From a virus (Duplodnaviria; Heunggongvirae; Uroviricota; Caudoviricetes), in IMG/VR virus record IMGVR_UViG_3300031413_000001: a DNA stretch of 64,000 nucleotides. One strand, written 5' to 3'. The position numbers were made by a program, and so were the translations under genes. The stretch's first letter is position 1. Every line of letters starts with the position of its first letter. Positions 1 through 64,000 of the stretch are shown here, in pieces. The notes under the pieces are model-generated. The model had not been told where the DNA came from, did no database searches, and worked only from the letters and a program-made list of their open reading frames with translations.

Positions 1-852
1 TTCACGATCAGCTACGACGTTTCCAGTCCGTTCACGCTTGCTGCATATGGCAAGGTCTTTGTTGGTTACAACTTGGACAAGAACAGTTGGAGCATCCAGG
101 GTGAAAAGCTGGATGGTCGAAACTTCCTTCGCGAAGGAAGCTATGACACTGAGTTCTACAAGATGGAACAGTTGGTCGACAAGGCTGGCCTTCCAATGTG
201 GATGAAGGACAAGGCAACAGGCGAGGCTCTAATGGATGAGCACGGCCTGATGACGCCCAGGATGCGGGAAGTTCTAGACTATACGACGACAACCAAGTAT
301 CCTGGTGGCGCGGACAGTGAGCGTCCATTCTTGGACGTGTTGAAGGAAATGTTCAACGAACGTCTGGGTAAAGTCAGCGGCGGCCGCTTCATTGAAACTG
401 AAGTCGGCAAGCTGCTGAAGATGGGCGACATCTGCGTCAATGGTGATCCCAAGTTCACCTCCACGTGGGACGTTGTCACATACGCACTCTTGATGAACCA
501 CAACATTCAGGTTCACCTTGAGGGTGTTTACGAAACACAGGACCTCTACGACAAAGCGGATCCGCATTTTGTTCCCTCGGAACTATTGCAGATCAAGGAT
601 GTTATCCATGAGGTCTTCCGCAGCGAGACGCCGCATGATGTGATCAGGGACAACCGAAAGGTCCTGAACTTTATTGCTGGCAACAATGCGGAGAATGGTA
701 TCACACAGTGGCATGGTGCAAATCTGAAGATTTCCAATGTCCGTGATCACAAGAAGGTTCTCAATGCTCGGAAGGAGCATGAGGAAGAAGCTAGGCTGAA
801 GTGGGAAGCTGCTCAGCCTACTAGGTTTGCCGACCCCTCATTGTTTGGATAA
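1..852 (+). CDS. hypothetical protein, 5' end lies upstream of window
   Basis: Frame-1 reading frame is open from nt 1 with no in-frame stop before the listed ATG at 73; ends with TAA at 850-852. Balanced amino-acid composition. No motif recognised. Confidence 0.5.
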   Translation, partial: FTISYDVSSPFTLAAYGKVFVGYNLDKNSWSIQGEKLDGRNFLREGSYDTEFYKMEQLVDKAGLPMWMKDKATGEALMDEHGLMTPRMREVLDYTTTTKYPGGADSERPFLDVLKEMFNERLGKVSGGRFIETEVGKLLKMGDICVNGDPKFTSTWDVVTYALLMNHNIQVHLEGVYETQDLYDKADPHFVPSELLQIKDVIHEVFRSETPHDVIRDNRKVLNFIAGNNAENGITQWHGANLKISNVRDHKKVLNARKEHEEEARLKWEAAQPTRFADPSLFG

Positions 853-855
853 TTT

Positions 856-1869
856 ATGAGTAACATCGTCTATGAAGCAATGATGACTCTGATGCCGGGC
901 AGCCGGAAGCGAACAGCTTCCGGTTGGACCAACATTGATGGAGTCTGTTGTGTTCACAATGGTGAAACCCAGGACAAGCGAAAGCGACTGGGTATCACGA
1001 TGGGACAGGATGGATCCAGTGTGATCGCTCAGTGCTTTAACTGCCACTTCAGAGCTGGATGGAGACCAGGTCAAAATCTCAGCAAAAAGATGGCAAGCCT
1101 ATTGTCCTGGATGGGCATGGGAGACGATGAACTCAAAAAGCTCAATTTCAAAATCTGGCAGGAACGTGAGCGGGCCAAGATGGACCCCAACTATCTTCCC
1201 AAAGAGTACACCAAGCTGGAGTTCAAACCACACCAGCTGACACCGGGAAGTCGTCCCATCTTGGAGTTCATTGCCGAGGGATATCAGGACAAGAATCTGG
1301 ACAAGGTGGTCAACTATCTTGCGGATCGCGGTGATGATATCTTCACAGGGTTTGATTTCTACTGGAATCCAACCAAAGAGCACAACTTGAATGAACGAGT
1401 GATGATTCCATTCAGGTGGAAGGGTCAGATTGTTGGTTGGACTGCCCGTGCGGTATTTCCAACCAAACATCGTTACTTCACGGAGGTACAGCCCAATTAC
1501 ATGTTCAACACCGAAATGGTGGACAATGATTGGGAATACTTGTTTCTCTGCGAGGGACCTTTTGACGCCATTGCGATAAATGGTGTAGCGACACTGGGTG
1601 ATAAGATCACCGACGACCAGATCCGATGGCTCAATCAGTGCGGCAAGAAGATTGTCGTGGTACCTGATAGGGTCAATCAGGGTGGAACGCTTGTGGACAC
1701 GGCTGTTCGAGAAGGCTGGCAAGTCTCCTTTCCTCGCTGGGATGCGGGGATCAAGGATGGCGCTGATGCGGTTAAGACGTATGGAAAGCTCTACACCATC
1801 TGGTCGATTATTGACGCAAAGGTGTCCAATAAACTAGAAATAAACGTGCGCCGACAGCGCCTACGATAA
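856..1869 (+). CDS. DNA primase (Zn-ribbon plus TOPRIM domain, DnaG/T7-gp4-N-terminal type)
   Basis: N-terminal zinc-binding motif CCVHNGE...CFNCHF. TOPRIM signature LFLCEGPFDAIAINGVATLGDK...KIVVVPD (E, DxD acidic residues). Lies immediately upstream of the helicase gene. Confidence 0.75.
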   Translation: MSNIVYEAMMTLMPGSRKRTASGWTNIDGVCCVHNGETQDKRKRLGITMGQDGSSVIAQCFNCHFRAGWRPGQNLSKKMASLLSWMGMGDDELKKLNFKIWQERERAKMDPNYLPKEYTKLEFKPHQLTPGSRPILEFIAEGYQDKNLDKVVNYLADRGDDIFTGFDFYWNPTKEHNLNERVMIPFRWKGQIVGWTARAVFPTKHRYFTEVQPNYMFNTEMVDNDWEYLFLCEGPFDAIAINGVATLGDKITDDQIRWLNQCGKKIVVVPDRVNQGGTLVDTAVREGWQVSFPRWDAGIKDGADAVKTYGKLYTIWSIIDAKVSNKLEINVRRQRLR

Positions 1870-1886
1870 GAGACCAGGAGGTCCAA

Positions 1887-3407
1887 TTGAGCCAGTATAA
1901 AAAAGAAGAAGTTGAGCTCAAGGACTACAGTCAGGAAGTCCAGAAGGTCCTGATTCAGTTCATGCTAACAGATAGCAGCGCGTATGTTCGCTGCCAGAAC
2001 ATTGTCAAGCCAGAGTACTGGGATGACAAGTTGCGGCCAGCAGTCCGCTACATTCAAAAGTTTACCAACGAGTACAAAGCTCTGCCGACTCCAGAGCAAG
2101 TAACCGCTGAAACGGGCATTGACACTCCCATTATTCCCAACGTTCAGAGCCAGCACGTGGATTGGTTCCTGGATACAGTTGCGGACTTCTGCAAGCATAA
2201 GGCAATGGAAGCTCTGGTCTATGATGGACCCAAGCTTCTCGAGACCGGTGACTATGCAGAGCTGGAGCGTCGAAGCAAAGAGAACATGCTGATCAGTCTT
2301 CAGAATGAACTTGGTACCGATTACTTCATGGATCCCCTGGAACGACTCCAGCGCATGAAGGACAAGACTGACACGACACCAACTGGCTGGCGAGACATTG
2401 ACAGCAAGTTGTATGGTGGAATGAACCGTGGCGAGATCACATTCTTTTGTGGTGGTCCTGGTACGGGTAAGAGTCTCTTCCTGCAAAATCTCGCACTGAA
2501 CTGGGTTCAGATGGGCCTAAATGTGATCTACATCACGATGGAGCTCAGCGAGGAACTGGTTGGTCTCCGCTACGACGCGATGATCACCGAAATGCCAACC
2601 AAGATGATCTTCAAGGACATTGAGGATGTGGCAATGCGGTTGGGCATGATGCGTAAGAGTGGCGGCAAGGCTCACAAGTGGGGCAAGCTGCAAATCAAGA
2701 AGATGCCAATGGCTGGTACAAAGGCCAATGACATTCGTGCGTACCTGCAGGAATTTGAGATCCAGACAGGTCAGAAGCCCGATGCTATCGTGGTGGATTA
2801 CTTGGACTTGATGCATCCCAACAGTGGAAAGATCAACGTCAGCGATCAGTTCATCAAGGACAAGTTCACTTCGGAAGAGCTGCGCGCTCTAGCAGTGGAG
2901 TGGAATGTTCTTTGTGCAACGGCATCGCAGTTGAATCGTGCATCCATTCAGGAGCAGGACTTTGACGCAAGTCACATTGCAGGTGGTATTTCAAAGATCA
3001 ACACAGCGGATAACGTGTTGGCCATTTTGACAACCACAGCTATGAAGGACCGGGGAGAGTATCAGATCCAGTTCTTGAAGACACGATCTTCAAGCGGTGT
3101 TGGACAAAAGATCTTCTTGAAGATTGACAGTTCAACGTTGAGGATCCAGGACGCTCCACAGGAGATGATGGAGGGACGTGGTTCGGGCGTATCAGCAATG
3201 CAGGCTGGTTTGCTCAACAAGGTTCAGACAGTGGTCCCCAAGAGTATTGGCACGGCGTATAGTGGCGGCGGAAGTGCCGATCCAACCGCACCAACTGGTC
3301 CAGCAGCAGAAAATCCCGTGTTGTCGCGTACCAGCACAACATCGTCGGGTAAAGTGGCTGCACCAGGAGCATTGCTCAGAAGTCTCGCACTTAAAAATCG
3401 AGACTAA
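1887..3407 (+). CDS. replicative DNA helicase, DnaB/T7-gp4-C family (RecA-like ATPase)
   Basis: TTG start 5 nt after AGGAGG. Walker A FFCGGPGTGKSLF; Walker B-like IVVDYLDLM; DnaB-type motifs (arginine finger region LNRASIQEQDF). Low-complexity Gly/Ser/Ala/Pro C-terminal tail. Confidence 0.85.
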   Translation: MSQYKKEEVELKDYSQEVQKVLIQFMLTDSSAYVRCQNIVKPEYWDDKLRPAVRYIQKFTNEYKALPTPEQVTAETGIDTPIIPNVQSQHVDWFLDTVADFCKHKAMEALVYDGPKLLETGDYAELERRSKENMLISLQNELGTDYFMDPLERLQRMKDKTDTTPTGWRDIDSKLYGGMNRGEITFFCGGPGTGKSLFLQNLALNWVQMGLNVIYITMELSEELVGLRYDAMITEMPTKMIFKDIEDVAMRLGMMRKSGGKAHKWGKLQIKKMPMAGTKANDIRAYLQEFEIQTGQKPDAIVVDYLDLMHPNSGKINVSDQFIKDKFTSEELRALAVEWNVLCATASQLNRASIQEQDFDASHIAGGISKINTADNVLAILTTTAMKDRGEYQIQFLKTRSSSGVGQKIFLKIDSSTLRIQDAPQEMMEGRGSGVSAMQAGLLNKVQTVVPKSIGTAYSGGGSADPTAPTGPAAENPVLSRTSTTSSGKVAAPGALLRSLALKNRD

Positions 3408-3449
3408 CAGTTCTGCTAAATATGCGACGCGCCATTAGGGAGAGTTTGA

Positions 3450-3734
3450 ATGACCGGTCAACCCGACGACATTAGGAGGTACGTCAGACTCACTGAGTCC
3501 ACGCTCCTGTCCTCGGACGAAGCGGACACACTATTCGAGGGTATCGAGATTCCACATCTCGATACCTCGGACCTTCTCCACGAAGACGTCAACGATATGA
3601 TCTTCAAGTTCCGAAGCTACAGTGAGGCCGATACGGATCCCTCCTATGCTCGGGGCGTGGAGGAAGGGCTGGCACTTGCCGCTGACATGCTGGAACGCCT
3701 GTTGGAACGCCATCCTGGTCACTCTAGCAAGTAA
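3450..3734 (+). CDS. small acidic hypothetical protein
   Basis: 94-aa ORF packed between flanking genes; Asp/Glu-rich. No motif recognised. Confidence 0.4.
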   Translation: MTGQPDDIRRYVRLTESTLLSSDEADTLFEGIEIPHLDTSDLLHEDVNDMIFKFRSYSEADTDPSYARGVEEGLALAADMLERLLERHPGHSSK

Positions 3735-3742
3735 GAGGCACG

Positions 3743-4012
3743 ATGAAAGACCAGCGCGTCAAGAGTCTCATCGAAGAGCTCGACCTGTTTGTCCCACAGC
3801 GCGACAAACACCAAATCATTGAGGCAAGGGCCAGCAACGTGATTGCTGGTGCCATGAACCTCGTCAACCTGATCAATGAGAGTTTTGAGGACGATGAAGC
3901 CGATGAGCTGATCCGTCGCCTCATGAACGCCATCAAGAACAGGGATCCAGACAAGTTCAATCGCAAGATCCGAGAATTGCGTAAAATCGAGGAGGGCAAA
4001 CGTGGCAAATAA
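3743..4012 (+). CDS. hypothetical protein
   Basis: 89-aa ORF whose stop overlaps the next start (4002). Charged helical composition. Confidence 0.45.
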   Translation: MKDQRVKSLIEELDLFVPQRDKHQIIEARASNVIAGAMNLVNLINESFEDDEADELIRRLMNAIKNRDPDKFNRKIRELRKIEEGKRGK

Positions 4013-5066
4013 CAGTGACGCTATCCGTCGTCTAATGAACCTCATGGAGTCCACTCAGCAACCCAATCTCATTGAGGGCTGGGTTGACAACGTCAAGGAC
4101 AAGTTGGATCGACGAATGGGAAACAAGGAGCGGGAACAAATGGCCGCTCAGTTGACCAAAGAGTATTACACGTGGTTGGGTCAAAGCAACCGTGAGGGAA
4201 CCGGAGAAGATCTGGTTCGCTTTATGACTCAGAGGATCGGCTTCAATTCCCAAGATGTCAAGGTTGTTCTCTCCAAGTCGGGCGTCATTGGTGACGATGC
4301 TCCCGAGGCGGAAGAAGAGCCCGGCGAGGAAGAGGATGCGCCAGAGGCAGAAGAGAAGCCCGCTGGATGGGATCCAGAAGAGGGTGTGCCGCTTCCCAAG
4401 GATATTGCCAACGCCAAGCTCAATGATTTCAAGCACCTTGGTGGTGGCTTGGATCAGGCAAAAGCCGACAACAAGACTGATGCCAATGAGATCAAGGACG
4501 ATCCACGAAAGTACATGAGTGGAAACGGCTGGGACAACAAAAAGATCACAGCCAAGCTGTCTAAGATGCCCAAGGGTTCCTCGCTGACACTGGGTAAGAG
4601 TACCTTTCGTTTGTCCGCGGGCGATGAAGCAACAGACTTCTACGATGGCCCAGCAAATGAATCCATCAACGAAGCATCCAACCCAGATGTCATTCCACGC
4701 AAGACCATCAAGCAGGTAATGGACGCCGCTGCCGCACAGGTAAACGACGAGTACCTCTACAATGGTCCCAAGAATGATGCTGAGTCGACCAAGAATCAGG
4801 CAACTGGTCGTAACCGTCAGTCATCTACCGTAAGAGGCGACGACGAGGGAACACCCAATGAGCCAGGCAAAAAGGGCTCCGGTCAATACGATGCAGCGGA
4901 GATGGTCAACATTCTGAAGAGTGATTTTCAGATCACCAATGCCAAGGCGTGGGTTGACAGCTTGACCCGCAAGGTCATGAATGCTGGTGGCATCTCAACC
5001 ATGTCCGACAACGACATGCACGACCTGGCCCTTCTTGGCTGGGCACTGGTTCGCGCTCGCAACTAA
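4002..5066 (+). CDS. hypothetical protein with acidic Glu/Pro/Ala linker
   Basis: 354-aa ORF. Internal PEAEEEPGEEEDAPEAEEKP low-complexity linker. No catalytic motif recognised. Confidence 0.55.
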   Translation: MANNSDAIRRLMNLMESTQQPNLIEGWVDNVKDKLDRRMGNKEREQMAAQLTKEYYTWLGQSNREGTGEDLVRFMTQRIGFNSQDVKVVLSKSGVIGDDAPEAEEEPGEEEDAPEAEEKPAGWDPEEGVPLPKDIANAKLNDFKHLGGGLDQAKADNKTDANEIKDDPRKYMSGNGWDNKKITAKLSKMPKGSSLTLGKSTFRLSAGDEATDFYDGPANESINEASNPDVIPRKTIKQVMDAAAAQVNDEYLYNGPKNDAESTKNQATGRNRQSSTVRGDDEGTPNEPGKKGSGQYDAAEMVNILKSDFQITNAKAWVDSLTRKVMNAGGISTMSDNDMHDLALLGWALVRARN

Positions 5067-5103
5067 ATTGAACACGCGATGCTCGTCATGCTAGAAAGTT
5101 GGT

Positions 5104-6279
5104 ATGACGAGCATCCCACACTTCGAAGACATGAGCGTCAAAGACATCCTGGATAGTCTTGACCTCAAGTGGATGGCCAGCGAAAAGCTGGACGGATCCT
5201 ATCTTCAAATCGGCCTAGATGATGCCGGACAATTCTACACACAACGAAAGGGCGGACAGCCCATCTATGACATCGAGGACTGGCCCGATGAACTGTGGTC
5301 TGCGACGTATCGTCGTGGACATGCGGTTGCCAGTTGTGTCATCGAAGCTCTTGTAACCGAGAATGCAATCTCTCCAGGAAACTGGCTGGGTGTTGAGCTC
5401 CTTGAGGGTGTTCAGCCCAACTCCATTCCCTACAAGGGAGAGATGACCAGCACCTATGATAGCATGGTCGTCACGCATACCAGCTGGTCGCCCAGCACGG
5501 CATTTTATTGCATTCTAGGCAATGACTTTTCCGTAAAGACGACCGCGCTGATAACGCGGATGATTGGCGCCACCGAGGCAGCTCAAATAGATGAACTTGC
5601 CAACTGGATGGTTCACATCAACAATTCACTTTCCATGGAGTGGATTCGTGAGCGCCTCTCAACCAGTGCCGATCAGGTAAAGCTGGTGCTAGATCACTGG
5701 CTGCCCGAGCCCAGCAACATTCGGGGTTTTAGCAAGCGGGAGATCCTCGAGACAAATCTGTCCCGGAAGCATCCCAACGCTGGTGATCGTAATTGGAATG
5801 AGCTCCGAAAGGAAATTGTCCAGGAACGCGCACGTCTCCGCCCGGTCTTCGATTCATGCGTTCTTCTATTCAAGGAAGCTGCTTACCGGGTCATAGTGAA
5901 CGAAAGTGACTCTATTATGGGCAGTGGATGCTATAAGGAAGGCGCAGTCGTAGCGACCCCCAGAGGGCTGTTCAAACTGGTGGACCGGGAAGCATTCTCA
6001 GCCATCAATGAGTTCACTCATCGGGTCAAGTATGCCATCGTGGGTGGAAGGCGTCCAGCACGTTCCTGCTTTTTGAGTCGCACCAAGGATTGGCCCAAAG
6101 AAAAGCGGCTAGCCAGACTTGAAAAATTACTGACAGGGTACCGCGCAATGCGTTATTCATTACATTACAACGGAATGTTGAACGGGAGAGCCATTCAACT
6201 CTCTTACAGCGGGGACCTTCATCGTAGGACTCTCGGAATGTTCTACGATACGAAGAAAAGGATTGAAGATGGGCGGTAA
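5104..6279 (+). CDS. hypothetical protein
   Basis: 391-aa ORF; its 3' end overlaps the next gene by 17 nt (coupled pair). Confidence 0.55.
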   Translation: MTSIPHFEDMSVKDILDSLDLKWMASEKLDGSYLQIGLDDAGQFYTQRKGGQPIYDIEDWPDELWSATYRRGHAVASCVIEALVTENAISPGNWLGVELLEGVQPNSIPYKGEMTSTYDSMVVTHTSWSPSTAFYCILGNDFSVKTTALITRMIGATEAAQIDELANWMVHINNSLSMEWIRERLSTSADQVKLVLDHWLPEPSNIRGFSKREILETNLSRKHPNAGDRNWNELRKEIVQERARLRPVFDSCVLLFKEAAYRVIVNESDSIMGSGCYKEGAVVATPRGLFKLVDREAFSAINEFTHRVKYAIVGGRRPARSCFLSRTKDWPKEKRLARLEKLLTGYRAMRYSLHYNGMLNGRAIQLSYSGDLHRRTLGMFYDTKKRIEDGR

Positions 6280-7159
6280 GGCTTTCACAGATACGCAACG
6301 TATTGCTCGTGAGGACATCTACGGCACTCTGACTTGGTTGGAGCGCCACTGGCCCGATTACATTCTAAATGACGGTAAGCCTCTGAGCAAAGTCATGCTG
6401 GGATCGGCTGGTAAGAACGAGACGTCTGGTGATATTGATCTGAACTTGAGCATTGATGTTTATGATCAGGCAAAAGTTGCCAATGACCTTATCGCCCTCT
6501 TGGGTGCCGATCACGTAAAGGCTCGTCCAGGCAACAACCAGATCTTCACATCCATTCCCATCAACGGAGATGCTGAGGCGCATGGTAGGGTCCAGGTGGA
6601 CTTTATGTTTGGTAACTTTGAGTGGCAGAAGTTCAGCTACTTTAGTGCTGGCAAGACTGACATGCTCCGCTGGGGCAATAGCAGTGCCAGCTACTTTAAG
6701 GGATTGTACAGAACGGAGATGATCAAGGCTATCACGGCCTATTGCTCCGACTGGGTATTGGAAGACAAGGGTGAGATCATCGCCCGCGTGGGTCCCACGT
6801 TCTTCCACGATCGGGGACTGCTCTGGCGTTATCGGCTTCGGCCAATGCGTCAGGATGGTACCGCGAGGGTCAAGGAATTCAAGGAACTCTCCAAGGAGGA
6901 ATTCTTGAAGGTTTACCCCAGCGCAGTTACGGCGCTAACTGACAAGATGGATGATCCCAAGAAGGTGGTTGAATACCTCTTCAACGGGCGTGGAAGTGTT
7001 GGTTCAGTGGACACGCTGGAAAGCATTGCCATGTATATGAATCGTGCCTTCGACAGTGATGCTCGAAGGACCATTTGTGCCATCTTTCTAGAGCGGCTAA
7101 ATAACCTGAAAGTTGAAGTCCCCATAAAGGATTTCAAGCACATTTACTTGCAGGTGTAA
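6263..7159 (+). CDS. putative nucleotidyltransferase (Pol-beta superfamily fold)
   Basis: Motif LGSAGKNETSGDIDLNL = hG[GS]x8D[IL]D. A later acidic residue lies in VQVDFMF. No further subfamily assignment possible by eye. Confidence 0.5.
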   Translation: MKMGGKAFTDTQRIAREDIYGTLTWLERHWPDYILNDGKPLSKVMLGSAGKNETSGDIDLNLSIDVYDQAKVANDLIALLGADHVKARPGNNQIFTSIPINGDAEAHGRVQVDFMFGNFEWQKFSYFSAGKTDMLRWGNSSASYFKGLYRTEMIKAITAYCSDWVLEDKGEIIARVGPTFFHDRGLLWRYRLRPMRQDGTARVKEFKELSKEEFLKVYPSAVTALTDKMDDPKKVVEYLFNGRGSVGSVDTLESIAMYMNRAFDSDARRTICAIFLERLNNLKVEVPIKDFKHIYLQV

Positions 7160-7398
7160 CCATGCGTTGGAATGAGATTGTAAACGAAACTTCGACCGCC
7201 GGATCAACAGCATCCGGCAATGTAGCGACCTCAGTTGGAAAAGCAGGCATGAAGGGTTCTATTGGTGCCGGCTTTGACTCCCAGGGTCACAAAGGAATCT
7301 ATGACGCAGCGGAGCGCAAAAAGGGTCGCAAAAAGAGCTGATTCCAGATGTGTTCCGATAAATAGATGCAACAGAAACTCTCTTTTAGGAGACTTCAA

Positions 7399-7731
7399 AT
7401 GACTGACAAGATTCACGGCTTTGCCGCAACTCCAGACCAGTTCCTGTCGGGCGGTCTCCCAATGTTCACTGCTACCGTTACTGGTGCAGACCTGACCGCA
7501 CTGGTCGGCGCAGAAGAGCAGCACTCGCCTGCACTGGACAAGCTGATTGAGGTCATCTCGATCCGCGCACAGCCAGTCATCATGGGCAAGGCTAAGCCAA
7601 CCACGCTGAACTTTGCCGTTGAGCACAACGAGATCTTCGGTGACCTGTCGGCGTTCAACGCTGAGGCAACCGCAGCTTTCGGCGCAGCGATCCCAGGTGC
7701 GACTGTGACGATCAGCAAGTTCGTATTCTAA
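7399..7731 (+). CDS. hypothetical protein (Ala/Thr-rich)
   Basis: The listed ORF starts at 7366, but GGAG precedes the ATG at 7399 (MTDKIHGF...). Followed directly by a strong terminator. Confidence 0.5.
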   Translation: MTDKIHGFAATPDQFLSGGLPMFTATVTGADLTALVGAEEQHSPALDKLIEVISIRAQPVIMGKAKPTTLNFAVEHNEIFGDLSAFNAEATAAFGAAIPGATVTISKFVF

Positions 7732-7759
7732 TCCTTAGGGAATAGATTGCAGACAGATT

Positions 7760-7792
7760 AGCCCAGGAAGCGTTTGCTTCCTGGGCTTTTCC
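7760..7792. terminator. intrinsic terminator hairpin, possibly bidirectional
   Basis: agcccaggaagc-gttt-gcttcctgggct then tttcc. A 12-bp perfect stem placed between convergent genes ending at 7731 (+) and 7796 (-). Confidence 0.7.
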
Positions 7793-8032
7793 ATGTCATG
7801 CTGCGGGGCGAATTAGCTCTGCATATTCGGTAAGTTCCACGCGCAAGAGAGCTTCTTGCTTTCGCCGACGGGCAGCGAGGACTTCATCGACCAGTCGGGT
7901 ATTTCGACGAACTAGAAATGCACCATCGCGGATGATCTCGAATTCGTCGATTGGAAGTTCATTCTCATTCTCGTTCACTGCGGTCTCCCTGCTTATGTAA
8001 CAGGGTTAGCATCAGTGCGGAGTGTGTCAACC

Positions 8033-9703
8033 TTACTGACTGGGCATCAGGTGTGTTACGTCTCGGGCAACACTCTGAATTTCAATCAGCTTGCCATCGT
8101 CGTCAAAGATGCCGCGATCAATCCAGTCCTGCCAACGAGTCTCATTGTGGCGCTGAATCCTGTGGATACCACGACGCACTTCTGCTTCCGGTGAGATGCT
8201 GAGCATGTAAGCGATAAACTTCTCATGGTCGGTCTGTGGAATAACATCCAGGAGCGCAAAGCCGTTGATATCATCTAGCTCAACGTCAAAGTAATCCCTG
8301 AACGTCTGGTTGCTGAACGTGATCTCAAACTTGGCATTGAAACAAACCACCATGTCAATGGTGTTGTCAATGACCGTCTTGTAACGCTCACGCGATGCCT
8401 TCAATTGGGTATCAATATCCTTGAACGCCGTTACATCTCGGGCAACCACAATCTGTGCTTCCGCGTTGTCCCACTCGATTGGTCGACTGTTGAAGGCAAC
8501 CTCACGAACATCACCGCTCTTGGTCATCAAGAGAGTCTCGTAGCTTTCCGGTGCATCACTGTCCAGCTTGACTCGAATATGCTCACGCTCCAGGGGGTGG
8601 ACAAAATCAAGGGGATTGATCTTTTGTAGTTCGCTCTCGCTATAGCCGGTCAGTGTGATAAGGCGCTCGTTCCAATCTAGAAGCGAGGAGTTATCGTGGA
8701 TAAACATGCTCTCCGAACTTGCATCCGAGAATGCACGGAAGTGAGCCTCACTCTTGCGAAGATTCTGATATGCCTTCTTGAGTTCCGTGGTGTCATAGAA
8801 CACCAAGATCCACTGGTGAGCCTGATGACCCTTGATCACTGGGGTGATGTGGACGTCGAACCAAATGTCCGATGCACTTTCAAGCTCAAGCTGAACCTCG
8901 TGGCGAGCGGTTACTTCCTCACCAAGTGTCCGGCGAACCGTCCAGTAGCCCTTGTCAATTCCCAGCAGATCACGAAGACTCATCTTCTTTAGATCACGCC
9001 TCTTGGTCTTGGTCAAGCGAGCAAAGCCCTCGTTGACGAAGGTTACCTTGTAATCACTTCCGTCATTCTCGAGGATAACAAAGCCCGTGTTGGATGCGTC
9101 AATCGTCGTGACCAATTCCTGGTTACGTTCCGCTAGCTCACGCATCATCTGACCATTCTTCACACGATGGGTCACATTGCGGATTAGGATGATGTAATGA
9201 GTCTGCTTGTCACGACGAACCAGCTTGCTGGCGCCCACGTCGATATAGATTGTGGTTCCATCTTCCTTGACTCCCATGAATTCCTCATGATGATAAGTAG
9301 TGGTAAGTGGTTCGTCGCTGTTCACCAGGCCCATGAAGCTTTCCATGAACTCGGAGTTGACTTTTGTTCCCTCAGGAAACTGAAACAATGTGGAGATGCT
9401 CTTGCCGATGATATAACGCTTCTTCCACCCAAACATTGCCTCGGCCGCTGGGTTGAAGCTTTCAATAATGCCGTGAGTGTCCACAAGTAGGAGTGCATCG
9501 GCCAAGAGGCGCGACGTCTGTTCGATCTGTTGTGCGTAGTCGTCGAGTTTTGCCTGAAGGGTCTCGGTAACGTCCTGGGCAAGAGTCATCGTTCCCTTGG
9601 CAGCCTTCTCCAATGCATCACTGCTGGCGATGGCTGCCTTGAGACTTGCTTCGCGTGCTGCTTTCCTGTCAGTTTCCTTCTGACTCTGAAACAGCCACTT
9701 CAT
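8033..9703 (-). CDS. multi-PAS-domain sensor protein with no recognisable output domain
   Basis: 556 aa. Repeated PAS/PAC-like segments (e.g. LLVDTHGIIESFNPAAEAMFGWKKRYIIGKSISTLF, FVILENDGSDYKVTFVNEGFARL, SMFIHDNSSLLDWNERLITLTGYSESEL, MVVCFNAKFEITFSNQTFRDYF). No kinase, GGDEF, EAL or HTH motif seen. Confidence 0.7.
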   Translation of the reverse strand: MKWLFQSQKETDRKAAREASLKAAIASSDALEKAAKGTMTLAQDVTETLQAKLDDYAQQIEQTSRLLADALLLVDTHGIIESFNPAAEAMFGWKKRYIIGKSISTLFQFPEGTKVNSEFMESFMGLVNSDEPLTTTYHHEEFMGVKEDGTTIYIDVGASKLVRRDKQTHYIILIRNVTHRVKNGQMMRELAERNQELVTTIDASNTGFVILENDGSDYKVTFVNEGFARLTKTKRRDLKKMSLRDLLGIDKGYWTVRRTLGEEVTARHEVQLELESASDIWFDVHITPVIKGHQAHQWILVFYDTTELKKAYQNLRKSEAHFRAFSDASSESMFIHDNSSLLDWNERLITLTGYSESELQKINPLDFVHPLEREHIRVKLDSDAPESYETLLMTKSGDVREVAFNSRPIEWDNAEAQIVVARDVTAFKDIDTQLKASRERYKTVIDNTIDMVVCFNAKFEITFSNQTFRDYFDVELDDINGFALLDVIPQTDHEKFIAYMLSISPEAEVRRGIHRIQRHNETRWQDWIDRGIFDDDGKLIEIQSVARDVTHLMPSQ

Positions 9704-9948
9704 TAGAGCTTGGCCTTGATTTCGATGAGCACCATCTTCAAGCCGTTCATAGCTTCAGTGATCGTGATGTTGTTCTTGGAGTAGTCGTCGATGATCTTGT
9801 AGATCTTCTCGTCCTTCTTTTCCAACTGCTTGGCCTGACGGAAAACCCACCAACCCAGAGCAATAATGATACCAAGAAGAACCGCAGTAAGAGAACTTCC
9901 ATCCCCCTTTGCGATTAGGGAGACAATGCTTTTGAAAAGGTCTTCCAT
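9703..9948 (-). CDS. small single-pass membrane protein (holin-like topology)
   Basis: AAGGAG precedes the internal ATG (MEDLFKSIV...). One hydrophobic helix LTAVLLGIIIALGWWVF followed by a charged C-terminus. Confidence 0.45.
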   Translation of the reverse strand: MEDLFKSIVSLIAKGDGSSLTAVLLGIIIALGWWVFRQAKQLEKKDEKIYKIIDDYSKNNITITEAMNGLKMVLIEIKAKL

Positions 9949-10049
9949 GAGTGTCTCCTTGAGCCGATCTTTACCCCCATATTTACCATAGAGTCGCCCC
10001 TGCACTGCACCAGGTTAACTGCCTGGTTTCGGACTATTATCAAACAGAT

Positions 10050-10268
10050 ATGCTAAATATGCTTGGATATCCTAATAGTGAGAAACCAATGACTCTTTCT
10101 GAGCTCTTTGGGGACGACCCCCTTAAAATGTCGGCCGAGGAGCGTGCGTTTCTCGAGAGTGCCCAGCACCTATGGGCAGCTCAATTCGAGGCAATCATCC
10201 ATGAAAGTCGTGGTCCCAAGATCAAGACCCGTATCCATGTCAAGAAGGGCAAAAAGAAGAATGGATAA
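10050..10268 (+). CDS. small hypothetical protein
   Basis: 72-aa ORF ending in a KKGKKKNG basic tail, immediately before the next gene. Weak support. Confidence 0.3.
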   Translation: MLNMLGYPNSEKPMTLSELFGDDPLKMSAEERAFLESAQHLWAAQFEAIIHESRGPKIKTRIHVKKGKKKNG

Positions 10269-11598
10269 GTTCAATCTTGCCGATGTATTGGGCCGCTATG
10301 GTATTGATGATGCCACTGCTGGCCGCCTAAAGGGCAAAATGCAGGGCGATGATCTAATGAATTTGGTCAACTATCTAACGGGTCCGCAGGGAGTTAACCT
10401 CTCCAAAGCATCCGCGATACTTGGTAAATATGGAGTCAAGCTAGGGAGCAGCAAGCCCATGGAAAACTATCTAAATGCCAAGTACGAAAGCGTCAGGAAT
10501 GGACGTCCTCTGGATGAGACTTTTGGTGGTGTTATGACCAAGGTTTCCGAAGGCTACACCTACGCTGTTGAAGTTTCTGAACAAAGCCGCGATCGAGTTC
10601 TTGACTGGTTGGATGAAAATTCAGTAAGCTACCAGGCTACCAGCCCAACAAACTACCGCATTGAGTGCGGTGACCGTGAGGGCGCATATCGCACCGGTCG
10701 GGCACTATCTGAAATCCTCAGGAAGCCAACGGTGCGTGACTCCGTTGAAACTGTTGAGGAAAAGATGAGTAAGAATCCAAACAAGCGCGTCAATGACGCC
10801 AAGGACAAAATGTCCAAGATCACGCCCAAGGATCCCAACCGCCAGGCAGCAACCATGCGTAGCGGCGCTGGTTATCACAAGGGTGAAACGGATCTTCGCA
10901 AAGTGGACAAGGGTGCCCGTGGCGCCAAGTACAAGCCTCGTTACGACGAGGAGATCGAAGAACCAATTACCGAGGGAGTGATGGGAATGAAGCCAGTGAA
11001 TCCACTTTTCCGCCTGCGCGAACTCGCAGGTCTTCCTGAACTAGACGAGGACGATTTCGAGGGAATTGAAATCCCTGAGATTGGTGCCAGCGATCCAGCT
11101 GGTCCTCTTGGTGCAGGCCCAGTTGCCGATGAACCAGCCGACATGGATGTAGATGGAATGGGAGACGATCCCGTTGCTGATCCAATGGACGACATGGATG
11201 GCGGCATGGACGACACCATGGACGACGCGATGGATGCTCCAGTTGACCCAATGGGCGACGAAGGTGTTCCAGGCGAGCTGGGTGCTGACCCGGTTGAGAT
11301 GCCAGGCGACGACATGGGAATGGACGTTCCCGACATGGATGCTCCAATGGATCCCACTGGTGCTCCAATGGCTCCACCGGTTGGTGCTCCAATGGGTATG
11401 GGTGCTTCAATGGCTCCTCAGCAGAGCGATGCAATGGCTCAGATTGAGGACAGCCTGAACAGCATCCAGACTGGTCTTGCAGACATTCGCCTCTCGGAGT
11501 ACAAGAGCCTGATCCAAAAGCTTCAGGACCTCACCAATCAGGCCCAGATGATGGGACGTGATTACTTGGGTGAGAGCGCTATGAGGCGCAAGAAGTAA
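10261..11598 (+). CDS. acidic Asp/Met/Pro-rich repeat protein (function unknown)
   Basis: The listed ORF starts at 10108, but its 5' part overlaps the upstream ORF; ATG at 10261 (MDKFNLADV...) is preferred. C-terminal third is built of degenerate MDD/PMG repeats (DDMDGGMDDTMDDAMDAPVDPMGDEG...APMAPPVGAPMGMGASMAP). Confidence 0.55.
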   Translation: MDKFNLADVLGRYGIDDATAGRLKGKMQGDDLMNLVNYLTGPQGVNLSKASAILGKYGVKLGSSKPMENYLNAKYESVRNGRPLDETFGGVMTKVSEGYTYAVEVSEQSRDRVLDWLDENSVSYQATSPTNYRIECGDREGAYRTGRALSEILRKPTVRDSVETVEEKMSKNPNKRVNDAKDKMSKITPKDPNRQAATMRSGAGYHKGETDLRKVDKGARGAKYKPRYDEEIEEPITEGVMGMKPVNPLFRLRELAGLPELDEDDFEGIEIPEIGASDPAGPLGAGPVADEPADMDVDGMGDDPVADPMDDMDGGMDDTMDDAMDAPVDPMGDEGVPGELGADPVEMPGDDMGMDVPDMDAPMDPTGAPMAPPVGAPMGMGASMAPQQSDAMAQIEDSLNSIQTGLADIRLSEYKSLIQKLQDLTNQAQMMGRDYLGESAMRRKK

Positions 11599-11828
11599 TG
11601 CGCTTTCGGGAGATTCGAGGAGGTATCCAAGTTTCTGTTTCCAATGAGGAGCAGGAGATGGTCGACCTCATCGAATCTCAGGAAGATAAAACAATCAAGC
11701 GAAGTGAGCTTGACGAACGCCAAAAGGAAGTGGCGCGCAAAATGGTGAGCAGGGGTGTTCTTGAAAGAACCCAGCATGATGGATCTCTGTTCTACATCGT
11801 AAGCAAACTAGATGATCTTTGGAGATAA
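11598..11828 (+). CDS. hypothetical protein
   Basis: 76-aa ORF; start overlaps the previous stop (ATGA-type junction). Confidence 0.4.
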   Translation: MRFREIRGGIQVSVSNEEQEMVDLIESQEDKTIKRSELDERQKEVARKMVSRGVLERTQHDGSLFYIVSKLDDLWR

Positions 11829-11829
11829 C

Positions 11830-12558
11830 ATGAGCAACTCTCTCATCCCAATGGGACCCAGCAACGCAGACATCCAGGAAATGGCACGTCTTCGTAATAT
11901 TCTGAACGGCGGAAGCAATGTTCCCGCTGTGGCAAACGAAACTGTGAATGCCCATTATTCGGGTGGTTACGCAGGAACCCAGCGTCCTCTAAACGAGAGC
12001 CGTGGCTATGTGGCGCCCGCTGCACCAGCATACATGCCCAGCTTTGGCACAAGCCGTGCAGACGTGGATGCAATGAAGAACATCATGGAAACGCTTAACC
12101 AGCTTTCCGGTGATGAAGAGGCGCCTCGCCAGCAGCTACAGGAAACTTCGCAGTTTTCCAGCCCAGCCCTCCCTGCTCCTCAGAATGGTCCATACAGCGT
12201 TATGGCAATCATCGAGGAAAGCGGTGGCAAGGACGTAAATCGCTACAATGTTGTTGACGCTGGACGTCGCGATGTTGCTCCTGGAATGGTAATGAAGGAA
12301 GCAGCAACGGCAGTCATGAAGCTTCTAAACAAGGGCCAGCAGCTTTCCTCACCCAAGGTGCAGGAAGTGTTGGATCTTGATGAGGAATTCAACCGCAGCA
12401 GGATTGAAACGGGACGTCACAAGGCCCGTTATGCAAGGTCGATGGAACTGGGCGAAAGCGCAGCGGCTAATGTGTTCAAGGATCGCTTTAATGCGGCTCG
12501 CGCACAGGCACTGGCAGCACAGGACACCATCAAATCGATCAACGAATCCCTTCGTTAA
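11830..12558 (+). CDS. hypothetical protein
   Basis: GGAGA precedes the ATG at 11830 (MSNSLIPMG...). About 243 aa. Followed by a terminator. Confidence 0.5.
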   Translation: MSNSLIPMGPSNADIQEMARLRNILNGGSNVPAVANETVNAHYSGGYAGTQRPLNESRGYVAPAAPAYMPSFGTSRADVDAMKNIMETLNQLSGDEEAPRQQLQETSQFSSPALPAPQNGPYSVMAIIEESGGKDVNRYNVVDAGRRDVAPGMVMKEAATAVMKLLNKGQQLSSPKVQEVLDLDEEFNRSRIETGRHKARYARSMELGESAAANVFKDRFNAARAQALAAQDTIKSINESLR

Positions 12559-12568
12559 TCAATGGTAG

Positions 12569-12597
12569 CGGTTGGTATTGATTTACCAACCGTTTTT
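12569..12597 (+). terminator. intrinsic terminator
   Basis: cggttggta-ttgatt-taccaaccg followed by ttttt. Confidence 0.7.
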
Positions 12598-12660
12598 CCA
12601 TGACTGATACCACGTCCGCTAAATACACAATATCGCAGCTTACTTGTCTGGAAGGATGTC

Positions 12661-12954
12661 ATGGGCATTGATGAACTCAACACAAGTCCTAATTACCGCC
12701 TTTCCAAAGTCCTAGGATTGTTGGAATCGCTGTTTGGTGTGACGATCGATTTCGATGCCGCAAATAGCACGGCAGAACTCCAGAGCGTCTACGAAGCGTA
12801 TGGACTAGAACGTAGCAGGATTATCAAGGAGTCCACTTTTAACTCCTACAATAATGATCCCAGCTACACCAAAGCGGTACTAATTCAGGAAGCCATCAAC
12901 ATCTTTCTCAGCGAAGTTGCGCCCAAGCGTCTCCGCAAGAAGACTTCTGCCTAA
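12661..12954 (+). CDS. hypothetical protein
   Basis: 97-aa ORF located just upstream of the large repeat protein. Confidence 0.45.
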   Translation: MGIDELNTSPNYRLSKVLGLLESLFGVTIDFDAANSTAELQSVYEAYGLERSRIIKESTFNSYNNDPSYTKAVLIQEAINIFLSEVAPKRLRKKTSA

Positions 12955-12966
12955 GGAGCAAACCAC

Positions 12967-14934
12967 ATGACGAATACTAAGATTGAGAGGCTGAAGGCAA
13001 TCAAGGAGGAGTTCGCTCGTACGCAACTTCGCATTGCTGAAGTCCGAAAGCTAGAAGAGAGCGCAGAGAGCACAAGCCTCTCCAACCTTCTGGAAAACGA
13101 CCTGGAGCAGGCAGAACTAGTTCTGGCCGCACAGGATATGATGCACAAGTTGCAGAACATGGCTGAAGACCTGGCCAAGATGAATGCCCAGGATCTCTTC
13201 CCCCTCGTTGACAAGATGAAGGCAGCTTTTGGACAGGAAGCCGCTCACTCGTTTGAAGAGTCCTCGCAGGAGGCCATCACCGGCGCAATGAACACGGTTC
13301 GCCGTGCCAAGGACGAAATGGGCAACTCCATTATGCGTCTTGAAGGCAAGGTTCCACCCAACGACATGAGCGCAGACGCCAACATGGATCCCGGTGCAAA
13401 CATGGCCGATCCAGCAGCAGAGCCTGCTGACGCTGGTGCTGTTGATGCCGCAATGGACGACTTCGGTGGTGCAGATGCTGCATCCGGTCCAGAGCAGGAG
13501 CCACTGGGTCGTGCCCGCAAGGAGTCGCGTGAGGGTGGTAAGGCTCTCAATGAAAGCGTTATCCTAGAGTCCGCTGGTCGCAAGCTGATTGAGACCGAGG
13601 GTCTTGATTCGCTCATTGGTTGGGTCTTGAAGGAAGCAGCCGCTGGCATGCCAGAAGAGCACTTCCGCAGTTTTGCTACCAGCGTTGCCCAGAAGGCAGC
13701 AAAGGATCCAGCAAAGCTCGCAGGCTGGATTGGTAAGAAGAAGCACGGCATGGCTGCAATGGCCCAGCTGGCAGAACCAACCCGCACGCAGAGCCAGGAT
13801 CAGGAGCACTACGAAGTAATGGAAGGCAAGTCGTTCAAGCAGAGCGACGACGAGGACGATAACTGGAAGAAGAAGTCCAGCGATAAGGCCCGTAGCAATG
13901 CCCGCCGTGAAAAGCAGAAGGGCGACGATCTGGAAGAAGGCAAGAGCTTCAAGCAGAGCGATGACGAGGATGACAATTGGAAGAAGAAGTCCAATGACAA
14001 GGCTCGCAGCAACGCACGTCGCGAAAAGCAAAAGGGTGATGACCTGGAGGAAGGCAAGACTTTCCGCAAGGGTGATGACGAAGAGGACAGCAAGGCTGAC
14101 CGCATGAAGGCTCGATCCGATGCACGTCGTGAAAAGCAGAAGGGTGACGACAAGGTCTCCGAAGCTACTCTGACTGCACAGGGTCTGGCACAGATCATCG
14201 AAGCATCCATCAAGACAACCGGCAAGGGCAATGCTGCCAAGGCCGTCAAGGAAGCTGTTGCTTACTTGGACAAGGCTGTTGGCATCAACGAAAGCGAAGG
14301 CGGAAATCTGGCCAAGCTGGTTGAGGCATTCCAAGCTGCATACGGTGTAACGCCAGCAGTTTATTCGGTTCAGAAGATGAAGGAAGCCGCAGTTCCAATG
14401 AGCCCGCAGGACAAGAAGAACGGCAATGCCGCTCTTGGTAAGATTGCAGGCAAGATGGGCGCAAACCGTTCCACAGCTACTCAGAGCGTCCAGAGCGCAA
14501 TGGCTGGCATGGATGGCCAAGAGCGTAACGCGGCCAACAAGATGCTGAACACGATGAAGCAGAATGGTGAGAATCCAAAGAATGCTGGTGAGTTTGCTCA
14601 GAAGGCAAGCAGCCTCGTTGGTGACGACGATGCAGTGAATGAGAACATCAACGCGGCACACTGGCCAGTTGATTCTCAGGGCCAGTACAAGGGTGAGCCA
14701 ATGAGCACCGACTATGGAAAGCTCAAGCCAATGACCGGCGCTCCCAAGGCCGGCAAGACTGAGGGCGGTGCACCAGAGACCAAGGTTGAAGAGCCAAAGG
14801 TCGAGGGCGCAAAGGCTCCAGAGGGTGGCGAAAAGCCCAAGGGCAATCCTTTTGCCAAGAAGTCCGAGAAGAAGGAAGAGCCAGCAGCCGAAGAGCCCGC
14901 TGATGATTCCGACGACAACGACGACGACAAGTAA
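12967..14934 (+). CDS. large acidic protein with tandem 38-aa repeats (function unknown)
   Basis: 655 aa. Coiled-coil-like N-terminus and Ala/Lys-rich middle. Three tandem copies of EGKSFKQSDDEDDNWKKKS(S/N)DKARSNARREKQKGDDLE. C-terminal poly-acidic tail DDSDDNDDDK. Confidence 0.6.
   Translation: MTNTKIERLKAIKEEFARTQLRIAEVRKLEESAESTSLSNLLENDLEQAELVLAAQDMMHKLQNMAEDLAKMNAQDLFPLVDKMKAAFGQEAAHSFEESSQEAITGAMNTVRRAKDEMGNSIMRLEGKVPPNDMSADANMDPGANMADPAAEPADAGAVDAAMDDFGGADAASGPEQEPLGRARKESREGGKALNESVILESAGRKLIETEGLDSLIGWVLKEAAAGMPEEHFRSFATSVAQKAAKDPAKLAGWIGKKKHGMAAMAQLAEPTRTQSQDQEHYEVMEGKSFKQSDDEDDNWKKKSSDKARSNARREKQKGDDLEEGKSFKQSDDEDDNWKKKSNDKARSNARREKQKGDDLEEGKTFRKGDDEEDSKADRMKARSDARREKQKGDDKVSEATLTAQGLAQIIEASIKTTGKGNAAKAVKEAVAYLDKAVGINESEGGNLAKLVEAFQAAYGVTPAVYSVQKMKEAAVPMSPQDKKNGNAALGKIAGKMGANRSTATQSVQSAMAGMDGQERNAANKMLNTMKQNGENPKNAGEFAQKASSLVGDDDAVNENINAAHWPVDSQGQYKGEPMSTDYGKLKPMTGAPKAGKTEGGAPETKVEEPKVEGAKAPEGGEKPKGNPFAKKSEKKEEPAAEEPADDSDDNDDDK
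13822..14152 (+). repeat. three tandem near-identical 114-nt in-frame repeats (third copy diverged)
   Basis: Copy 1 begins at 13822 and copy 2 at 13936, differing only at synonymous or conservative positions. Copy 3 (about 14050-14152) is more diverged. Confidence 0.8.
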
Positions 14935-15010
14935 GAACGCCGTGCCGGTAGCTGGAGACAGTTACCGGCATTGCCATATCAGAGTAAATAGTGAAAATAG
15001 GAGACACCGT

Positions 15011-15377
15011 TATGCGTTGGACAGAGATTTTCACTGAGGAACTCAACCCGCTGCAGATTGCAAAGGGCGTCGTCATGGACATTGTTTCTCGTCTCAAAGC
15101 ACAGGGTGTGGGAAGCATCACAGTCAAGCAGGTTGTGGACTTGATTCGCAACAATCCTGATCTAGATGGAACTGCCGTGGATGCAGATCTGGTTGCCACT
15201 GCCGTCAAGGGTATGGAGGGACTCTCAGTTGAGCCCGATCCCGAGAATGGTCAGTTGAGCGTTATGATCAGCAACGCCGGAGCAGGACGCCAGGTCGATC
15301 AAAAGCAAGCTGAAAAGGACGACAAGCAGGTAAAAAGTGCCGCCCTTCGTACCATTGCACAAAAGGACAAAGAATGA
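15011..15377 (+). CDS. hypothetical protein
   Basis: GGAG precedes the ATG at 15011 (MRWTEIF...). Stop overlaps the next start. Confidence 0.45.
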
Positions 15378-15727
15378 TCACCTTTCCCACAGCCGCTGAA
15401 GCACGCGCAGGAAGTCGAAACAACCTCGTGATCTATGACGAGATTCGATGGATTGAGCGAAAGATCTTTGAAGCCATTGAACTTGGCAAGTTGTCACTGG
15501 ATGTCAAGGACAGCCCTTTCACAGATCCACTAAGCTATGATCCGCTGAATGAAGCCAAGCTGGATGCTCGAGATTACTATGGCGCGCTATTCAGCGATGT
15601 CTATGACCGCAGCCTTCGTGAGCAGATTGATTTGGTACAGAAGAACTTCTACGACCTGGGCTACCAGATTGTGCCTCTGAAGAACCTCTCAACTGGCAAC
15701 ACCTTTATGTGGAGGATTCTCTGGTAA
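15374..15727 (+). CDS. hypothetical protein
   Basis: 117-aa ORF with ATGA-type overlaps on both sides. Confidence 0.45.
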   Translation: MITFPTAAEARAGSRNNLVIYDEIRWIERKIFEAIELGKLSLDVKDSPFTDPLSYDPLNEAKLDARDYYGALFSDVYDRSLREQIDLVQKNFYDLGYQIVPLKNLSTGNTFMWRILW

Positions 15728-17352
15728 TGGAACTATTCAAACAACTCAGCGAAGCCAAGCTTCACAGCCGTCTCCACTATGAGGGACTGGACATCAGCGT
15801 TGAAGTTCCTGCCGGCGGCTACCGTCGTGGCAAGAACCAGAAGACCGGTGAAGCATGGTCGCACAAGATCAAGGACAACTACGGCTACATCAAGGGAACT
15901 CACAGTCCCGATGGTGAGCACTTGGATTGCTACCTCCGTAAGAACCCCAAGAGCAACGCAACTGTCTATGTGGTCCACCAGCTTACCGTTGATGGAAGCA
16001 AGTTTGACGAAGACAAGGTCATGCTTGGCTATTCCAACAAGGATGAAGCTGTCAAGGCGTTCAAGGAATTCACGTTCAAGCCAAATGTGATGTATGGCGG
16101 TGTAACGGAGTTTGACATGGAGCACTTTCAGCTTGCCTGCTTTAGTGCCTCTAACAGTCACGCCATGTTGACCAACAACAAGACGTTTGAGCTGTTCAAG
16201 AAAAAGGGTCTTTTGGGCTCGCGCATCAGAAGTCCCAATCAGATCGCCCGTCGTGTCAGCGAAAGTCTCCATGAGGGTCTCAACGAGATTGGCGAGACGT
16301 TGTGGCGTGGTGACCTCGAGGAATGCTTGGATTGGTCTGGGCTCTATGAGGGTGCGGAGATTGAAGCAGTCCTGAGCCGCGCTTATGGTCACTACACCAA
16401 TACTCCATACATGCACGAAATGGGACAGCTTTCGGAAGGTGAGTTCCGTGAACGTGCCCTACAGCGTATCATGGAAGATGATGCCCTGGCAACAGATACG
16501 GAAGATCAGATTCAGGTCGTTGAAAGCATTCGTGATGATTATGATCATGAGAGCAATCCTGTTCTTGATATCGAGAACACGTCCCTAAATGAATTCGAAG
16601 AACTAGAAGAGGAGCCCGTCATGGAGGCCAACAATTTCGTAGTCGTAGTTCATACCCAGATGATGGAGAACATTGGTACGGCAGCTCAGCCCAGCTGGGC
16701 AACTGCTGGCTCGCGTACTCAGCTGGTACAAGAGGGCTTTACCAACTATGGTGATGCTCGCGCCGTTGCGGCCAAGGTTTCCTCTGGACAGATCCCCGTC
16801 AACATCGCGGAAGGTGCCTATGTTCTAGGCATCGACGTTATGCCAATCGGTGAGTATCGTCAGTTCCACGAGGATGACAACGCAGAGCCCGTTGAGGAAA
16901 CTGTCGAGGATGAAACCACTGAAGAAGTGTTCTTTGCCCAGCAGATTCAGGAGATGAAGGATCGCGCAGGCGTCCACGATGGAAGCTACACCAACAAGGG
17001 AACGCCCAGTGTTCACGAGACACGTGAGCGCCTTGAGAAGCTTTCACAGAGCTATTTTGAGGAAGCAGCCGCTGAGGAACTGGAGGAGCACAAGGCTCCG
17101 TCCAACACTCTGAGCGATGGACAACTCGCCCATACGCTCCGAGTAGTCAGGGAGACGCTCAAGAAGAATCCAAGCGCGCATGTCAACAAGGCTATCAGGG
17201 CTGTCTGCCAGAAGCTCTATGGCAACCCCTCGTTGGACGAGGAAGTCATCAAGCACGCTGAGTTCGAGTACGGAACCCTGGACGACTTTGATGCGAACGT
17301 TCGCGGCAAGGGACTTGGCACGGCTGTTGGTATTTCCCGGACGCCTAGGTAA
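15709..17352 (+). CDS. hypothetical protein
   Basis: 547-aa ORF with an acidic C-terminal half. No motif recognised. Confidence 0.55.
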   Translation: MEDSLVMELFKQLSEAKLHSRLHYEGLDISVEVPAGGYRRGKNQKTGEAWSHKIKDNYGYIKGTHSPDGEHLDCYLRKNPKSNATVYVVHQLTVDGSKFDEDKVMLGYSNKDEAVKAFKEFTFKPNVMYGGVTEFDMEHFQLACFSASNSHAMLTNNKTFELFKKKGLLGSRIRSPNQIARRVSESLHEGLNEIGETLWRGDLEECLDWSGLYEGAEIEAVLSRAYGHYTNTPYMHEMGQLSEGEFRERALQRIMEDDALATDTEDQIQVVESIRDDYDHESNPVLDIENTSLNEFEELEEEPVMEANNFVVVVHTQMMENIGTAAQPSWATAGSRTQLVQEGFTNYGDARAVAAKVSSGQIPVNIAEGAYVLGIDVMPIGEYRQFHEDDNAEPVEETVEDETTEEVFFAQQIQEMKDRAGVHDGSYTNKGTPSVHETRERLEKLSQSYFEEAAAEELEEHKAPSNTLSDGQLAHTLRVVRETLKKNPSAHVNKAIRAVCQKLYGNPSLDEEVIKHAEFEYGTLDDFDANVRGKGLGTAVGISRTPR

Positions 17353-17375
17353 ACGTCGTACCACTAGGTAAATAT

Positions 17376-17399
17376 GGAGCGGACGGAAACGTCCGCTCC
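17376..17399 (+). terminator. GAAA-tetraloop hairpin (terminator-like, no U-tract)
   Basis: ggagcggacg-gaaa-cgtccgctcc. A 10-bp perfect stem 24 nt after the stop of the 15709-17352 gene. Confidence 0.4.
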
Positions 17400-17466
17400 A
17401 GTCATGTCTGGAAGATCGGAAATAGACACAAACTCCAGAATTCTATATACCCAGAAAGAAAAAGAC

Positions 17467-18165
17467 ATGATCACACAGAACAAACAATTCACATATCCCA
17501 AGCTGGAGCGTATCACACGTCCAGATGGTGTCCGCCATTATCTTGATGATCTTGGCATCCCTCATAGCAGCGTGACCACCATCCTTGGTGCCACGGAAGA
17601 CAAGACTGGCTTGATGGAGTGGCGTGCTTGGGTTGGCGACAAAAAAGCTGACCAGATCCGCGACGATGCCTGCTCGCTGGGAACCTTGATGCACACTCAT
17701 CTGGAAAACTGGATGGTGGGCGAGGAACGTCCTCGTGGCAGCAATGTGATCCGGAAGATGGCCACCAACATGGCCGACGTTATCATTGAACAGGGCCTCA
17801 GCAATGTTGAGGAAGTCTGGGCAATGGAAGAGATGCTTTACTTTCCTGGCCTATATGCAGGAACGGCAGACTTGATTGGAATCCACAATGGCGAACCAGC
17901 CATCATGGACTACAAGACAACCAACAAGATGAAGAGCAAGGACAAGATTCAGAACTACGCTTGTCAGCTTGCTGCCTATGCTCTAGCACACAATGAACTG
18001 TTTGACACCAACATTCGTCGCGGTGTCATCTTCATGGTTGCCCGCGATCTTAGCTTTCAGGAGTACGTCTTCGAAGGCAAGGAGTTTGAAAAAGCGGTTG
18101 AGACTTGGATGGAACGTCTAGAGATGTTCTTCAGCCAGCAGCAAGCTTCTCTCGAGCAATCTTGA
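17467..18165 (+). CDS. PD-(D/E)xK family nuclease (RecB/Cas4/phage-exonuclease-like)
   Basis: The listed ORF start at 17374 lies inside the upstream hairpin, so ATG 17467 is preferred. Motifs GTADLIG...EPAIMDYKT (D...E-x-K) and QLAAYA. Confidence 0.6.
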   Translation: MITQNKQFTYPKLERITRPDGVRHYLDDLGIPHSSVTTILGATEDKTGLMEWRAWVGDKKADQIRDDACSLGTLMHTHLENWMVGEERPRGSNVIRKMATNMADVIIEQGLSNVEEVWAMEEMLYFPGLYAGTADLIGIHNGEPAIMDYKTTNKMKSKDKIQNYACQLAAYALAHNELFDTNIRRGVIFMVARDLSFQEYVFEGKEFEKAVETWMERLEMFFSQQQASLEQS

Positions 18166-18565
18166 TGTGACGGCAGATCCTGCCCCGTGATCCCGCTTGG
18201 CACGTGCAACTTGCCTTGTTGCCATCCAGGGTCACGGTGTAGAGGTCGCCCTTGCTTCCCTCGATCTCCATTACGGTTGCCGTTGTGGGATCGGGAACAT
18301 TCACGGCATTGGGATTATCGGGTTCCTCCGATGTGCCCAGTACCTTGAGACTTTTGACCCGGTCGATGGAAATGGTGCTCTCATAGTGAGTCTTGCCAAA
18401 CACATCCTCGCGGGCAACCACACGGAGGGTTTCGGGTTTGTCCCAAGCGTTGGGATGCGCCACGATGCCCACAATCGGTGGCCTGGGAAAGTTCATCCAC
18501 TCAATGGAGTAGAACGTCTCAATCTCAACCCGTGTGCCGATCGGTGGAACTTTGATCTCATTCAT
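18131..18565 (-). CDS. SWIM zinc-finger protein
   Basis: C-terminal CTCQAGSRGRICRHIKIA matches the CxCxnCxH SWIM signature. Confidence 0.5.
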   Translation of the reverse strand: MNEIKVPPIGTRVEIETFYSIEWMNFPRPPIVGIVAHPNAWDKPETLRVVAREDVFGKTHYESTISIDRVKSLKVLGTSEEPDNPNAVNVPDPTTATVMEIEGSKGDLYTVTLDGNKASCTCQAGSRGRICRHIKIAREKLAAG

Positions 18566-18623
18566 AGATCCAATCTAGCAAGCTTCTTACCAAAGTCAAG
18601 CTGGGGAATAAATATGTGGTAAA

Positions 18624-19244
18624 TTGGAGACACGCATGGCTGTAATTCAGATCACTAGGGTCCAGCACCGCCGGGGAACAAGCGGCGAGTTGCCCGATGC
18701 CTTGGCTGATGGTGAGTTCGGCGTCACAACTGACACGGGCGAGATCTTCATGGGTGCGCCCAACTTGCCCGCGCTCCAGAACCGCCGATCTTATCCCTAT
18801 CAGAACATCAAGGTTCTCACCGAGTTTGACATCCAACGTGGCATCAAGGGTGATGTTTATCACCACGGTCCGCTGGTTGGCGTCAAGCTACCATCTGGGT
18901 CAGCTTCCGCATTCGTTCCCTGTGTTCCATTGTTCCGACATGGATCCGTTGACTATGCGGTTTTTGACTTTGGTCTTTCGACCAACAACAGCACGATCAA
19001 GGCTGTTGGAGAGATCGCGATCTGTATTCATCCTGGCGACCCCAATGCCTCCACTGTTAAGGTAACTATCAAGAACTCATTGAACTTTAGTCCCGAAGCA
19101 TTGGCTCAAATTGGCTGCAAAGTTCAATCCCTTTCCCCAGCGGGAAACGACAATGGGATTACCTGGCTAGCCGTTCGAACAGGAACAGCGTTTGACTGGA
19201 CATTTACTGTCACTGGTCGCGAGTGGACTAATCCTCCGCTCTAA
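18624..19244 (+). CDS. hypothetical protein
   Basis: 206-aa ORF; beta-rich composition. No motif recognised. Confidence 0.5.
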   Translation: METRMAVIQITRVQHRRGTSGELPDALADGEFGVTTDTGEIFMGAPNLPALQNRRSYPYQNIKVLTEFDIQRGIKGDVYHHGPLVGVKLPSGSASAFVPCVPLFRHGSVDYAVFDFGLSTNNSTIKAVGEIAICIHPGDPNASTVKVTIKNSLNFSPEALAQIGCKVQSLSPAGNDNGITWLAVRTGTAFDWTFTVTGREWTNPPL

Positions 19245-19269
19245 CTAAAACTTCTCTCAGGAGAATCAC

Positions 19270-19722
19270 ATGAACCCTTTTCTACTGCCTCCCAGCGAGC
19301 GTCTCGCTGAATGGAGGGCATTTCGCACCAGCCTCGTTGGCATCGGAGACATGGAGCAGCTTCAAGCTGTGGCAAAGTGGGTGGCTCTCGCCCCCACGAG
19401 CACCTTTGTTCTAGATTACGATGATGCACAAAGTTGGGCCGGTCCCTGGGACCTTCTCCATCAGGGTGATTTCGATGATGTCGCAAAGGCCTATCTGATG
19501 GAGCAAACGCTCTACATGCTGGGCTGGGCTCCCGAGCGTATGAAACTGGTTATGATCCGGAACCAAGAGGCGTCTTTGCAGACGATGATCCTCTTGATTG
19601 ATAACAAGTGGGCTCTGAATTATGCTCACGCAGACGTGTTCAATTTTGACACAGAGCGTCAGAATTGTGTAACTCTGGTTAGCTATCGTGTAAACCCAGA
19701 AGGCGGGCATCTAGAAGCCTAA
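19270..19722 (+). CDS. hypothetical protein
   Basis: 150-aa ORF. Confidence 0.5.
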   Translation: MNPFLLPPSERLAEWRAFRTSLVGIGDMEQLQAVAKWVALAPTSTFVLDYDDAQSWAGPWDLLHQGDFDDVAKAYLMEQTLYMLGWAPERMKLVMIRNQEASLQTMILLIDNKWALNYAHADVFNFDTERQNCVTLVSYRVNPEGGHLEA

Positions 19723-19814
19723 TTAGCGGATCCCTTGGAGCATAAACGCCCAGGACAACGCGAAAAAGTGCATACTAAATACCGGCCCAACGAAACAAAG
19801 AGAACAGGAACAAG

Positions 19815-22136
19815 ATGGGCAGCACACCAATCATGGTCGTCAAGCGTGACGGCAAGAAAGAGGCACTAGACCTCGAGAAGATCCACAGAGTGGTCTTCTG
19901 GGCCTGTGAAGGCCTAGCAGGTGTTTCCCCCTCGGAAGTTGAGCTTCGCGCCAAGCTTCAGCTAGAGGATGGAACACGTACATCGCAGATTCACGACCTG
20001 CTGGTCAAGAGCGCAAGCGAACTGATCAGCGAAGATACCCCACAGTATCAGTTCGTAGCAAGCCGCCTGGCAAGCTACCAGCTACGCAAGGAAGTCTACG
20101 GCCGCTATGAGCCATGGACTGTACGCCAAGTTGTTGAGCACAACGTAAGACTTGGTCACTACACACAGGAACTTCTTGACAACTATTCCGATCAGGACTG
20201 GTTGAAGATTGAGAAGATCGTTCGTCACGAGCGCGACGACTTGATTGCCTACGCAGGCATGGAGCAATGGCGCGGAAAGTACCTGGTAAAGGACCGGGTA
20301 TCTGGACAGTTCTTTGAAACCCCTCAGATTGCGCTGGTGCTGATCGCTGCAATCGGTTTCATGGCTTATCCAGCTGAGACTCGTATGATGTACGTCAAGG
20401 ACTTCTACGACGCAGTAAGTCAGTTTGATATCAGCTTGCCAACGCCCATCATGGCAGGTCTGAGAACACCACAGAAGCAGTTTAGTTCCTGCGTTACCAT
20501 CAGTGCCGACGATAGCCTGGACAGCTTGACCGCTACCAATGGTGCCATCGTCAAGTACATCAGCCAGAAGGCTGGTCTTGGTATTGATATGGGACGCATT
20601 CGCGCACTTGGAAGCAAGATCCGAATGGGCGACGCAGAACACACTGGACTCCTTCCCTTTGTTCGTTGGTTCCAGACTGCCGTTAAGTCGTGCAGCCAGG
20701 GTGGTGTTCGTGGTGGTGCAGCAACGGTCCATTTTCCAGTATGGCACTACGAGTTCCCAGAGCTGGTTGTTTTGAAGAACAACAAGGGCACTGAGTTCAA
20801 TCGTATTCGTCAGCTGGATTACAGCTTCTTGTTCAATCGTATGATGTACAGGAGGTTGATTGACGGTGGTGATATCACGTTCTTCAGCCCACATGAAGTT
20901 CCAGGTCTCCTAGATGCGTTCTATGCGGATCAGGATGAGTTTGATCGTCTCTACGTCAAGTATGAGAATGATCCCTCGATCCGAAAGCACTCCATGAAGG
21001 CACTGGACGTTTTCCAGGCTTACATGACAGAGCGCAAAGAAACTGGTCGCATCTATTTGATGAACATCGACCATGCAAACAGCCACGGAAGCTACATTCC
21101 AGAGCTGGCTCCAATCACGCAGAGCAACCTGTGCCAGGAGATCACGCTTCCAACTCGTCCACTCCAGAGCTATGACGACGATAGCGGTCGTATCTCGCTT
21201 TGCACGCTGAGTGCATTGAACTGGGGACGTGTTAGGACGCCACATGATTTTGAGAAGCCAGCCAAGCTGGTTGTTCGCTTCCTCGATGAGCTACTCAGCT
21301 ACCAGAACTACCCAGTGAAGGCAGCAGAAACCGCAACGCGCGAGCTACGTCCCCTGGGCGTGGGCATCATCAACCTGGCTTACTTTCTCGCCAAGCATGG
21401 CCTGAAGTATGACGATGGTGCGCTAAGTCTGGTCGATGAGTTCATGGAAGGCATGAGCTACTATTTGATCAAGGCTTCAGCTGACCTGGCAGTGGAAAAG
21501 GGTGCCTGTGAGGGTGCTCACATGAGCAAGTACAGCAAGGGCATCCTGCCCATTGACACGTACAAGCGAGACATTGATGAACTGGTTGAGCCCAAGCTAC
21601 GCCAGGAGTGGGAAGCCCTCCGCGTTCAGTTGCTTGACACGGGAATCCGCAACACCACACTGATGGCGCTGATGCCTGCGGAAACATCCGCTCAGCTCAG
21701 CAACAGCACGAATGGTATTGAGCCAGTACGCGCACTTGTGTCGGAGAAGGTCTCCAAGCACGGCATCTTGAAGCAGGTTGTTCCTGAGATTCAGAAGCTG
21801 AAGAACAAGTACGAGCTACTGTGGGATCAGAAGAGCCCCAGGGGTTATCTGAAGGTTGCGTGCGTTTTGGGTAAATACCTCGACCAGAGTGCGTCGGTGA
21901 ATACCAGCTACAATCCGCAGCACTATGAGGAAAATGAGATCTCCATGAAGGAGATGATCATGGATCTTCTGTACTTCTACAAGTACGGTGGAAAGAACTT
22001 GTATTACTTCAATACCTATGACGGTCAGGAAGATGTGACCATGGAAAAGGATGCACCACAGAAGCCCGCAGAAGAAATGAGCCTTGAAGAGCTCATGGCT
22101 CTTCCTGAGGACGACTGCGACTCCTGCAAACTGTAA
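19815..22136 (+). CDS. nrdA: ribonucleoside-diphosphate reductase large subunit (class Ia, N-terminal ATP-cone)
   Basis: 773 aa. ATP-cone VVKRDGKKEALDLEKI. Catalytic-site NLCQEI, C-terminal redox Cys pair ...CDSCKL, conserved SNS...PSGS-like regions. Confidence 0.95.
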   Translation: MGSTPIMVVKRDGKKEALDLEKIHRVVFWACEGLAGVSPSEVELRAKLQLEDGTRTSQIHDLLVKSASELISEDTPQYQFVASRLASYQLRKEVYGRYEPWTVRQVVEHNVRLGHYTQELLDNYSDQDWLKIEKIVRHERDDLIAYAGMEQWRGKYLVKDRVSGQFFETPQIALVLIAAIGFMAYPAETRMMYVKDFYDAVSQFDISLPTPIMAGLRTPQKQFSSCVTISADDSLDSLTATNGAIVKYISQKAGLGIDMGRIRALGSKIRMGDAEHTGLLPFVRWFQTAVKSCSQGGVRGGAATVHFPVWHYEFPELVVLKNNKGTEFNRIRQLDYSFLFNRMMYRRLIDGGDITFFSPHEVPGLLDAFYADQDEFDRLYVKYENDPSIRKHSMKALDVFQAYMTERKETGRIYLMNIDHANSHGSYIPELAPITQSNLCQEITLPTRPLQSYDDDSGRISLCTLSALNWGRVRTPHDFEKPAKLVVRFLDELLSYQNYPVKAAETATRELRPLGVGIINLAYFLAKHGLKYDDGALSLVDEFMEGMSYYLIKASADLAVEKGACEGAHMSKYSKGILPIDTYKRDIDELVEPKLRQEWEALRVQLLDTGIRNTTLMALMPAETSAQLSNSTNGIEPVRALVSEKVSKHGILKQVVPEIQKLKNKYELLWDQKSPRGYLKVACVLGKYLDQSASVNTSYNPQHYEENEISMKEMIMDLLYFYKYGGKNLYYFNTYDGQEDVTMEKDAPQKPAEEMSLEELMALPEDDCDSCKL

Positions 22137-22143
22137 GAAAAGT

Positions 22144-22177
22144 GCCCGGGAGCGCGTGGGCGCTTCTGGGCCTTTCT
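22144..22177 (+). terminator. intrinsic terminator/attenuator after nrdA
   Basis: gcccgggagcgc-gtgg-gcgcttctgggc followed by ctttct. Confidence 0.55.
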
Positions 22178-22232
22178 ACCAGTAATAGACATGGGGCACC
22201 AGAATCCTGTATATTCAGAAAGAGGACAGGCT

Positions 22233-22457
22233 ATGAATGCCGAACTAAAAGCTCTCCAGGATGAGCGAACGCACCTGTTGGTTTTGGGGTTTAAGACCAT
22301 GAACCAGCACCTGCCATTCAATGTCCAGATCGGTGGTCATGATATTCCCAGCGAGCTCGCTGGTAAGGCACGATTTGGAATCACCAATGTTATCGCTGCT
22401 CGTCTCCGGGAGATTGAGCAGAGGATTCGAGAAATCAAAAAGGAGAATAACGCATGA
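22233..22457 (+). CDS. small hypothetical protein between nrdA and nrdB
   Basis: AAGAGGA precedes the ATG at 22233 (MNAELKAL...). Stop overlaps the nrdB start (ATGA). Confidence 0.4.
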   Translation: MNAELKALQDERTHLLVLGFKTMNQHLPFNVQIGGHDIPSELAGKARFGITNVIAARLREIEQRIREIKKENNA

Positions 22458-23584
22458 GCGTTTTCAATCTTAATGCAACCAACCACATGACGGCAAAGAT
22501 GTTCTTTGATCCATCGGGTCCAGTGGACATTCAGCGTTTTGACCAGGTAAAGTATCCAGAGCTTGAGGCACTGACCAACAGCCAGCTGGGCTTCTTTTGG
22601 CGTCCAGAAGAAGTTGACCTCAACAGCGATCGAGGTGACTTTGGAAAGCTCAACGATCACGAGCGTCACATCTTCACCAGCAACTTGAAGCGACAGATCC
22701 TTCTAGATAGCGTTCAGGGTCGTAGCCCAACGGCAGCGTTTGGTTCGATCACCAGCTTGCCGGAAATGGAAACGTGGGCACAGACTTGGGCCTTCATTGA
22801 GACCATTCACAGTCGCAGCTACACTCACATCATCCGTAACGTCTATCCCAATCCCGGCGAGGTCTTTGATGGCATGAAGTCCATCCAGGAAATCGTTGAT
22901 TGCGCGCAGGACATCTCGGCAAACTATGATGACCTGATTGAGTCGTCGATGTGGTATCAGTTGCTGGGTCTGGGCAAGCATACCGTCAATGGCAAGAAGA
23001 TCATCGTTGATGAGTATGAGCTCAAGAAGAAGCTCTGGTTGACCATGATGAGCGTCAACATCCTTGAGGGTGTTCGCTTCTACGTCAGCTTCGCATGTAG
23101 CTGGGCATTCGCTGAAACCAAGCGTATGGAAGGCAACGCCAAGCTGATCAAGTTCATCGCTCGTGATGAGAACTTGCATCTCGCAGGAACGCAGAACCTC
23201 TTGAGGAACATCCTGGTCGCTGATGACCCCGACTTCATCAAGATCCGCGAAGAGTGCGAGCCACTGGCAATCCAGATGTACCTCAGCGCAATCCAGCAGG
23301 AAAAGGCATGGGCCAAGTACCTGTTCAAGGATGGTTCGCTGATTGGTCTCAACGAGGCACTACTGAATGAGTATGTGGACTACATTGCCGGTCAGCGTAT
23401 GCGTGGCGTGGGTCTCAAGGCTCCATTCACCGTTCCTGCTCGCAACCCACTTCCCTGGACTTCCAGCTGGATCGCATCCAAGTCGGTTCAGGTTGCCCCT
23501 CAGGAAACTGAGATTTCCAGCTACATCAATGGTGGTGTCAAGCAGGATGCCGGCATCAACGACTTCAGCACATTCGACCTATAA
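22454..23584 (+). CDS. nrdB: ribonucleoside-diphosphate reductase small subunit (class Ia, di-iron/tyrosyl radical)
   Basis: 376 aa. Iron-ligand motifs EAIHS...H, EGVRFYVSFA and ENLHL. C-terminal Tyr-containing tail SYINGG...DF. Confidence 0.95.
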   Translation: MSVFNLNATNHMTAKMFFDPSGPVDIQRFDQVKYPELEALTNSQLGFFWRPEEVDLNSDRGDFGKLNDHERHIFTSNLKRQILLDSVQGRSPTAAFGSITSLPEMETWAQTWAFIETIHSRSYTHIIRNVYPNPGEVFDGMKSIQEIVDCAQDISANYDDLIESSMWYQLLGLGKHTVNGKKIIVDEYELKKKLWLTMMSVNILEGVRFYVSFACSWAFAETKRMEGNAKLIKFIARDENLHLAGTQNLLRNILVADDPDFIKIREECEPLAIQMYLSAIQQEKAWAKYLFKDGSLIGLNEALLNEYVDYIAGQRMRGVGLKAPFTVPARNPLPWTSSWIASKSVQVAPQETEISSYINGGVKQDAGINDFSTFDL

Positions 23585-23596
23585 GGAGAACACATA

Positions 23597-23851
23597 ATGG
23601 ACTTTGATATCTTTGTTGAGGGTGAAAAGTACGAGCTTCGTGGCATTGAAAAGGCCAAGCTCAACTTGACATACAAGACCGAGGGTGGAGCAATCCGTCC
23701 TCAGATGCTTCGCGGCGGTGTGATCCTTGGATTGCACGCCCTGTCGGAAGGCGTCTACCAGGACAGCAAGATTGTCTACATCCTAGAGGATGGCAAGATC
23801 TTGGAAAAGCATGGCACCATCACGGTTGCCGATGACCAGATTTCCTTCTAA
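23597..23851 (+). CDS. hypothetical protein
   Basis: 84-aa ORF in the nrd operon. Confidence 0.45.
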   Translation: MDFDIFVEGEKYELRGIEKAKLNLTYKTEGGAIRPQMLRGGVILGLHALSEGVYQDSKIVYILEDGKILEKHGTITVADDQISF

Positions 23852-23861
23852 GGAGACACCC

Positions 23862-24101
23862 ATGCAGGCAATCATCTACAGCAAGCATCCCTGCCCATTC
23901 TGTGACCGAGCAAAGATGTTGTTCGATCACAAGGGTATCAGCTACACTGAAATCAACGCCATTGAGAACATGGACGAAATGGTCGAGAAGGTATCAGCAG
24001 CCACTGGTGCGCGACCACAGACCGTTCCTCAGATTTGGCTTGATGACATCTACATTGGAGGCTTCACCCAGCTGGTGGAGCACTTTAAGAAGCAGGGATG
24101 A
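23862..24101 (+). CDS. glutaredoxin (RNR reductant)
   Basis: AAGGAG precedes the ATG at 23862. CPFC active site (KHPCPFCDRAK), TVPQIW and GGF motifs of the glutaredoxin fold. Confidence 0.8.
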   Translation: MQAIIYSKHPCPFCDRAKMLFDHKGISYTEINAIENMDEMVEKVSAATGARPQTVPQIWLDDIYIGGFTQLVEHFKKQG

Positions 24102-24622
24102 GAAGCAATCAAAGTCCCGAGGATTACCTGAAGGTCGTGGCCAAGAAAAAGCCACGACTACAGGCTCTCCTGGATAACGTGGACACGATGACGCAGGAAG
24201 CTATTGATGCCCTGGGGGAACCACTTTGGATCCGTCAGGCGCTGAGTAACCTGAAGAAAAATGAGGGCATGACCCTCAGCATGTACACTCAGGCTCGCAT
24301 CAACCAAGCCATCGCAGCCGAAGAGGAAGCCGCAAAACTTCCCAAGCCCACATACGAGGTTCGTATATGGGATTCAAACAACGGCTACGTTGGTACTGAA
24401 ATGCAGGGGTCACAATCTGGTTGGAAGATTGAGATGAACCCCGGCGATAGTTTTGCCATCATTGACGACCACACGGTCCGAGTTGGTGATAGCATGATTA
24501 GGATAAGCGAGTTTGATCTGACACCACTCATGCACTTGAGTAAGTTTGTTGGATACATGACTCTTCAGAACTACAAGGGCTTTCATCGTGCTCTCGTAAA
24601 CGAAAAACACAAGCACCTATAA
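24098..24622 (+). CDS. hypothetical protein
   Basis: 174-aa ORF with ATGA-type junction to the glutaredoxin gene. Confidence 0.5.
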   Translation: MRSNQSPEDYLKVVAKKKPRLQALLDNVDTMTQEAIDALGEPLWIRQALSNLKKNEGMTLSMYTQARINQAIAAEEEAAKLPKPTYEVRIWDSNNGYVGTEMQGSQSGWKIEMNPGDSFAIIDDHTVRVGDSMIRISEFDLTPLMHLSKFVGYMTLQNYKGFHRALVNEKHKHL

Positions 24623-24642
24623 ACTACACGGATAAATATCAC

Positions 24643-24939
24643 ATGCTAGTAGAAAAGAAGTCTGAAAACACTCCCGTAGTTGCCATTAAGTTGGTTACAG
24701 GTGAGGAAGTCATCGCCCGCAAGCTCAGCGAGGAAAACGATGGTATCCGTATTGCCCGTCCACTTGCGATGGTAATGGCGGAGAATCCTGAGAACCCCAG
24801 CCAGACGCGCGTTATGTTCACGCCATGGATGGTTGCTGCTGGAAAGGAAATGATGACCATCAAGACCATTCACATCATCGCCATGGTACCAGCACGCGAC
24901 GACGCAGCTGAGCAGTATGAACAGGCAATCTCCAATTAA
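24643..24939 (+). CDS. hypothetical protein
   Basis: 98-aa ORF. Confidence 0.45.
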   Translation: MLVEKKSENTPVVAIKLVTGEEVIARKLSEENDGIRIARPLAMVMAENPENPSQTRVMFTPWMVAAGKEMMTIKTIHIIAMVPARDDAAEQYEQAISN

Positions 24940-25336
24940 GCTCATTGAGCGCATCAAGTTGGCCTACCAGGCATTCACGGCACCAGCGTGTGTTGTTGAT
25001 GCCCAGGTGGGCCGCTTGGTCTCCTATGATGCTGTGAACCGGCGGCTTGTGATCCAGGGAGACTTTGAGATCCACGCAACCGGCACTCTCTTTTTGCGCT
25101 CAGATCGGGACGTTGTGGTACAAAGTGGTCACAATGGCATTGAGTACACCAACGATATCCACTTGAATCCTGAACTGGATGAAGAAGATGCAATCCACCT
25201 CGAATGTGAACCAGGAAGCCCTGGACAGTCAGCTCTACAACCCATCAGTGGACCCCAAGGTCTTGATGCTTCAGCAGATAATGGAGACGACACCCTATGT
25301 TGCGTCACAACCATTAACTACAGGGCCCTTGATTGA
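24917..25336 (+). CDS. hypothetical protein (possible spike/baseplate component)
   Basis: 139-aa ORF whose 3' end overlaps the next ORF in another frame by about 158 nt. Beta-strand-like segment VIQGDFEIHATGTLFLRSDRDVVVQSGHNG. Confidence 0.4.
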   Translation: MNRQSPIKLIERIKLAYQAFTAPACVVDAQVGRLVSYDAVNRRLVIQGDFEIHATGTLFLRSDRDVVVQSGHNGIEYTNDIHLNPELDEEDAIHLECEPGSPGQSALQPISGPQGLDASADNGDDTLCCVTTINYRALD

Positions 25337-26033
25337 TCCCAACAGCGTTGCTCCCGAGCTCAGAGAGCACGTTCAACAGTTCAATGCACTCAGCACGCAG
25401 AATCCCTATCAGGGTGTCGTGGTGAACCCCGCAAGCTGTCTTATCGTAGATATACGGAATGATCTCCAGTCCTTTCCCATAGTGATGGATGTGAAGTTCG
25501 GAACCGATCCCCAGTGGACCGATTACCGACCAGAATTCCAGCAGGACATTGACACGATCAATTCAGATTGTGATATCATTCAGGATCACACTGATCGCCT
25601 GACCAGCAACTTGCCCAGCCTAGCTGGTATTGCTCAAGCATCTCTGGCACTGGCTACCGTTATGAGTCTCTTGAGCAATCCATGCCTTGGACTAGATGGT
25701 ATGCTGGGAAGCATCATGGACAGCGGTAAAGCACTTCTCAATGACGTAAAGAAGCAGATTGCATCAGCATTGCAGAAGGCAAAGGAAGCAGTCAGCGCGG
25801 CCCTTGGTCCACTGATTGCTGATATCAAGAATGCCATTGCAGGAGCCAAGGCCAAGATTGCAGCATTCGTAGCCAAGGCCAAAGCCGAGGTGATGAACTT
25901 TGCCAAATCTCTCTTGGCACAGGCCCGTCAAGGTCTCGCGGAGTTGATGGCCAACTTGCCCAAGGATCCCTGCCTTCGCAGCCTCATGAAGAGCGCAGCA
26001 ACGGGCGCAGCCGCTGGTATCATCGGTGGGTAA
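25179..26033 (+). CDS. hypothetical protein with Ala/Lys-rich amphipathic C-terminus (structural?)
   Basis: 284 aa; the true start may be an internal Met (about 25266-25281). C-terminal KAKEAVSAALGPLIADIKNAIAGAKAKIAAFVAKAKAEV repeats. Directly upstream of the PAAR gene. Confidence 0.5.
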   Translation: MKKMQSTSNVNQEALDSQLYNPSVDPKVLMLQQIMETTPYVASQPLTTGPLIDPNSVAPELREHVQQFNALSTQNPYQGVVVNPASCLIVDIRNDLQSFPIVMDVKFGTDPQWTDYRPEFQQDIDTINSDCDIIQDHTDRLTSNLPSLAGIAQASLALATVMSLLSNPCLGLDGMLGSIMDSGKALLNDVKKQIASALQKAKEAVSAALGPLIADIKNAIAGAKAKIAAFVAKAKAEVMNFAKSLLAQARQGLAELMANLPKDPCLRSLMKSAATGAAAGIIGG

Positions 26034-26301
26034 GCCATGCGTTCGTATGGGAGACCGCTGCACCGGCCATGGTGATGCTCCTCCACGTCCCAACGTGCAG
26101 GGAAGCCCCAACGTCTTCATCAATAGCAAGCCAGCACACCGTCAGGGTGATATGTGGGCCGTTCACAAAAACCATCCCAGCAAACTTGCCAGTGGCTCGA
26201 GCACCGTGTTCGTCAATGGCAAGGGCCAGGGCCGTGTGGGAGACCCAGTGTTGTGTGGATCCCGATGCGCCCAAGGTAGCCCAAATGTTTTTGCAGGATA
26301 G
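26026..26301 (+). CDS. PAAR-repeat protein (tail-spike tip, T4 gp5.4-like)
   Basis: 91 aa. Three PAAR-like repeats: GSPNVFINSKPAHRQGD, GSSTVFVNGKGQGRVGD, GSPNVFAG. Confidence 0.7.
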   Translation: MGKPCVRMGDRCTGHGDAPPRPNVQGSPNVFINSKPAHRQGDMWAVHKNHPSKLASGSSTVFVNGKGQGRVGDPVLCGSRCAQGSPNVFAG

Positions 26302-26303
26302 GC

Positions 26304-26332
26304 TTGACAACGAGTAAGCGGCCTACTAGATA
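26304..26332 (+). promoter_or_regulatory. sigma70-like promoter for the tmRNA gene
   Basis: TTGACA (26304-26309), a 17-nt spacer, then TAGATA (26327-26332). Predicted transcription start about 26339. Confidence 0.5.
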
Positions 26333-26339
26333 AGAGATG

Positions 26340-26750
26340 TTGTTGAAGACCAAGACTTAATAGCAAGTAGCGGACCCGGGGGCAGTACCCGGCAGATCCA
26401 CCATAACTGCGCGGCGCTGCCCTGGAAGCTAGCCGCTGCCCTCGAGTAGGGCGGTTATGATGGGTCTGAACCAGGATCGACGTGCGAGCGAACGGTTACG
26501 AGAAGATTGAGCTTCGGCTCATGAAGCGATGACAGGGTGGCTCCTTTAAAGGCCAAAGCATGTAAATGCAAACGACAACACCGTTGTCGAGGCACGTCTG
26601 GCCGCGTAAGCAGCCAGACGAGGTAGGATTGCTTCGGTAGTTCTATCGCGTCTCTTAAATCCCTAGGGGCTCAACTCCCTAGGTGAGGGTATGGCTCCAC
26701 CCGGTAACAGAACGGGCCACCTTTCCCATACAGATTGCATAATTACTAAG
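26340..26750 (+). ncRNA. ssrA: tmRNA (ssrA), apparently circularly permuted two-piece form
   Basis: Tag reading frame 26568-26609: GCA AAC GAC AAC ACC GTT GTC GAG GCA CGT CTG GCC GCG TAA = ANDNTVVEARLAA*. The 5' tRNA-like strand GGGUCUG (26462-26468) is followed by a GGAUCGACG box homologous to E. coli GGAUUCGACGG. The complementary 3' strand CAGAUCC-A-CCA (26393-26403) lies UPSTREAM and is preceded by a T-arm-like hairpin CCGGG-ggcagua-CCCGG (26376-26392). The predicted acceptor stem has a G3:U70 wobble pair, the AlaRS identity element. 3' boundary of the coding piece not determined. Confidence 0.6.
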
Positions 26751-26860
26751 AGACCAGTAATTATAGCTCGCCATATCTCGGTGTCGTAGGGAGCCTGAAA
26801 TACCGCGTGACAGTTAGCCAATTTGGTGCTAGCGGGGTCCGCGCAATACAGGAGTTCTCA

Positions 26861-28567
26861 ATGACACAGACAGATACCCGCCACCACATAACGGTGCAAG
26901 GGTTACTTGTCTGTGGCGTGGGGGATGAGGGTAACGTGGATAAAGCAATCAAATCTGATATTAATATCAAGATGCTTACCGACCTTGCGCCAACCATCAT
27001 TTGGACGCGGGACGCTTCGGGAAAGCTGACATATCTAAACAATTTTTGGTTTGAATTCACGGGCTGTGAATACACATTGATCGATGCTATCCTGTGGAAG
27101 GAGTCCATTCATCCCGATGACATGGATGACCTCCGGGAAAAGCTCAACGAAAGCATGGCGCGTGGCGAGCCATACGAGGCCGAGACGCGCATCAAGCGCC
27201 ATGACGGCGAGTACCGATGGTTTCGCATCGCAACCCGTGCCGTCAAGGATGAAGAAAACAATGTCATGCAGTGGCTGGGTGTTGCTTCCCCCATTCATGA
27301 ACTAAAAATCGCCCAAGAACGCGCCGACGTGGCGCATGATGAATTGGAGCGCATGGTAAAAGAACGCACCCGAGCTCTCGAGGACAGTCAACATCAGGTC
27401 TTGGAAGAGATCAATGCTCGACAGAAAATGGAAGACGCGCTTCGTCAGGCACAGAAGATGGAGTCAGTGGGTCAGCTGACTGGTGGAATTGCACACGATT
27501 TCAATAACATGCTGACGGTTATCATTGGCAACTTGGAGTTGCTGAAGATGAGCGCTCCCAATCTTGGTGACAATCCAGTTGCCAAGCGTATGGACAAGAA
27601 CGTCAACATGGCCATTGAGGCCGCGCTCAAGGCGGAAAAGCTGACGAGCCAGTTGCTGGCATTCTCCCGCAAGGCACGACTCCACCCCGAACGTCTTGAT
27701 GTCAACAAGGTCATCTTGGGCGTAAAGGAAATGGTCGACCGCGCAGTTGGTATCGCGATCACTTGTGAGATCGATCTACAAGACGATGTGTGGCTTTGCT
27801 TGAGCGACAAGACCCAGCTGGAAAGCGCGATCATCAATCTCTCGATCAATGCGCGGGACGCCATGCTGCCCAAAGGCGGTACACTTCGCATCTTCTCGCA
27901 GAACAAGACGATCGGCGATCTCCGCTACGTTAGTGTGGGTGTCAGGGATACTGGCACTGGCATTCCTCCAGAGATCTTGGAAAAGGTCTTTGAGCCATTC
28001 TTCACAACCAAAGATGTGGGCAAGGGAAGCGGTCTTGGACTGTCAATGGTTCACGGCTTCTGCCAGCAAAGCAATGGACGGGTGTTCATTGAAAGCAAGA
28101 TCGGTGAAGGCACCACTGTTGAGATGATCTTTCCCTACACGGCTGGGGAGAGCATTGACAAGGTCCAGGCCGACGAGGACTTCAACTACGACGAGAACAA
28201 GCGCAGCATCCTCGTGGTCGATGATGAGCCCGCGGTTCGTGAGCTGGCCTGTCAGCTACTGACTGATCTGGGCTACAATGTTGTCAGTGCCGAGAATGGA
28301 ACACAGGCAATTGAGTTCTTGGGCGATGACGAGATTCCCATCGATCTGCTCTTCACCGATGTGGTAATGCCCGGTGGTGTTGATGGCTTCCAGGTTGCCA
28401 AGTATGCACAAAGCGTCCGGCCAGGAATGCCCATTATCTTCACCACCGGTCACGCGGAAATCGCGCTCAACGAGTTGAAAAAGGATCTGAGCCAAAAGCT
28501 CAAGGTTATTGGAAAGCCCTACAGGCTCAATGAGTTAAGCCAGACGATTGCCCAAGAGCTTGCTTGA
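26861..28567 (+). CDS. hybrid sensor histidine kinase (PAS/PAC - HisKA - HATPase_c - receiver)
   Basis: AGGAG precedes the ATG at 26861. PAS/PAC domain ([23 protein letters not shown]...[17 protein letters not shown]). H-box [21 protein letters not shown]1, G2 boxes ([25 protein letters not shown]). C-terminal receiver domain ([12 protein letters not shown]...[11 protein letters not shown]...KPY). Confidence 0.85.
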
Positions 28568-28632
28568 TTATTGATATCCGTTAGGCCGCTCTGTTACTGT
28601 CTGGATCCTAAGAGAATCCAGAGGTAGAGAAA

Positions 28633-28821
28633 ATGGTCGCAAGTTCTTGGAAGCTACGTTTGGATCCCCGTTCCGAGGATCAGGTTGAAGATTGGTTGCG
28701 CGACGAAGGTTTCCGCGACTATGACGTCAACTATGGTCGCGAGGCGCTGGAGATTGAACTCTTCGAAATTGATGCAGCGTTTCGATTCCGTATGCAGTTC
28801 GATGATGAGATCCTAGCATAA
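28633..28821 (+). CDS. small acidic hypothetical protein
   Basis: 62-aa ORF followed by an 11-bp-stem hairpin. Confidence 0.4.
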   Translation: MVASSWKLRLDPRSEDQVEDWLRDEGFRDYDVNYGREALEIELFEIDAAFRFRMQFDDEILA

Positions 28822-28825
28822 CATT

Positions 28826-28857
28826 GGAGCGTGGGTTGCAGATGTGACCCACGCTCC
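28826..28857 (+). terminator. hairpin (weak terminator, poor U-tract)
   Basis: ggagcgtgggt-tgcagatgtg-acccacgctcc. Confidence 0.4.
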
Positions 28858-29078
28858 ATCCATGAGCGCAATACGCAAAATTGTGTAAAAACGAGCTTTT
28901 TATTGGAACGCCCAGATAATATGCTAGACAGGATTGTCATATCTGCATAACAAGGTGTAACAACGCACAACAAAACAACTTTGTTGCGTGTTTACGCCAT
29001 TGAAACCGTTTATGGAGAGCACAGGTACTTTCCACAAATTGTTGCAGTAGATCGGAACATAAAAAGTTAAAGGTCCTT

Positions 29079-29603
29079 ATGAGCCTCAATAACTACAATT
29101 CTGCAACAAACCTGATCAAAGCAATGGAAGATGGGGCTCAGTACGTTCGCGTAGTCGCCGGCGCCCGTGAGGGTTCGGTGGGCCGCGTAATGAGCGTCCG
29201 AAGTAAGTATTATAGCGCACACGATTATCATCTGGCCGTTAAGGGTCGCCGCAGCTTTTGGATGAAGGGCAGCGACTTGGAGCATCTCGAGAATTGGCGC
29301 GGTGGAACTTTCTACGCGCTGAATCGGGATACTCCAGTATTCAACGACCTGATGGGACGTCGTTTGGACGTGGGGCAAACGCTCCTGTTCCCGCGCGGAA
29401 CCGAAGGCGCTCGCGTCGATATGGTAATGGGCACGATCAAAAAGATCAGTGACAAAGGTGCCATCTACGCGAAGCTCTTCAAAAGTGGTCAGGGTAACGA
29501 TCTTGATGATTGCCTCGTACGGGTTGGGAAGCCCGGCAGCGCGATGATCATTGACAAAGGAACTGCTGACACGGTGATGATGGCCAAATTGGCCGCATTC
29601 TAA
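29079..29603 (+). CDS. hypothetical protein located between the kinase and regulator genes
   Basis: 174 aa. Two similar Gly/Arg/Val-rich half-domains (VRVVAGAREGSVGRVMSV / RVDMVMGTIKKISDKGAIYAKL). Preceded by an AT-rich 255-nt intergenic region. Confidence 0.5.
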   Translation: MSLNNYNSATNLIKAMEDGAQYVRVVAGAREGSVGRVMSVRSKYYSAHDYHLAVKGRRSFWMKGSDLEHLENWRGGTFYALNRDTPVFNDLMGRRLDVGQTLLFPRGTEGARVDMVMGTIKKISDKGAIYAKLFKSGQGNDLDDCLVRVGKPGSAMIIDKGTADTVMMAKLAAF

Positions 29604-29621
29604 GAGCCAAGGGGGCTATAA

Positions 29622-29969
29622 ATGTCGGGCAAAGTTCTAGTCGTTGAAGACGAACCCATGGTGCAAATCCTGCTAGAGGATATTTGCGCCCACGCAGACG
29701 TGGAAATCGTCGCGATGGTTGACACGGTCAAGGACGCACTCGCGGCCATTGATCGGGGCGGCTTCAAGGCTGTGATCCTCGACGTCAACCTCCACGGTGA
29801 GACCAGTGAGCCAATCGCCGCTGCACTACAGGGAAAGGGTTATCCCGTTCTCGTCTCCACTGGAAGTTTTCCCGGAGAGCTGCCCGCAGTGTTCAAGGAC
29901 TTCACGATTGTGCAGAAGCCCTTTAGCACCGTGGATATGGTACTCCTCTTGTCGCAGGTTGCTTTCTAA
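29622..29969 (+). CDS. single-domain response regulator (CheY-like receiver only)
   Basis: AAGGGGG precedes the ATG. Acidic pocket VVEDEP; phospho-acceptor Asp in AVILDVNLHG; conserved T/S (VSTG) and Lys (VQKPF). Confidence 0.8.
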   Translation: MSGKVLVVEDEPMVQILLEDICAHADVEIVAMVDTVKDALAAIDRGGFKAVILDVNLHGETSEPIAAALQGKGYPVLVSTGSFPGELPAVFKDFTIVQKPFSTVDMVLLLSQVAF

Positions 29970-29996
29970 CCTATTGCGCTAAGTTAATACGTTTCA

Positions 29997-30031
29997 TTAA
30001 GGCAAGTTAACAAAATAACTTGCAACCTTAC
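29997..30031. promoter_or_regulatory. imperfect palindrome (candidate operator)
   Basis: TTAAGGcAAGTT-aacaaaat-AACTTgcaaCCTTA. Lies between the regulator gene and the DUF4326-like gene. Confidence 0.3.
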
Positions 30032-30145
30032 TGCCCTTTCTATAGCTAGAGGGCAACGTGATGTTCCTTCCCCCAGGTACGGCACCACGTGGAGTCCAGG
30101 GGATGGGTCGCAAACGCCTCTCCTGGACTCCAATAAGTAGATCGT

Positions 30146-30445
30146 ATGATGAGCGATCTTTTTAACTGGCCTCAACCCGGAACCACAGTGGTAAACCTCA
30201 AGGAGGACCACTATGACGTGCGGATTGATCGCAAGACCAAGTGGGGCAATCCCTTTGTTGTCGGCCGTGATGGCACTCGTGAGGAGTGCATCCGTCAATT
30301 CTCCGATTGGATCGTGGACCAAAAGCACCTCATGGATGATCTCCATGAGATCAAGGGAAAGCGCCTGGGTTGCTGGTGCCATCCCCAACCCTGTCATGGA
30401 AATGTTCTTGCGAAACTGGCAGACGGCTATAAAAGAACAGACTAA
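30146..30445 (+). CDS. DUF4326-like small protein
   Basis: Motifs KWGNPF, REECIRQFSDWI and GKRLGCWCHPQPCHGNVL resemble the DUF4326 family that is frequent in phages. A 10-bp perfect inverted repeat (ggagtccagg ... cctggactcc, 30091-30131) lies just upstream. Confidence 0.5.
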   Translation: MMSDLFNWPQPGTTVVNLKEDHYDVRIDRKTKWGNPFVVGRDGTREECIRQFSDWIVDQKHLMDDLHEIKGKRLGCWCHPQPCHGNVLAKLADGYKRTD

Positions 30446-30492
30446 GTCGCTCATTGTTTGACAAACGGATCCAGCACCTTTATTAAGGTTGA

Positions 30493-31146
30493 ATGGACAA
30501 CATCACTGACTTCCTCGTAGCAGGACCCAATACCAGCTTTCTGGTAGCGGGTTGCGTCGTCGCAGCCGTTCTCATTCTCGAGATCGTTCTGCTAATCGTT
30601 GGTCACTCAACGATGATGATGAACGCAGATGTTGACATGACGCTCGACCTCGATGGAAATGGTATCCCCGATTATCTCGAGGGTCACGGTCATCTTGGCG
30701 ACTGGTTCAACCCCGGTCACATTCCCGTAACAATGTTCCTCGTGCTGTTCTGCGGACTACTAGCCCTCTTGGGTTACAGTGGTCAGTGGATCTATCTTGG
30801 ACAAGCGGGACAATTGGCTCCCGCCCTTCTCGCGGTTCCCATCACACTTGTTCCCACACTAGCATTCTCCCGCTGGTTTTCAGTTGGTCTGGCACGTATC
30901 ATCCCACAAGATGAAACAAACGCCATATCAGTTGAAAGTCTCGCGGGTGATGTTGGTGTGTTGACGACTGGGCCCGTACAGGGACGTGATGATTTTGGCA
31001 TGGCACGATTCGCCGACAAGTATGGGGTTGATCATGCCCTAGTAGTCGGTAGTGTTGATGACACGATTATTGAAACGGGCTCAAGCGTTGTGTTAGTTGG
31101 TCCACACCCTGAGAAGAGCATCGCTTTTATCATTCGCAAGATCTGA
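30493..31146 (+). CDS. NfeD/YqiJ-like membrane protein (partner of SPFH proteins)
   Basis: Multiple TM helices (VAGCVVAAVLILEIVLLIVG, VTMFLVLFCGLLALLG). C-terminal OB-fold-like segment GDVGVLTTGPVQGRDDFGMARF...GSSVVLVG. Immediately upstream of the flotillin gene, matching the E. coli yqiJ-yqiK arrangement. Confidence 0.55.
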   Translation: MDNITDFLVAGPNTSFLVAGCVVAAVLILEIVLLIVGHSTMMMNADVDMTLDLDGNGIPDYLEGHGHLGDWFNPGHIPVTMFLVLFCGLLALLGYSGQWIYLGQAGQLAPALLAVPITLVPTLAFSRWFSVGLARIIPQDETNAISVESLAGDVGVLTTGPVQGRDDFGMARFADKYGVDHALVVGSVDDTIIETGSSVVLVGPHPEKSIAFIIRKI

Positions 31147-31170
31147 TACCCAGATCAACAAGGAGACCCA

Positions 31171-32908
31171 AGTGGGCAATCTTCCCTTTATCGGACTAAT
31201 CGTGGGAGCGGTGATCGTAATCATCCTCCTGTTGGGCTTGCTGGCAGTCAAATTCTACCAGCGCGCAAGCAAGGAACAGGCTTTCGTTCGTACTGGTAAG
31301 GGCGGCCAGAAGGTCGTCAAGGACGGCGGCTCGGTTGTATGGCCGATCATTCAGGAAACCATCCCCATCAATATGCAGACGCTTCGTCTGACTGTTGAGC
31401 GGAAGGCCAAGGACTCGCTGATCACCAAGGATCGTCTCCGCGTTGACGTGAAGGCAGAGTTCTACGTTCGGGTTGCACCGGATGAGCAGAGCATTGCAGC
31501 CGCGGCACAGACGCTGGGCCGACGCACCCTTCAGCCGCAGCTTCTCGCAGAGCTGATTGAAGGCAAGTTCGTCGACGTCCTTCGCGCAGTGGCAGCAGGC
31601 ATGGACATGCAGGACCTTCACACTCAGCGGGCTGACTTCGTGAAGACGGTCAAGACCACTGCGGCAGAGGATCTCAAGGCCAACGGTCTGGAACTGGAGT
31701 CGGTGTCGCTGACCGGGTTGGACCAGACGTCCATCGAGCACTTCAACCCCAACAACGCCTTCGACGCAGAAGGTCTCGCCAAGCTGACCAACGTCACGGA
31801 GACGCGTCGCAAGGAGCGCAATGAAATCGAGCAGACCACGCGAGTGGCCATCGAGGAGCGCAACCTGTCGGCGACCAACCGAAGCCTGGAGCTCAAGCAG
31901 GAAGGCGAGTTCGCCCGCTTGCAGCAGGAGCAGAGCGTTGAAACGCGTTCGGCGGAGCAGGGTGCAAACCTGGCCAAGACCCGTGCTGATCGCCAGCGCG
32001 AGTCGGACATCGCAGCCATCGAGGCAGACCAGGCAACTGAAGCAGCACGGGTGAACAAGACCCGTACGATTCAGATTGCAGAAGCTGAAGCAGCTCGCGA
32101 TCTCGAACTGGCCGGCCAGGATCAGCGCATTCGCGTTGCTGCCAAGTCCCAGGAAGAGTCGGAAGCCCGTGCATCGGCCGATAAGGCACGTGCAATGGCC
32201 GTTGAGGCATCGGAAGCGGTCAAGACCGTGGAAGCAACTGCCCGAGCAGAGCGTGACCAGAAGGTTGCGGTCATTGCAGCAGAGACCGAGGCGCAGCGTG
32301 AGGCAGCTGGTATCAGCATCCGCGCGGAAGCTGAGTTCAAGGCAGCTGACAGCCAGGCAAAGGCTCGTGAGCGACTCATCGACGCCGATGCGAAGAAGTA
32401 CGAGGTTGAGGCCGAGGGTCAGCGCATGATCAACGAAGCAGCCAACACCATGTCGCCTGAGCAGGCAGCACTTCAGATCCGCTTGAAGCTTATCGAACAG
32501 CTTCCGCAGATCCTGGAGCAGATGGGCAAGCCCATCGAGAAGATTGACAGCTTCCGTGTCGTTCACATGAACGGCAGCATGGGCGGTGGTCACTCTTCGG
32601 GTTCGGTCGACGGTGAGACCACCGGCAACAGCGGCGGCAATCTGCCCACGCAGATGACCAACGCACTGCTGGACTATCGCTTGCAGGTTCCCATGGTCGA
32701 GGAAATGGCCAAGGAACTGGGCGTGGATATCTCGCGCGGCATGAACGGCATCGTGGACAGCATCGGCGGGGTCTCCAAGCCGGCCCCCAGTGCAACGCAG
32801 GCTACCAAGCCCGCCCCACGCGGTCACAAGACTGGTGATCCGGACATCATGACCGGGCTGGAGACGGAAAAGCTGCAGAAGCTTGCAGGCATTCACCCCG
32901 AGGGCTAA
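31171..32908 (+). CDS. flotillin-like SPFH/band-7 protein (YqiK-like) with long Ala/Glu/Arg coiled coil
   Basis: AAGGAG precedes the GTG at 31171. N-terminal TM helix, SPFH core (QTLRLTVERKAKDSLITKDRLRVDVKAEFYVRV). About 200 aa of EA/AR-rich coiled coil. Gly-rich C-terminal tail. Confidence 0.8.
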
Positions 32909-33030
32909 GTCCTCACTGATTGCTTGGGAGGGGCTGGACCAAAAGGTCTGGCCCCTTTTCTGTCTATTCTGTTGTAGACATGCGTGGAATTGGTGCTAGT
33001 AATGAGTCAGTGTTAAGCAAAAGGGATACG

Positions 33031-33690
33031 ATGAGCAGCAACATGGTCAGTAAGGTAGCAGCCGGCACCGGAGCGGCCTGCGTGTTCGTCGGCGGTCTCG
33101 CTGGCCTACCCTTTCCCTTCATTGGGGATCTTCTGGTCAGCACACCACTGGCGGCCGTGACGGGAATGGGCATCTGGTACTTTTGGCCAGGTCGTCGTCC
33201 AATCACCAAGGCAGAGGTCGAGCAGATCTTCGCCGATCAGGACAAGCTGAAGAACAGCAGCGGCGTTTCCAACAAGGAAGTCGTCGAGACCATCAAGTTG
33301 GTCTCCGACAAGCTGGATCGCATTCTGATGGAGGCCAGCAGCCTGAAGGGCCCCAATACGATCCGGCGCATCAAGCATCTGGATGCTGTTGGTCGGAAGA
33401 TCATCGAAGACTTCCGCCAGGATCCGTCGGACATCAAGCGCGCACAGAGCTGGATTCACAGTTATCTGGACCAGACGCTGGATTGCGTCAAGCAATACGC
33501 GCAGCTGAGCCGGAACGGTGCCCGCAGCATCGACGCGCAGCGGCAAATGGCGCAGTTCGACGACCTCTTGGACTTGCTGCATAGCAAGAGCCAGGAACTG
33601 CTCGACCATCTTCTCACCAACGACACCACCAACATGCAGGTAAACGTGGAAGTCTTCCGCGACATGCTCAACAACGAAGGGATCAAGTAA
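33031..33690 (+). CDS. XpaC-like membrane protein (5-bromo-4-chloroindolyl phosphate hydrolysis protein family, tentative)
   Basis: Two N-terminal TM helices (AAGTGAACVFVGGLAGLPFPFIGDLLV, LAAVTGMGIWYFW) followed by a helical soluble domain. Position immediately upstream of the TelA-like gene mirrors the Bacillus xpaC-yaaN pair. Start uncertain (33031 or 33040). Confidence 0.45.
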   Translation: MSSNMVSKVAAGTGAACVFVGGLAGLPFPFIGDLLVSTPLAAVTGMGIWYFWPGRRPITKAEVEQIFADQDKLKNSSGVSNKEVVETIKLVSDKLDRILMEASSLKGPNTIRRIKHLDAVGRKIIEDFRQDPSDIKRAQSWIHSYLDQTLDCVKQYAQLSRNGARSIDAQRQMAQFDDLLDLLHSKSQELLDHLLTNDTTNMQVNVEVFRDMLNNEGIK

Positions 33691-33692
33691 CC

Positions 33693-34856
33693 ATGGTAGA
33701 GACTGTTACGGCAACCGCAGTGGACACTTCCACGCTGATGCCAACCCCGGAACCGATCGGCAGCACGGCACTGGTAAGTCTCGCACCCGCGGGCACTGCA
33801 ATCCAGGTCAGCAAGGTGTCGCCGGAGCGCGCCAAGGAACTGGCGAAGAAGATCAACATTCGCGACACGCAGAGCATCATCGGCTTTGGCGTCGAAGCGC
33901 AGAAGAGCGTGTCGGCCGTTTCGGATCAGATGCTCGACGGCGTCCGCACCAAGGACACTGGCCCGGTCGGTGATTCGCTGAACCTGATGGTTCACGAGAT
34001 GCGCGGCCTGGACTTTGGTTCGCTGAGCCAGAAGCAGGGCTTCATCAGCAAGCTTCTCCGGAAGGCCAGCCGGGTCACGCTGTTCCTGGAGCAGTATGAG
34101 ACCGTGCAGAGCAAGATCAACAAGACGCAGGCCGTCCTGGAAGGTCACCGGGTCAACATGCTCCGCGGCGTGAAGATGCTCGATCTTCTCTACGTGAAGA
34201 CGCTGGAACTTCTCGGTTCGCTCGATGAGCAGGTCGCCGCAGTCCAGTACAAGCTGGAAGAAGTCAACACCATCGATATCCCGCAGGCCAATCAGAAGGC
34301 CCAGGAATCGCAGGACATGGCCGACACCCAGCTGGCCGCGGATCTGATTCAGGCGCGAGATGCACTGGAGCGCAAGCTGCATGATCTCCAGCTGACCCGT
34401 CAGATCACCATCCAGGCACTGCCCAGCATTCGCATCGTGCAGAGCAACGAGATTGGCCTCTCGGAGAAGATCCAGAGCCAGATCCTCAACGCACTGCCAC
34501 TGTGGAAGCGCAACATGGCACTGGCCATCGAAATGGCGAAGACGCAGAACGCCGCGAAGGCAACCAAGGCGGCTTCGGACTTCACCAACGAGCAGCTTCG
34601 TATGGGCAGCGACATGCTCCAGCAGAGCAATCTCGCAGTCCGCAAGGAAGTCGAGCGCGGCATCGTGGACGTGGACAGCGTCAAGTACGCCAACGACAAG
34701 CTGATCCAGACCATCGAGGACACGATCACCATCGCGCAGGAAGGCAAGAACATGCGCGCGGCGGCCGAGACCGAGTTGGCAGCGGCCGAGCAGCAGCTGA
34801 AGCAGACGCTGCTCAGCGCAGCGCAGCGCCAGGCAAACATGAAGGCAATCGCCTAA
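33693..34856 (+). CDS. TelA-like toxic-anion-resistance family protein
   Basis: 387 aa, all-helical. Regions GFGVEAQKSVSAVSDQMLDGVRTKDTGPVGDSLNLMVHEMRGLDF and QILNALPLWKRNMALAIEM are characteristic of TelA/YaaN/KlaA. Confidence 0.7.
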   Translation: MVETVTATAVDTSTLMPTPEPIGSTALVSLAPAGTAIQVSKVSPERAKELAKKINIRDTQSIIGFGVEAQKSVSAVSDQMLDGVRTKDTGPVGDSLNLMVHEMRGLDFGSLSQKQGFISKLLRKASRVTLFLEQYETVQSKINKTQAVLEGHRVNMLRGVKMLDLLYVKTLELLGSLDEQVAAVQYKLEEVNTIDIPQANQKAQESQDMADTQLAADLIQARDALERKLHDLQLTRQITIQALPSIRIVQSNEIGLSEKIQSQILNALPLWKRNMALAIEMAKTQNAAKATKAASDFTNEQLRMGSDMLQQSNLAVRKEVERGIVDVDSVKYANDKLIQTIEDTITIAQEGKNMRAAAETELAAAEQQLKQTLLSAAQRQANMKAIA

Positions 34857-34862
34857 CACTAG

Positions 34863-34892
34863 AAGGCCGGGGGAAACCCCGGCCTTTTCTTT
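34863..34892 (+). terminator. intrinsic terminator (GAAA tetraloop)
   Basis: aaggccgggg-gaaa-ccccggcctt followed by ttctttg. Confidence 0.8.
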
Positions 34893-34933
34893 GACTGGTT
34901 GACATCCAGGATAGCTTTCTGTATTGGTAGAAG

Positions 34934-35374
34934 ATGAACAAAAGCATCCTCACTGCACTTGCGGGACTTCTCGCGGTAACGACTCCGGCAGCTCTCGCAG
35001 CGCCGTTGAGCACCAACAGCTACGACTATGATGTCGTGGGCATCTACGATGGTGACACCTTCTACATCAAGATGGTCGGCCTTCCCCCAGAGCTCCAGCG
35101 TATTGGTGTCCGCGTCCGCGGCATCGACACTGCGGAAATGAAGGGAAAGTGTCAGAGCGAGAAGAGCACCGCTGCCGGCGCCAAGGCATTCACCACGCGA
35201 ATCCTCAAGCAAGCTGGCAACCGAGTAACGCTCCGGGGTCTCAAGTGGGACAAGTACGGCGGTCGTGTGGATGCTGATGTGTTCGTTGGCGGCGAGAGTC
35301 TCTCCAACATGATGATCACACGTGGATATGCCCGTCCCTACATGGGCGGCAAGCGAGCAGGATGGTGCGAATGA
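34934..35374 (+). CDS. secreted thermonuclease (staphylococcal nuclease/SNase fold)
   Basis: Signal peptide MNKSILTALAGLLAVTTPAALAAP. SNase motifs YDGDTFY, VRVRGIDTAE, KYGGRVDADVFVGG. Confidence 0.75.
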   Translation: MNKSILTALAGLLAVTTPAALAAPLSTNSYDYDVVGIYDGDTFYIKMVGLPPELQRIGVRVRGIDTAEMKGKCQSEKSTAAGAKAFTTRILKQAGNRVTLRGLKWDKYGGRVDADVFVGGESLSNMMITRGYARPYMGGKRAGWCE

Positions 35375-35934
35375 CCGAAGTTTTCGAGTTCTTCTACGGC
35401 GGCTACGCGAGTCAGTGGGCGCCCAGCGATTTCATCATCGGCGGCGTCAAGTATAACTGCGCCGAACAGTACATGATGGCCGAGAAGGCCCGCATGTTCA
35501 ACGACGATGACGCGCTGGAAATCATCATGGGGACCAACAACCCCAAGGTGCAAAAGGCCACCGGTCGGACGGTCAAGAACTTCGACAAGCACAAGTGGGA
35601 CCTGGAGCGAAAGCTGATCGTCTATCGTGCCAATCTCGCCAAGTTCACACAGAACTCCGAGTTCCTCCTGTGGCTCCAGGGAACCAAGGGCCGGACGCTG
35701 GTCGAGGCCAGCCCCTGGGACACCATCTGGGGCATTGGTCTGGGGGCAGAAGATCCTCGGGCACAGAGCCGGAACACCTGGCTGGGAACCAACGATCTAG
35801 GCGAGATCGTCACGCAGGTCCGTGAGGACATTGAGTGGATGCACTTCGCACAGGCCGGCACGGACAAGCTCAAGAGGGCCAAGTTCATCGGCGGCACGAT
35901 GGTTCCCATCGGTGATGACGGGCTGCCAAAGTAA
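35371..35934 (+). CDS. NADAR (YbiA-like, DUF1768) domain protein
   Basis: ATGA overlap with the nuclease stop. Motifs FFYGGYASQWAPS, YNCAEQYMMAEKARMFND, LVEASPWDTIWGIGLG. Confidence 0.7.
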   Translation: MTEVFEFFYGGYASQWAPSDFIIGGVKYNCAEQYMMAEKARMFNDDDALEIIMGTNNPKVQKATGRTVKNFDKHKWDLERKLIVYRANLAKFTQNSEFLLWLQGTKGRTLVEASPWDTIWGIGLGAEDPRAQSRNTWLGTNDLGEIVTQVREDIEWMHFAQAGTDKLKRAKFIGGTMVPIGDDGLPK

Positions 35935-35970
35935 TAGACAAGCGGGTAAGAGTTGTTGTAGGATAGTTCT

Positions 35971-36360
35971 ATGAAATCACTTACCCGCATGACTATGCTC
36001 GCCACCGTGATCGAACAGTTGGCCGAAGGCCTTACTGACGATGTTGCCATTGACCGTCTCTGCCGTGGAGTAATGTACATCCACGCAACTGATCCGGTGA
36101 TGCTTGAACGTCCAATGTTCAACAAGATCATGATCCCCATCTTCGCTCGTCTGATCTACGAAAGGCACGCCTTTGAAGTGCCCGTGGTCCGCTACGTGAA
36201 CGCACTCATCGACTTCATTGACGAAGCGGAATTCGAAATCGTCGATAACGAGCTCCGTCTTCAGAACGATCAGGCTCCAGGGATTGATCAGGAAGCGGAG
36301 GCTATGGAAAAGCTAGCCGACGACTTCAAGGCAGAATACGACTCCGAAGTTGAAGCGTAA
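35971..36360 (+). CDS. hypothetical protein
   Basis: 129-aa ORF with an acidic C-terminus. Confidence 0.5.
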   Translation: MKSLTRMTMLATVIEQLAEGLTDDVAIDRLCRGVMYIHATDPVMLERPMFNKIMIPIFARLIYERHAFEVPVVRYVNALIDFIDEAEFEIVDNELRLQNDQAPGIDQEAEAMEKLADDFKAEYDSEVEA

Positions 36361-36415
36361 CCAGCGTTTTTCCACTAAATAGGCAATACACCCAAACCTA
36401 TTTAGGGAGAGAATC

Positions 36416-36889
36416 ATGGGACGTCCAGTAAACAAGCAGAATTTCGGTCCCGATGGTATCGAAGTCCAGGCAAAGGTTGGCAGCGCGGCTGCTAAGGCAG
36501 GCTACATTGTGAAGCAGACCAGCACACATGAGTTCATCGTCAACGTTGGCGGCAAGGAATACACCTCGCGCATGGTCGAAAAGGCCAAGGGCGATCTCGC
36601 TGTTGGTGAGATGATGATCGCAGTCACGCTGGCTGATGGTTCGGTTGTTCCTGCAAAGAGCCTGAAGGGTCACGTCGTGACCGCAGGTGGCAAGGCTACC
36701 GTTTGGGCAACGCGCACCAACAACGCTGCTCCTTCGAAGGTTGCACGAGTTCAGGAAGAGGCCCCAGCGCCCACCCCAGCGCCCACCCCAACTCCAACGC
36801 CAACTCCTTCGACCCCAGCTGATCCGGCTCCAACAACTCCCGAGCCAACTCCAGCTGATCCAGACACGACCACCCCAACGGGTTCGTAA
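36416..36889 (+). CDS. hypothetical protein with Pro/Thr-rich C-terminal linker
   Basis: AGGGAGAG precedes the ATG. C-terminal APAPTPAPTPTPTPTPSTPADPAPTTPEPTPADPDTTTPTGS encoded by short nucleotide repeats. Followed by a terminator. Confidence 0.5.
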   Translation: MGRPVNKQNFGPDGIEVQAKVGSAAAKAGYIVKQTSTHEFIVNVGGKEYTSRMVEKAKGDLAVGEMMIAVTLADGSVVPAKSLKGHVVTAGGKATVWATRTNNAAPSKVARVQEEAPAPTPAPTPTPTPTPSTPADPAPTTPEPTPADPDTTTPTGS

Positions 36890-36892
36890 GAC

Positions 36893-36920
36893 AAATGGCC
36901 GGGGGAAACTCCGGCCATTT
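36893..36920 (+). terminator. intrinsic terminator-like hairpin
   Basis: aaatggccgg-gggaaact-ccggccattt. Confidence 0.6.
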
Positions 36921-36996
36921 CCATGAGTAAAATCCTGGTTGACAGCGCACCAGAACCTGCTAATTCCTGGTGTACAAGTTGAGCAGGAGATCGAAA

Positions 36997-38124
36997 ATGG
37001 CCGAAGGCAAAACGTACAATATCCCAGCGGTTCGTTTCGATTGGTTCAAGACTCAGCTGGAAACGCTGGGTCGGAAGGCCAAAAAGCTCAACGGCGAGCG
37101 CCTGTTCTGCACCGCAGTGGGCTTCCACAATGAAGAGGACAAGGACAGTCGCTGGCATGGTCAGAAGATCATGGAAGTGTTCGTGGCCTGCCCCGAGCCC
37201 AAGCTCAACGGCTGGGACTTTGTGGCACGGATCGACCACGCCAATGAAGTTGGCAACATCGTCCGCACCACCGGTCTCCAGGCACTTCCTGAGATGTATC
37301 GTGATCGTGGCCCGGTGTGTGATCACTGTGGTCATAAGCGGATGCGCCGCGATACCTTTGTGGTCTTCCATGAGGAACAGGGTTTCAAGCAAGTTGGCAG
37401 CTCTTGCCTCAAGGACTTTCTGGGACACGGCGACGCCGACCGGATTGCCAAGCTGGCGGAAATGTACGCCAACATCCACTCCTTTATGCGCGGCTCCTAT
37501 GATGGTGAGCACGTTCTGGCCGATCATCGCTGGATTGGCATTGATCAGTATCTCGCACAGGTGGCCGAGGAAGTTCTCACGCGAGGCTTTGTCAGCAAAA
37601 AGCAATCGTATGAAACGGGTCAGCTGAGCACTGCCGAGCGGGCGCTGACTGGCTATTATCGGCATGATTCGGTCTCGGTGGAAGCCCGAGACCTTGCAGC
37701 CAAGGCTCTCACGTGGGCGCAGGAACTGGACGAGGCCGATGAGCCCCTCAACGATTATCTCCACAATGCGTGGGTGATCGCCAACGCGGTCGCCATCGAG
37801 GCTCGAAGCACAGGCATTGCGGCAAGCATCGTAGGTGTGTATTACCGAAACAACAAGCCAGCGCCGCTGCCCAGCAGCCACGTTGGAAACATCGGCGACA
37901 AGGTAACCATGCAGTTGGAAATTCTCGAGACGCGGCTTTTGGACAGCGGTACCACGCTGAACATCATGCGCGATCTTCAGGGAAACAACATCAAGTGGTT
38001 TTCCAGCAATCAGGGCTTTGCAAAGAAGCGCGGACAAACCATAAAGGTGCAGGGTACGGTAAAGGCACACAATGCCTTCCGGGGTGTCGCAGAGACGCTC
38101 CTAACGCGCTGCAAGGAGGCTTGA
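36997..38124 (+). CDS. hypothetical protein
   Basis: GGAG precedes the ATG at 36997 (MAEGKTYN...). The antisense 439-aa ORF is judged a shadow. Contains CDHCGHKRMRRD. Confidence 0.55.
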   Translation: MAEGKTYNIPAVRFDWFKTQLETLGRKAKKLNGERLFCTAVGFHNEEDKDSRWHGQKIMEVFVACPEPKLNGWDFVARIDHANEVGNIVRTTGLQALPEMYRDRGPVCDHCGHKRMRRDTFVVFHEEQGFKQVGSSCLKDFLGHGDADRIAKLAEMYANIHSFMRGSYDGEHVLADHRWIGIDQYLAQVAEEVLTRGFVSKKQSYETGQLSTAERALTGYYRHDSVSVEARDLAAKALTWAQELDEADEPLNDYLHNAWVIANAVAIEARSTGIAASIVGVYYRNNKPAPLPSSHVGNIGDKVTMQLEILETRLLDSGTTLNIMRDLQGNNIKWFSSNQGFAKKRGQTIKVQGTVKAHNAFRGVAETLLTRCKEA

Positions 38125-38125
38125 G

Positions 38126-38824
38126 GTGCCCAATCTCCTAACAAACCAACGCTTTGATAGCTGGCCGGAACTCCGTACATTCTACAACGAGTTCTTTTGG
38201 GACACTCGGCATCAAGAGTGGATGCAGGACTATGGAACCTATCGACGGCTCCGCATGATCATCAGCCAGTATCAGGCATACCGATCAAAGGTCCGCCAGT
38301 TCAAAAGCCTTCAGGAGATCCTGGAGTGGATGAACGGCTATGGCCATGAGGTCATGATGGTCCCTATGAACTACGTGGACAACCGCCGTCTGCCCAGTCA
38401 GCCCGAGCGCGTGGAGATCAGCCAAGTCTGGCACACGCCGGATATCAACGTTGCGTTCCGCTTCTTTCCAGGAAGCGATGAGGAACTTCATGGTCCAGGT
38501 GTGATGCTGACCATGAGTGTTTTCCCCCGAAAGGGAAACAAGTTTGATCCGGATGCTTGGCGTTTTGGGCTTGCCAGTTATGGCATCTACAGCTCAGAAG
38601 GTCAGTGGACCGACGACTATGGAAAGCACCATTGGGACTTTGAAGTCACCATCTTGGATGCTGACTTTACGATAACTGATACGATGAATCCCAAGTGGGC
38701 TTTCTCGATGCCAAATGATCAGGACGATGAAATCTCCGATTGGGAAGATGCCAACAACCGAGCATGGGCTATCGAAGAAGGTCTCGAAGACTATGAGGTG
38801 TTTGGTGACAGCTACTCTCGCTGA
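38126..38824 (+). CDS. hypothetical protein
   Basis: GTG start after AAGGAGG. 232 aa. Confidence 0.55.
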   Translation: MPNLLTNQRFDSWPELRTFYNEFFWDTRHQEWMQDYGTYRRLRMIISQYQAYRSKVRQFKSLQEILEWMNGYGHEVMMVPMNYVDNRRLPSQPERVEISQVWHTPDINVAFRFFPGSDEELHGPGVMLTMSVFPRKGNKFDPDAWRFGLASYGIYSSEGQWTDDYGKHHWDFEVTILDADFTITDTMNPKWAFSMPNDQDDEISDWEDANNRAWAIEEGLEDYEVFGDSYSR

Positions 38825-39041
38825 AATAAAAGGTTGGACTGAAATCGTACTCAACAAGTCCAAGGGTCGAGACTTCAATGAGCAGTGTCGGTGGATGGCA
38901 AAGCAAAATCTGGTCTCCACTGTTGATTTCATCTATCTTCCGGGTGCCAAGACCAGGGCCCACGATGCAAGGACGGATATCTTCCGTTTCAAAAATTCCA
39001 GCATGGCCACGTTGTTCAAGTTGACATTCGGCGGCTCCTAA
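38793..39041 (+). CDS. small protein of the FKLxWGG paralog family (solo copy)
   Basis: C-terminus ...DIFRFKNSSMATLFKLTFGGS; central CRWMAKQ. Start uncertain, since the listed ORF start at 38715 overlaps the upstream gene. Confidence 0.45.
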   Translation: MRCLVTATLAEIKGWTEIVLNKSKGRDFNEQCRWMAKQNLVSTVDFIYLPGAKTRAHDARTDIFRFKNSSMATLFKLTFGGS

Positions 39042-39054
39042 GTTAGGGGGAGGT

Positions 39055-39900
39055 ATGGAGATCGAAACATGGGCTGGACCAAATTCCGAAAACGTGACAA
39101 AGCAGCAATGCTGTTCCTCCTCGTCCTGCTCGTCGCCAGCAGCCCAGTCCGAAAAGAGACTCGGGGATGGTTCTGGAGCGGACTCTTCAAGTGGTTCGTC
39201 AAAGCGCCACTCCTGCTCCTCTATGGGATCATCGCCGTGCCTGTTGTGCTCCTACGAGCCGCCAAAAGGTCTGCCTGGTCGGCACTTGGATGGGACCAAC
39301 TGGGGAAAGGCTCTTCATAGAGCTGTCAGTGGTCGCTGGCCTCTCGCTGAGCAAAAGGAGTGGTGGTACAAAAAGTACCGCGCAGCTCTACGGAAAAAGA
39401 CTGCCAGGCGTTTTTATGAGCAGGGTGGTCTCTGCTTTTACTGCCACAATCCTTGCTTTCTAAAAGATACCGACCAGGGAACGATGAACAAAAAGCGGGT
39501 GGCGACCGCTGAGCATGTGATCCCCCTGAGCAAGGGCGGTACCGATCACTTGACCAATCTAGTGATGGCTTGCTCAGCTTGTAATTCACTCCGCGGAGAT
39601 ATGAAATTCAGCCGCTTCATCAGGTTGCGGCAGAGCCCTGAACGTTGGAGTGCCTTTGCAGCCACCATCTTAAAGGAACGCCAGGGCCGCCAAGCCAAGG
39701 CCAAGGCAAAGCGGGCTCACAAGGGCGTGGAGATGATGTGGAAGATCGCCACACTTCTCATCTATTGCCCCGAGGCACGACCAATCGTCAAGGAAGTCCA
39801 CGAGGAGTTCATTCGACGACGAAAGGTAATCGACGACAGGATTGCGGCTAGAAAAGCCAACAGTCTGGTAGATGAAAGCGATATCCTGGTTGACAGCTAG
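39055..39900 (+). CDS. HNH endonuclease with Ser-rich N-terminal region
   Basis: HNH core CFYCHNPC...AEHVIPLSKGGTDHLTNLVMACSACNSLRGD. An alternative start further 3' is possible, because a small two-TM ORF at 39069-39320 overlaps in another frame. Confidence 0.6.
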   Translation: MEIETWAGPNSENVTKQQCCSSSSCSSPAAQSEKRLGDGSGADSSSGSSKRHSCSSMGSSPCLLCSYEPPKGLPGRHLDGTNWGKALHRAVSGRWPLAEQKEWWYKKYRAALRKKTARRFYEQGGLCFYCHNPCFLKDTDQGTMNKKRVATAEHVIPLSKGGTDHLTNLVMACSACNSLRGDMKFSRFIRLRQSPERWSAFAATILKERQGRQAKAKAKRAHKGVEMMWKIATLLIYCPEARPIVKEVHEEFIRRRKVIDDRIAARKANSLVDESDILVDS

Positions 39901-39945
39901 GTCTCCTATGTTACAAGAGCAGTACGGAAACAAAGGAGATCGAGC

Positions 39946-41079
39946 ATGTTGGACAAGTTGATGACGGACGCGACGAAGAAGTTGAGCGAGGCTTTTGCCG
40001 AGGCCGGCTTCGAGATCCGCTTCGTCGGCGGCTGTGTCCGGGATGCCATCTTGGGTGTTGTGCCCAAGGATATCGACTTCACCACCGATGCAACGCCCGA
40101 CGAGATGAAGGACATCACGTTGGCCAACAGCTTTAAGTTCATGCCCACCGGGATCGATCATGGCACGGCGACCATCGCGGTCGATGGTGAGATGTTCGAG
40201 GTCACGACGTTGCGCGTGGATGCAGAGACGGATGGTCGTCATGCAACAGTGGTCTTCACGCGCAGCTTCGAGGTCGACGCAGAGCGCCGCGATTTGACCA
40301 TCAACGCAATGTCGATGGACATGGACGGCAATGTCTACGACTACTTCGGTGGTATGCAGGACTTGAAGGACAAGGTTGTCCGCTTTGTTGGTGTGCCGGA
40401 GATGCGCGTCCAAGAGGACTACTTGCGTATCTTGCGCTACTTTCGTTTTGCGGCACGGTTCGACAGCACGATGGACCAGGACACGTTGGACTTGTTCAGC
40501 GAGGGCGAGGTCTTGGACAAGTTGAACACCGTCTCGGTGGAGCGTTTCTGGCAGGAGATGCAGAAGTTGTTGGACCCGTCGATGCCGGCGCGCACTCGGG
40601 TTGTGGACGCAATCTTCCGCACTCGGGTCAACCGGTCGTTGGGGTTCTTCCGTTTCAACCCCGTCGAGGTAACGCGGAGCGATGATGCAGTGTCGGCTTT
40701 GGCCTCGTTGGTCTATGAGCAGGACATGACGCGATTCTTCGAGTTCTGGGCGTTGAGCTCGGCCGAGCAGAAGAAGATCGAATGGTTGGTGCGTAACCGC
40801 AGCACGCCATTGGACGAGCGGGTGGTCATGAACATGATGACGCGGAACAAGGCTCCGCGTGATTTTGTGGTCAGCTTGGCCGAGATGATGGGGGAGCCCA
40901 CGTTGGCCGAGTTCGCTCGGAACTACGTGGTGCCGACCTTCCCGGTAAAGGGGGACGACTTGATCGCCGCTGGGATGAAGCCGGGGCCCGACATGGGGCG
41001 TCGCTTGGAGCGCATGAAGGACGCATGGGCGTTCAGCAGCTTCAACAAGTCCAAGGACGAGTTGATGGAGGTTGAGTGA
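39946..41079 (+). CDS. tRNA nucleotidyltransferase (CCA-adding enzyme) / poly(A) polymerase family
   Basis: Head-domain motifs FVGGCVRDAILG...PKDIDFTT, RRDLTINAM and ED..RILRYFRFAARF. Confidence 0.8.
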   Translation: MLDKLMTDATKKLSEAFAEAGFEIRFVGGCVRDAILGVVPKDIDFTTDATPDEMKDITLANSFKFMPTGIDHGTATIAVDGEMFEVTTLRVDAETDGRHATVVFTRSFEVDAERRDLTINAMSMDMDGNVYDYFGGMQDLKDKVVRFVGVPEMRVQEDYLRILRYFRFAARFDSTMDQDTLDLFSEGEVLDKLNTVSVERFWQEMQKLLDPSMPARTRVVDAIFRTRVNRSLGFFRFNPVEVTRSDDAVSALASLVYEQDMTRFFEFWALSSAEQKKIEWLVRNRSTPLDERVVMNMMTRNKAPRDFVVSLAEMMGEPTLAEFARNYVVPTFPVKGDDLIAAGMKPGPDMGRRLERMKDAWAFSSFNKSKDELMEVE

Positions 41080-41405
41080 GCAGCGCGATTCCTGAACCCG
41101 GTCCCTACTATGAGGGACTGATCGAAGTTGGCGCGGAAAATGTTGATAACTGGGAAGTTGTCATCGTCCGCGCCAACAATCCCGCGATAAAGCATGGCGA
41201 GTACCGTGATCGTCCAGTACCCACGACAGCCCTGATGAAGTGGTTCCGGGAAAGCGGTGTCGATCCCGAGGAGGTCAAGTTGTCCGAGTGGGAGTTCAAC
41301 AACAAGGGAATTCCACCAAAGGTGGATCCTTTCTTTGAAGTGCATCTATTCTTCCTGCGTCCAAATGATGCCATGAAGTTCAAACTTGCCTGGGGTGCAT
41401 TGTGA
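41076..41405 (+). CDS. FKLxWGG family small protein
   Basis: C-terminus HLFFLRPNDAMKFKLAWGAL. ATGA overlap with the CCA-enzyme gene. Confidence 0.55.
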   Translation: MSSAIPEPGPYYEGLIEVGAENVDNWEVVIVRANNPAIKHGEYRDRPVPTTALMKWFRESGVDPEEVKLSEWEFNNKGIPPKVDPFFEVHLFFLRPNDAMKFKLAWGAL

Positions 41406-41671
41406 GCGTTGGAAAGCAAATCAAAGAGATCGAGGATATGCTGAGCAGAGTCGTCACTGCACCACACACCAAGGATCCCAAGTATCATCGCTTCCAGGGA
41501 TACGATCATCAGGTGATCGTTCGTCCTCGAACGTTGGAGATGGTTAATTGGTGCAACCAGCATTGTCAGGACGACTATTCCCTGGACGCAGCGGCCAGCA
41601 CCGGCGACAAGGTTTCCTTTAAGAATGCCAAGGACGCCATGCTGTTCAAGCTCACTTGGGGCGGAGCGTGA
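41402..41671 (+). CDS. FKLxWGG family small protein
   Basis: Central MVNWCNQHCQDDY. C-terminus VSFKNAKDAMLFKLTWGGA. ATGA overlap with the upstream paralog. Confidence 0.6.
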   Translation: MSVGKQIKEIEDMLSRVVTAPHTKDPKYHRFQGYDHQVIVRPRTLEMVNWCNQHCQDDYSLDAAASTGDKVSFKNAKDAMLFKLTWGGA

Positions 41672-41904
41672 CCAAGACGATTACCGACTACGCGGTGACG
41701 CCAGGTACCCGCTATCGTTATGCTATCAAGTTCCATGCGTGGAGCGAGAGTAGAACGGGACAAGCCTACAACTGGCTCCGCAATCGTACGCAGGAATTCT
41801 CTCACAACCTACATTCAACGGCTGGACAGAATGATTGCTTTTACATCAAGGACAAAGCGTTGGCGATGATGTTTGCCCTCACGTGGGGCGGACGAGTAGG
41901 TTAG
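41656..41904 (+). CDS. FKLxWGG family small protein (diverged)
   Basis: C-terminus CFYIKDKALAMMFALTWGGRVG. Confidence 0.5.
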   Translation: MGRSVTKTITDYAVTPGTRYRYAIKFHAWSESRTGQAYNWLRNRTQEFSHNLHSTAGQNDCFYIKDKALAMMFALTWGGRVG

Positions 41905-42136
41905 ACTCCTAGATTGGGAGGAACGCAACCGTCCCGCTGTACACAGAGCATACACTTGTCATAGGGCTTGCTCGCACTTACTAGAGCCTGCTTGAGCTGT
42001 TCCTTGAAGTGCATAAGGGCGCCATTGACTGCTTGGCCGACCAGCATGTTCACTGCACTGTCCAGCTGACCACTGGAATAACTGGGATAGAATCCCACAT
42101 TGATTGTATCAATGGCCAATGCCACTGCGTTCGCGT

Positions 42137-42514
42137 CTATGTAGCGCGTTTTTTCAGACATACTTCCCAGGCTCCGCCGCCGTTTTTAGGTGTGATCGAT
42201 CTGACTGCGGAGATTCTGTCTGCCCATCGTGGCATCTCAATGTTGATCTGGCCACTCTTGCCGCTGATGATGGTCAACACTTTATAGCCCAGTAGGGCGC
42301 CATTTTCAATATGGTCGCGCACCACCAGAAAAGCTTCTTGAACCGTGAGTCCATGAAGGTCGAGGGTTGGATGATAGGGCACTGCCCTAGGACTGACGAC
42401 CATGGTAAAATGATCGCCAGCAGTGGGACCCACGCGGGCTTGACCCAAGGGCGTTACGTCCTTGGTTGCACGGGACCAGACGTCCCGGTCGGCCTGTGTG
42501 AGTCCCATGATCAA
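42137..42514 (-). CDS. Smr-domain protein
   Basis: LDLHGLTVQEAFLVV...GYKVLTIISGKSGQ matches the Smr (small MutS-related) domain signature. Confidence 0.65.
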   Translation of the reverse strand: MIMGLTQADRDVWSRATKDVTPLGQARVGPTAGDHFTMVVSPRAVPYHPTLDLHGLTVQEAFLVVRDHIENGALLGYKVLTIISGKSGQINIEMPRWADRISAVRSITPKNGGGAWEVCLKKRAT

Positions 42515-43054
42515 TCAACCTGCAAATGGCTTAGTTGGGACTTCATTAAGCAACTGGCGTCCGCCCGTCAATCCCTTCTTCTCCTCAAGACTCTTCAGAG
42601 CCTCAGCGGGAGTCATAAAGCCATCATCGTCGACCACTGGAGCGGCAACCACTGCGATGGTGGGTTCGGGAGCCTGTACGCCCATGTCCTCAAAGGCAAA
42701 GGTGTAGCGATGCATCGCGCTCTGGCTGGCCGCATAAGCTAGATCAAAGGAGTGACCGGTCAGCTTGAGCCCCTGTGGGATGATGCTGAACACTGGCTTG
42801 TCCTTGGCTGCATCCATGCAATCAAGACGAAAGCTGTTGAATCGCATCGCATCCAGAAAATGCTCGGGGTTGATCGTCGCGCGGGCATTGATCTGAACCG
42901 TCTTGGCTACAAAATCCACCGAGACGTTTTCCACGTTCAGCGTTACACCTTCGGAGCGGCTTGCGACTCGAAACCTGTAAGAATACCAGGGCATCGTGAT
43001 CTGACCGCGGGTACCATCTTCCATGGGGACTCCAAACTTTTCCTTACTCATCAT
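42515..43054 (-). CDS. hypothetical protein
   Basis: AAGGAG precedes the ATG (MMSKEKFG...). 179 aa. Confidence 0.5.
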   Translation of the reverse strand: MMSKEKFGVPMEDGTRGQITMPWYSYRFRVASRSEGVTLNVENVSVDFVAKTVQINARATINPEHFLDAMRFNSFRLDCMDAAKDKPVFSIIPQGLKLTGHSFDLAYAASQSAMHRYTFAFEDMGVQAPEPTIAVVAAPVVDDDGFMTPAEALKSLEEKKGLTGGRQLLNEVPTKPFAG

Positions 43055-43200
43055 ATTCTCCTTATAGAGCGTCCACTATTTAAGCGTCTATAAACAACGC
43101 ATATATTGCGGAAATGCACCAGAGTTTCGTATAAGTAGAAGAGAGGACAACGACTCAACCCTCTATAAGAATTCTGCGTCGCAAGAACGAGAACCATAAA

Positions 43201-43995
43201 ATGGCAAAGTTTCAATCGACCAAGACCTACGGTACTGACCGTGGGCTCTCCTGCTGCTTTAGGCAGTGGAAGGCATCACATAGCCACTGTTCCACTCTTC
43301 ACGGCTACAGCTTGGGCTTCAAGTTCGTATTCGAGAGCGAGACGCTGGATAGCAGGAACTGGGCATTTGACTTCGGTGGTATGAAACCCATCAAGCAATA
43401 CCTGGACAGCATGTTTGACCACACGGTGTTGGTTGCTGAGGATGATCCCGCTCTGGAGTTCTTCAAGACCATGGCTGGCTATTCCACGATGCCTGAGCAC
43501 AATGGCACCAACGAGTCCATTGGCTACTTGAACCCCATTCCCCACGAGGAAGGTCGCATCTGTGCCCTTCGTATCGTGCCCGGCGTGGGTTGTGAGATGA
43601 CAGCCAAGATGGTCTTTGAGGAAGCCAGCAAGATGCTGGAGCAGATGAAGACTGGTGAGAACTCTCGCTATGAGATCAATCCAGACGTACGTCTAGTCTC
43701 CGTGGAATGCTTTGAGCACGGCTCCAACAGTGCGATCTATTATGGCGATGTTCCCAATCGTCAGGTCCATTATGTGGACGTTGAAGGCATTGATGAGTCC
43801 GACATTCAGTATTTCAAGGACCGGCTGGCTCAGGCAATCAAGCGTGGCGACAAGGTCACGTCTGAAAAGACTCAGCAATACTTGGACATTCTAGGTGATG
43901 GTGCTCCCAATCATCCATCGCGGATTGGGGACTTGAGCAAGTTCGAAGATGTGATCTACGACTTGCATAAGATTCCGCCCGTAGACGAAAAGTAA
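43201..43995 (+). CDS. 6-pyruvoyl-tetrahydropterin synthase/QueD-like (T-fold) protein with C-terminal extension
   Basis: N-terminal 120 aa carry the C-x(n)-HGH-x-Y/F motif (CSTLHGYSLGFKFVFES) and the DFGG segment of PTPS/QueD. The remaining about 140 aa are not recognised. Confidence 0.55.
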   Translation: MAKFQSTKTYGTDRGLSCCFRQWKASHSHCSTLHGYSLGFKFVFESETLDSRNWAFDFGGMKPIKQYLDSMFDHTVLVAEDDPALEFFKTMAGYSTMPEHNGTNESIGYLNPIPHEEGRICALRIVPGVGCEMTAKMVFEEASKMLEQMKTGENSRYEINPDVRLVSVECFEHGSNSAIYYGDVPNRQVHYVDVEGIDESDIQYFKDRLAQAIKRGDKVTSEKTQQYLDILGDGAPNHPSRIGDLSKFEDVIYDLHKIPPVDEK

Positions 43996-44008
43996 GACTG
44001 GCACAAAG

Positions 44009-44042
44009 AACCCCGGACAGCTTAGGCCATCCGGGGTTTTTC
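44009..44042 (+). terminator. intrinsic terminator
   Basis: aaccccgga-cagcttaggcca-tccggggtt followed by tttttcc. Confidence 0.75.
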
Positions 44043-44065
44043 CTTGGTTAAGTGATTGGAAACCC

Positions 44066-44605
44066 TTAGTTGCTGCCAGGCAACCTTGCAAACCAATGTG
44101 GTCCAATACGAAATCTATTGATCAATCCACGACCCCAGTTCCTAAGGGAGCCATTGAAGTGTGTTGATCCATTCGTAGGGTCTTTCATCTTATCACCGCT
44201 GAACAAAATGGCTGCTTTGTGTTGACACTCCGCCCATGTTGCTTTGTCCCTCGGTATTAGTGTCCCCGTTGACCTCTTAGTCCAAGAAAACTGACTTTGT
44301 GCCCACACCACTGAGCAAACGTTGTTCGCATGGAACGCGGATCGCTTGGTGCGGTTCAAAGTCACAAATGCGACTGCCCACTGATCGCGGGGGCTTCCCC
44401 CTCTGATTTCATGATAGATGTTAAGTGCCATGCACAACATCTGGTCTTGATCAGCACGATTGGCTTGCTGAAGTTCTGGAATCAGTCCTCCGGCAGATCG
44501 TGTTGCAGCGTGTAGTCCTTGGTATCTAAGGGTTGTCCCTGCTGAGGCTAGGTTGGGCGTCAGCAAAAAGGACAAGAGGAGCACGATTGCTCCTGTAAAT
44601 TTCAA
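44066..44605 (-). CDS. secreted cell-wall hydrolase, SleB/Hydrolase_2 family (candidate lysin)
   Basis: Signal peptide MKFTGAIVLLLSFLLTPNLASA. Motifs ALNIYHEIRGG, AVAFVTLNR and VCSVVWAQSQFSW. Confidence 0.7.
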   Translation of the reverse strand: MKFTGAIVLLLSFLLTPNLASAGTTLRYQGLHAATRSAGGLIPELQQANRADQDQMLCMALNIYHEIRGGSPRDQWAVAFVTLNRTKRSAFHANNVCSVVWAQSQFSWTKRSTGTLIPRDKATWAECQHKAAILFSGDKMKDPTNGSTHFNGSLRNWGRGLINRFRIGPHWFARLPGSN

Positions 44606-44679
44606 CCATCACCTCACATATAGTTGGTCCGATCTTGCCCTCAGTATGCGCTGGGCAACGGCGCGGAGTCAAACAAGAC

Positions 44680-45276
44680 CTAGAGGTCGCGTCGGTCATC
44701 CAAGCTCAACAGTTGTTCTCCCACGACGAGCTTGAAGAGGAGAACATCATTTAGCTTATCAAGATAGAGAAAGGTCCTGGGTTCAGTTACCAGTTTGATC
44801 GGCCCAGAGAGCTTTTCCAATTCGGCAACGTTATCAGGGCGCAATCCCCACTTGGGGTCCTTGAACTCAAACCTGTATCCATACTCTCCGTAGAACTTGC
44901 CCTTGGGCTTTGGACGTGGAAGAGTAAGATGCCAGCATGATCTCTCGACGATGCGTACATGATTGAACGTAAACTTGTGCCTGTGACGGAGAAACCATTG
45001 CAGCATCCGGGGATCGCTGGAAAAGGCATTGAACTGGTATGTTCGCTGGTTGCTCTGAAGAACCATATCAAGATCTTTGAAGCTGTGGTTGATGAGATCC
45101 TTGATCCCCAGCCACTCGCCCCAGTTGGGCAAATCTAACGAAAGTCCAACTCCGTAGGCATATCGTCCAAAGAACAATGGCCTCCGCAGAGTCTCGATCT
45201 GTGTTTCCTCCAGGCACCAACGCCTTACTAGGTCGTCCGTTACCTTATAGATTCTCTGTTCAAAGGTCCAAGGCAT
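44680..45276 (-). CDS. hypothetical protein, distant relative of the FKLxWGG family
   Basis: Internal ATG (MPWTFEQ...) is preferred over the listed start at 45456, which overlaps the convergent gene. Contains RRWCLEET and the C-terminal region DVLLFKLVVGEQ plus a 12-aa tail. Confidence 0.45.
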   Translation of the reverse strand: MPWTFEQRIYKVTDDLVRRWCLEETQIETLRRPLFFGRYAYGVGLSLDLPNWGEWLGIKDLINHSFKDLDMVLQSNQRTYQFNAFSSDPRMLQWFLRHRHKFTFNHVRIVERSCWHLTLPRPKPKGKFYGEYGYRFEFKDPKWGLRPDNVAELEKLSGPIKLVTEPRTFLYLDKLNDVLLFKLVVGEQLLSLDDRRDL

Positions 45277-45373
45277 ATATTCCTGTGTAGCACTGTCTTG
45301 AGTCAAGAACAAGGTATTTAGTCCATTTGACAAGCTGGTTTTTGGTGCTAACAAGGTTTGGAAGGAGAACGAT

Positions 45374-45826
45374 GTGCCACTGCTAGACGAAACGGTATCA
45401 GAGGAAAGCATGAGCTTTCTCGACGAAGCCTCGGCACACTTTCTTCGTGCGATCAAACAGCATTACACACGGGACACGGCCGTGGATGTGATGGAAGCCC
45501 TGTCGCCCATTCTGGGCAAAGACTGGAAGGGTCGCGTCATTTTTGGCATCATGGCCAACAAGTACAAGAACATCCGCAATCTGCGGATCATCAAGAATGT
45601 CAACGATGGCGTGGTGCAAAAGATCAACGCCATCAAGGAAGTCCGTATGTTGACCGGCATCGGTCTCACGGAAGCCAAGAACCTGGTGGAAACGGCATAC
45701 TACCAGCCCATGGATGTGCTGATGAAGACTCCTCCCCAGGACTTCACCTCGCAGGACTGGGACCGCCAGATTCAGACATCAATAACCGTCCTGCGTAATG
45801 CAGGCTTCAGCGTGGAGATCGCATGA
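45374..45826 (+). CDS. protein with ribosomal bL12 (L7/L12) C-terminal-domain-like segment
   Basis: GTG start after GAAGGAGA. KINAIKEVRMLTGIGLTEAKNLVE closely matches the bL12 CTD consensus K(I/V)xVIKxVRxxTGLGLKEAKDLVE. The N-terminal 80 aa are unrelated. Confidence 0.6.
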   Translation: MPLLDETVSEESMSFLDEASAHFLRAIKQHYTRDTAVDVMEALSPILGKDWKGRVIFGIMANKYKNIRNLRIIKNVNDGVVQKINAIKEVRMLTGIGLTEAKNLVETAYYQPMDVLMKTPPQDFTSQDWDRQIQTSITVLRNAGFSVEIA

Positions 45827-46065
45827 GTATTCTTGCCAAGGTCCGAAAGGACATGATGACTTCCGGTCACTCGGAAGCGGAAGCATTTTCCCAGGGTGGT
45901 CTCCAGGCCATCTTCGACGACCTGCAGAATCTTCGGCGGGAACGCAACACGGCAAAGCGTGAGGCGCTGACCAAGCTGGACGCCGATTACAACGAGGCGG
46001 AAGTCTCGCTGGAACGTCGCTATGCGATGATGATGAAACTCTCCGCTCGCAATAGCGACAAGTAA
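45823..46065 (+). CDS. hypothetical protein
   Basis: 80-aa ORF, ATGA-coupled. Confidence 0.45.
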   Translation: MSILAKVRKDMMTSGHSEAEAFSQGGLQAIFDDLQNLRRERNTAKREALTKLDADYNEAEVSLERRYAMMMKLSARNSDK

Positions 46066-46077
46066 CAGGGGTCCAAG

Positions 46078-47418
46078 ATGAGCGACAACAAGGCAATCAA
46101 GTTTCCCGATCGGCACTACGTGGGCTTTCAGGCTCGCCCCAGTCACGATGAGCTGCCTCTGGGGTTCATGACCCCGGACGGCACGGACAGTGCTGCGGTC
46201 AAGCGCAAGGGCACGGTCGATCGCTGGGCAGAGAGTGGCGGCTATTATGGTCGCAACGAAGCCCAGGACAAACTGCCGGCGCAGAGCTACGAGAACAAGC
46301 CGCTGGCTGGTTTCAAGCTGGGTCAGAATGTTCGGCACGGTTACGGCTGGGGACAGGGTAACGTCAAGTGGCGCATCGCCGATCCGCGCGGCTTTGAACT
46401 GGAGATCACCAGTCCCAATTTCGCCCAGCTGATCGGCTTCTGCACGATCCAGGAAGGCGAGATCCTCGAGGACTGCATCTGGGCTCGACTGGGTGCCGAC
46501 AACGTGCTGGTTCCCGTCAACAGCGACGTCTATCGCGCAACTGTTCGGAACACCGAGCGGGTGAAGAAGTCGGCATCCATGCGGGACATCAAGATCGGCG
46601 ACAGCGCGGTCTTGCAGAATGGCGACGAGGGCATCTACTATGGCGCCTTCTACGTTGCCTCCATCGATCGCTATTCCAACGGGCTGGGTCACAACCTCAA
46701 CAGCACGGGCAAAAAGCGCCACGTGTTCCTGATGCAGCAGCCGGGCGCTGATGGCGTGAGCAGCGTCAAGTTCTTCAAGGCCATGCCCACTCCCAAGCTG
46801 AGCGAGGTCTTCGAAGCTGAAACGCCGCTCACGCATACCGAGGCCGAGAAGGAAGTTAACCGGCTGATCCAGACGGGCATCAAGCTCAACGAGAGCGGGG
46901 CCAACTATCAGGAAGCTATCGGGGTCTCCATCGAGGAGATGAGCATCAGCGACTTCACGCAAACGGAGGAGCCCTGCACGTACCAGACGCTGCTCGACGA
47001 TGCGCTTGCGATCAGCCCCGAACACAAGGACAACATCAGCTATCTGATGCGCTACGTCAGCGAGGGCAACGTGTTCGGCGTCTACAACGGAAAGCTGGTT
47101 CAGATTGATCTCTACGATGTGGAGAACAAGAAGACGATCGTGCCGGGCGGCTCCACCCATCATCCACAGTACCACGGCGGAAAGCCCCAGTTCTGGACGG
47201 CCAAGTTCGCTTGGGTGGACGTGGCCAAGTTCCAGGCAACCGGTGAACTGGCCCCAGTGGTCAGGTCGGCCACTCAGGGCACTGGCTACTTCTCGCGGCA
47301 GTACAATGAGACGGTCTGTGAAGACTTTGATGTGTCCACCGACACGTTGCCCGATCTATTCCGTTACCGCATGAACGCCAAGACCACTGCGGGCGCGGAT
47401 GTGGTCTTTTACCGGTAA
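46078..47418 (+). CDS. hypothetical protein
   Basis: 446 aa with balanced composition. The antisense 467-aa ORF is judged a shadow because of its Leu/Ala/Arg/Val bias. Confidence 0.6.
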   Translation: MSDNKAIKFPDRHYVGFQARPSHDELPLGFMTPDGTDSAAVKRKGTVDRWAESGGYYGRNEAQDKLPAQSYENKPLAGFKLGQNVRHGYGWGQGNVKWRIADPRGFELEITSPNFAQLIGFCTIQEGEILEDCIWARLGADNVLVPVNSDVYRATVRNTERVKKSASMRDIKIGDSAVLQNGDEGIYYGAFYVASIDRYSNGLGHNLNSTGKKRHVFLMQQPGADGVSSVKFFKAMPTPKLSEVFEAETPLTHTEAEKEVNRLIQTGIKLNESGANYQEAIGVSIEEMSISDFTQTEEPCTYQTLLDDALAISPEHKDNISYLMRYVSEGNVFGVYNGKLVQIDLYDVENKKTIVPGGSTHHPQYHGGKPQFWTAKFAWVDVAKFQATGELAPVVRSATQGTGYFSRQYNETVCEDFDVSTDTLPDLFRYRMNAKTTAGADVVFYR

Positions 47419-47424
47419 TGACTT

Positions 47425-47450
47425 GGGGAGCGGATGTCCGCTCCCCATTT
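47425..47450. terminator. bidirectional intrinsic terminator between convergent genes
   Basis: ggggagcgg-atgt-ccgctcccc, flanked by t-rich sequence on the + side. Confidence 0.65.
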
Positions 47451-47454
47451 GCCC

Positions 47455-48807
47455 TTAAAACTTTACCTTCTTCAAGGCCTCTACTTCTTCGCGGTAGAGG
47501 TCTTTTCGTACCTGTGGATCCTTCAAGATCCTGTTGTACTCCTTGATGTTGGCCTTTAGTTCCTTGATCTTGTCTAGGACCTGCTGATATGCGTCCTTGG
47601 TCCAACGATGGGCCGGTAGGTTGACGATGCGGTCGATTCGCTTGTCATCCAGCTTGAGCTTGATCGTTACCTTGTTGACATCTTGATCCAGTTCCACTCG
47701 GCTCTTGATCGCACCCAAGCGCGCTGGCAGTTTGTCATCAAAGCATAGCTTGACACCTTCCCAGAAGCCCAGCTCGTAGCTGTCCTTGTCAACCTTGTTC
47801 TGATAGCGTGTTGCGTACCAGTTCAAACGCCATGCCACAAAGTCCTCGACAACCTTCTCGGCGTTCTCATACTGACGGATTGCCTTGCCGTTCCAGTCGA
47901 TGACCACGATGCGCTCGCTCTTCTTCTGGCGTAGCTTGAAGTAGTCAATGATCTTGGCCTGGTCCCAGCCCTTTACCGCACCACGTGCCATCTTGACCGT
48001 GATGTCGATGGTGTCTGTGGAGCGATCAGTGTAGGTGCTGATCTTGCCATCGTCCTCGAATGTGTTGAGTCGTTCCTTGAACTTTTCCAGTGTGAGCTCT
48101 GGCGGCAACTCGGTGATCTTAACCGTCGAAGTGTCGAGGACCTCAGCCTTGCCAGTGAACTCCCAGGAGTTTTCCTCAAGGTGCTGAACGCCAACGTTGT
48201 AGAGTTCGTATGCTGGTGGAATCCTCTTGAGCTTTTTACCGTCTAGGACGTCCAGCGTGGCCTGAATCAAGCTCTTAAAGCTGCGGGGCAAGATCTCCGT
48301 TGACCAGCCCACAGCGATGCCGGAAACACCGTTTAGAAGCACAGTGGGGATCAGGGGGAGAAAGTGCTGCGGCTCAATTGTGGAGCCGTCGTAGTTTTCC
48401 TTGGTTGGCACAATGTCCATGTCGGGGAACATCAGTTCCATTGCTGCCTTGCCACGCTTGACGTATGTGTAGCGAGGAGCACCAATACCATCAACGGGAG
48501 CCACGCGAGTACCAAACGATCCAATGCCATCTAGAAGTGGCACGTTGTTGACATAAGGAGCGGCCAGCATGGAGATCGAACCGGCCGCCGAGGCGTCGCC
48601 GTGAAGATACAATCCGCTGCTGATCATCTCACCTGCCAGCGAGACTGTCTTGATCTTTTCACTCTTGCCCTTGACAAGCCAGAGTGCTTTGCGTTGTGCG
48701 TCCTTTAGACCGTCGGCAACCTTGGGGATTGCGCGGCTTTCGCAAACGTAGATGGAATATTCTCGACTGGTGTCTAGGATATAATTGGATGAGCTATTTT
48801 GGGTCAT
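47455..48807 (-). CDS. DNA topoisomerase II, GyrA/ParC-N-terminal-like subunit (T4 gp52-like)
   Basis: 450 aa. YSIYVCESRAIPKVADGLKDAQRKALW; active-site Tyr region PRYTYVK; tower/winged-helix segments. Confidence 0.85.
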   Translation of the reverse strand: MTQNSSSNYILDTSREYSIYVCESRAIPKVADGLKDAQRKALWLVKGKSEKIKTVSLAGEMISSGLYLHGDASAAGSISMLAAPYVNNVPLLDGIGSFGTRVAPVDGIGAPRYTYVKRGKAAMELMFPDMDIVPTKENYDGSTIEPQHFLPLIPTVLLNGVSGIAVGWSTEILPRSFKSLIQATLDVLDGKKLKRIPPAYELYNVGVQHLEENSWEFTGKAEVLDTSTVKITELPPELTLEKFKERLNTFEDDGKISTYTDRSTDTIDITVKMARGAVKGWDQAKIIDYFKLRQKKSERIVVIDWNGKAIRQYENAEKVVEDFVAWRLNWYATRYQNKVDKDSYELGFWEGVKLCFDDKLPARLGAIKSRVELDQDVNKVTIKLKLDDKRIDRIVNLPAHRWTKDAYQQVLDKIKELKANIKEYNRILKDPQVRKDLYREEVEALKKVKF

Positions 48808-48868
48808 TGAGATGCCTCTGATTTATCGTGCATTTTACTTATTGCACGACACCAGAGTCAATAACTGG

Positions 48869-49075
48869 TTAGCCCCAGACCAGTTTGAACATCACTGCCT
48901 TGGAGGGGTCGCGGAACATCCAGCCAAAATGACTTGCCATCCCATATGGCGTTCCATAAAAGACATAATCGTCGCGGGTCCAGCCCTGTTCTTTGAACCA
49001 CTTCTCTATGTCTTGGCGTGTGATCCAACAACCATCGCGCAGCATACAGATGTCAACGACTTCTAGGTCGGTCAT
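48869..49075 (-). CDS. FKLxWGG family small protein (array copy 1)
   Basis: C-terminus FRDPSKAVMFKLVWG; ATGA overlap with copy 2. Confidence 0.55.
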   Translation of the reverse strand: MTDLEVVDICMLRDGCWITRQDIEKWFKEQGWTRDDYVFYGTPYGMASHFGWMFRDPSKAVMFKLVWG

Positions 49076-49377
49076 CCCCAGGCCAGTTTGAAATGAGCTG
49101 CGACCTTGGGGTCCTTGAAGTAGAAGATGAACTCATGGTCGCCTTCTCGACTTACTCCCCAATCGTAATCGTACCAGGCTTTGTCGCTTTCATCCAATCG
49201 ACTCATTGAAGCATCGCCGCTTAGATCAGGATATTGGCCTTGTATCCACTTCATTGCATCAAGGCCAGTCTTTAGATGCGTTCCAAAACCTCCAGAAGTA
49301 ACCAGTATTACGTGGTGTTCAAAGTCTGGTTCCCACCAGGGAACATAGTGGACGCCATTCTTCTCTCTGTACTTCAT
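49072..49377 (-). CDS. FKLxWGG family small protein (array copy 2)
   Basis: Internal ATG (MKYREKNG...) forms an ATGA overlap with copy 3, so the listed 165-aa ORF is trimmed. C-terminus FIFYFKDPKVAAHFKLAWG. Confidence 0.55.
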   Translation of the reverse strand: MKYREKNGVHYVPWWEPDFEHHVILVTSGGFGTHLKTGLDAMKWIQGQYPDLSGDASMSRLDESDKAWYDYDWGVSREGDHEFIFYFKDPKVAAHFKLAWG

Positions 49378-49709
49378 AGTCGGCCCGTCCAAGTCAGCAT
49401 GAACAGCATCGCTGCCCTTCGGTCCCTGAACCAAAAATGGGCTAGAAGCGGCTTTGGTGAGCGATCTTTGGAGCTCTTTTGAGTGGAACCGGTATGAAGC
49501 CATTCGCCCTTGCCCTCGTTTTCCCAAAAGTGCTGACCGTTGGTGGTTCCAACGTTCTCGAGGAGCCACTCCTTGGTTTCAAGGGGAAAGCCATGCTTGA
49601 AATAGCCATGCGCTTTTCCACGGCCACGAGGAATCTCGGCATCAAGGGTGACATGGAAGCCACTCTTGACGATTACCTTGCCATTCTCATGGGCTGGCTG
49701 GTGAGTCAT
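49374..49709 (-). CDS. FKLxWGG family small protein (array copy 3, diverged C-terminus)
   Basis: C-terminus HFWFRDRRAAMLFMLTWTGRL. Confidence 0.5.
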   Translation of the reverse strand: MTHQPAHENGKVIVKSGFHVTLDAEIPRGRGKAHGYFKHGFPLETKEWLLENVGTTNGQHFWENEGKGEWLHTGSTQKSSKDRSPKPLLAHFWFRDRRAAMLFMLTWTGRL

Positions 49710-49963
49710 TTTCCTCCAAAGATCATCTTGAACATCACGGCCTCGGTGGGTTTATCGAAGTACCACGTGCTATAACCAAAAGAGGACCAATTGCGAGTGC
49801 AGAATTCCTCACACCAGTCTTCCATTTCAGCCAGCTTGCTGTAGCGGGTCTCCGATGAGTTGAGGCTACGATTATACTCATCCGGCGAGGGAATGGTAAC
49901 CTTGATGGCGTGAGCGTGCTGGGTCCTGAGCCCCTTGTACTTGCGGGGAGGATTCCATTGCAT
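49706..49963 (-). CDS. FKLxWGG family small protein (array copy 4)
   Basis: MEDWCEEFCTRNW; C-terminus TWYFDKPTEAVMFKMIFGGK. Confidence 0.55.
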   Translation of the reverse strand: MQWNPPRKYKGLRTQHAHAIKVTIPSPDEYNRSLNSSETRYSKLAEMEDWCEEFCTRNWSSFGYSTWYFDKPTEAVMFKMIFGGK

Positions 49964-50045
49964 AGCAGTCTCCAGGAAGCGTGATTGCTTCCTACTGCTC
50001 GCTGTGGATGATCTTTCGAAGTTTCATGTGAACTGGTATAGCAGC

Positions 50046-50270
50046 TTAGGGCCGCAGTTCAACCGCTTTCACAGACACTGTGGCGGCCGGGAACTCATTG
50101 GATGCCCAGCGGAACGCTGCATCACGTGCCTTGATCTCGCTGAAGTTGTAGGCCCAGAAGGTGCTAGTCTCCAGCGAGGGTGCCTCAGGAAAGACCCCAT
50201 TGATGGGATGATCCAGTTCCAGTGTGATCTTCCAGAGGCTGCACTTGTTATTGAGCATGTGGCTATCCAT
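50046..50270 (-). CDS. degenerate FKLxWGG family member (array copy 5)
   Basis: C-terminal region EIKARDAAFRWASNEF plus a 14-aa extension; possibly decaying. Confidence 0.35.
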   Translation of the reverse strand: MDSHMLNNKCSLWKITLELDHPINGVFPEAPSLETSTFWAYNFSEIKARDAAFRWASNEFPAATVSVKAVELRP

Positions 50271-50526
50271 TGGCTAGTTTGAACATGACCGCTTCCCGGG
50301 GATCCACAAATAGGATTTGCAGATGCAGAAAAGGATCGATCAGATAACCACTCTTGCAATGCTTCTCGCACCAACTCTCCGCGAGTTCAATACTCTCGAT
50401 GGCCAGATCTTTGAGACCAGGACGCTTTCCATGGGCTCTCGCAGTTTGAAGAATACTCTGCATTAGTCGACTACGAAGCTTCAGCTCAACCACATGGTAG
50501 TCTTGTTGATCAACATTCAGTATCAC
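50263..50526 (-). CDS. FKLxWGG family small protein (array copy 6)
   Basis: AESWCEKHCKSGY; C-terminus ILFVDPREAVMFKLANG. Confidence 0.55.
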   Translation of the reverse strand: MILNVDQQDYHVVELKLRSRLMQSILQTARAHGKRPGLKDLAIESIELAESWCEKHCKSGYLIDPFLHLQILFVDPREAVMFKLANG

Positions 50527-50867
50527 AATGTTCCGCCCCAGGCAAGTTTGAACAACATAGCGTCCTGATCACTCTTAAAGTAGAAGCGGTACTGATCGCG
50601 ATATACATGATCATAGATGCTGAGTGTGGGATGATCGGTGGTTCCGCGACGGGGAAGAGACCCACGACCGCTGATCACCACGGTATCTTGTGTGACATCC
50701 AGGAGCCACTGACGAATCTCGTGGTGGTTGTTCTCTAGCTGGGCACAGAAGCTGGTAGCGGTCTTGGGATCGAGGTACCATTTTACCTGGTCGTCTCGAT
50801 CGACCATGTGAACTCTTACATCCATTGCTGGCGAAACTTCTCTGCATCTGTTTTGGTTTGAAACCAA
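50523..50867 (-). CDS. FKLxWGG family small protein (array copy 7)
   Basis: C-terminus YRFYFKSDQDAMLFKLAWGGTL. True start is probably an internal Met (about 50825 or 50807). Confidence 0.55.
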   Translation of the reverse strand: MVSNQNRCREVSPAMDVRVHMVDRDDQVKWYLDPKTATSFCAQLENNHHEIRQWLLDVTQDTVVISGRGSLPRRGTTDHPTLSIYDHVYRDQYRFYFKSDQDAMLFKLAWGGTL

Positions 50868-51064
50868 GCCACGAAATCAATGGTTCTGTTGAGCTTTCCC
50901 TTGTCGCCATTGAACACCGTGTAGTCATACTGCATGTGGTTGACTAAGTGATCGCGGCACCACTTTAAGATCACTTCTTCGTTGAACTCCATGTCGCGGA
51001 AGGTACGGGTTTGCTTGAAGTGAAGGCGTTTGGGAGGGAGGCCATTTCTGTGAACTGTGGACAT
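50816..51064 (-). CDS. FKLxWGG family member with diverged C-terminus (array copy 8)
   Basis: ILKWCRDHLVNHM; C-terminus FQTKTDAEKFRQQWM. Confidence 0.45.
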   Translation of the reverse strand: MSTVHRNGLPPKRLHFKQTRTFRDMEFNEEVILKWCRDHLVNHMQYDYTVFNGDKGKLNRTIDFVAWFQTKTDAEKFRQQWM

Positions 51065-51267
51065 TACAACCTCAATCTGAACATAACCGCTTGGTCGCGG
51101 CTCTCAAAACTCATTTCTCTGATTTCATGATTTCCCACATAGAATATAGCCACCGATTGTCGAATACCCATTTCGCGCAATATCTCTTCAGCGCGTTCAA
51201 AAGGTGGGGTCCGAATGGCAAGCGGTGGGTTAAACTCGATGTTGGCTCGCTCAGGTGATTTAGGCAT
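51064..51267 (-). CDS. degenerate FKLxWGG family member (array copy 9)
   Basis: 67 aa; C-terminus SRDQAVMFRLRL. Confidence 0.4.
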   Translation of the reverse strand: MPKSPERANIEFNPPLAIRTPPFERAEEILREMGIRQSVAIFYVGNHEIREMSFESRDQAVMFRLRL

Positions 51268-51523
51268 TATGCCACCTCAACTTGAAAATCATTGCATCTC
51301 GCCCCTCACTAAAGGACGCGCTCAAAGCGATCTGCGTGAAACCAATGCCAAAGGTTTTGATTCCACTATCCTTGCACCACTGTTCCAGGGCGTCAACAAC
51401 TCTGGTGAGGTTTTGATTCCACTCCACGTCCCAGCGGTTAAATGGGTCCCTTTGCCAATCCAAGTTCAGGGACATCATAATTCGATCTATTTGGCGCTTG
51501 TCAAAATTGCACTGGATGGTCAT
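51260..51523 (-). CDS. FKLxWGG family small protein (array copy 10)
   Basis: LEQWCKDSG; C-terminus FSEGRDAMIFKLRWHNA. Confidence 0.5.
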   Translation of the reverse strand: MTIQCNFDKRQIDRIMMSLNLDWQRDPFNRWDVEWNQNLTRVVDALEQWCKDSGIKTFGIGFTQIALSASFSEGRDAMIFKLRWHNA

Positions 51524-51816
51524 GCCCCACCCCAGGCTAGCTTGAATGCCATTGCATCGCTTTTGTTCTTAAAGCGCCAACTGTAGACAATCGAGGTGTA
51601 GTGGAGACGAACGCGAACTGGATTCAAACCCTGTGGATAGGGAGCCTCAACGTTCTTGCGTTCATATCCCCACTGGTCACCAAGTTCACCAAACTGACCA
51701 CCGCACCACTCGTTGATATCCATGAAGGTCGTGATATCATCGTTTGCTGGAGTCGTGGTGTGATCAATCCAGTGAGGAAACTGGTACTCTGGGAGGTGTT
51801 GGTAATCAAGCTGCAT
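51520..51816 (-). CDS. FKLxWGG family small protein (array copy 11)
   Basis: INEWCGGQFG; C-terminus YSWRFKNKSDAMAFKLAWGGA. Confidence 0.6.
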   Translation of the reverse strand: MQLDYQHLPEYQFPHWIDHTTTPANDDITTFMDINEWCGGQFGELGDQWGYERKNVEAPYPQGLNPVRVRLHYTSIVYSWRFKNKSDAMAFKLAWGGA

Positions 51817-51826
51817 AGTCAGCTAT

Positions 51827-52120
51827 TTACACACCACCCCAAGTCAGTTTGAACATCAGAGCCCTTGCTTCATCGCGAAAGTAAAAGATGCGGCGAAGCT
51901 GTCCAAAAGCATCATGCATCAGTCCACCGTGGTGCCACTGGTACTGACTGTTGTCCATGTTGAGAAACCACTGGTGGTTGGTTGGCGCACCTTTGCCCAC
52001 ATGCCTTTCCAGCCACTCATATATTTCAGTGCTCAGTTGAAAGCCGCCCGACCCCAGTAGACTGTATCGGTCTTGGTTTTCCATGTAGAGTGTGATGTAG
52101 GTGTTGTCCAAGTTATTCAC
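51827..52120 (-). CDS. FKLxWGG family small protein (array copy 12)
   Basis: C-terminus RIFYFRDEARALMFKLTWGGV. Confidence 0.6.
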   Translation of the reverse strand: MNNLDNTYITLYMENQDRYSLLGSGGFQLSTEIYEWLERHVGKGAPTNHQWFLNMDNSQYQWHHGGLMHDAFGQLRRIFYFRDEARALMFKLTWGGV

Positions 52121-52529
52121 CGCCCCAAGTTAGTTTGAACAAGATGGCATCATCCTTGCTGGAGAACCAAAAGTGGTAATGTGTGATGGGGATGCCCAAT
52201 TCTTCAGCCATCTGGTTTCGCTGCTCACGTATCTGACTTCTAGCAATGGAGTCTGAGATTGCTGCCTCGATCCAATTGCTGTCCTTGGTATCGCGTGGAT
52301 TGGGAATAGTACCATCGGCGATTAAGATGCTCCGCATATATACGTCGAAATCAATCAATACGCCATAGGCACTCTTGGCCCACTTTCCCTCACAGGATTC
52401 CCTGCACCAAGTGGTCATGGAAAATACATCCATGGAATAGACAGGAACGCGCGTTCCATACGCCTGGAGATCCCAGTATAGATCGGCCGTCTCGCGATCA
52501 AAGAACTCGGCGTTGGGTAGAAGTTCCAT
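52113..52529 (-). CDS. FKLxWGG family small protein (array copy 13)
   Basis: Internal start MELLPNAEFF is preferred. MTTWCRESCEGKW; C-terminus HFWFSSKDDAILFKLTWGGE. Confidence 0.55.
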   Translation of the reverse strand: MELLPNAEFFDRETADLYWDLQAYGTRVPVYSMDVFSMTTWCRESCEGKWAKSAYGVLIDFDVYMRSILIADGTIPNPRDTKDSNWIEAAISDSIARSQIREQRNQMAEELGIPITHYHFWFSSKDDAILFKLTWGGE

Positions 52530-52530
52530 A

Positions 52531-52818
52531 TCAGCCCCAGGTAAGTTTGAACAAAAGGGCATCCGCACTGTTGTTGAATGCAAAGCCAGTCTTGCCACGA
52601 ACGTTAACGGGTGCGGGCACTGATGTGCAATTTAATCTGCACCATCGTGTTAGAACAGCCACACCCTGGTTTAGCTGCTCGGCGTTGCGCGCCCAGGAAG
52701 TGCTCTTGTAATCTTCCACATTGGTACCACCACACTCCGCTATCCTGTGCTGGGTCATGTAGGCAACATGGTCGCCTTCTTGCGGTTCAAACCAAACCAT
52801 AAACCAATGAAGATTCAT
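52531..52818 (-). CDS. FKLxWGG family small protein (array copy 14)
   Basis: LTRWCRLNCTSV; C-terminus FAFNNSADALLFKLTWG. Confidence 0.6.
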   Translation of the reverse strand: MNLHWFMVWFEPQEGDHVAYMTQHRIAECGGTNVEDYKSTSWARNAEQLNQGVAVLTRWCRLNCTSVPAPVNVRGKTGFAFNNSADALLFKLTWG

Positions 52819-53180
52819 CGCACACCAAAGGCCATCTTGAACAACTGGGCAGCGCGACGATCGCGTATCATAACCTGTATTACTGCCCGGTCGGGGAGGT
52901 AAAGTTCACCACGGACTGACCAATCGTGTCTTCGTCCCAGAGCGTCTGCATGATACCATTCTCGACCGTAAGCGCGCCGGGGCCCCACATTCTTGTAGAG
53001 CCACTCCGTGACTGCGGGATGGACGTCATCGAAGTGTCCTGAGCGTAGGTTCTGGACACCATCTGAACCTAGCATCATGGCTTCAGCATACAGCTCTTTT
53101 ACAGACCTTACGGGAATGAACACGTTGAAGTGGCCATCCTCAATTTCCATTAAATGTCCAGGTAGCTCAAACACTTCCAC
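52815..53180 (-). CDS. FKLxWGG family small protein (array copy 15, diverged C-terminus)
   Basis: C-terminus IQVMIRDRRAAQLFKMAFGVR. Confidence 0.5.
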   Translation of the reverse strand: MEVFELPGHLMEIEDGHFNVFIPVRSVKELYAEAMMLGSDGVQNLRSGHFDDVHPAVTEWLYKNVGPRRAYGREWYHADALGRRHDWSVRGELYLPDRAVIQVMIRDRRAAQLFKMAFGVR

Positions 53181-53436
53181 CCCACGTCAACTTGAAGATC
53201 ATCTGTTCCACTTTGTTCTTACAGTGGATATTGATGCGGGTCTTGTACCCACCATCAGCAGCTTGAGTACTTGGATTTCTGTCATAGGACGTTGCGATTT
53301 TGTGGCTTGGCATCATTTTATCGAGCCAAGCCACAAAGCTATCATAGTCGTCCGTCGTCACTGCGCCAAACCAAATATCTTCGAAAAGAGGGTGTGGTCC
53401 ACAGTGACGCATATCAACCCTCACAGGCCAATCCAC
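53167..53436 (-). CDS. FKLxWGG family small protein (array copy 16)
   Basis: C-terminus HCKNKVEQMIFKLTWGGSV. Its start overlaps the end of the gp39-like gene. Confidence 0.55.
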   Translation of the reverse strand: MDWPVRVDMRHCGPHPLFEDIWFGAVTTDDYDSFVAWLDKMMPSHKIATSYDRNPSTQAADGGYKTRINIHCKNKVEQMIFKLTWGGSV

Positions 53437-55289
53437 TCCTTGCGGTCATCGGAACGCTTGCTGTTGAAGATCAGATCCAACGTTTCACCCATTGTGCCGT
53501 CATCGGTCACAGGATAAACTTCTGGGTTCTTCAGCGAGTACTCCCAATCCTCACGAGTTAGAGTACCAAGACCCTTTGCGCGAGTGATAGCCCAGCCGCT
53601 GTAATCTTCGGGCTTGAAGTCCTGGTAGTTGTGGGCGTACCAGTACTTTCTCAGCTTTCCCTTTTCCGCAATGATGAATGGTGTGCGGAAGATGTACACG
53701 AATGGCTTGGCCTGATCAGCGAACAGCTCTGGCCAATATGTGTGGAAGAAGTTGATCAACAGCGCACCAATGTTCAATCCGTCCGGATCCATGTCGTGCG
53801 CCACATAGACCTTGCCATAGCGAAGATCGCTCAGCTTGGCCTTTTGACCAATGACCAGTCCCATGCAGTTCATGATGTCCGCGAGCTCTTTGTTCTCAAT
53901 GACCTTCTTGGGCATTTCGCCGTTGACGTTGAGAACCTTACCCTTCATTCCCAGACCACCATGCAGATCAGGATCACGAGCAGCGCCCATTCCCGAAATA
54001 GCACTTTCACCCTCTGCTAGGAAGAGAATGCACTTGGTGCGATCCTGACCAGCAGCGTCCATCAAACGAGGAACCTTGTTTCGTAGGTTCTTCTTGCTGG
54101 CCTTCGCTAGATCGCTGATGTCCTTTTTCATCGTGCGCTCAGAACAACGCTTGTAGATTTCCTCAATCCAGTCACGATTCTTGCGGATGAATTCCTTGTA
54201 GAGTTCGGGGTTCTCAAGATCAGCGCGGATGACCTTGCCCACTTCCTCATTGATCAGTCGAGTCTTGCTCTGGCTGTCAAAGTTCGGACCGTTCATGTTC
54301 GTGATGTTGTAGATCAGAACACCTTCCGTTACGTCGGAGCGGTTGGGGCTGAGCTTGCGGCGCTTGCTTTCCTTTTCCAGTGCGGTCAAAAGATTGCCGT
54401 AGAATAGGCGACGGAATGTCTCGATGTGGACACCGCCGTTGAAAGCAGGAATGTTGTTGACGATGGTGTGAACGTGATCTCCACCAGTTGTCCAATTGGG
54501 AACAATCCAAAAGCGACTACGGAAGTCCTCTGCCTTGATTTCAATGGCCATTGGCTTCAAGCCCGGAAACAGCGTTTGCTCTGGCCTTGGCTTTACCTTG
54601 ATCAGCTCTCCGTTGTAGAAGATCTTGATCAGTGGGTTGCAGATCGCAACCTCGGTGATGCGACTGCGGACAAACTCCTCGGGAAGCGTCATGTCGGGGA
54701 AGACTGCCTCGCTGAGCTTGAACGTTACCTTGGTGCTGTTCTCACCCTTTCGAGCATTGATTTTGGTCTTGCCAAATTGCAGCTCATCGTTGGCAGCCGT
54801 TCCCTGAGTGAACTCCTGCTGAAAGCGTTCGCCATCCTTTTGAATGTCCAGTCGGAAGAACTCGCTGCAGAAGTTGACCACCGATGCACCAATACCATTG
54901 GTACCGGCAACCTGGCCACGCTCTTCAAAGTTACGTCCGGCTCGTGCCTCGGTCATAACCAGTGTTGCAAGGTGCATGTTGTGGGCATCATCCCAGGCGA
55001 TTGGGATACCGCGACCATCATCCTCAATGGAGATTTCACGACCAACCGGATCATAGGTTACCTTAACGCGCGTTCCGTGACCATGACCAACAACCTCGTC
55101 GAGTGCGTTGTCGAGCACCTCGCGAAAAGCCGTATATAGTGCAGGGACCCAAGTGATCTCCTGAGGCACAGGCATGCCGTCTTTGATCTGCAGAATCGTC
55201 TGCGTGTGAGGGGCACGACTTCCCAGATACATCTCCGTTCGGAGTCTGGCGTGCTGATAATCTGTGAGTTTCTTGATTTTGTTTGACAT
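53421..55289 (-). CDS. DNA topoisomerase II large subunit, GyrB-like ATPase plus TOPRIM (T4 gp39 plus gp60 equivalent, unsplit)
   Basis: 622 aa. GHKL ATPase motifs (EVLDNALDE, DDGRGIP, GTNGIGAS). TOPRIM ILFLAEGESA...VYVAHDMDPDG. Length indicates the gp39 and gp60 parts are in one polypeptide. Confidence 0.9.
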   Translation of the reverse strand: MSNKIKKLTDYQHARLRTEMYLGSRAPHTQTILQIKDGMPVPQEITWVPALYTAFREVLDNALDEVVGHGHGTRVKVTYDPVGREISIEDDGRGIPIAWDDAHNMHLATLVMTEARAGRNFEERGQVAGTNGIGASVVNFCSEFFRLDIQKDGERFQQEFTQGTAANDELQFGKTKINARKGENSTKVTFKLSEAVFPDMTLPEEFVRSRITEVAICNPLIKIFYNGELIKVKPRPEQTLFPGLKPMAIEIKAEDFRSRFWIVPNWTTGGDHVHTIVNNIPAFNGGVHIETFRRLFYGNLLTALEKESKRRKLSPNRSDVTEGVLIYNITNMNGPNFDSQSKTRLINEEVGKVIRADLENPELYKEFIRKNRDWIEEIYKRCSERTMKKDISDLAKASKKNLRNKVPRLMDAAGQDRTKCILFLAEGESAISGMGAARDPDLHGGLGMKGKVLNVNGEMPKKVIENKELADIMNCMGLVIGQKAKLSDLRYGKVYVAHDMDPDGLNIGALLINFFHTYWPELFADQAKPFVYIFRTPFIIAEKGKLRKYWYAHNYQDFKPEDYSGWAITRAKGLGTLTREDWEYSLKNPEVYPVTDDGTMGETLDLIFNSKRSDDRKEWIGL

Positions 55290-55418
55290 GGTTAGCCCTT
55301 GCTCTTTAATGCAATCTACGAGATTCTGGTGTGGAAATCAATTTTCACAACCAGAGGCACAATTCAATTTATCTGTCTTGCTCTTTGTTGTGACAGGGTG
55401 TAGAAGAATTGCTCAGAA

Positions 55419-55835
55419 GTGGAGGGCAATTTGAAGGCTATCGAGATCATGGAAAGCGGAAAGCCACGTAGTGGTTATCAGGCTTTTGAGCTCTCGAGCG
55501 AGAGCCGGAGCAAGCTCGCTGCTCAGTTTCCACCAAAGTTTCCGGAGTTCATCGGACATCACATCACGTATAAGACGGGTGTGAAGAGCGATGTTCCCCT
55601 CCCGGAAGCCAGCACCTTCACGGTTGTTGGTTACGCGGTAGATGAAGAGGGAATTGAAGCCCTCGTCGTAGAAGTGGATGGCTCATCTGTTCGAGAGGAT
55701 GGACGAACCTATCACATCACGTGGTCGTTGGACAGAAGCAAGGGCTTCAAGCCCGTAAAGTCCAATGACTTATTGAAGAACGGCTATCAAACTGTTCCTT
55801 CGATAAATATATCTGCTACGGCAAAGTTTTTCTAA
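55419..55835 (+). CDS. hypothetical protein
   Basis: 138-aa ORF; divergent from the topo II gene across a 129-nt intergenic region. Confidence 0.45.
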   Translation: MEGNLKAIEIMESGKPRSGYQAFELSSESRSKLAAQFPPKFPEFIGHHITYKTGVKSDVPLPEASTFTVVGYAVDEEGIEALVVEVDGSSVREDGRTYHITWSLDRSKGFKPVKSNDLLKNGYQTVPSINISATAKFF

Positions 55836-55927
55836 AAACAGTGCTACGGAGGAAGAAGCGGAATTCCTAATCTTCCCGAGACACGCAACCTCGCGATGCG
55901 CGATCTTTTGATTAGGAGAATACCTTG

Positions 55928-56353
55928 ATGGCTAAACTGCACAAGCACCTCATTGTACATGCCGCTGTTGACAAACCACCCGTTAAAAAGGACGAACGGT
56001 TTGTAGAGCAGTGGCTTACAGATATCGTTCACGCAATGGGAATGGAAGTTCTAAAGGACGCCAGCGCAGAATACTGCGAGCAAATTGGCAACCGCGGAAT
56101 GACCGCAGTGGTTCTTATCACCACTTCCCACATGGTGCTTCATACTTGGGATGAGTGCGAACAGCCATTCATCGAGTTTGACCTCTACACCTGCAGCGAA
56201 TTGGATCCAGAGATGGCATTCAAGGCCCTGGAGGCGTTTGGTGCCAAGAACATTTCCTACAAGTTCCTGGATCGTTACGACGGTCTGACGGATCTGACTC
56301 CAGTGGTCAAGAAGACCTTCTGGGAGAAGCTCAAGGATCTCTTCAGCTTCTGA
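55928..56353 (+). CDS. S-adenosylmethionine decarboxylase proenzyme (small bacterial/archaeal AdoMetDC type)
   Basis: AGGAGA lies 8 nt before the ATG at 55928. Motifs LIVHAA, GMTAVVLITTSHMVLHTWDE (processing-site Ser-His region) and IEFDLYTC. Confidence 0.65.
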   Translation: MAKLHKHLIVHAAVDKPPVKKDERFVEQWLTDIVHAMGMEVLKDASAEYCEQIGNRGMTAVVLITTSHMVLHTWDECEQPFIEFDLYTCSELDPEMAFKALEAFGAKNISYKFLDRYDGLTDLTPVVKKTFWEKLKDLFSF

Positions 56354-56441
56354 TTCCAAACCTCGAGAGTTATTCGGAAACAGATAAGTAGACAGTCTGC
56401 TTCGGCAGTCTTTACATTCCGAATAACTCTTAGAGGTCAAC

Positions 56442-57848
56442 ATGGCATTCATCATTTTCATCTTCTTCGTCGCAGCGGCTATCAGCAGCGTAGCGGCGTA
56501 CTTTTCCCTTGTGGGTCTGGGCAGCATCTTTGCCGCGACTTTCTGGGGAGTCGTCATCATGGGCGGTGCCCTGGAAGTCGGCAAGATCGTAACTGCCAAA
56601 TGGGTTCATGCAAACTGGCGTAACCCTGCGGCCCCCTGGTACTTTAGAGGTCTTCTCTGCTTCTTTGTTGCGGCATTGATGGCCATTACAAGTCTGGGCA
56701 TCTATGGCTATCTGAGCCGGGGACACCTTGAACAGCAGGCACCACTCGCAGGACTAAGCGTACAGGTTGCCCAGCTGGAAACCCAAGTTCAGCAAAAGAC
56801 GGCCGAGAACTCCACGCTTCAAAAGCGATTGGATCAGATTGGACGTATCACGGACAAGAGTCTCGAGACTTCGGGACGTGCTGGTCTGCGGGCTGCGGCT
56901 TCTCAGCGCCGTGACACCACGGAACTGCAGGGTAAGATTGATGCCAACAACCAGGCAATCAATCAGCTCAACGGCCAGCTGGTTCCACTCAAGCTGAAGA
57001 CTGGCAACGTCGAGGGAGAACTGGGCGTTGCCAAGTTCATCGCCGAAGCGGCTGGTTGGAGTCCTGAAAAGGCAATCCGCATCATCATCGCTCTGATCAT
57101 GAGCAGCTTTGACACCCTGGCACTCAGCATGTTCATCATGGGAAGCATCTCACTCAAGCAGCGTCGGGAAGCCAAACGTCGTGAAGCAGCGGGAGAACTG
57201 GGCGACGTATTGCCCATTGAGGAACTGATTGTGCCCATGCCACCAGTAACCGAGCCGGCAGCCAACCGCTTTGTCGGCGATACCAGTGATGCTATCACGA
57301 TCATCAAGAGCGATGGTCCAGCTATCAACCTTCTCCAAGAACGTCCTGCTCGCCCAGCAATGAGCGAGGAGCAAGTTGAAGAGTTCAAGGCCAAGCTGGA
57401 AGCAAAGTTCATGGCCGACCTGCAGGAAGCTGCAATGGCGGAGCGTGATCAGTTGCTGGATGATCTAAACAAGCAGATCTACCAGGAACGTGAGGAGTTC
57501 GACACCTACATGGAAGAAGCAAAGAGTGTCCTAGACACCGAAGCTGGAACCATTGAGGAGCAGAAGGCAAGTCTTGCACAAGATCATGCTGCATTGCAGG
57601 ATGCTCACCAGCAGTTGCTCGACATGGAAGCCCGCTTGAATGATGAGCGTGAACTACTGGCACAGTGGCAGCAACAGCTTACTGATCAGCAGAACACCAT
57701 CAACACTTGGGCACCAGAGTCCGATCCAACCGATGGTCGTTCCGACAAGGACAAGATCATCTCCATGTTGGAGCGCAACCCACAGGTTGTCAATGACATC
57801 ATTGAAACCGTTGACGCAATGAGGCCCCTGGTCAAGCCGGGTCTATAA
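56442..57848 (+). CDS. membrane protein with long C-terminal coiled coil
   Basis: Four N-terminal TM helices (FIIFIFFVAAAISSVAAYFSLVGLGSIF...), a further helix IIIALIMSSFDTLALSMFIMG, and a Gln/Glu/Leu-rich coiled-coil C-terminal half. Confidence 0.55.
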   Translation: MAFIIFIFFVAAAISSVAAYFSLVGLGSIFAATFWGVVIMGGALEVGKIVTAKWVHANWRNPAAPWYFRGLLCFFVAALMAITSLGIYGYLSRGHLEQQAPLAGLSVQVAQLETQVQQKTAENSTLQKRLDQIGRITDKSLETSGRAGLRAAASQRRDTTELQGKIDANNQAINQLNGQLVPLKLKTGNVEGELGVAKFIAEAAGWSPEKAIRIIIALIMSSFDTLALSMFIMGSISLKQRREAKRREAAGELGDVLPIEELIVPMPPVTEPAANRFVGDTSDAITIIKSDGPAINLLQERPARPAMSEEQVEEFKAKLEAKFMADLQEAAMAERDQLLDDLNKQIYQEREEFDTYMEEAKSVLDTEAGTIEEQKASLAQDHAALQDAHQQLLDMEARLNDERELLAQWQQQLTDQQNTINTWAPESDPTDGRSDKDKIISMLERNPQVVNDIIETVDAMRPLVKPGL

Positions 57849-57952
57849 TGCAAATGGCTCCCGGAGGCGTTACAACGCTTCTGGGAGCAGGCCCCAAAGG
57901 CCAAGATCGGCGCAGCTAAATATCAAACGCACCGGGAGTCTGAGGATAACAT

Positions 57953-59206
57953 ATGAGTGAAAAGAAGAATCTGAGCTGCTCTTTTTGTGGTAAGAAGCAA
58001 GAAGCCGTTCAGAAGCTGATTGCTGGTCCGGATGTCTTTATCTGTAACGATTGTGTTCAGCTCTGTGCCGATATCCTAAAGGAAGACGACAACACGGCAA
58101 CCAAGATGCCGGTAAAGGATGGGGCCATTCCCAGCCCTCGTACCATTCGTGAGTTTCTCGATCAGTATGTGATCGGCCAGGAAGCTGCCAAGATGGTCAT
58201 GAGCGTGGCGGTCCACAACCATTACAAGCGGTTGGCCAATCCAGTGGTTGATGATGTTGAGCTCGAGAAGTCCAACATTCTCCTACTGGGCCCAACGGGC
58301 AGCGGTAAGACACTTATGGCAAAGAGCATTGCCAAGCTACTGGATGTTCCCTTTACTATCGCAGACGCCACCAGCCTAACTGAGGCGGGCTATGTGGGTG
58401 ACGATGTTGAAACCATCATCACTCGATTGCTGCAGGTTTGCGACAACGATGTGTCCAAGGCGGAACGCGGCATCATCTACCTCGACGAGGTGGACAAGAA
58501 GGCCAAGAAGAGTGAAGGCTCCAGCGTTAGCAGGGACGTATCGGGCGAAGGCGTTCAGCAGGCACTCCTGAAGATCATCGAAGGCTCAGAAGTTCGTGTT
58601 CCCGTACAGGGCAACCGAAAGCATCCCAACAGCGAGATGGTGGTTGTAAATACCAAGAACATCCTGTTTATCGTTGGTGGTGCATTCGTTGGTCTTGATG
58701 AGATCATTGGAAAGCGCCTCAACAAGGGCAAGGGCGGAATTGGCTTTGGTGCATCTGTTAAGTCGGACATTGACAAGGATGTATCCAGTGCCCTCTTGAG
58801 CCAGGTTGAGCCAGAGGATCTTACCAAGTATGGTCTGATTCCTGAAATGGTTGGCCGTCTCCCAGTTATCACACACTTGGAGGAGTTGGACCAGGACCAG
58901 TTGGTCAAGGTTCTCACTGAGCCCAAGAACGCGCTTATCAAGCAGTTTGAGAAGATCTTCCAGCTGGAAGATGTCAAGCTGGACTTTGACAAGGAAGCCC
59001 TTCGTGCCATTGCCAAGGACGCTATCACTCGGAAGACGGGTGCTCGTGGTCTGCGGTCCGTTATTGAAAAGCGGTTGATCCGCGTTCAATATGACCTCCC
59101 TGACCTTAAGGAAGCTGGAGCAACAGCTATCCGCGTGGGCAAGGATGTCATTGAAGGAAAGAGCGAGCCACTGGTGGTCTATGACCCCAAGGCAGCAAAC
59201 GAGTAA
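57953..59206 (+). CDS. clpX: ATP-dependent Clp protease ATP-binding subunit ClpX
   Basis: Zinc-binding CSFCGK...CNDC. Walker [16 protein letters not shown] pore loop. Walker [10 protein letters not shown]. Sensor/IGF region RVPVQG...; C-terminal SRGLR. Confidence 0.9.
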
Positions 59207-59272
59207 TTGACGCAGTGGGGGTAGAAGTTATAGGCTTCCACTTGTATCCAATCGAAAGGAAATGATCTGTCT

Positions 59273-59794
59273 GTGAACTCTCAGTATGCGGTAAACGACC
59301 AAATTCGGGCAAGGGAGGTTCGCCTCATTGCCGACAACGGTGATCAGTTGGGCGTCATCCCAACCATTGAAGCGCGTCGTCGTGCAACAGTGGCCGGCTT
59401 GGACCTAGTTGCCATCAACATCAGCAATGGTGTTCCAATCTGTAAGATCCTCGACTACGGCAAGTTCAAGTATGAGCAGAGCCGGAAAGAGCGTGAGAAC
59501 GCAAAGAAGAACCGCGAGAGCCGGGTGGAGCTCAAGGAAATTCAGTTGCGGCCGACCACTGATAGCAATGACATTCAGATCAAGGCCAAGAGGGCGCAGG
59601 GCTTCCTGAATGATGGCGACAAGGTAAAGGTCGTGATGAAGTTCAAGGGTCGTGAGATCACCCACTTGGATGTTGGTGCCGACGTTATGGTCAGCTTTAT
59701 CAACGCCCTGACTGATTACAAGCTGGAACGCCCAATCAGTAGAAGTGAGCGCCAGTTGTTTGCCATCATTATGCCGGCTCCCAAAAAGGCATAA
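59273..59794 (+). CDS. infC: translation initiation factor IF-3
   Basis: GTG start. NDQIRAREVRLI, LDLVAI...PICKILDYGKFKYE, KEIQLRPTTDSNDIQIKAKRAQGFLNDGDKVKV...KFKGRE are the canonical IF3 N- and C-domain motifs. Confidence 0.85.
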   Translation: MNSQYAVNDQIRAREVRLIADNGDQLGVIPTIEARRRATVAGLDLVAINISNGVPICKILDYGKFKYEQSRKERENAKKNRESRVELKEIQLRPTTDSNDIQIKAKRAQGFLNDGDKVKVVMKFKGREITHLDVGADVMVSFINALTDYKLERPISRSERQLFAIIMPAPKKA

Positions 59795-59817
59795 CTTACA
59801 CTTAACACAGATAACAG

Positions 59818-59851
59818 AAGCCACGCAGAAATGTGTGGCTTTTGTCTGTTT
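59818..59851 (+). terminator. intrinsic terminator after infC
   Basis: aagccacgc-agaaat-gtgtggctt followed by ttgtctgttt. Confidence 0.7.
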
Positions 59852-60157
59852 GGGCACAGGTTATCGTACTTTTGAACGTTAACCAAAGCGTCATGTTGTG
59901 AGACTGTCATGCGATAAAAACGCTGGAAGTCGCTGGTTTGCATGGTTTATTGTGACTGGGAGACTACCTACAGCGCACCGTATCCGGCACATTTTGTTAC
60001 AAAATTATGATTTTACGCCTTGCAAGCGCATCACGTAGATTGTAGTTTAATTTTTGCAACCGACACTCTAACAGGAGTGGAACGTTGTAGGGAATTGGCC
60101 GGGTCGCACCATCAATCTCCTCATCGACGCAGTGAGTAACAGGGAGAGGCCCGAAGT

Positions 60158-60559
60158 ATGGGTGTCGTGCATCTTTTTGGTCCACCCGAGAGTGGATCAG
60201 GTGAGGAATTGGCCAAGGCCAACAAGGGGGAAGCTGACGAGAACTCCGGGGAGTCTTGTCAGGTAATTGAGCTACATCGTAACAAAAAGATCGCTCGTGG
60301 TCTTCATCCCAACCTGGTGTTCAAAGAGATTGAAACTCTCTTGGTCCAACAGGGTATGGATCTTGGTTGTGAAAAAGCCAGAGCGGACTATAAAGTGGTC
60401 ACTTACTTGGTGCAGGGTTTGATCGACAGGGCTAGCGGGACAACTACGGATCGCAGCTTTTTGTTGGATACTTTGCGCCACGTGTTGGCTTACGAGGAGG
60501 CTGTGAATACCTATGAAACCAACGAGCTCTTTGGAGACCTGCTCGGTCGTCTCAACTGA
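60158..60559 (+). CDS. hypothetical protein
   Basis: 133-aa ORF following a 360-nt non-coding stretch. Confidence 0.45.
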   Translation: MGVVHLFGPPESGSGEELAKANKGEADENSGESCQVIELHRNKKIARGLHPNLVFKEIETLLVQQGMDLGCEKARADYKVVTYLVQGLIDRASGTTTDRSFLLDTLRHVLAYEEAVNTYETNELFGDLLGRLN

Positions 60560-60948
60560 AGGCGGAAAATCGGTCAAGGCCGATATCCTGAAGAAAAGCG
60601 ACAAGAGCATTCGCGTTGCCTTTCATGGAAGCAACATCGTGTTGAACCTCAACCGTACGGATACGAGGCGGCCCTACGTGGGCAATCTGCACGGAATGGA
60701 ATTCACCACGGGTGGCTAATCCAACGGGAACGCCACAGACGCTCAAGGAAGCACATCACAGGGGGTGGCTTGCTGGGGTCGCGCTTCGGCTGGGACATGG
60801 CGTGCCGGGGCGGAATCCCTACGATAGGGACGCTGTAGAGCATTTGGAATGGGACATTGGTTTCGACGAAGGCTTCAACGATGGATTCGAAGAAGCCGGT
60901 TGACTTCCTGGTCTCCTGTGTTAGCTTGTTTGAAACGAGGGAGACCAA

Positions 60949-61695
60949 ATGTTCCATGATCTAAAAGGCGTCGTCGATAACATCCTTCGGGGAGAGTTCC
61001 CCGAGGGACGAATCGAAATCAACGACCAGATCCTCGTAGTCAACGAGGCAGCGCATCTCGTCGCCAAGAACCGCCCAGGCGGTGACAGTCAGCGCGAAGA
61101 AGCCAATTCCCTCATCCTCTGGCTCGCAGGTCTTCACCCGGACATTTTCGTCTACGGTGCCCAGCTGATGATCAAGCATCACGGTGTGCATTTCACCTAC
61201 GATGAAAAGACGGCTGTCCGAATGGACACCATCGAGGACAAGTTCTTCCGTGCCACGCCCTACAAGGTCAGCACCTACAACGAGATCGAGCATTTTGCTT
61301 GGCCGCAGCGATTCCTCGATGACAGCACGTTCGAGGAGCGGCTGGCCAATCTCGCCGAGGAATACGAGCCCGACGAGAGCCCAGCTGATATGCTGCTCAG
61401 CGGCATGGCAATCCCCGATGATTTGAACTATGATCAGCGTTTCCAGCTGGCCAAGGACTGCATCGCGGATATCGACGCAATGCACAAGCGGTATGGGAAG
61501 ACCAACATTCTGATCAACGAGCGCCTGGACAGGTTCCTGGGATGGCTCCTGACCGTTGATCCGGAACTGATGATCATGGCCGTCCGGTCCCTTCTGGTCA
61601 GCACGAAGGTTGAGCTGAATCCCAAGGCACTGACCAACATGCAGGCAATACTGCAGGTTGCGGGGCCCTATATCAGGCCGCTGGGTCGCGCCTAA
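60949..61695 (+). CDS. hypothetical protein
   Basis: 248-aa ORF. The antisense 174-aa ORF is judged a shadow. Confidence 0.5.
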   Translation: MFHDLKGVVDNILRGEFPEGRIEINDQILVVNEAAHLVAKNRPGGDSQREEANSLILWLAGLHPDIFVYGAQLMIKHHGVHFTYDEKTAVRMDTIEDKFFRATPYKVSTYNEIEHFAWPQRFLDDSTFEERLANLAEEYEPDESPADMLLSGMAIPDDLNYDQRFQLAKDCIADIDAMHKRYGKTNILINERLDRFLGWLLTVDPELMIMAVRSLLVSTKVELNPKALTNMQAILQVAGPYIRPLGRA

Positions 61696-62216
61696 TTAGT
61701 GACATGATATGGTTCCAGTGTTATAACTGGGACCATACATACCAGCACTGGTAATCCCTCGCCCGGAAGAAGACGGGATGGATGAGCCGCTGGAGGCGAC
61801 TGGCTATCATTGTGGGGCTCGACTCCCCAACGCGCAAGCGGAGGTTGCTGCCAGGATAAAGAACAGCGCCAATGGTTGTGAGCTCTCGCCTCGACTGCGA
61901 ACTCACTGCCCAACGTGTGCCACTTGGAAGGTGCAAGTTGGGACACCGCCACCAATCCAGGATAGCTAGATGAAAAGACGACAGGGTGACCCCGTCGCAG
62001 AGTCCGCTCTGCTTTAGTTCCAAGGTGTCATGACAGCCTCTAACTGCAAGACATTCTATTCCCTTTACGAGTGCGGACCCTGTCCCTATCGTAAGGGGGA
62101 TAATGGTGTGGCTTCTTGCCTACTGCAAGTTACTAACGCGTTCGCTGTTCGCTCTCTTGTCTTTCCAGTCATAGCCATTCAAAGTATCTGGCTCCAAGAC
62201 CAATCGTAAAAGCCCA

Positions 62217-62247
62217 CAGAAAAGTCCTCCCAGAACCCCAGGAGGAC
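62217..62247 (-). terminator. intrinsic terminator for the minus-strand lipoprotein operon, flanked by 17-nt direct repeats
   Basis: On the minus strand: gtcctcctgggg-ttc-tgggaggac followed by ttttct. Direct repeats gaccaatcgtaaaagcc lie at 62198-62214 and 62245-62261. Confidence 0.6.
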
Positions 62248-62270
62248 CAATCGTAAAAGCCGGAAGCTAG

Positions 62271-62603
62271 TTAGTCGCAGAACCTAGCACGGAGTTCCTC
62301 GATAGTGGGTTCAACGGCCATTGCTCCCGTCTTGTTGTTCTCCCAGACTTTCATCGTTACTGGGAACTCAGAGCCGAGCGGAACCTGTTTGTAGTTGGAA
62401 CACCTTTTTGCCAGATAGATGTCCTCATAGACGGTTCCGTTTTCCACATCCATCATGCTGACATGAAGATGCTTGGGTGGCTCCACATCCACGACACGCA
62501 GGATCCGCTTTTGTTCCGGAAGTTTGATCCAGGGACTGGGACCACAGGCCGTTAGAAGCCCTGCGATTGCGAGGACGGCAGCGCGCATCAGCTGGTACCC
62601 CAC
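62271..62603 (-). CDS. lipoprotein (function unknown)
   Basis: Signal peptide with lipobox MRAAVLAIAGLLTAC. 110 aa. Confidence 0.5.
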   Translation of the reverse strand: MGYQLMRAAVLAIAGLLTACGPSPWIKLPEQKRILRVVDVEPPKHLHVSMMDVENGTVYEDIYLAKRCSNYKQVPLGSEFPVTMKVWENNKTGAMAVEPTIEELRARFCD

Positions 62604-63001
62604 ACAATGTGAACGCGAGCCTTGGTGCTTGCCAGTGCTGCCCGCAGCTTTACAGACAGCTTCATGTTGGCATTGGTTTCACCGACCAGCGCATCGTATT
62701 CCAGGATCTTGTCCATCGACGGCGTGCAGAGCGCGATCATTTCCTCGCCGGTAATGGCCGTGCATTCATCGAACTGTCCAAGTTCGAGACCAAACCACGC
62801 CGGCTGGTCACCGCCTCCGCTGTAGCGGGCTTCAAAGCCCTTGATGGGATCCGTCTGCCCGTACATCTTGGTGTCGTCGGGTTCGCCATTGAGAGCCTTG
62901 TAGAGCTCCGAGCGATGTGCGGCCCAGGGGTCTGGCGTGTTGCTGTATTCGCTGTGACCAAGGTCGATTCCCAGGATCACATATCCGATCGTGTATGCCA
63001 T
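62588..63001 (-). CDS. hypothetical protein
   Basis: GGAG precedes the internal ATG (MAYTIGYVILGIDLG...). The listed ORF extends further 5' without an RBS. Confidence 0.5.
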   Translation of the reverse strand: MAYTIGYVILGIDLGHSEYSNTPDPWAAHRSELYKALNGEPDDTKMYGQTDPIKGFEARYSGGGDQPAWFGLELGQFDECTAITGEEMIALCTPSMDKILEYDALVGETNANMKLSVKLRAALASTKARVHIVWGTS

Positions 63002-63115
63002 TGGCTTCTCCTTCTCCGCCCAGTTAGCAGATTGATTCCATTGTGCAACCAGAATATTGAGAACTTGGTGCCCTTTCTGTATAACTAAGGGGTAACCAAA
63101 AGAGGAGATCCCACA

Positions 63116-63379
63116 GTGGGACAGCATTACAACGGAAACGGTCGAGAGATCCACAAGCGGGGTCTAGCCGTTGAAGTCAAGCCAGCTCACAATCCCGAGC
63201 AGGCTCTCAGGAACCTTGACAGTGCAATGAAGACGCTCAAGCGTCGCACCATTCAAGAGGGCCTGATCCGCGATATCCGTCGGAAGGAATTTGCGGAAAC
63301 CAAGGGGCAGATTGCCCGCAAGAAGCGTCAGGATGCGATTCGTCGCTCCAAGAAGCGTCTGCGTCAGCCGGCTGTCTAA
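63116..63379 (+). CDS. rpsU: ribosomal protein bS21-like protein
   Basis: VEVKPAHNPEQALRNLDSAMKTLKRRTIQEGLIRDIRRKEFAETKGQIARKKRQDAIRRSKKR parallels the bS21 pattern V.V..NE..ALRRFK...K.G.L.E.RRREFYEKP...RKR...A..R..KK. Has a 15-aa N-terminal extension. Confidence 0.55.
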   Translation: MGQHYNGNGREIHKRGLAVEVKPAHNPEQALRNLDSAMKTLKRRTIQEGLIRDIRRKEFAETKGQIARKKRQDAIRRSKKRLRQPAV

Positions 63380-63729
63380 TGGTGCCGGGTCCTGATCTGG
63401 ATGCAGATATTGCCCGTAAGGTTCTTGGTGTCATCGTAATAAGTGACACCAAGACCGGAAAGTATCAACTCCGAGACACTGCCAATAGGCGGTTTCTTGA
63501 TGTTCCCCCATACAGCACGGACACCACAACCGCGCATGAGTTGATCAGCAAGTACAAGGCAGCGGGCTGCACCTTTCAGATCAATGCCCCCAGGGAAGAT
63601 GATCAGTGGAATGTGACCATCTCTCATCCGCAGATCTCTGGCGTGAACTTTGGAGCAGGTGGAAGCACCTTGCCCCACGCGATATGCCAGGCGATTCTGC
63701 AATTCTCCCAACTCTTTAAGATTGGATAA
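63379..63729 (+). CDS. hypothetical protein
   Basis: 116-aa ORF, ATGA-coupled to the bS21-like gene. Confidence 0.45.
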   Translation: MVPGPDLDADIARKVLGVIVISDTKTGKYQLRDTANRRFLDVPPYSTDTTTAHELISKYKAAGCTFQINAPREDDQWNVTISHPQISGVNFGAGGSTLPHAICQAILQFSQLFKIG

Positions 63730-63733
63730 CATC

Positions 63734-63940
63734 ATGGCGTTTATTCTAGGCGTACTGGTCGGACTTATCGTCGGCTGGAACTTTTTCCCACAGCCCGCAA
63801 GCATCGCAACAAAGATTGCCAAGCTACGCGGCAAGGCACCGGCAACGGTTGCCAACCCAGTGGTCACTCCTGCTCCAACGTACACCGTTGATCCAGTGGT
63901 TCCCACGACGACTACCTACAACGATCCAACTCGTCTGTAA
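63734..63940 (+). CDS. small membrane protein
   Basis: ATG at 63734 (MAFILGVLVGLIVGWNFF...). One TM helix, then a Thr/Pro/Val-rich tail. Followed by a terminator. Confidence 0.4.
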   Translation: MAFILGVLVGLIVGWNFFPQPASIATKIAKLRGKAPATVANPVVTPAPTYTVDPVVPTTTTYNDPTRL

Positions 63941-63945
63941 TGTGA

Positions 63946-63971
63946 AAAGCGGGAGGAAACTCCCGCTTTTT
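63946..63971 (+). terminator. intrinsic terminator (GAAA tetraloop)
   Basis: aaagcgggag-gaaa-ctcccgcttt followed by ttcc. Confidence 0.8.
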
Positions 63972-64000
63972 CCATGGATGATAAACATCCAGGTTTCCTC

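Follow-up and report, generated by a model that had tools for sequence, protein, structure and literature searches.

The ClpX, IF3 and bS21 genes of the 64,000-nucleotide stretch of viral DNA analyzed here (the window) are best read as an inherited block of auxiliary genes in a jumbo phage of about 464 kb, in which three intact proteins would serve two separate routes, proteolysis and translation initiation, rather than one machine; we assign this reading a probability of about 0.6. The window is part of an uncultivated phage represented by IMG/VR contig IMGVR_UViG_3300031088_000008 and its sister contigs, and identical ClpX and IF3 proteins were found on that contig (416,714 bp) and on contigs of 463,863 and 463,849 bp. 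The best database relatives of ClpX, IF3 and bS21 belong to phages Phosso and Atu_ph07, with identical gene order, and the order topoisomerase, ClpX, IF3, ..., S21, ..., ClpS is shared by Atu_ph07/Phosso-type phages with at least 10 large contigs from metagenomes. The order was found again in all related phage contigs examined; the arrangement is far beyond chance. Two topoisomerase genes anchor the synteny (Table 1), one of them, for the topoisomerase II large subunit, with a product 69.5% identical to that of Phosso and 58.7% to that of Atu_ph07. Relatedness to Atu_ph07, AP-J-162 and Phosso, and an alphaproteobacterial host, provide the best explanation of these data, and the ClpX/IF3/S21 gene set is a conserved, previously published trait of giant (~460-kb) phages of Rhizobium-type bacteria.

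Table 1. Positions of the genes and other features discussed, numbered along the window
Feature	Position	Strand	Basis
Two-piece (alphaproteobacterial-type) tmRNA, tag ANDNTVVEARLAA	26300..26721	+	ARAGORN, Rfam
CCA-adding enzyme/poly(A) polymerase-family nucleotidyltransferase	39946..41079	+	PF01743, 117 bits
150-aa protein, partial bL12 C-terminal-domain match	45374..45826	+	tblastn, PF00542
topoIV-A, second synteny anchor, common to Atu_ph07 and Phosso	47455-48807		
T4-type topoisomerase II large subunit, synteny anchor	53421..55289	-	gene table
468-aa protein, N-terminal transmembrane segments and long coiled coil, immediately 5' of clpX	56442..57848	+	ORF
clpX, 417 aa, full-length AAA+ unfoldase, N-terminal C4 zinc finger, ClpP-docking IGF loop	57953..59206	+	NF003745
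clpX-infC intergenic region	59207..59272	+	alignment of 7 clade members
infC, 173 aa, two-domain translation initiation factor IF3, GUG start	59273..59794	+	TIGR00168
Variable spacer, infC to rpsU-like gene (ORF-free gap of ~360 bp, then five hypothetical ORFs)	59795..63115	both	hypothetical ORFs
Spacer ORF	60158-60559	+	hypothetical ORF
Spacer ORF	60513-60719	+	hypothetical ORF
Spacer ORF	60949-61695	+	hypothetical ORF
Spacer ORF	62271-62603	-	hypothetical ORF
Spacer ORF	62588-63001/63154	-	hypothetical ORF
bS21 homologue, 87 aa, basic/aromatic N-terminal extension of ~16-22 aa	63116..63379	+	TIGR00030, PF01165
Phage ABA-sandwich-domain protein	63379..63729	+	PF18066, 30.3 bits

The viral context taken for granted in a preliminary description of this DNA was confirmed by the phage-sized IMG/VR contigs (416-470 kb), the synteny with three cultured jumbo phages and one virion structural protein encoded in the window (PHROG search). 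Several cell-like genes in the window, for a hybrid histidine kinase, a PAS protein, flotillin, TelA and RNR, would suit a bacterial chromosome or a prophage-bearing bacterial fragment with ordinary bacterial clpX, infC and rpsU genes, but the canonical neighbors are missing around all three, ARAGORN and Rfam detected the tmRNA but otherwise no rRNA or tRNA genes in the window, and a search of 185,579 species genomes returned no close match. Together with the viral evidence, these data leave a bacterial origin of the contig with a vanishing probability and refute it for practical purposes.

The clpX product reached 606.8 bits against the NCBIfam ClpX equivalog (cut-off 359) and contained the Pfam domains zf-C4_ClpX, AAA_2 and ClpB_D2-small. 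Its zinc finger and GARGLRS motif were intact in an alignment to E. coli ClpX (8e91), and the (I/M)GF loop, GYVG and sensor II were retained in 114 of 114 clade ClpX sequences. The gene has a Shine-Dalgarno sequence, GAGGA, 6 nt 5' of its ATG, and its upstream neighbors encode AdoMet decarboxylase and the 468-aa membrane/coiled-coil protein. The latter gave SMC-like coiled-coil matches, all of them weak, and no PHROG match; every close relative has it in this position with 51-56% identity, a value that falls to 37% in the distant L098/L101 lineage. The infC product scored 170.2 bits against TIGR00168 (cut-off 60), contained the Pfam domains IF3_N and IF3_C, aligned end to end with PDB IF3 chains 5me0_Y and 8jsg_A, and had conserved basic residues in the C-domain. 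Bacterial infC is subject to autorepression via its AUU start codon. At the homologous position 11 relatives had GTG, TTG or ATG and none had AUU, and the GUG start of the window gene suggests that the phage IF3 is free of AUU-based autorepression.

The identities and coordinates of clpX and infC proposed in the preliminary description were, therefore, correct on these profile scores, and so were the adjacency and shared orientation of the two genes, which lie 66 bp apart on the + strand, and the lack of their usual bacterial neighbors, because profile searches of the neighboring genes in the window found neither clpP nor tig near clpX and neither thrS, rpmI nor rplT around infC. Among seven aligned clade members, TTGAC (59207-59211), directly 3' of the clpX stop codon, was invariant, and the infC ribosome-binding site GAAAGGAAA was conserved at 59254-59262. 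The TTGAC element possibly marks a shared or early promoter. The ClpX-IF3 adjacency, with a gap of 33-70 bp, was kept from 100% down to 56% (ClpX) and 34% (IF3) identity in at least four lineages while the region downstream was reshuffled, and the triad of coiled-coil protein, ClpX and IF3 was retained in a distant lineage. Such persistence would fit a functional coupling of the pair, with ClpX(P) removing host IF3/bS21 or another initiation component in favor of their phage counterparts, or with both genes and the coiled-coil gene forming one early "takeover" operon. Nevertheless, the invariant TTGAC suggests that infC may have its own promoter, and common descent alone predicts conserved adjacency in related phages, so that we regard coupling as quite unlikely and ancestral synteny as the best explanation.

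The bS21 assignment held on profile search, with scores modestly above threshold against TIGR00030 (34.6 bits; cut-off 28.95) and Pfam PF01165 (32.9 bits; cut-off 27), and the protein also matched the PHROG "ribosomal protein S21" family and PDB bS21 chains. Since the profile match begins at residue 33 (PDB bS21 residue 12 aligns to residue 34), the N-terminal extension described for this protein, 3.3 kb after infC, is real; its motif GxHYNGNGRxIHKRGLxVEVKP was conserved among relatives. The start codon occupies a homologous position among the relatives (ATG in three lineages, otherwise GTG) and is preceded in the window by a strong Shine-Dalgarno sequence, AGAGGAGA, at 63101-63108. The start of the ABA-domain ORF overlaps the S21 stop codon (TAATG), and this pairing was present in all close relatives; S21 is translationally coupled to the ABA-domain gene and not to clpX-infC. 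The spacer ORFs belong to no Pfam, NCBIfam or PHROG family, and the ~360-bp gap has conserved blocks, yet its consensus fold is weak and Rfam yielded no match. The three genes had been described as a cluster, which stands for clpX-infC, a tight and deeply conserved pair, but not for S21, which lies beyond a 3.3-kb stretch whose ORFs, on either strand, evolve fast; the grouping is inherited synteny and not one operon.

Among relatives, ClpX was 82-86% identical, IF3 73-84% and S21 79-84%, as against 30-46% for the intervening ORFs, and the three proteins are intact and under purifying selection. The existence of cellular homologues for all three genes and the accumulation of host-like genes in jumbo phages could indicate recently captured host passengers (morons) with no role in infection. 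This is very unlikely, and largely refuted, because the three proteins are far better conserved than their neighbors across a large phage clade, and the catalytic and binding motifs are all intact. Moreover, identity to the nearest bacterial homologues reaches only ~60-64% for ClpX and at most ~52% for IF3; these homologues do not come from one host group, with a taxonomic scatter among the IF3 matches, so that ClpX and IF3 probably represent old phage lineages and not recent captures.

The statement that ClpX occurs without ClpP proved correct locally. A tblastn search of the window with E. coli ClpP gave nothing (best E = 1.4), the ~98 kb of the ~464-kb genome that were read, including 30 kb downstream of clpX, contained no ClpP, and indirect tests on clade contigs turned up no ClpP, which suggests that the window clade may be without it. 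In Atu_ph07 and Phosso, the two complete cultured phages most closely related, a true ClpP (64% identity to the E. coli protein) is encoded elsewhere in the genome, 27 kb (Atu_ph07) and ~117 kb (Phosso) from clpX. Seven Clp-family genes have been reported for Atu_ph07 (PMC6102473). A ClpS gene (94.9 bits) is located 3 kb beyond the window end, at a distance of 8 kb from clpX on its downstream side. The distant L101 lineage has genes for Hsp20, ClpS and an M17 aminopeptidase next after ClpX-IF3, and its ClpX does not adjoin topoisomerases.

ClpX can act without ClpP as a remodeling chaperone, as on MuA and lambda O. In the window as in Atu_ph07 and Phosso, clpX has T4-type topoisomerase II subunit genes as neighbors; this position, and the lack of ClpP in the sequences searched, would be consistent with a ClpP-independent ClpX that serves phage DNA replication or virion assembly and has IF3 as a mere neighbor; others have read topoisomerase-adjacent clpX as a replication gene, for Atu_ph07 and AP-J-162 (PMC6102473, PMC11242549) and in the work of Iyer et al. 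(PMC7824862). The docking tripeptide in 114/114 clade members is, however, hard to explain under ClpP independence, the L101 gene adjoins Hsp20, ClpS and the aminopeptidase rather than topoisomerases, and host ClpP is available anyway, which makes this role improbable. Because the loop is invariably kept and ClpS lies nearby, ClpX most likely feeds a ClpP, probably that of the host. As a complete substrate-unfolding ATPase acting in proteolysis and quality control, it would dock through its IGF loops on host ClpP, or on a phage copy if one is encoded elsewhere, and with the phage ClpS adaptor and tmRNA it may give the phage control of regulated proteolysis during a long infection and clear the products of stalled ribosomes.

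The tmRNA scored 90.2 bits (alpha_tmRNA) and 86.2 bits (tmRNA_permuted) in Rfam, and ARAGORN predicted a tag ending in LAA. E. coli ClpX recognizes LAA tags, and on this ground the tmRNA would be a functionally related partner of ClpX. The translation toolkit claimed for this virus does include the tmRNA and the CCA-adding enzyme, but it is less complete than it sounds, since the bL12-like protein matches the C-terminal domain in part only (PF00542, 35.2 bits, residues 82-108; 62% identity to E. coli L7/L12 over 26 aa by tblastn). IF3, joined in the initiation route by the bS21 variant with its basic extension, would bind to host 30S subunits, maintaining initiation and possibly re-biasing it. 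A bias toward viral messages is plausible, and the idea has been published for huge phages (PMC7162821) and AP-J-162 (PMC11242549). Interpretations in the literature are in line with the two-route reading (PMC6102473, PMC11242549, PMC7162821, PMC7824862).

The ~470-kb Sinorhizobium jumbo phages AP-J-162 and Phosso resemble the window in having topoisomerase II subunits on the - strand, ClpX and IF3 on the + strand and S21 a few kb further on, and they provide the best protein matches (65% identity for ClpX, 51% for IF3 and 48-50% for S21). Since the window shows no nucleotide-level similarity to either, its phage falls into another clade at genus level. In this clade, unlike in Phosso and AP-J-162, AdoMetDC and the coiled-coil membrane protein are inserted before clpX and S21 is paired with the ABA-domain ORF, whereas the ornithine decarboxylase-ClpP block of Phosso was not found. 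For AP-J-162, tmRNA, L7/L12, IF-3 and S21 have been reported, with clpX directly adjacent to IF-3 (PMC11242549). In the Agrobacterium phage Atu_ph07 (Polybotosvirus, 490 kb), ClpX (gp2) adjoins IF3 (gp1) and topoisomerases, S21 lies ~1.3 kb beyond IF3, and ClpS and ClpP follow in the same direction; identities are lower (57, 44 and 53% for ClpX, IF3 and S21), the GC content is 37% versus ~52% in the window, the distance from clpX downstream to ClpP is 27 kb, as against no ClpP in the first 30 kb downstream in the window phage, and no tmRNA is reported, in contrast to the window phage. Compared with the bacterial clpP-clpX and infC-rpmI-rplT operons, the window proteins are full-length and orthologue-grade with all known motifs; the operon partners, tig and thrS are missing nearby, infC starts with GUG (UUG/AUG in some relatives) instead of the autoregulatory AUU, and S21 carries an N-terminal extension. 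Translation genes of huge phages were reportedly surveyed by Al-Shayeb et al. in 2020, Mizuno et al. in 2019 and Chen et al. in 2022. Such surveys draw on many clades unrelated to one another and leave the ClpX linkage aside, and function is as hypothetical there as in the window phage. IF3, bS21 with basic/aromatic N-terminal extensions, L7/L12, tmRNA and CCA-adding enzyme have been reported in huge phages and interpreted as intercepting or redirecting host translation (PMC7162821, PMC9723584). The gene set, the clpX-infC adjacency, the S21 extensions and the redirection of translation are, hence, already published for Atu_ph07, AP-J-162 and huge phages, and because the gene set is conserved and known, the window phage represents a further member of a known family rather than a discovery.

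The three ORFs that the preliminary description had assigned to ClpX, IF3 and bS21 were found where it had placed them, and each of them passed curated profile cut-offs. As it had also reported, clpX and infC are adjacent on the same strand, separated by a gap of 66 bp, with the bS21 gene starting 3.3 kb after infC, and profile searches identified none of the flanking ORFs as clpP, tig, thrS, rpmI or rplT, the usual chromosomal neighbours. The ClpX product matched the NCBIfam ClpX equivalog NF003745 over residues 3-413 (606.8 bits versus a cut-off of 359) and TIGR00382 (574.6 bits versus 370.75), and its N-terminal C4 zinc finger matched PF06689 (64.5 bits). When aligned to E. coli ClpX (PDB 8e91), the phage protein showed a matching zinc-binding domain (CSFCGK...CNDC), intact Walker A (GPTGSGKT), Walker B (DEVD), pore-1 (GYVG) and pore-2 motifs, an RKH loop, arginine finger and sensor II that were identical or conservatively replaced, and a ClpP-docking IGF loop (GKGGIGFGA, residues ~259-267). 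ATP-dependent unfolding and ClpP activation are its predicted activities. Among the full-length ClpX sequences of the phage clade, the [I/M]GF docking tripeptide was kept in 114/114, GYVG was invariant (n=114) and sensor II was conserved in 113/114. Because retention of the docking loop would be unexpected for a ClpP-independent chaperone, some ClpP is most likely the working partner of the phage ClpX.

Table. Coordinates of the features discussed (window positions unless another contig is named)
Feature	Position	Strand	Remarks
Protein with four PAS domains	8033-9703	-	
PHROG virion structural protein	12967-14934		
tmRNA	26300-26721		alphaproteobacterial two-piece type
Hybrid histidine kinase	26807-28567		PAS-HisKA-HATPase-receiver
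Flotillin/SPFH and TelA genes	31097-34856		GC 0.585 vs ~0.51
NADAR gene	35362-35934		
CCA-adding-type nucleotidyltransferase	39946-41079		
bL12-like protein	45374-45826		partial C-terminal-domain match
S-adenosylmethionine decarboxylase (AdoMetDC)	55925-56353		just 5' of the ClpX block
Membrane and long coiled-coil protein	56442-57848; 8479-9990 in L101 (distant lineage)		precedes clpX in every case, including the distant 342-kb lineage; no family assignment
Hairpin	57857-57888		13 bp, GCTCCCGGAGGCG-TTACAA-CGCTTCTGGGAGC, no U-tract
clpX	57953-59206	+	ORF of 417 aa, curated profile match
clpX-infC spacer	59207-59272		TTGAC directly after clpX stop and GAAAGGAAA, putative RBS (alignment A1)
infC	59273-59794	+	ORF of 173 aa, IF3_N and IF3_C
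Gap without ORF	59795-60157		~360 bp, after infC in all relatives
bS21	63116-63379		ORF of 87 aa
Phage ABA-sandwich-domain ORF	63379-63729		start overlaps S21 stop
clpS	19102-19395 in L004 (source contig locus), window coordinate ~67050-67350		Pfam 94.9 bits

The papers on the cultured relatives Agrobacterium phage Atu_ph07 and Sinorhizobium phage AP-J-162 favour a different role, ClpP-independent remodelling in replication, which would fit the adjacency of clpX to topoisomerase genes (PMC6102473, PMC11242549). This role is weakened by the conservation of the IGF loop and by the proteostasis neighbourhood of ClpX in a distant 246-342-kb lineage, where a membrane/coiled-coil protein precedes ClpX-IF3 and SAM lyase, Hsp20, ClpS, phosphorylase and M17 aminopeptidase genes follow, and we regard it as unlikely.

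The statement that ClpX comes without ClpP was correct at the locus. With E. coli ClpP as tblastn query no match was obtained anywhere in the 64-kb window, and ClpP was not found either in the 10 kb upstream of the window or within ~30 kb downstream of clpX, so that ~98 kb of the ~464-kb genome were covered. For the lineage, the same statement is misleading, since Atu_ph07 and Sinorhizobium phage Phosso both have a genuine ClpP (64 % identity to E. coli ClpP), located away from the structural genes and at 27 kb (Atu_ph07) or ~117 kb (Phosso) from clpX. In Atu_ph07, seven Clp-family proteins have been described, ClpA, ClpB, ClpP and ClpS among them (Attai et al., PMC6102473). Across IMG/VR, a ClpP protein scan gave at least 600 matches and the broader DNA pattern DMERDxFMSA at least 120; with the clade-specific DNA pattern G[A/E]PGHRYML, all contigs recovered were of the Atu_ph07/Phosso type and none came from the window clade (the uncultivated jumbo phages that include the window phage), and a scan for the ClpP block anchored on ornithine decarboxylase returned zero window-clade contigs. 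None of the more than 10 large window-clade contigs appeared among the best 120 database clusters to Phosso ClpP, and the contigs common to this list and to the ClpX list were those of the Phosso group only (434,884 and 469,944 bp), contigs being compared by the length of the longest one in each cluster. In pairs carrying both genes ClpP was more conserved than ClpX (79 % vs 60 % and 78 % vs 74 % identity), so a vertically inherited ClpP would be expected near the top of such a ranking, and the fact that no window-clade contig was ranked suggests that the gene is absent. The window clade thus probably lacks a ClpP of its own and would need that of the host. The ClpP flanks of Atu_ph07 and Phosso provided no synteny guide: in Atu_ph07 and in the 434,884-bp contig, the ClpP neighbourhood has only a NADAR gene in common with the window. 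Several GenBank 'phage' records (e.g. Escherichia phage EC22.5-2, Staphylococcus SA 1306 Kay, Listeria LM 4-11-1 and Acinetobacter MD-2021a) apparently consist of host chromosomal DNA, with a ClpP 100 % identical to that of E. coli or an adjacent clpP-clpX pair, and inflate the counts of 'phage' ClpX, ClpP and IF3.

A ClpS gene follows clpX at a distance of 8 kb, ~3 kb past the window end, with NUDIX and DUF3307 genes after it; ClpS is present in all close relatives and, in the distant lineage, is located 2 kb from ClpX-IF3. The phage tmRNA encodes a tag that ends in ...RLAA, and E. coli ClpX recognises a C-terminal LAA, which makes a functional link between tmRNA and ClpX plausible. The two-piece alphaproteobacterial type of this tmRNA fits a Rhizobiales-like host. 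Directly after the tmRNA lies a hybrid histidine kinase gene, and a separate ORF encodes a protein with four PAS domains, sensory signalling genes being unusual phage cargo. Elsewhere in the window, the flotillin/SPFH and TelA (toxic anion resistance) genes form a GC-richer segment that is possibly a separately acquired island. As to the translation toolkit originally proposed, the tmRNA, the CCA-adding enzyme and the bL12-like protein are all present, the last with only a partial C-terminal domain.

The IF3 assignment was well above threshold (TIGR00168, 170.2 bits versus a cut-off of 60), with both domains recognised (PF05198, 94.6 bits; PF00707, 87.5 bits). The phage protein could be aligned end to end with solved IF3 structures, including the basic linker KYEQSRKERENAKKNRESR, and the C-domain keeps its basic residues (LRP..., KFKGRE); 30S binding and a role in start-codon fidelity are predicted functions. 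In the window phage and eight relatives, among them Phosso and Atu_ph07, infC begins with GTG; the homologous codon is TTG in a further relative and ATG in the distant lineage. An in-frame AUU accompanied by a ribosome-binding site was not found at the infC start of the window phage or its relatives. Bacterial infC is autoregulated through an AUU start, whereas the viral gene, with another start codon, would presumably be free of this feedback. Neither L35 nor L20 was matched by Pfam/NCBIfam profiles in the ORFs 3' of infC, and the infC-rpmI-rplT arrangement is not found here; the missing AUU start and operon are properties of the locus and not of the protein family. A 4-codon uORF (ATGATCTGTCTGTGA, 59262-59276) overlapping the IF3 start was discarded, as it is not conserved in relatives.

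The bS21 assignment, whose failure in a profile search had been named as a possible refutation, held with modest margins (TIGR00030, 34.6 vs 28.95; PF01165, Ribosomal_S21, 32.9 vs 27), and PDB bS21 chains (E = 1.4e-5) and the PHROG S21 family phrog_21469 were also matched. The phage protein is longer than the canonical 55-71 aa and does not have the canonical N-terminus at the conserved beta-strand; residue 12 of the PDB bS21 aligns to phage residue 34, indicating an N-terminal extension of about 16-22 aa. Clade members share this extension, (M)GQHYNGNGREIHKRGLAVEVKPAH, and begin it at the homologous codon, with GTG or, in three lineages, ATG; a strong Shine-Dalgarno sequence, AGAGGAGA, lies 8 nt upstream of the bS21 start. 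Together these findings argue for a real, translated extension. Al-Shayeb et al. have previously reported phage S21 proteins that are extended at the N-terminus by basic/aromatic segments (PMC7162821). Incorporation of the phage bS21 into 30S subunits is predicted. The S21 stop overlaps the start of an ABA-domain ORF (TAATG, 63377-63381), a pairing kept in the clade and not found in Phosso or Atu_ph07, and the two ORFs appear to be translationally coupled.

ClpX, IF3 and bS21 had been described as one cluster, a view that the comparison of gene orders did not sustain. ClpX relatives were located on eleven IMG/VR contigs. Six close contigs show the order topoisomerase large subunit, hyp138, AdoMetDC, coiled-coil membrane protein, ClpX and IF3, followed by variable ORFs, S21, the ABA-domain ORF and, further on, ClpS and NUDIX. 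The annotated order in Phosso and Atu_ph07 is topoisomerase IV-A (-), topoisomerase large subunit (-), a small ORF, ClpX (+) and IF3 (+), with S21 at 7 kb after IF3 in Phosso and 1.3 kb in Atu_ph07. Since two of the spacer ORFs lie on the opposite strand and S21 is coupled to the ABA-domain ORF, the region is a syntenic neighbourhood rather than a single unit. The identities in the six close contigs are 82-86 % for ClpX, 73-84 % for IF3, 79-84 % for S21 and 69-85 % for ClpS, whereas the ORFs between IF3 and S21 are just 30-46 % identical, which provides direct evidence, at the level of sequence conservation, for purifying selection on ClpX, IF3 and S21; that these genes are passengers is very unlikely. 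The ORF-free gap after infC contains conserved blocks in its 3' half, including an invariant GGGTCGC. Rfam was not matched and the consensus fold was weak (-8 kcal/mol); the gap may be a promoter or the 5'UTR of the next gene.

The truly stable element of the neighbourhood is the clpX-infC pair, which persists in L096 (a relative with 66 % ClpX and 54 % IF3 identity to the window proteins), in Phosso, in Atu_ph07 and in the distant lineage (56 %/34 %) and is among the most stable synteny in this phage group. Within the spacer of the pair, the TTGAC after the clpX stop is invariant in 7/7 clade members with variable flanks, and GAAAGGAAA is conserved (alignment A1), so that both may constitute an internal promoter plus ribosome-binding site for infC; a sigma-70 promoter scan was at background (6 sites vs 5.7 expected). 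The hairpin listed in the table lies between the coiled-coil gene and clpX. A true functional coupling between ClpX and IF3 would be another way to account for the pair, and we consider it improbable.

The viral nature of the DNA was confirmed. A ClpX identical to that of the window phage is present on 12 public contigs, including JGI Ga0308157_10000079 (IMGVR_UViG_3300031088_000008; 416,714 bp), and identical IF3 and ClpX proteins are also encoded by contigs of 463,863 and 463,849 bp. The first window genes lie on another contig, of 44 kb, from the same JGI sample, and together this indicates a genome of ~464 kb. This size falls in the ~420-490-kb range of such phages, and the topoisomerase II / ClpX / IF3 / S21 / ClpS order is shared. 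A clade member in clusters P0142/P0264 lies on a 958,096-bp ENA contig, about twice the usual genome size, which is probably a concatemer/dimer assembly and not a megabase phage. The window contains a virion structural gene, T4-type topoisomerase II subunits, RNR and a DnaB-like helicase, and no tRNA or rRNA genes except the tmRNA. A pattern-limited scan of 185,579 bacterial species genomes, as distinct from a nearest-neighbour search, gave no close ClpX and only matches of 52-57 %. That the DNA is bacterial deserves practically no credence. Among GenBank phages, the same two lineages were best for ClpX, IF3 and S21, i.e. Phosso (469 kb; 65, 51 and 48 %, respectively) and Atu_ph07 (490 kb; 57, 44 and 53 %). 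Megablast gave no nucleotide-level match in 50,697 phage records and protein identity to the named relatives is 44-70 %, and the window phage is related to them at a family-like level, outside the named genus. In the IF3 database ranking, the first ~60 clusters span identities from 100 % to 65 % and all lie on contigs reaching 470 kb; a Phosso-like group at 51-58 % comes next, and then bacterial IF3s of at most 52 % from scattered phyla. ClpX followed the same pattern, with bacterial ClpX beginning at ~60-64 %. These identity rankings, on which the statements of origin are based, suggest that ClpX and IF3 are old phage lineages with no recent host capture.

We favour, with a probability of roughly 60 %, a reading in which the locus serves two parallel functions and the clpX-infC linkage is ancestral synteny. 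ClpX, with ClpS and the tmRNA, would form a viral proteolysis and quality-control arm working through ClpP, probably that of the host, and IF3 and the extended bS21 would associate with host 30S subunits, sustaining initiation and perhaps shifting its bias. It is doubtful that a clade without its own ClpP, in contrast to the cultured relatives, re-programs host ClpP by means of viral ClpX and ClpS, with clpX-infC and the coiled-coil protein acting as a functional takeover unit; in such a unit, selective proteolysis (e.g. of host initiation components or of ssrA-tagged tmRNA products) would be linked to the replacement of host IF3 and bS21. Two features can be tested in the cultured relatives, a viral ClpX that always keeps the ClpP-docking loop, even where a viral ClpP is not evident, and a viral infC without the AUU autoregulatory start.

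Several of these elements are known from other phages. In AP-J-162, clpX is directly adjacent to IF-3 and topoisomerases, and S21, L7/L12, IF-3 and tmRNA have been read as redirecting host translation (PMC11242549). The Atu_ph07 ClpX/IF3, and phage ClpS feeding host ClpAP, were discussed by Iyer et al. (PMC7824862), and IF3, S21, L7/L12, tmRNA and CCA-adding enzymes of huge phages were covered by Al-Shayeb et al. (PMC7162821). The depth of clpX-infC conservation, the non-AUU infC start, the universal IGF loop and the possible ClpP absence in the clade are small additions. Neither the start codon nor the retained loop alters what was published from 2018 to 2024 on phage genes for translation and proteostasis. 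To the jumbo phages carrying ClpX, ClpS, IF3, bS21, a bL12-like protein, tmRNA and a CCA-adding enzyme, the present analysis adds an apparently widespread uncultivated clade represented by dozens of 150-470-kb contigs.
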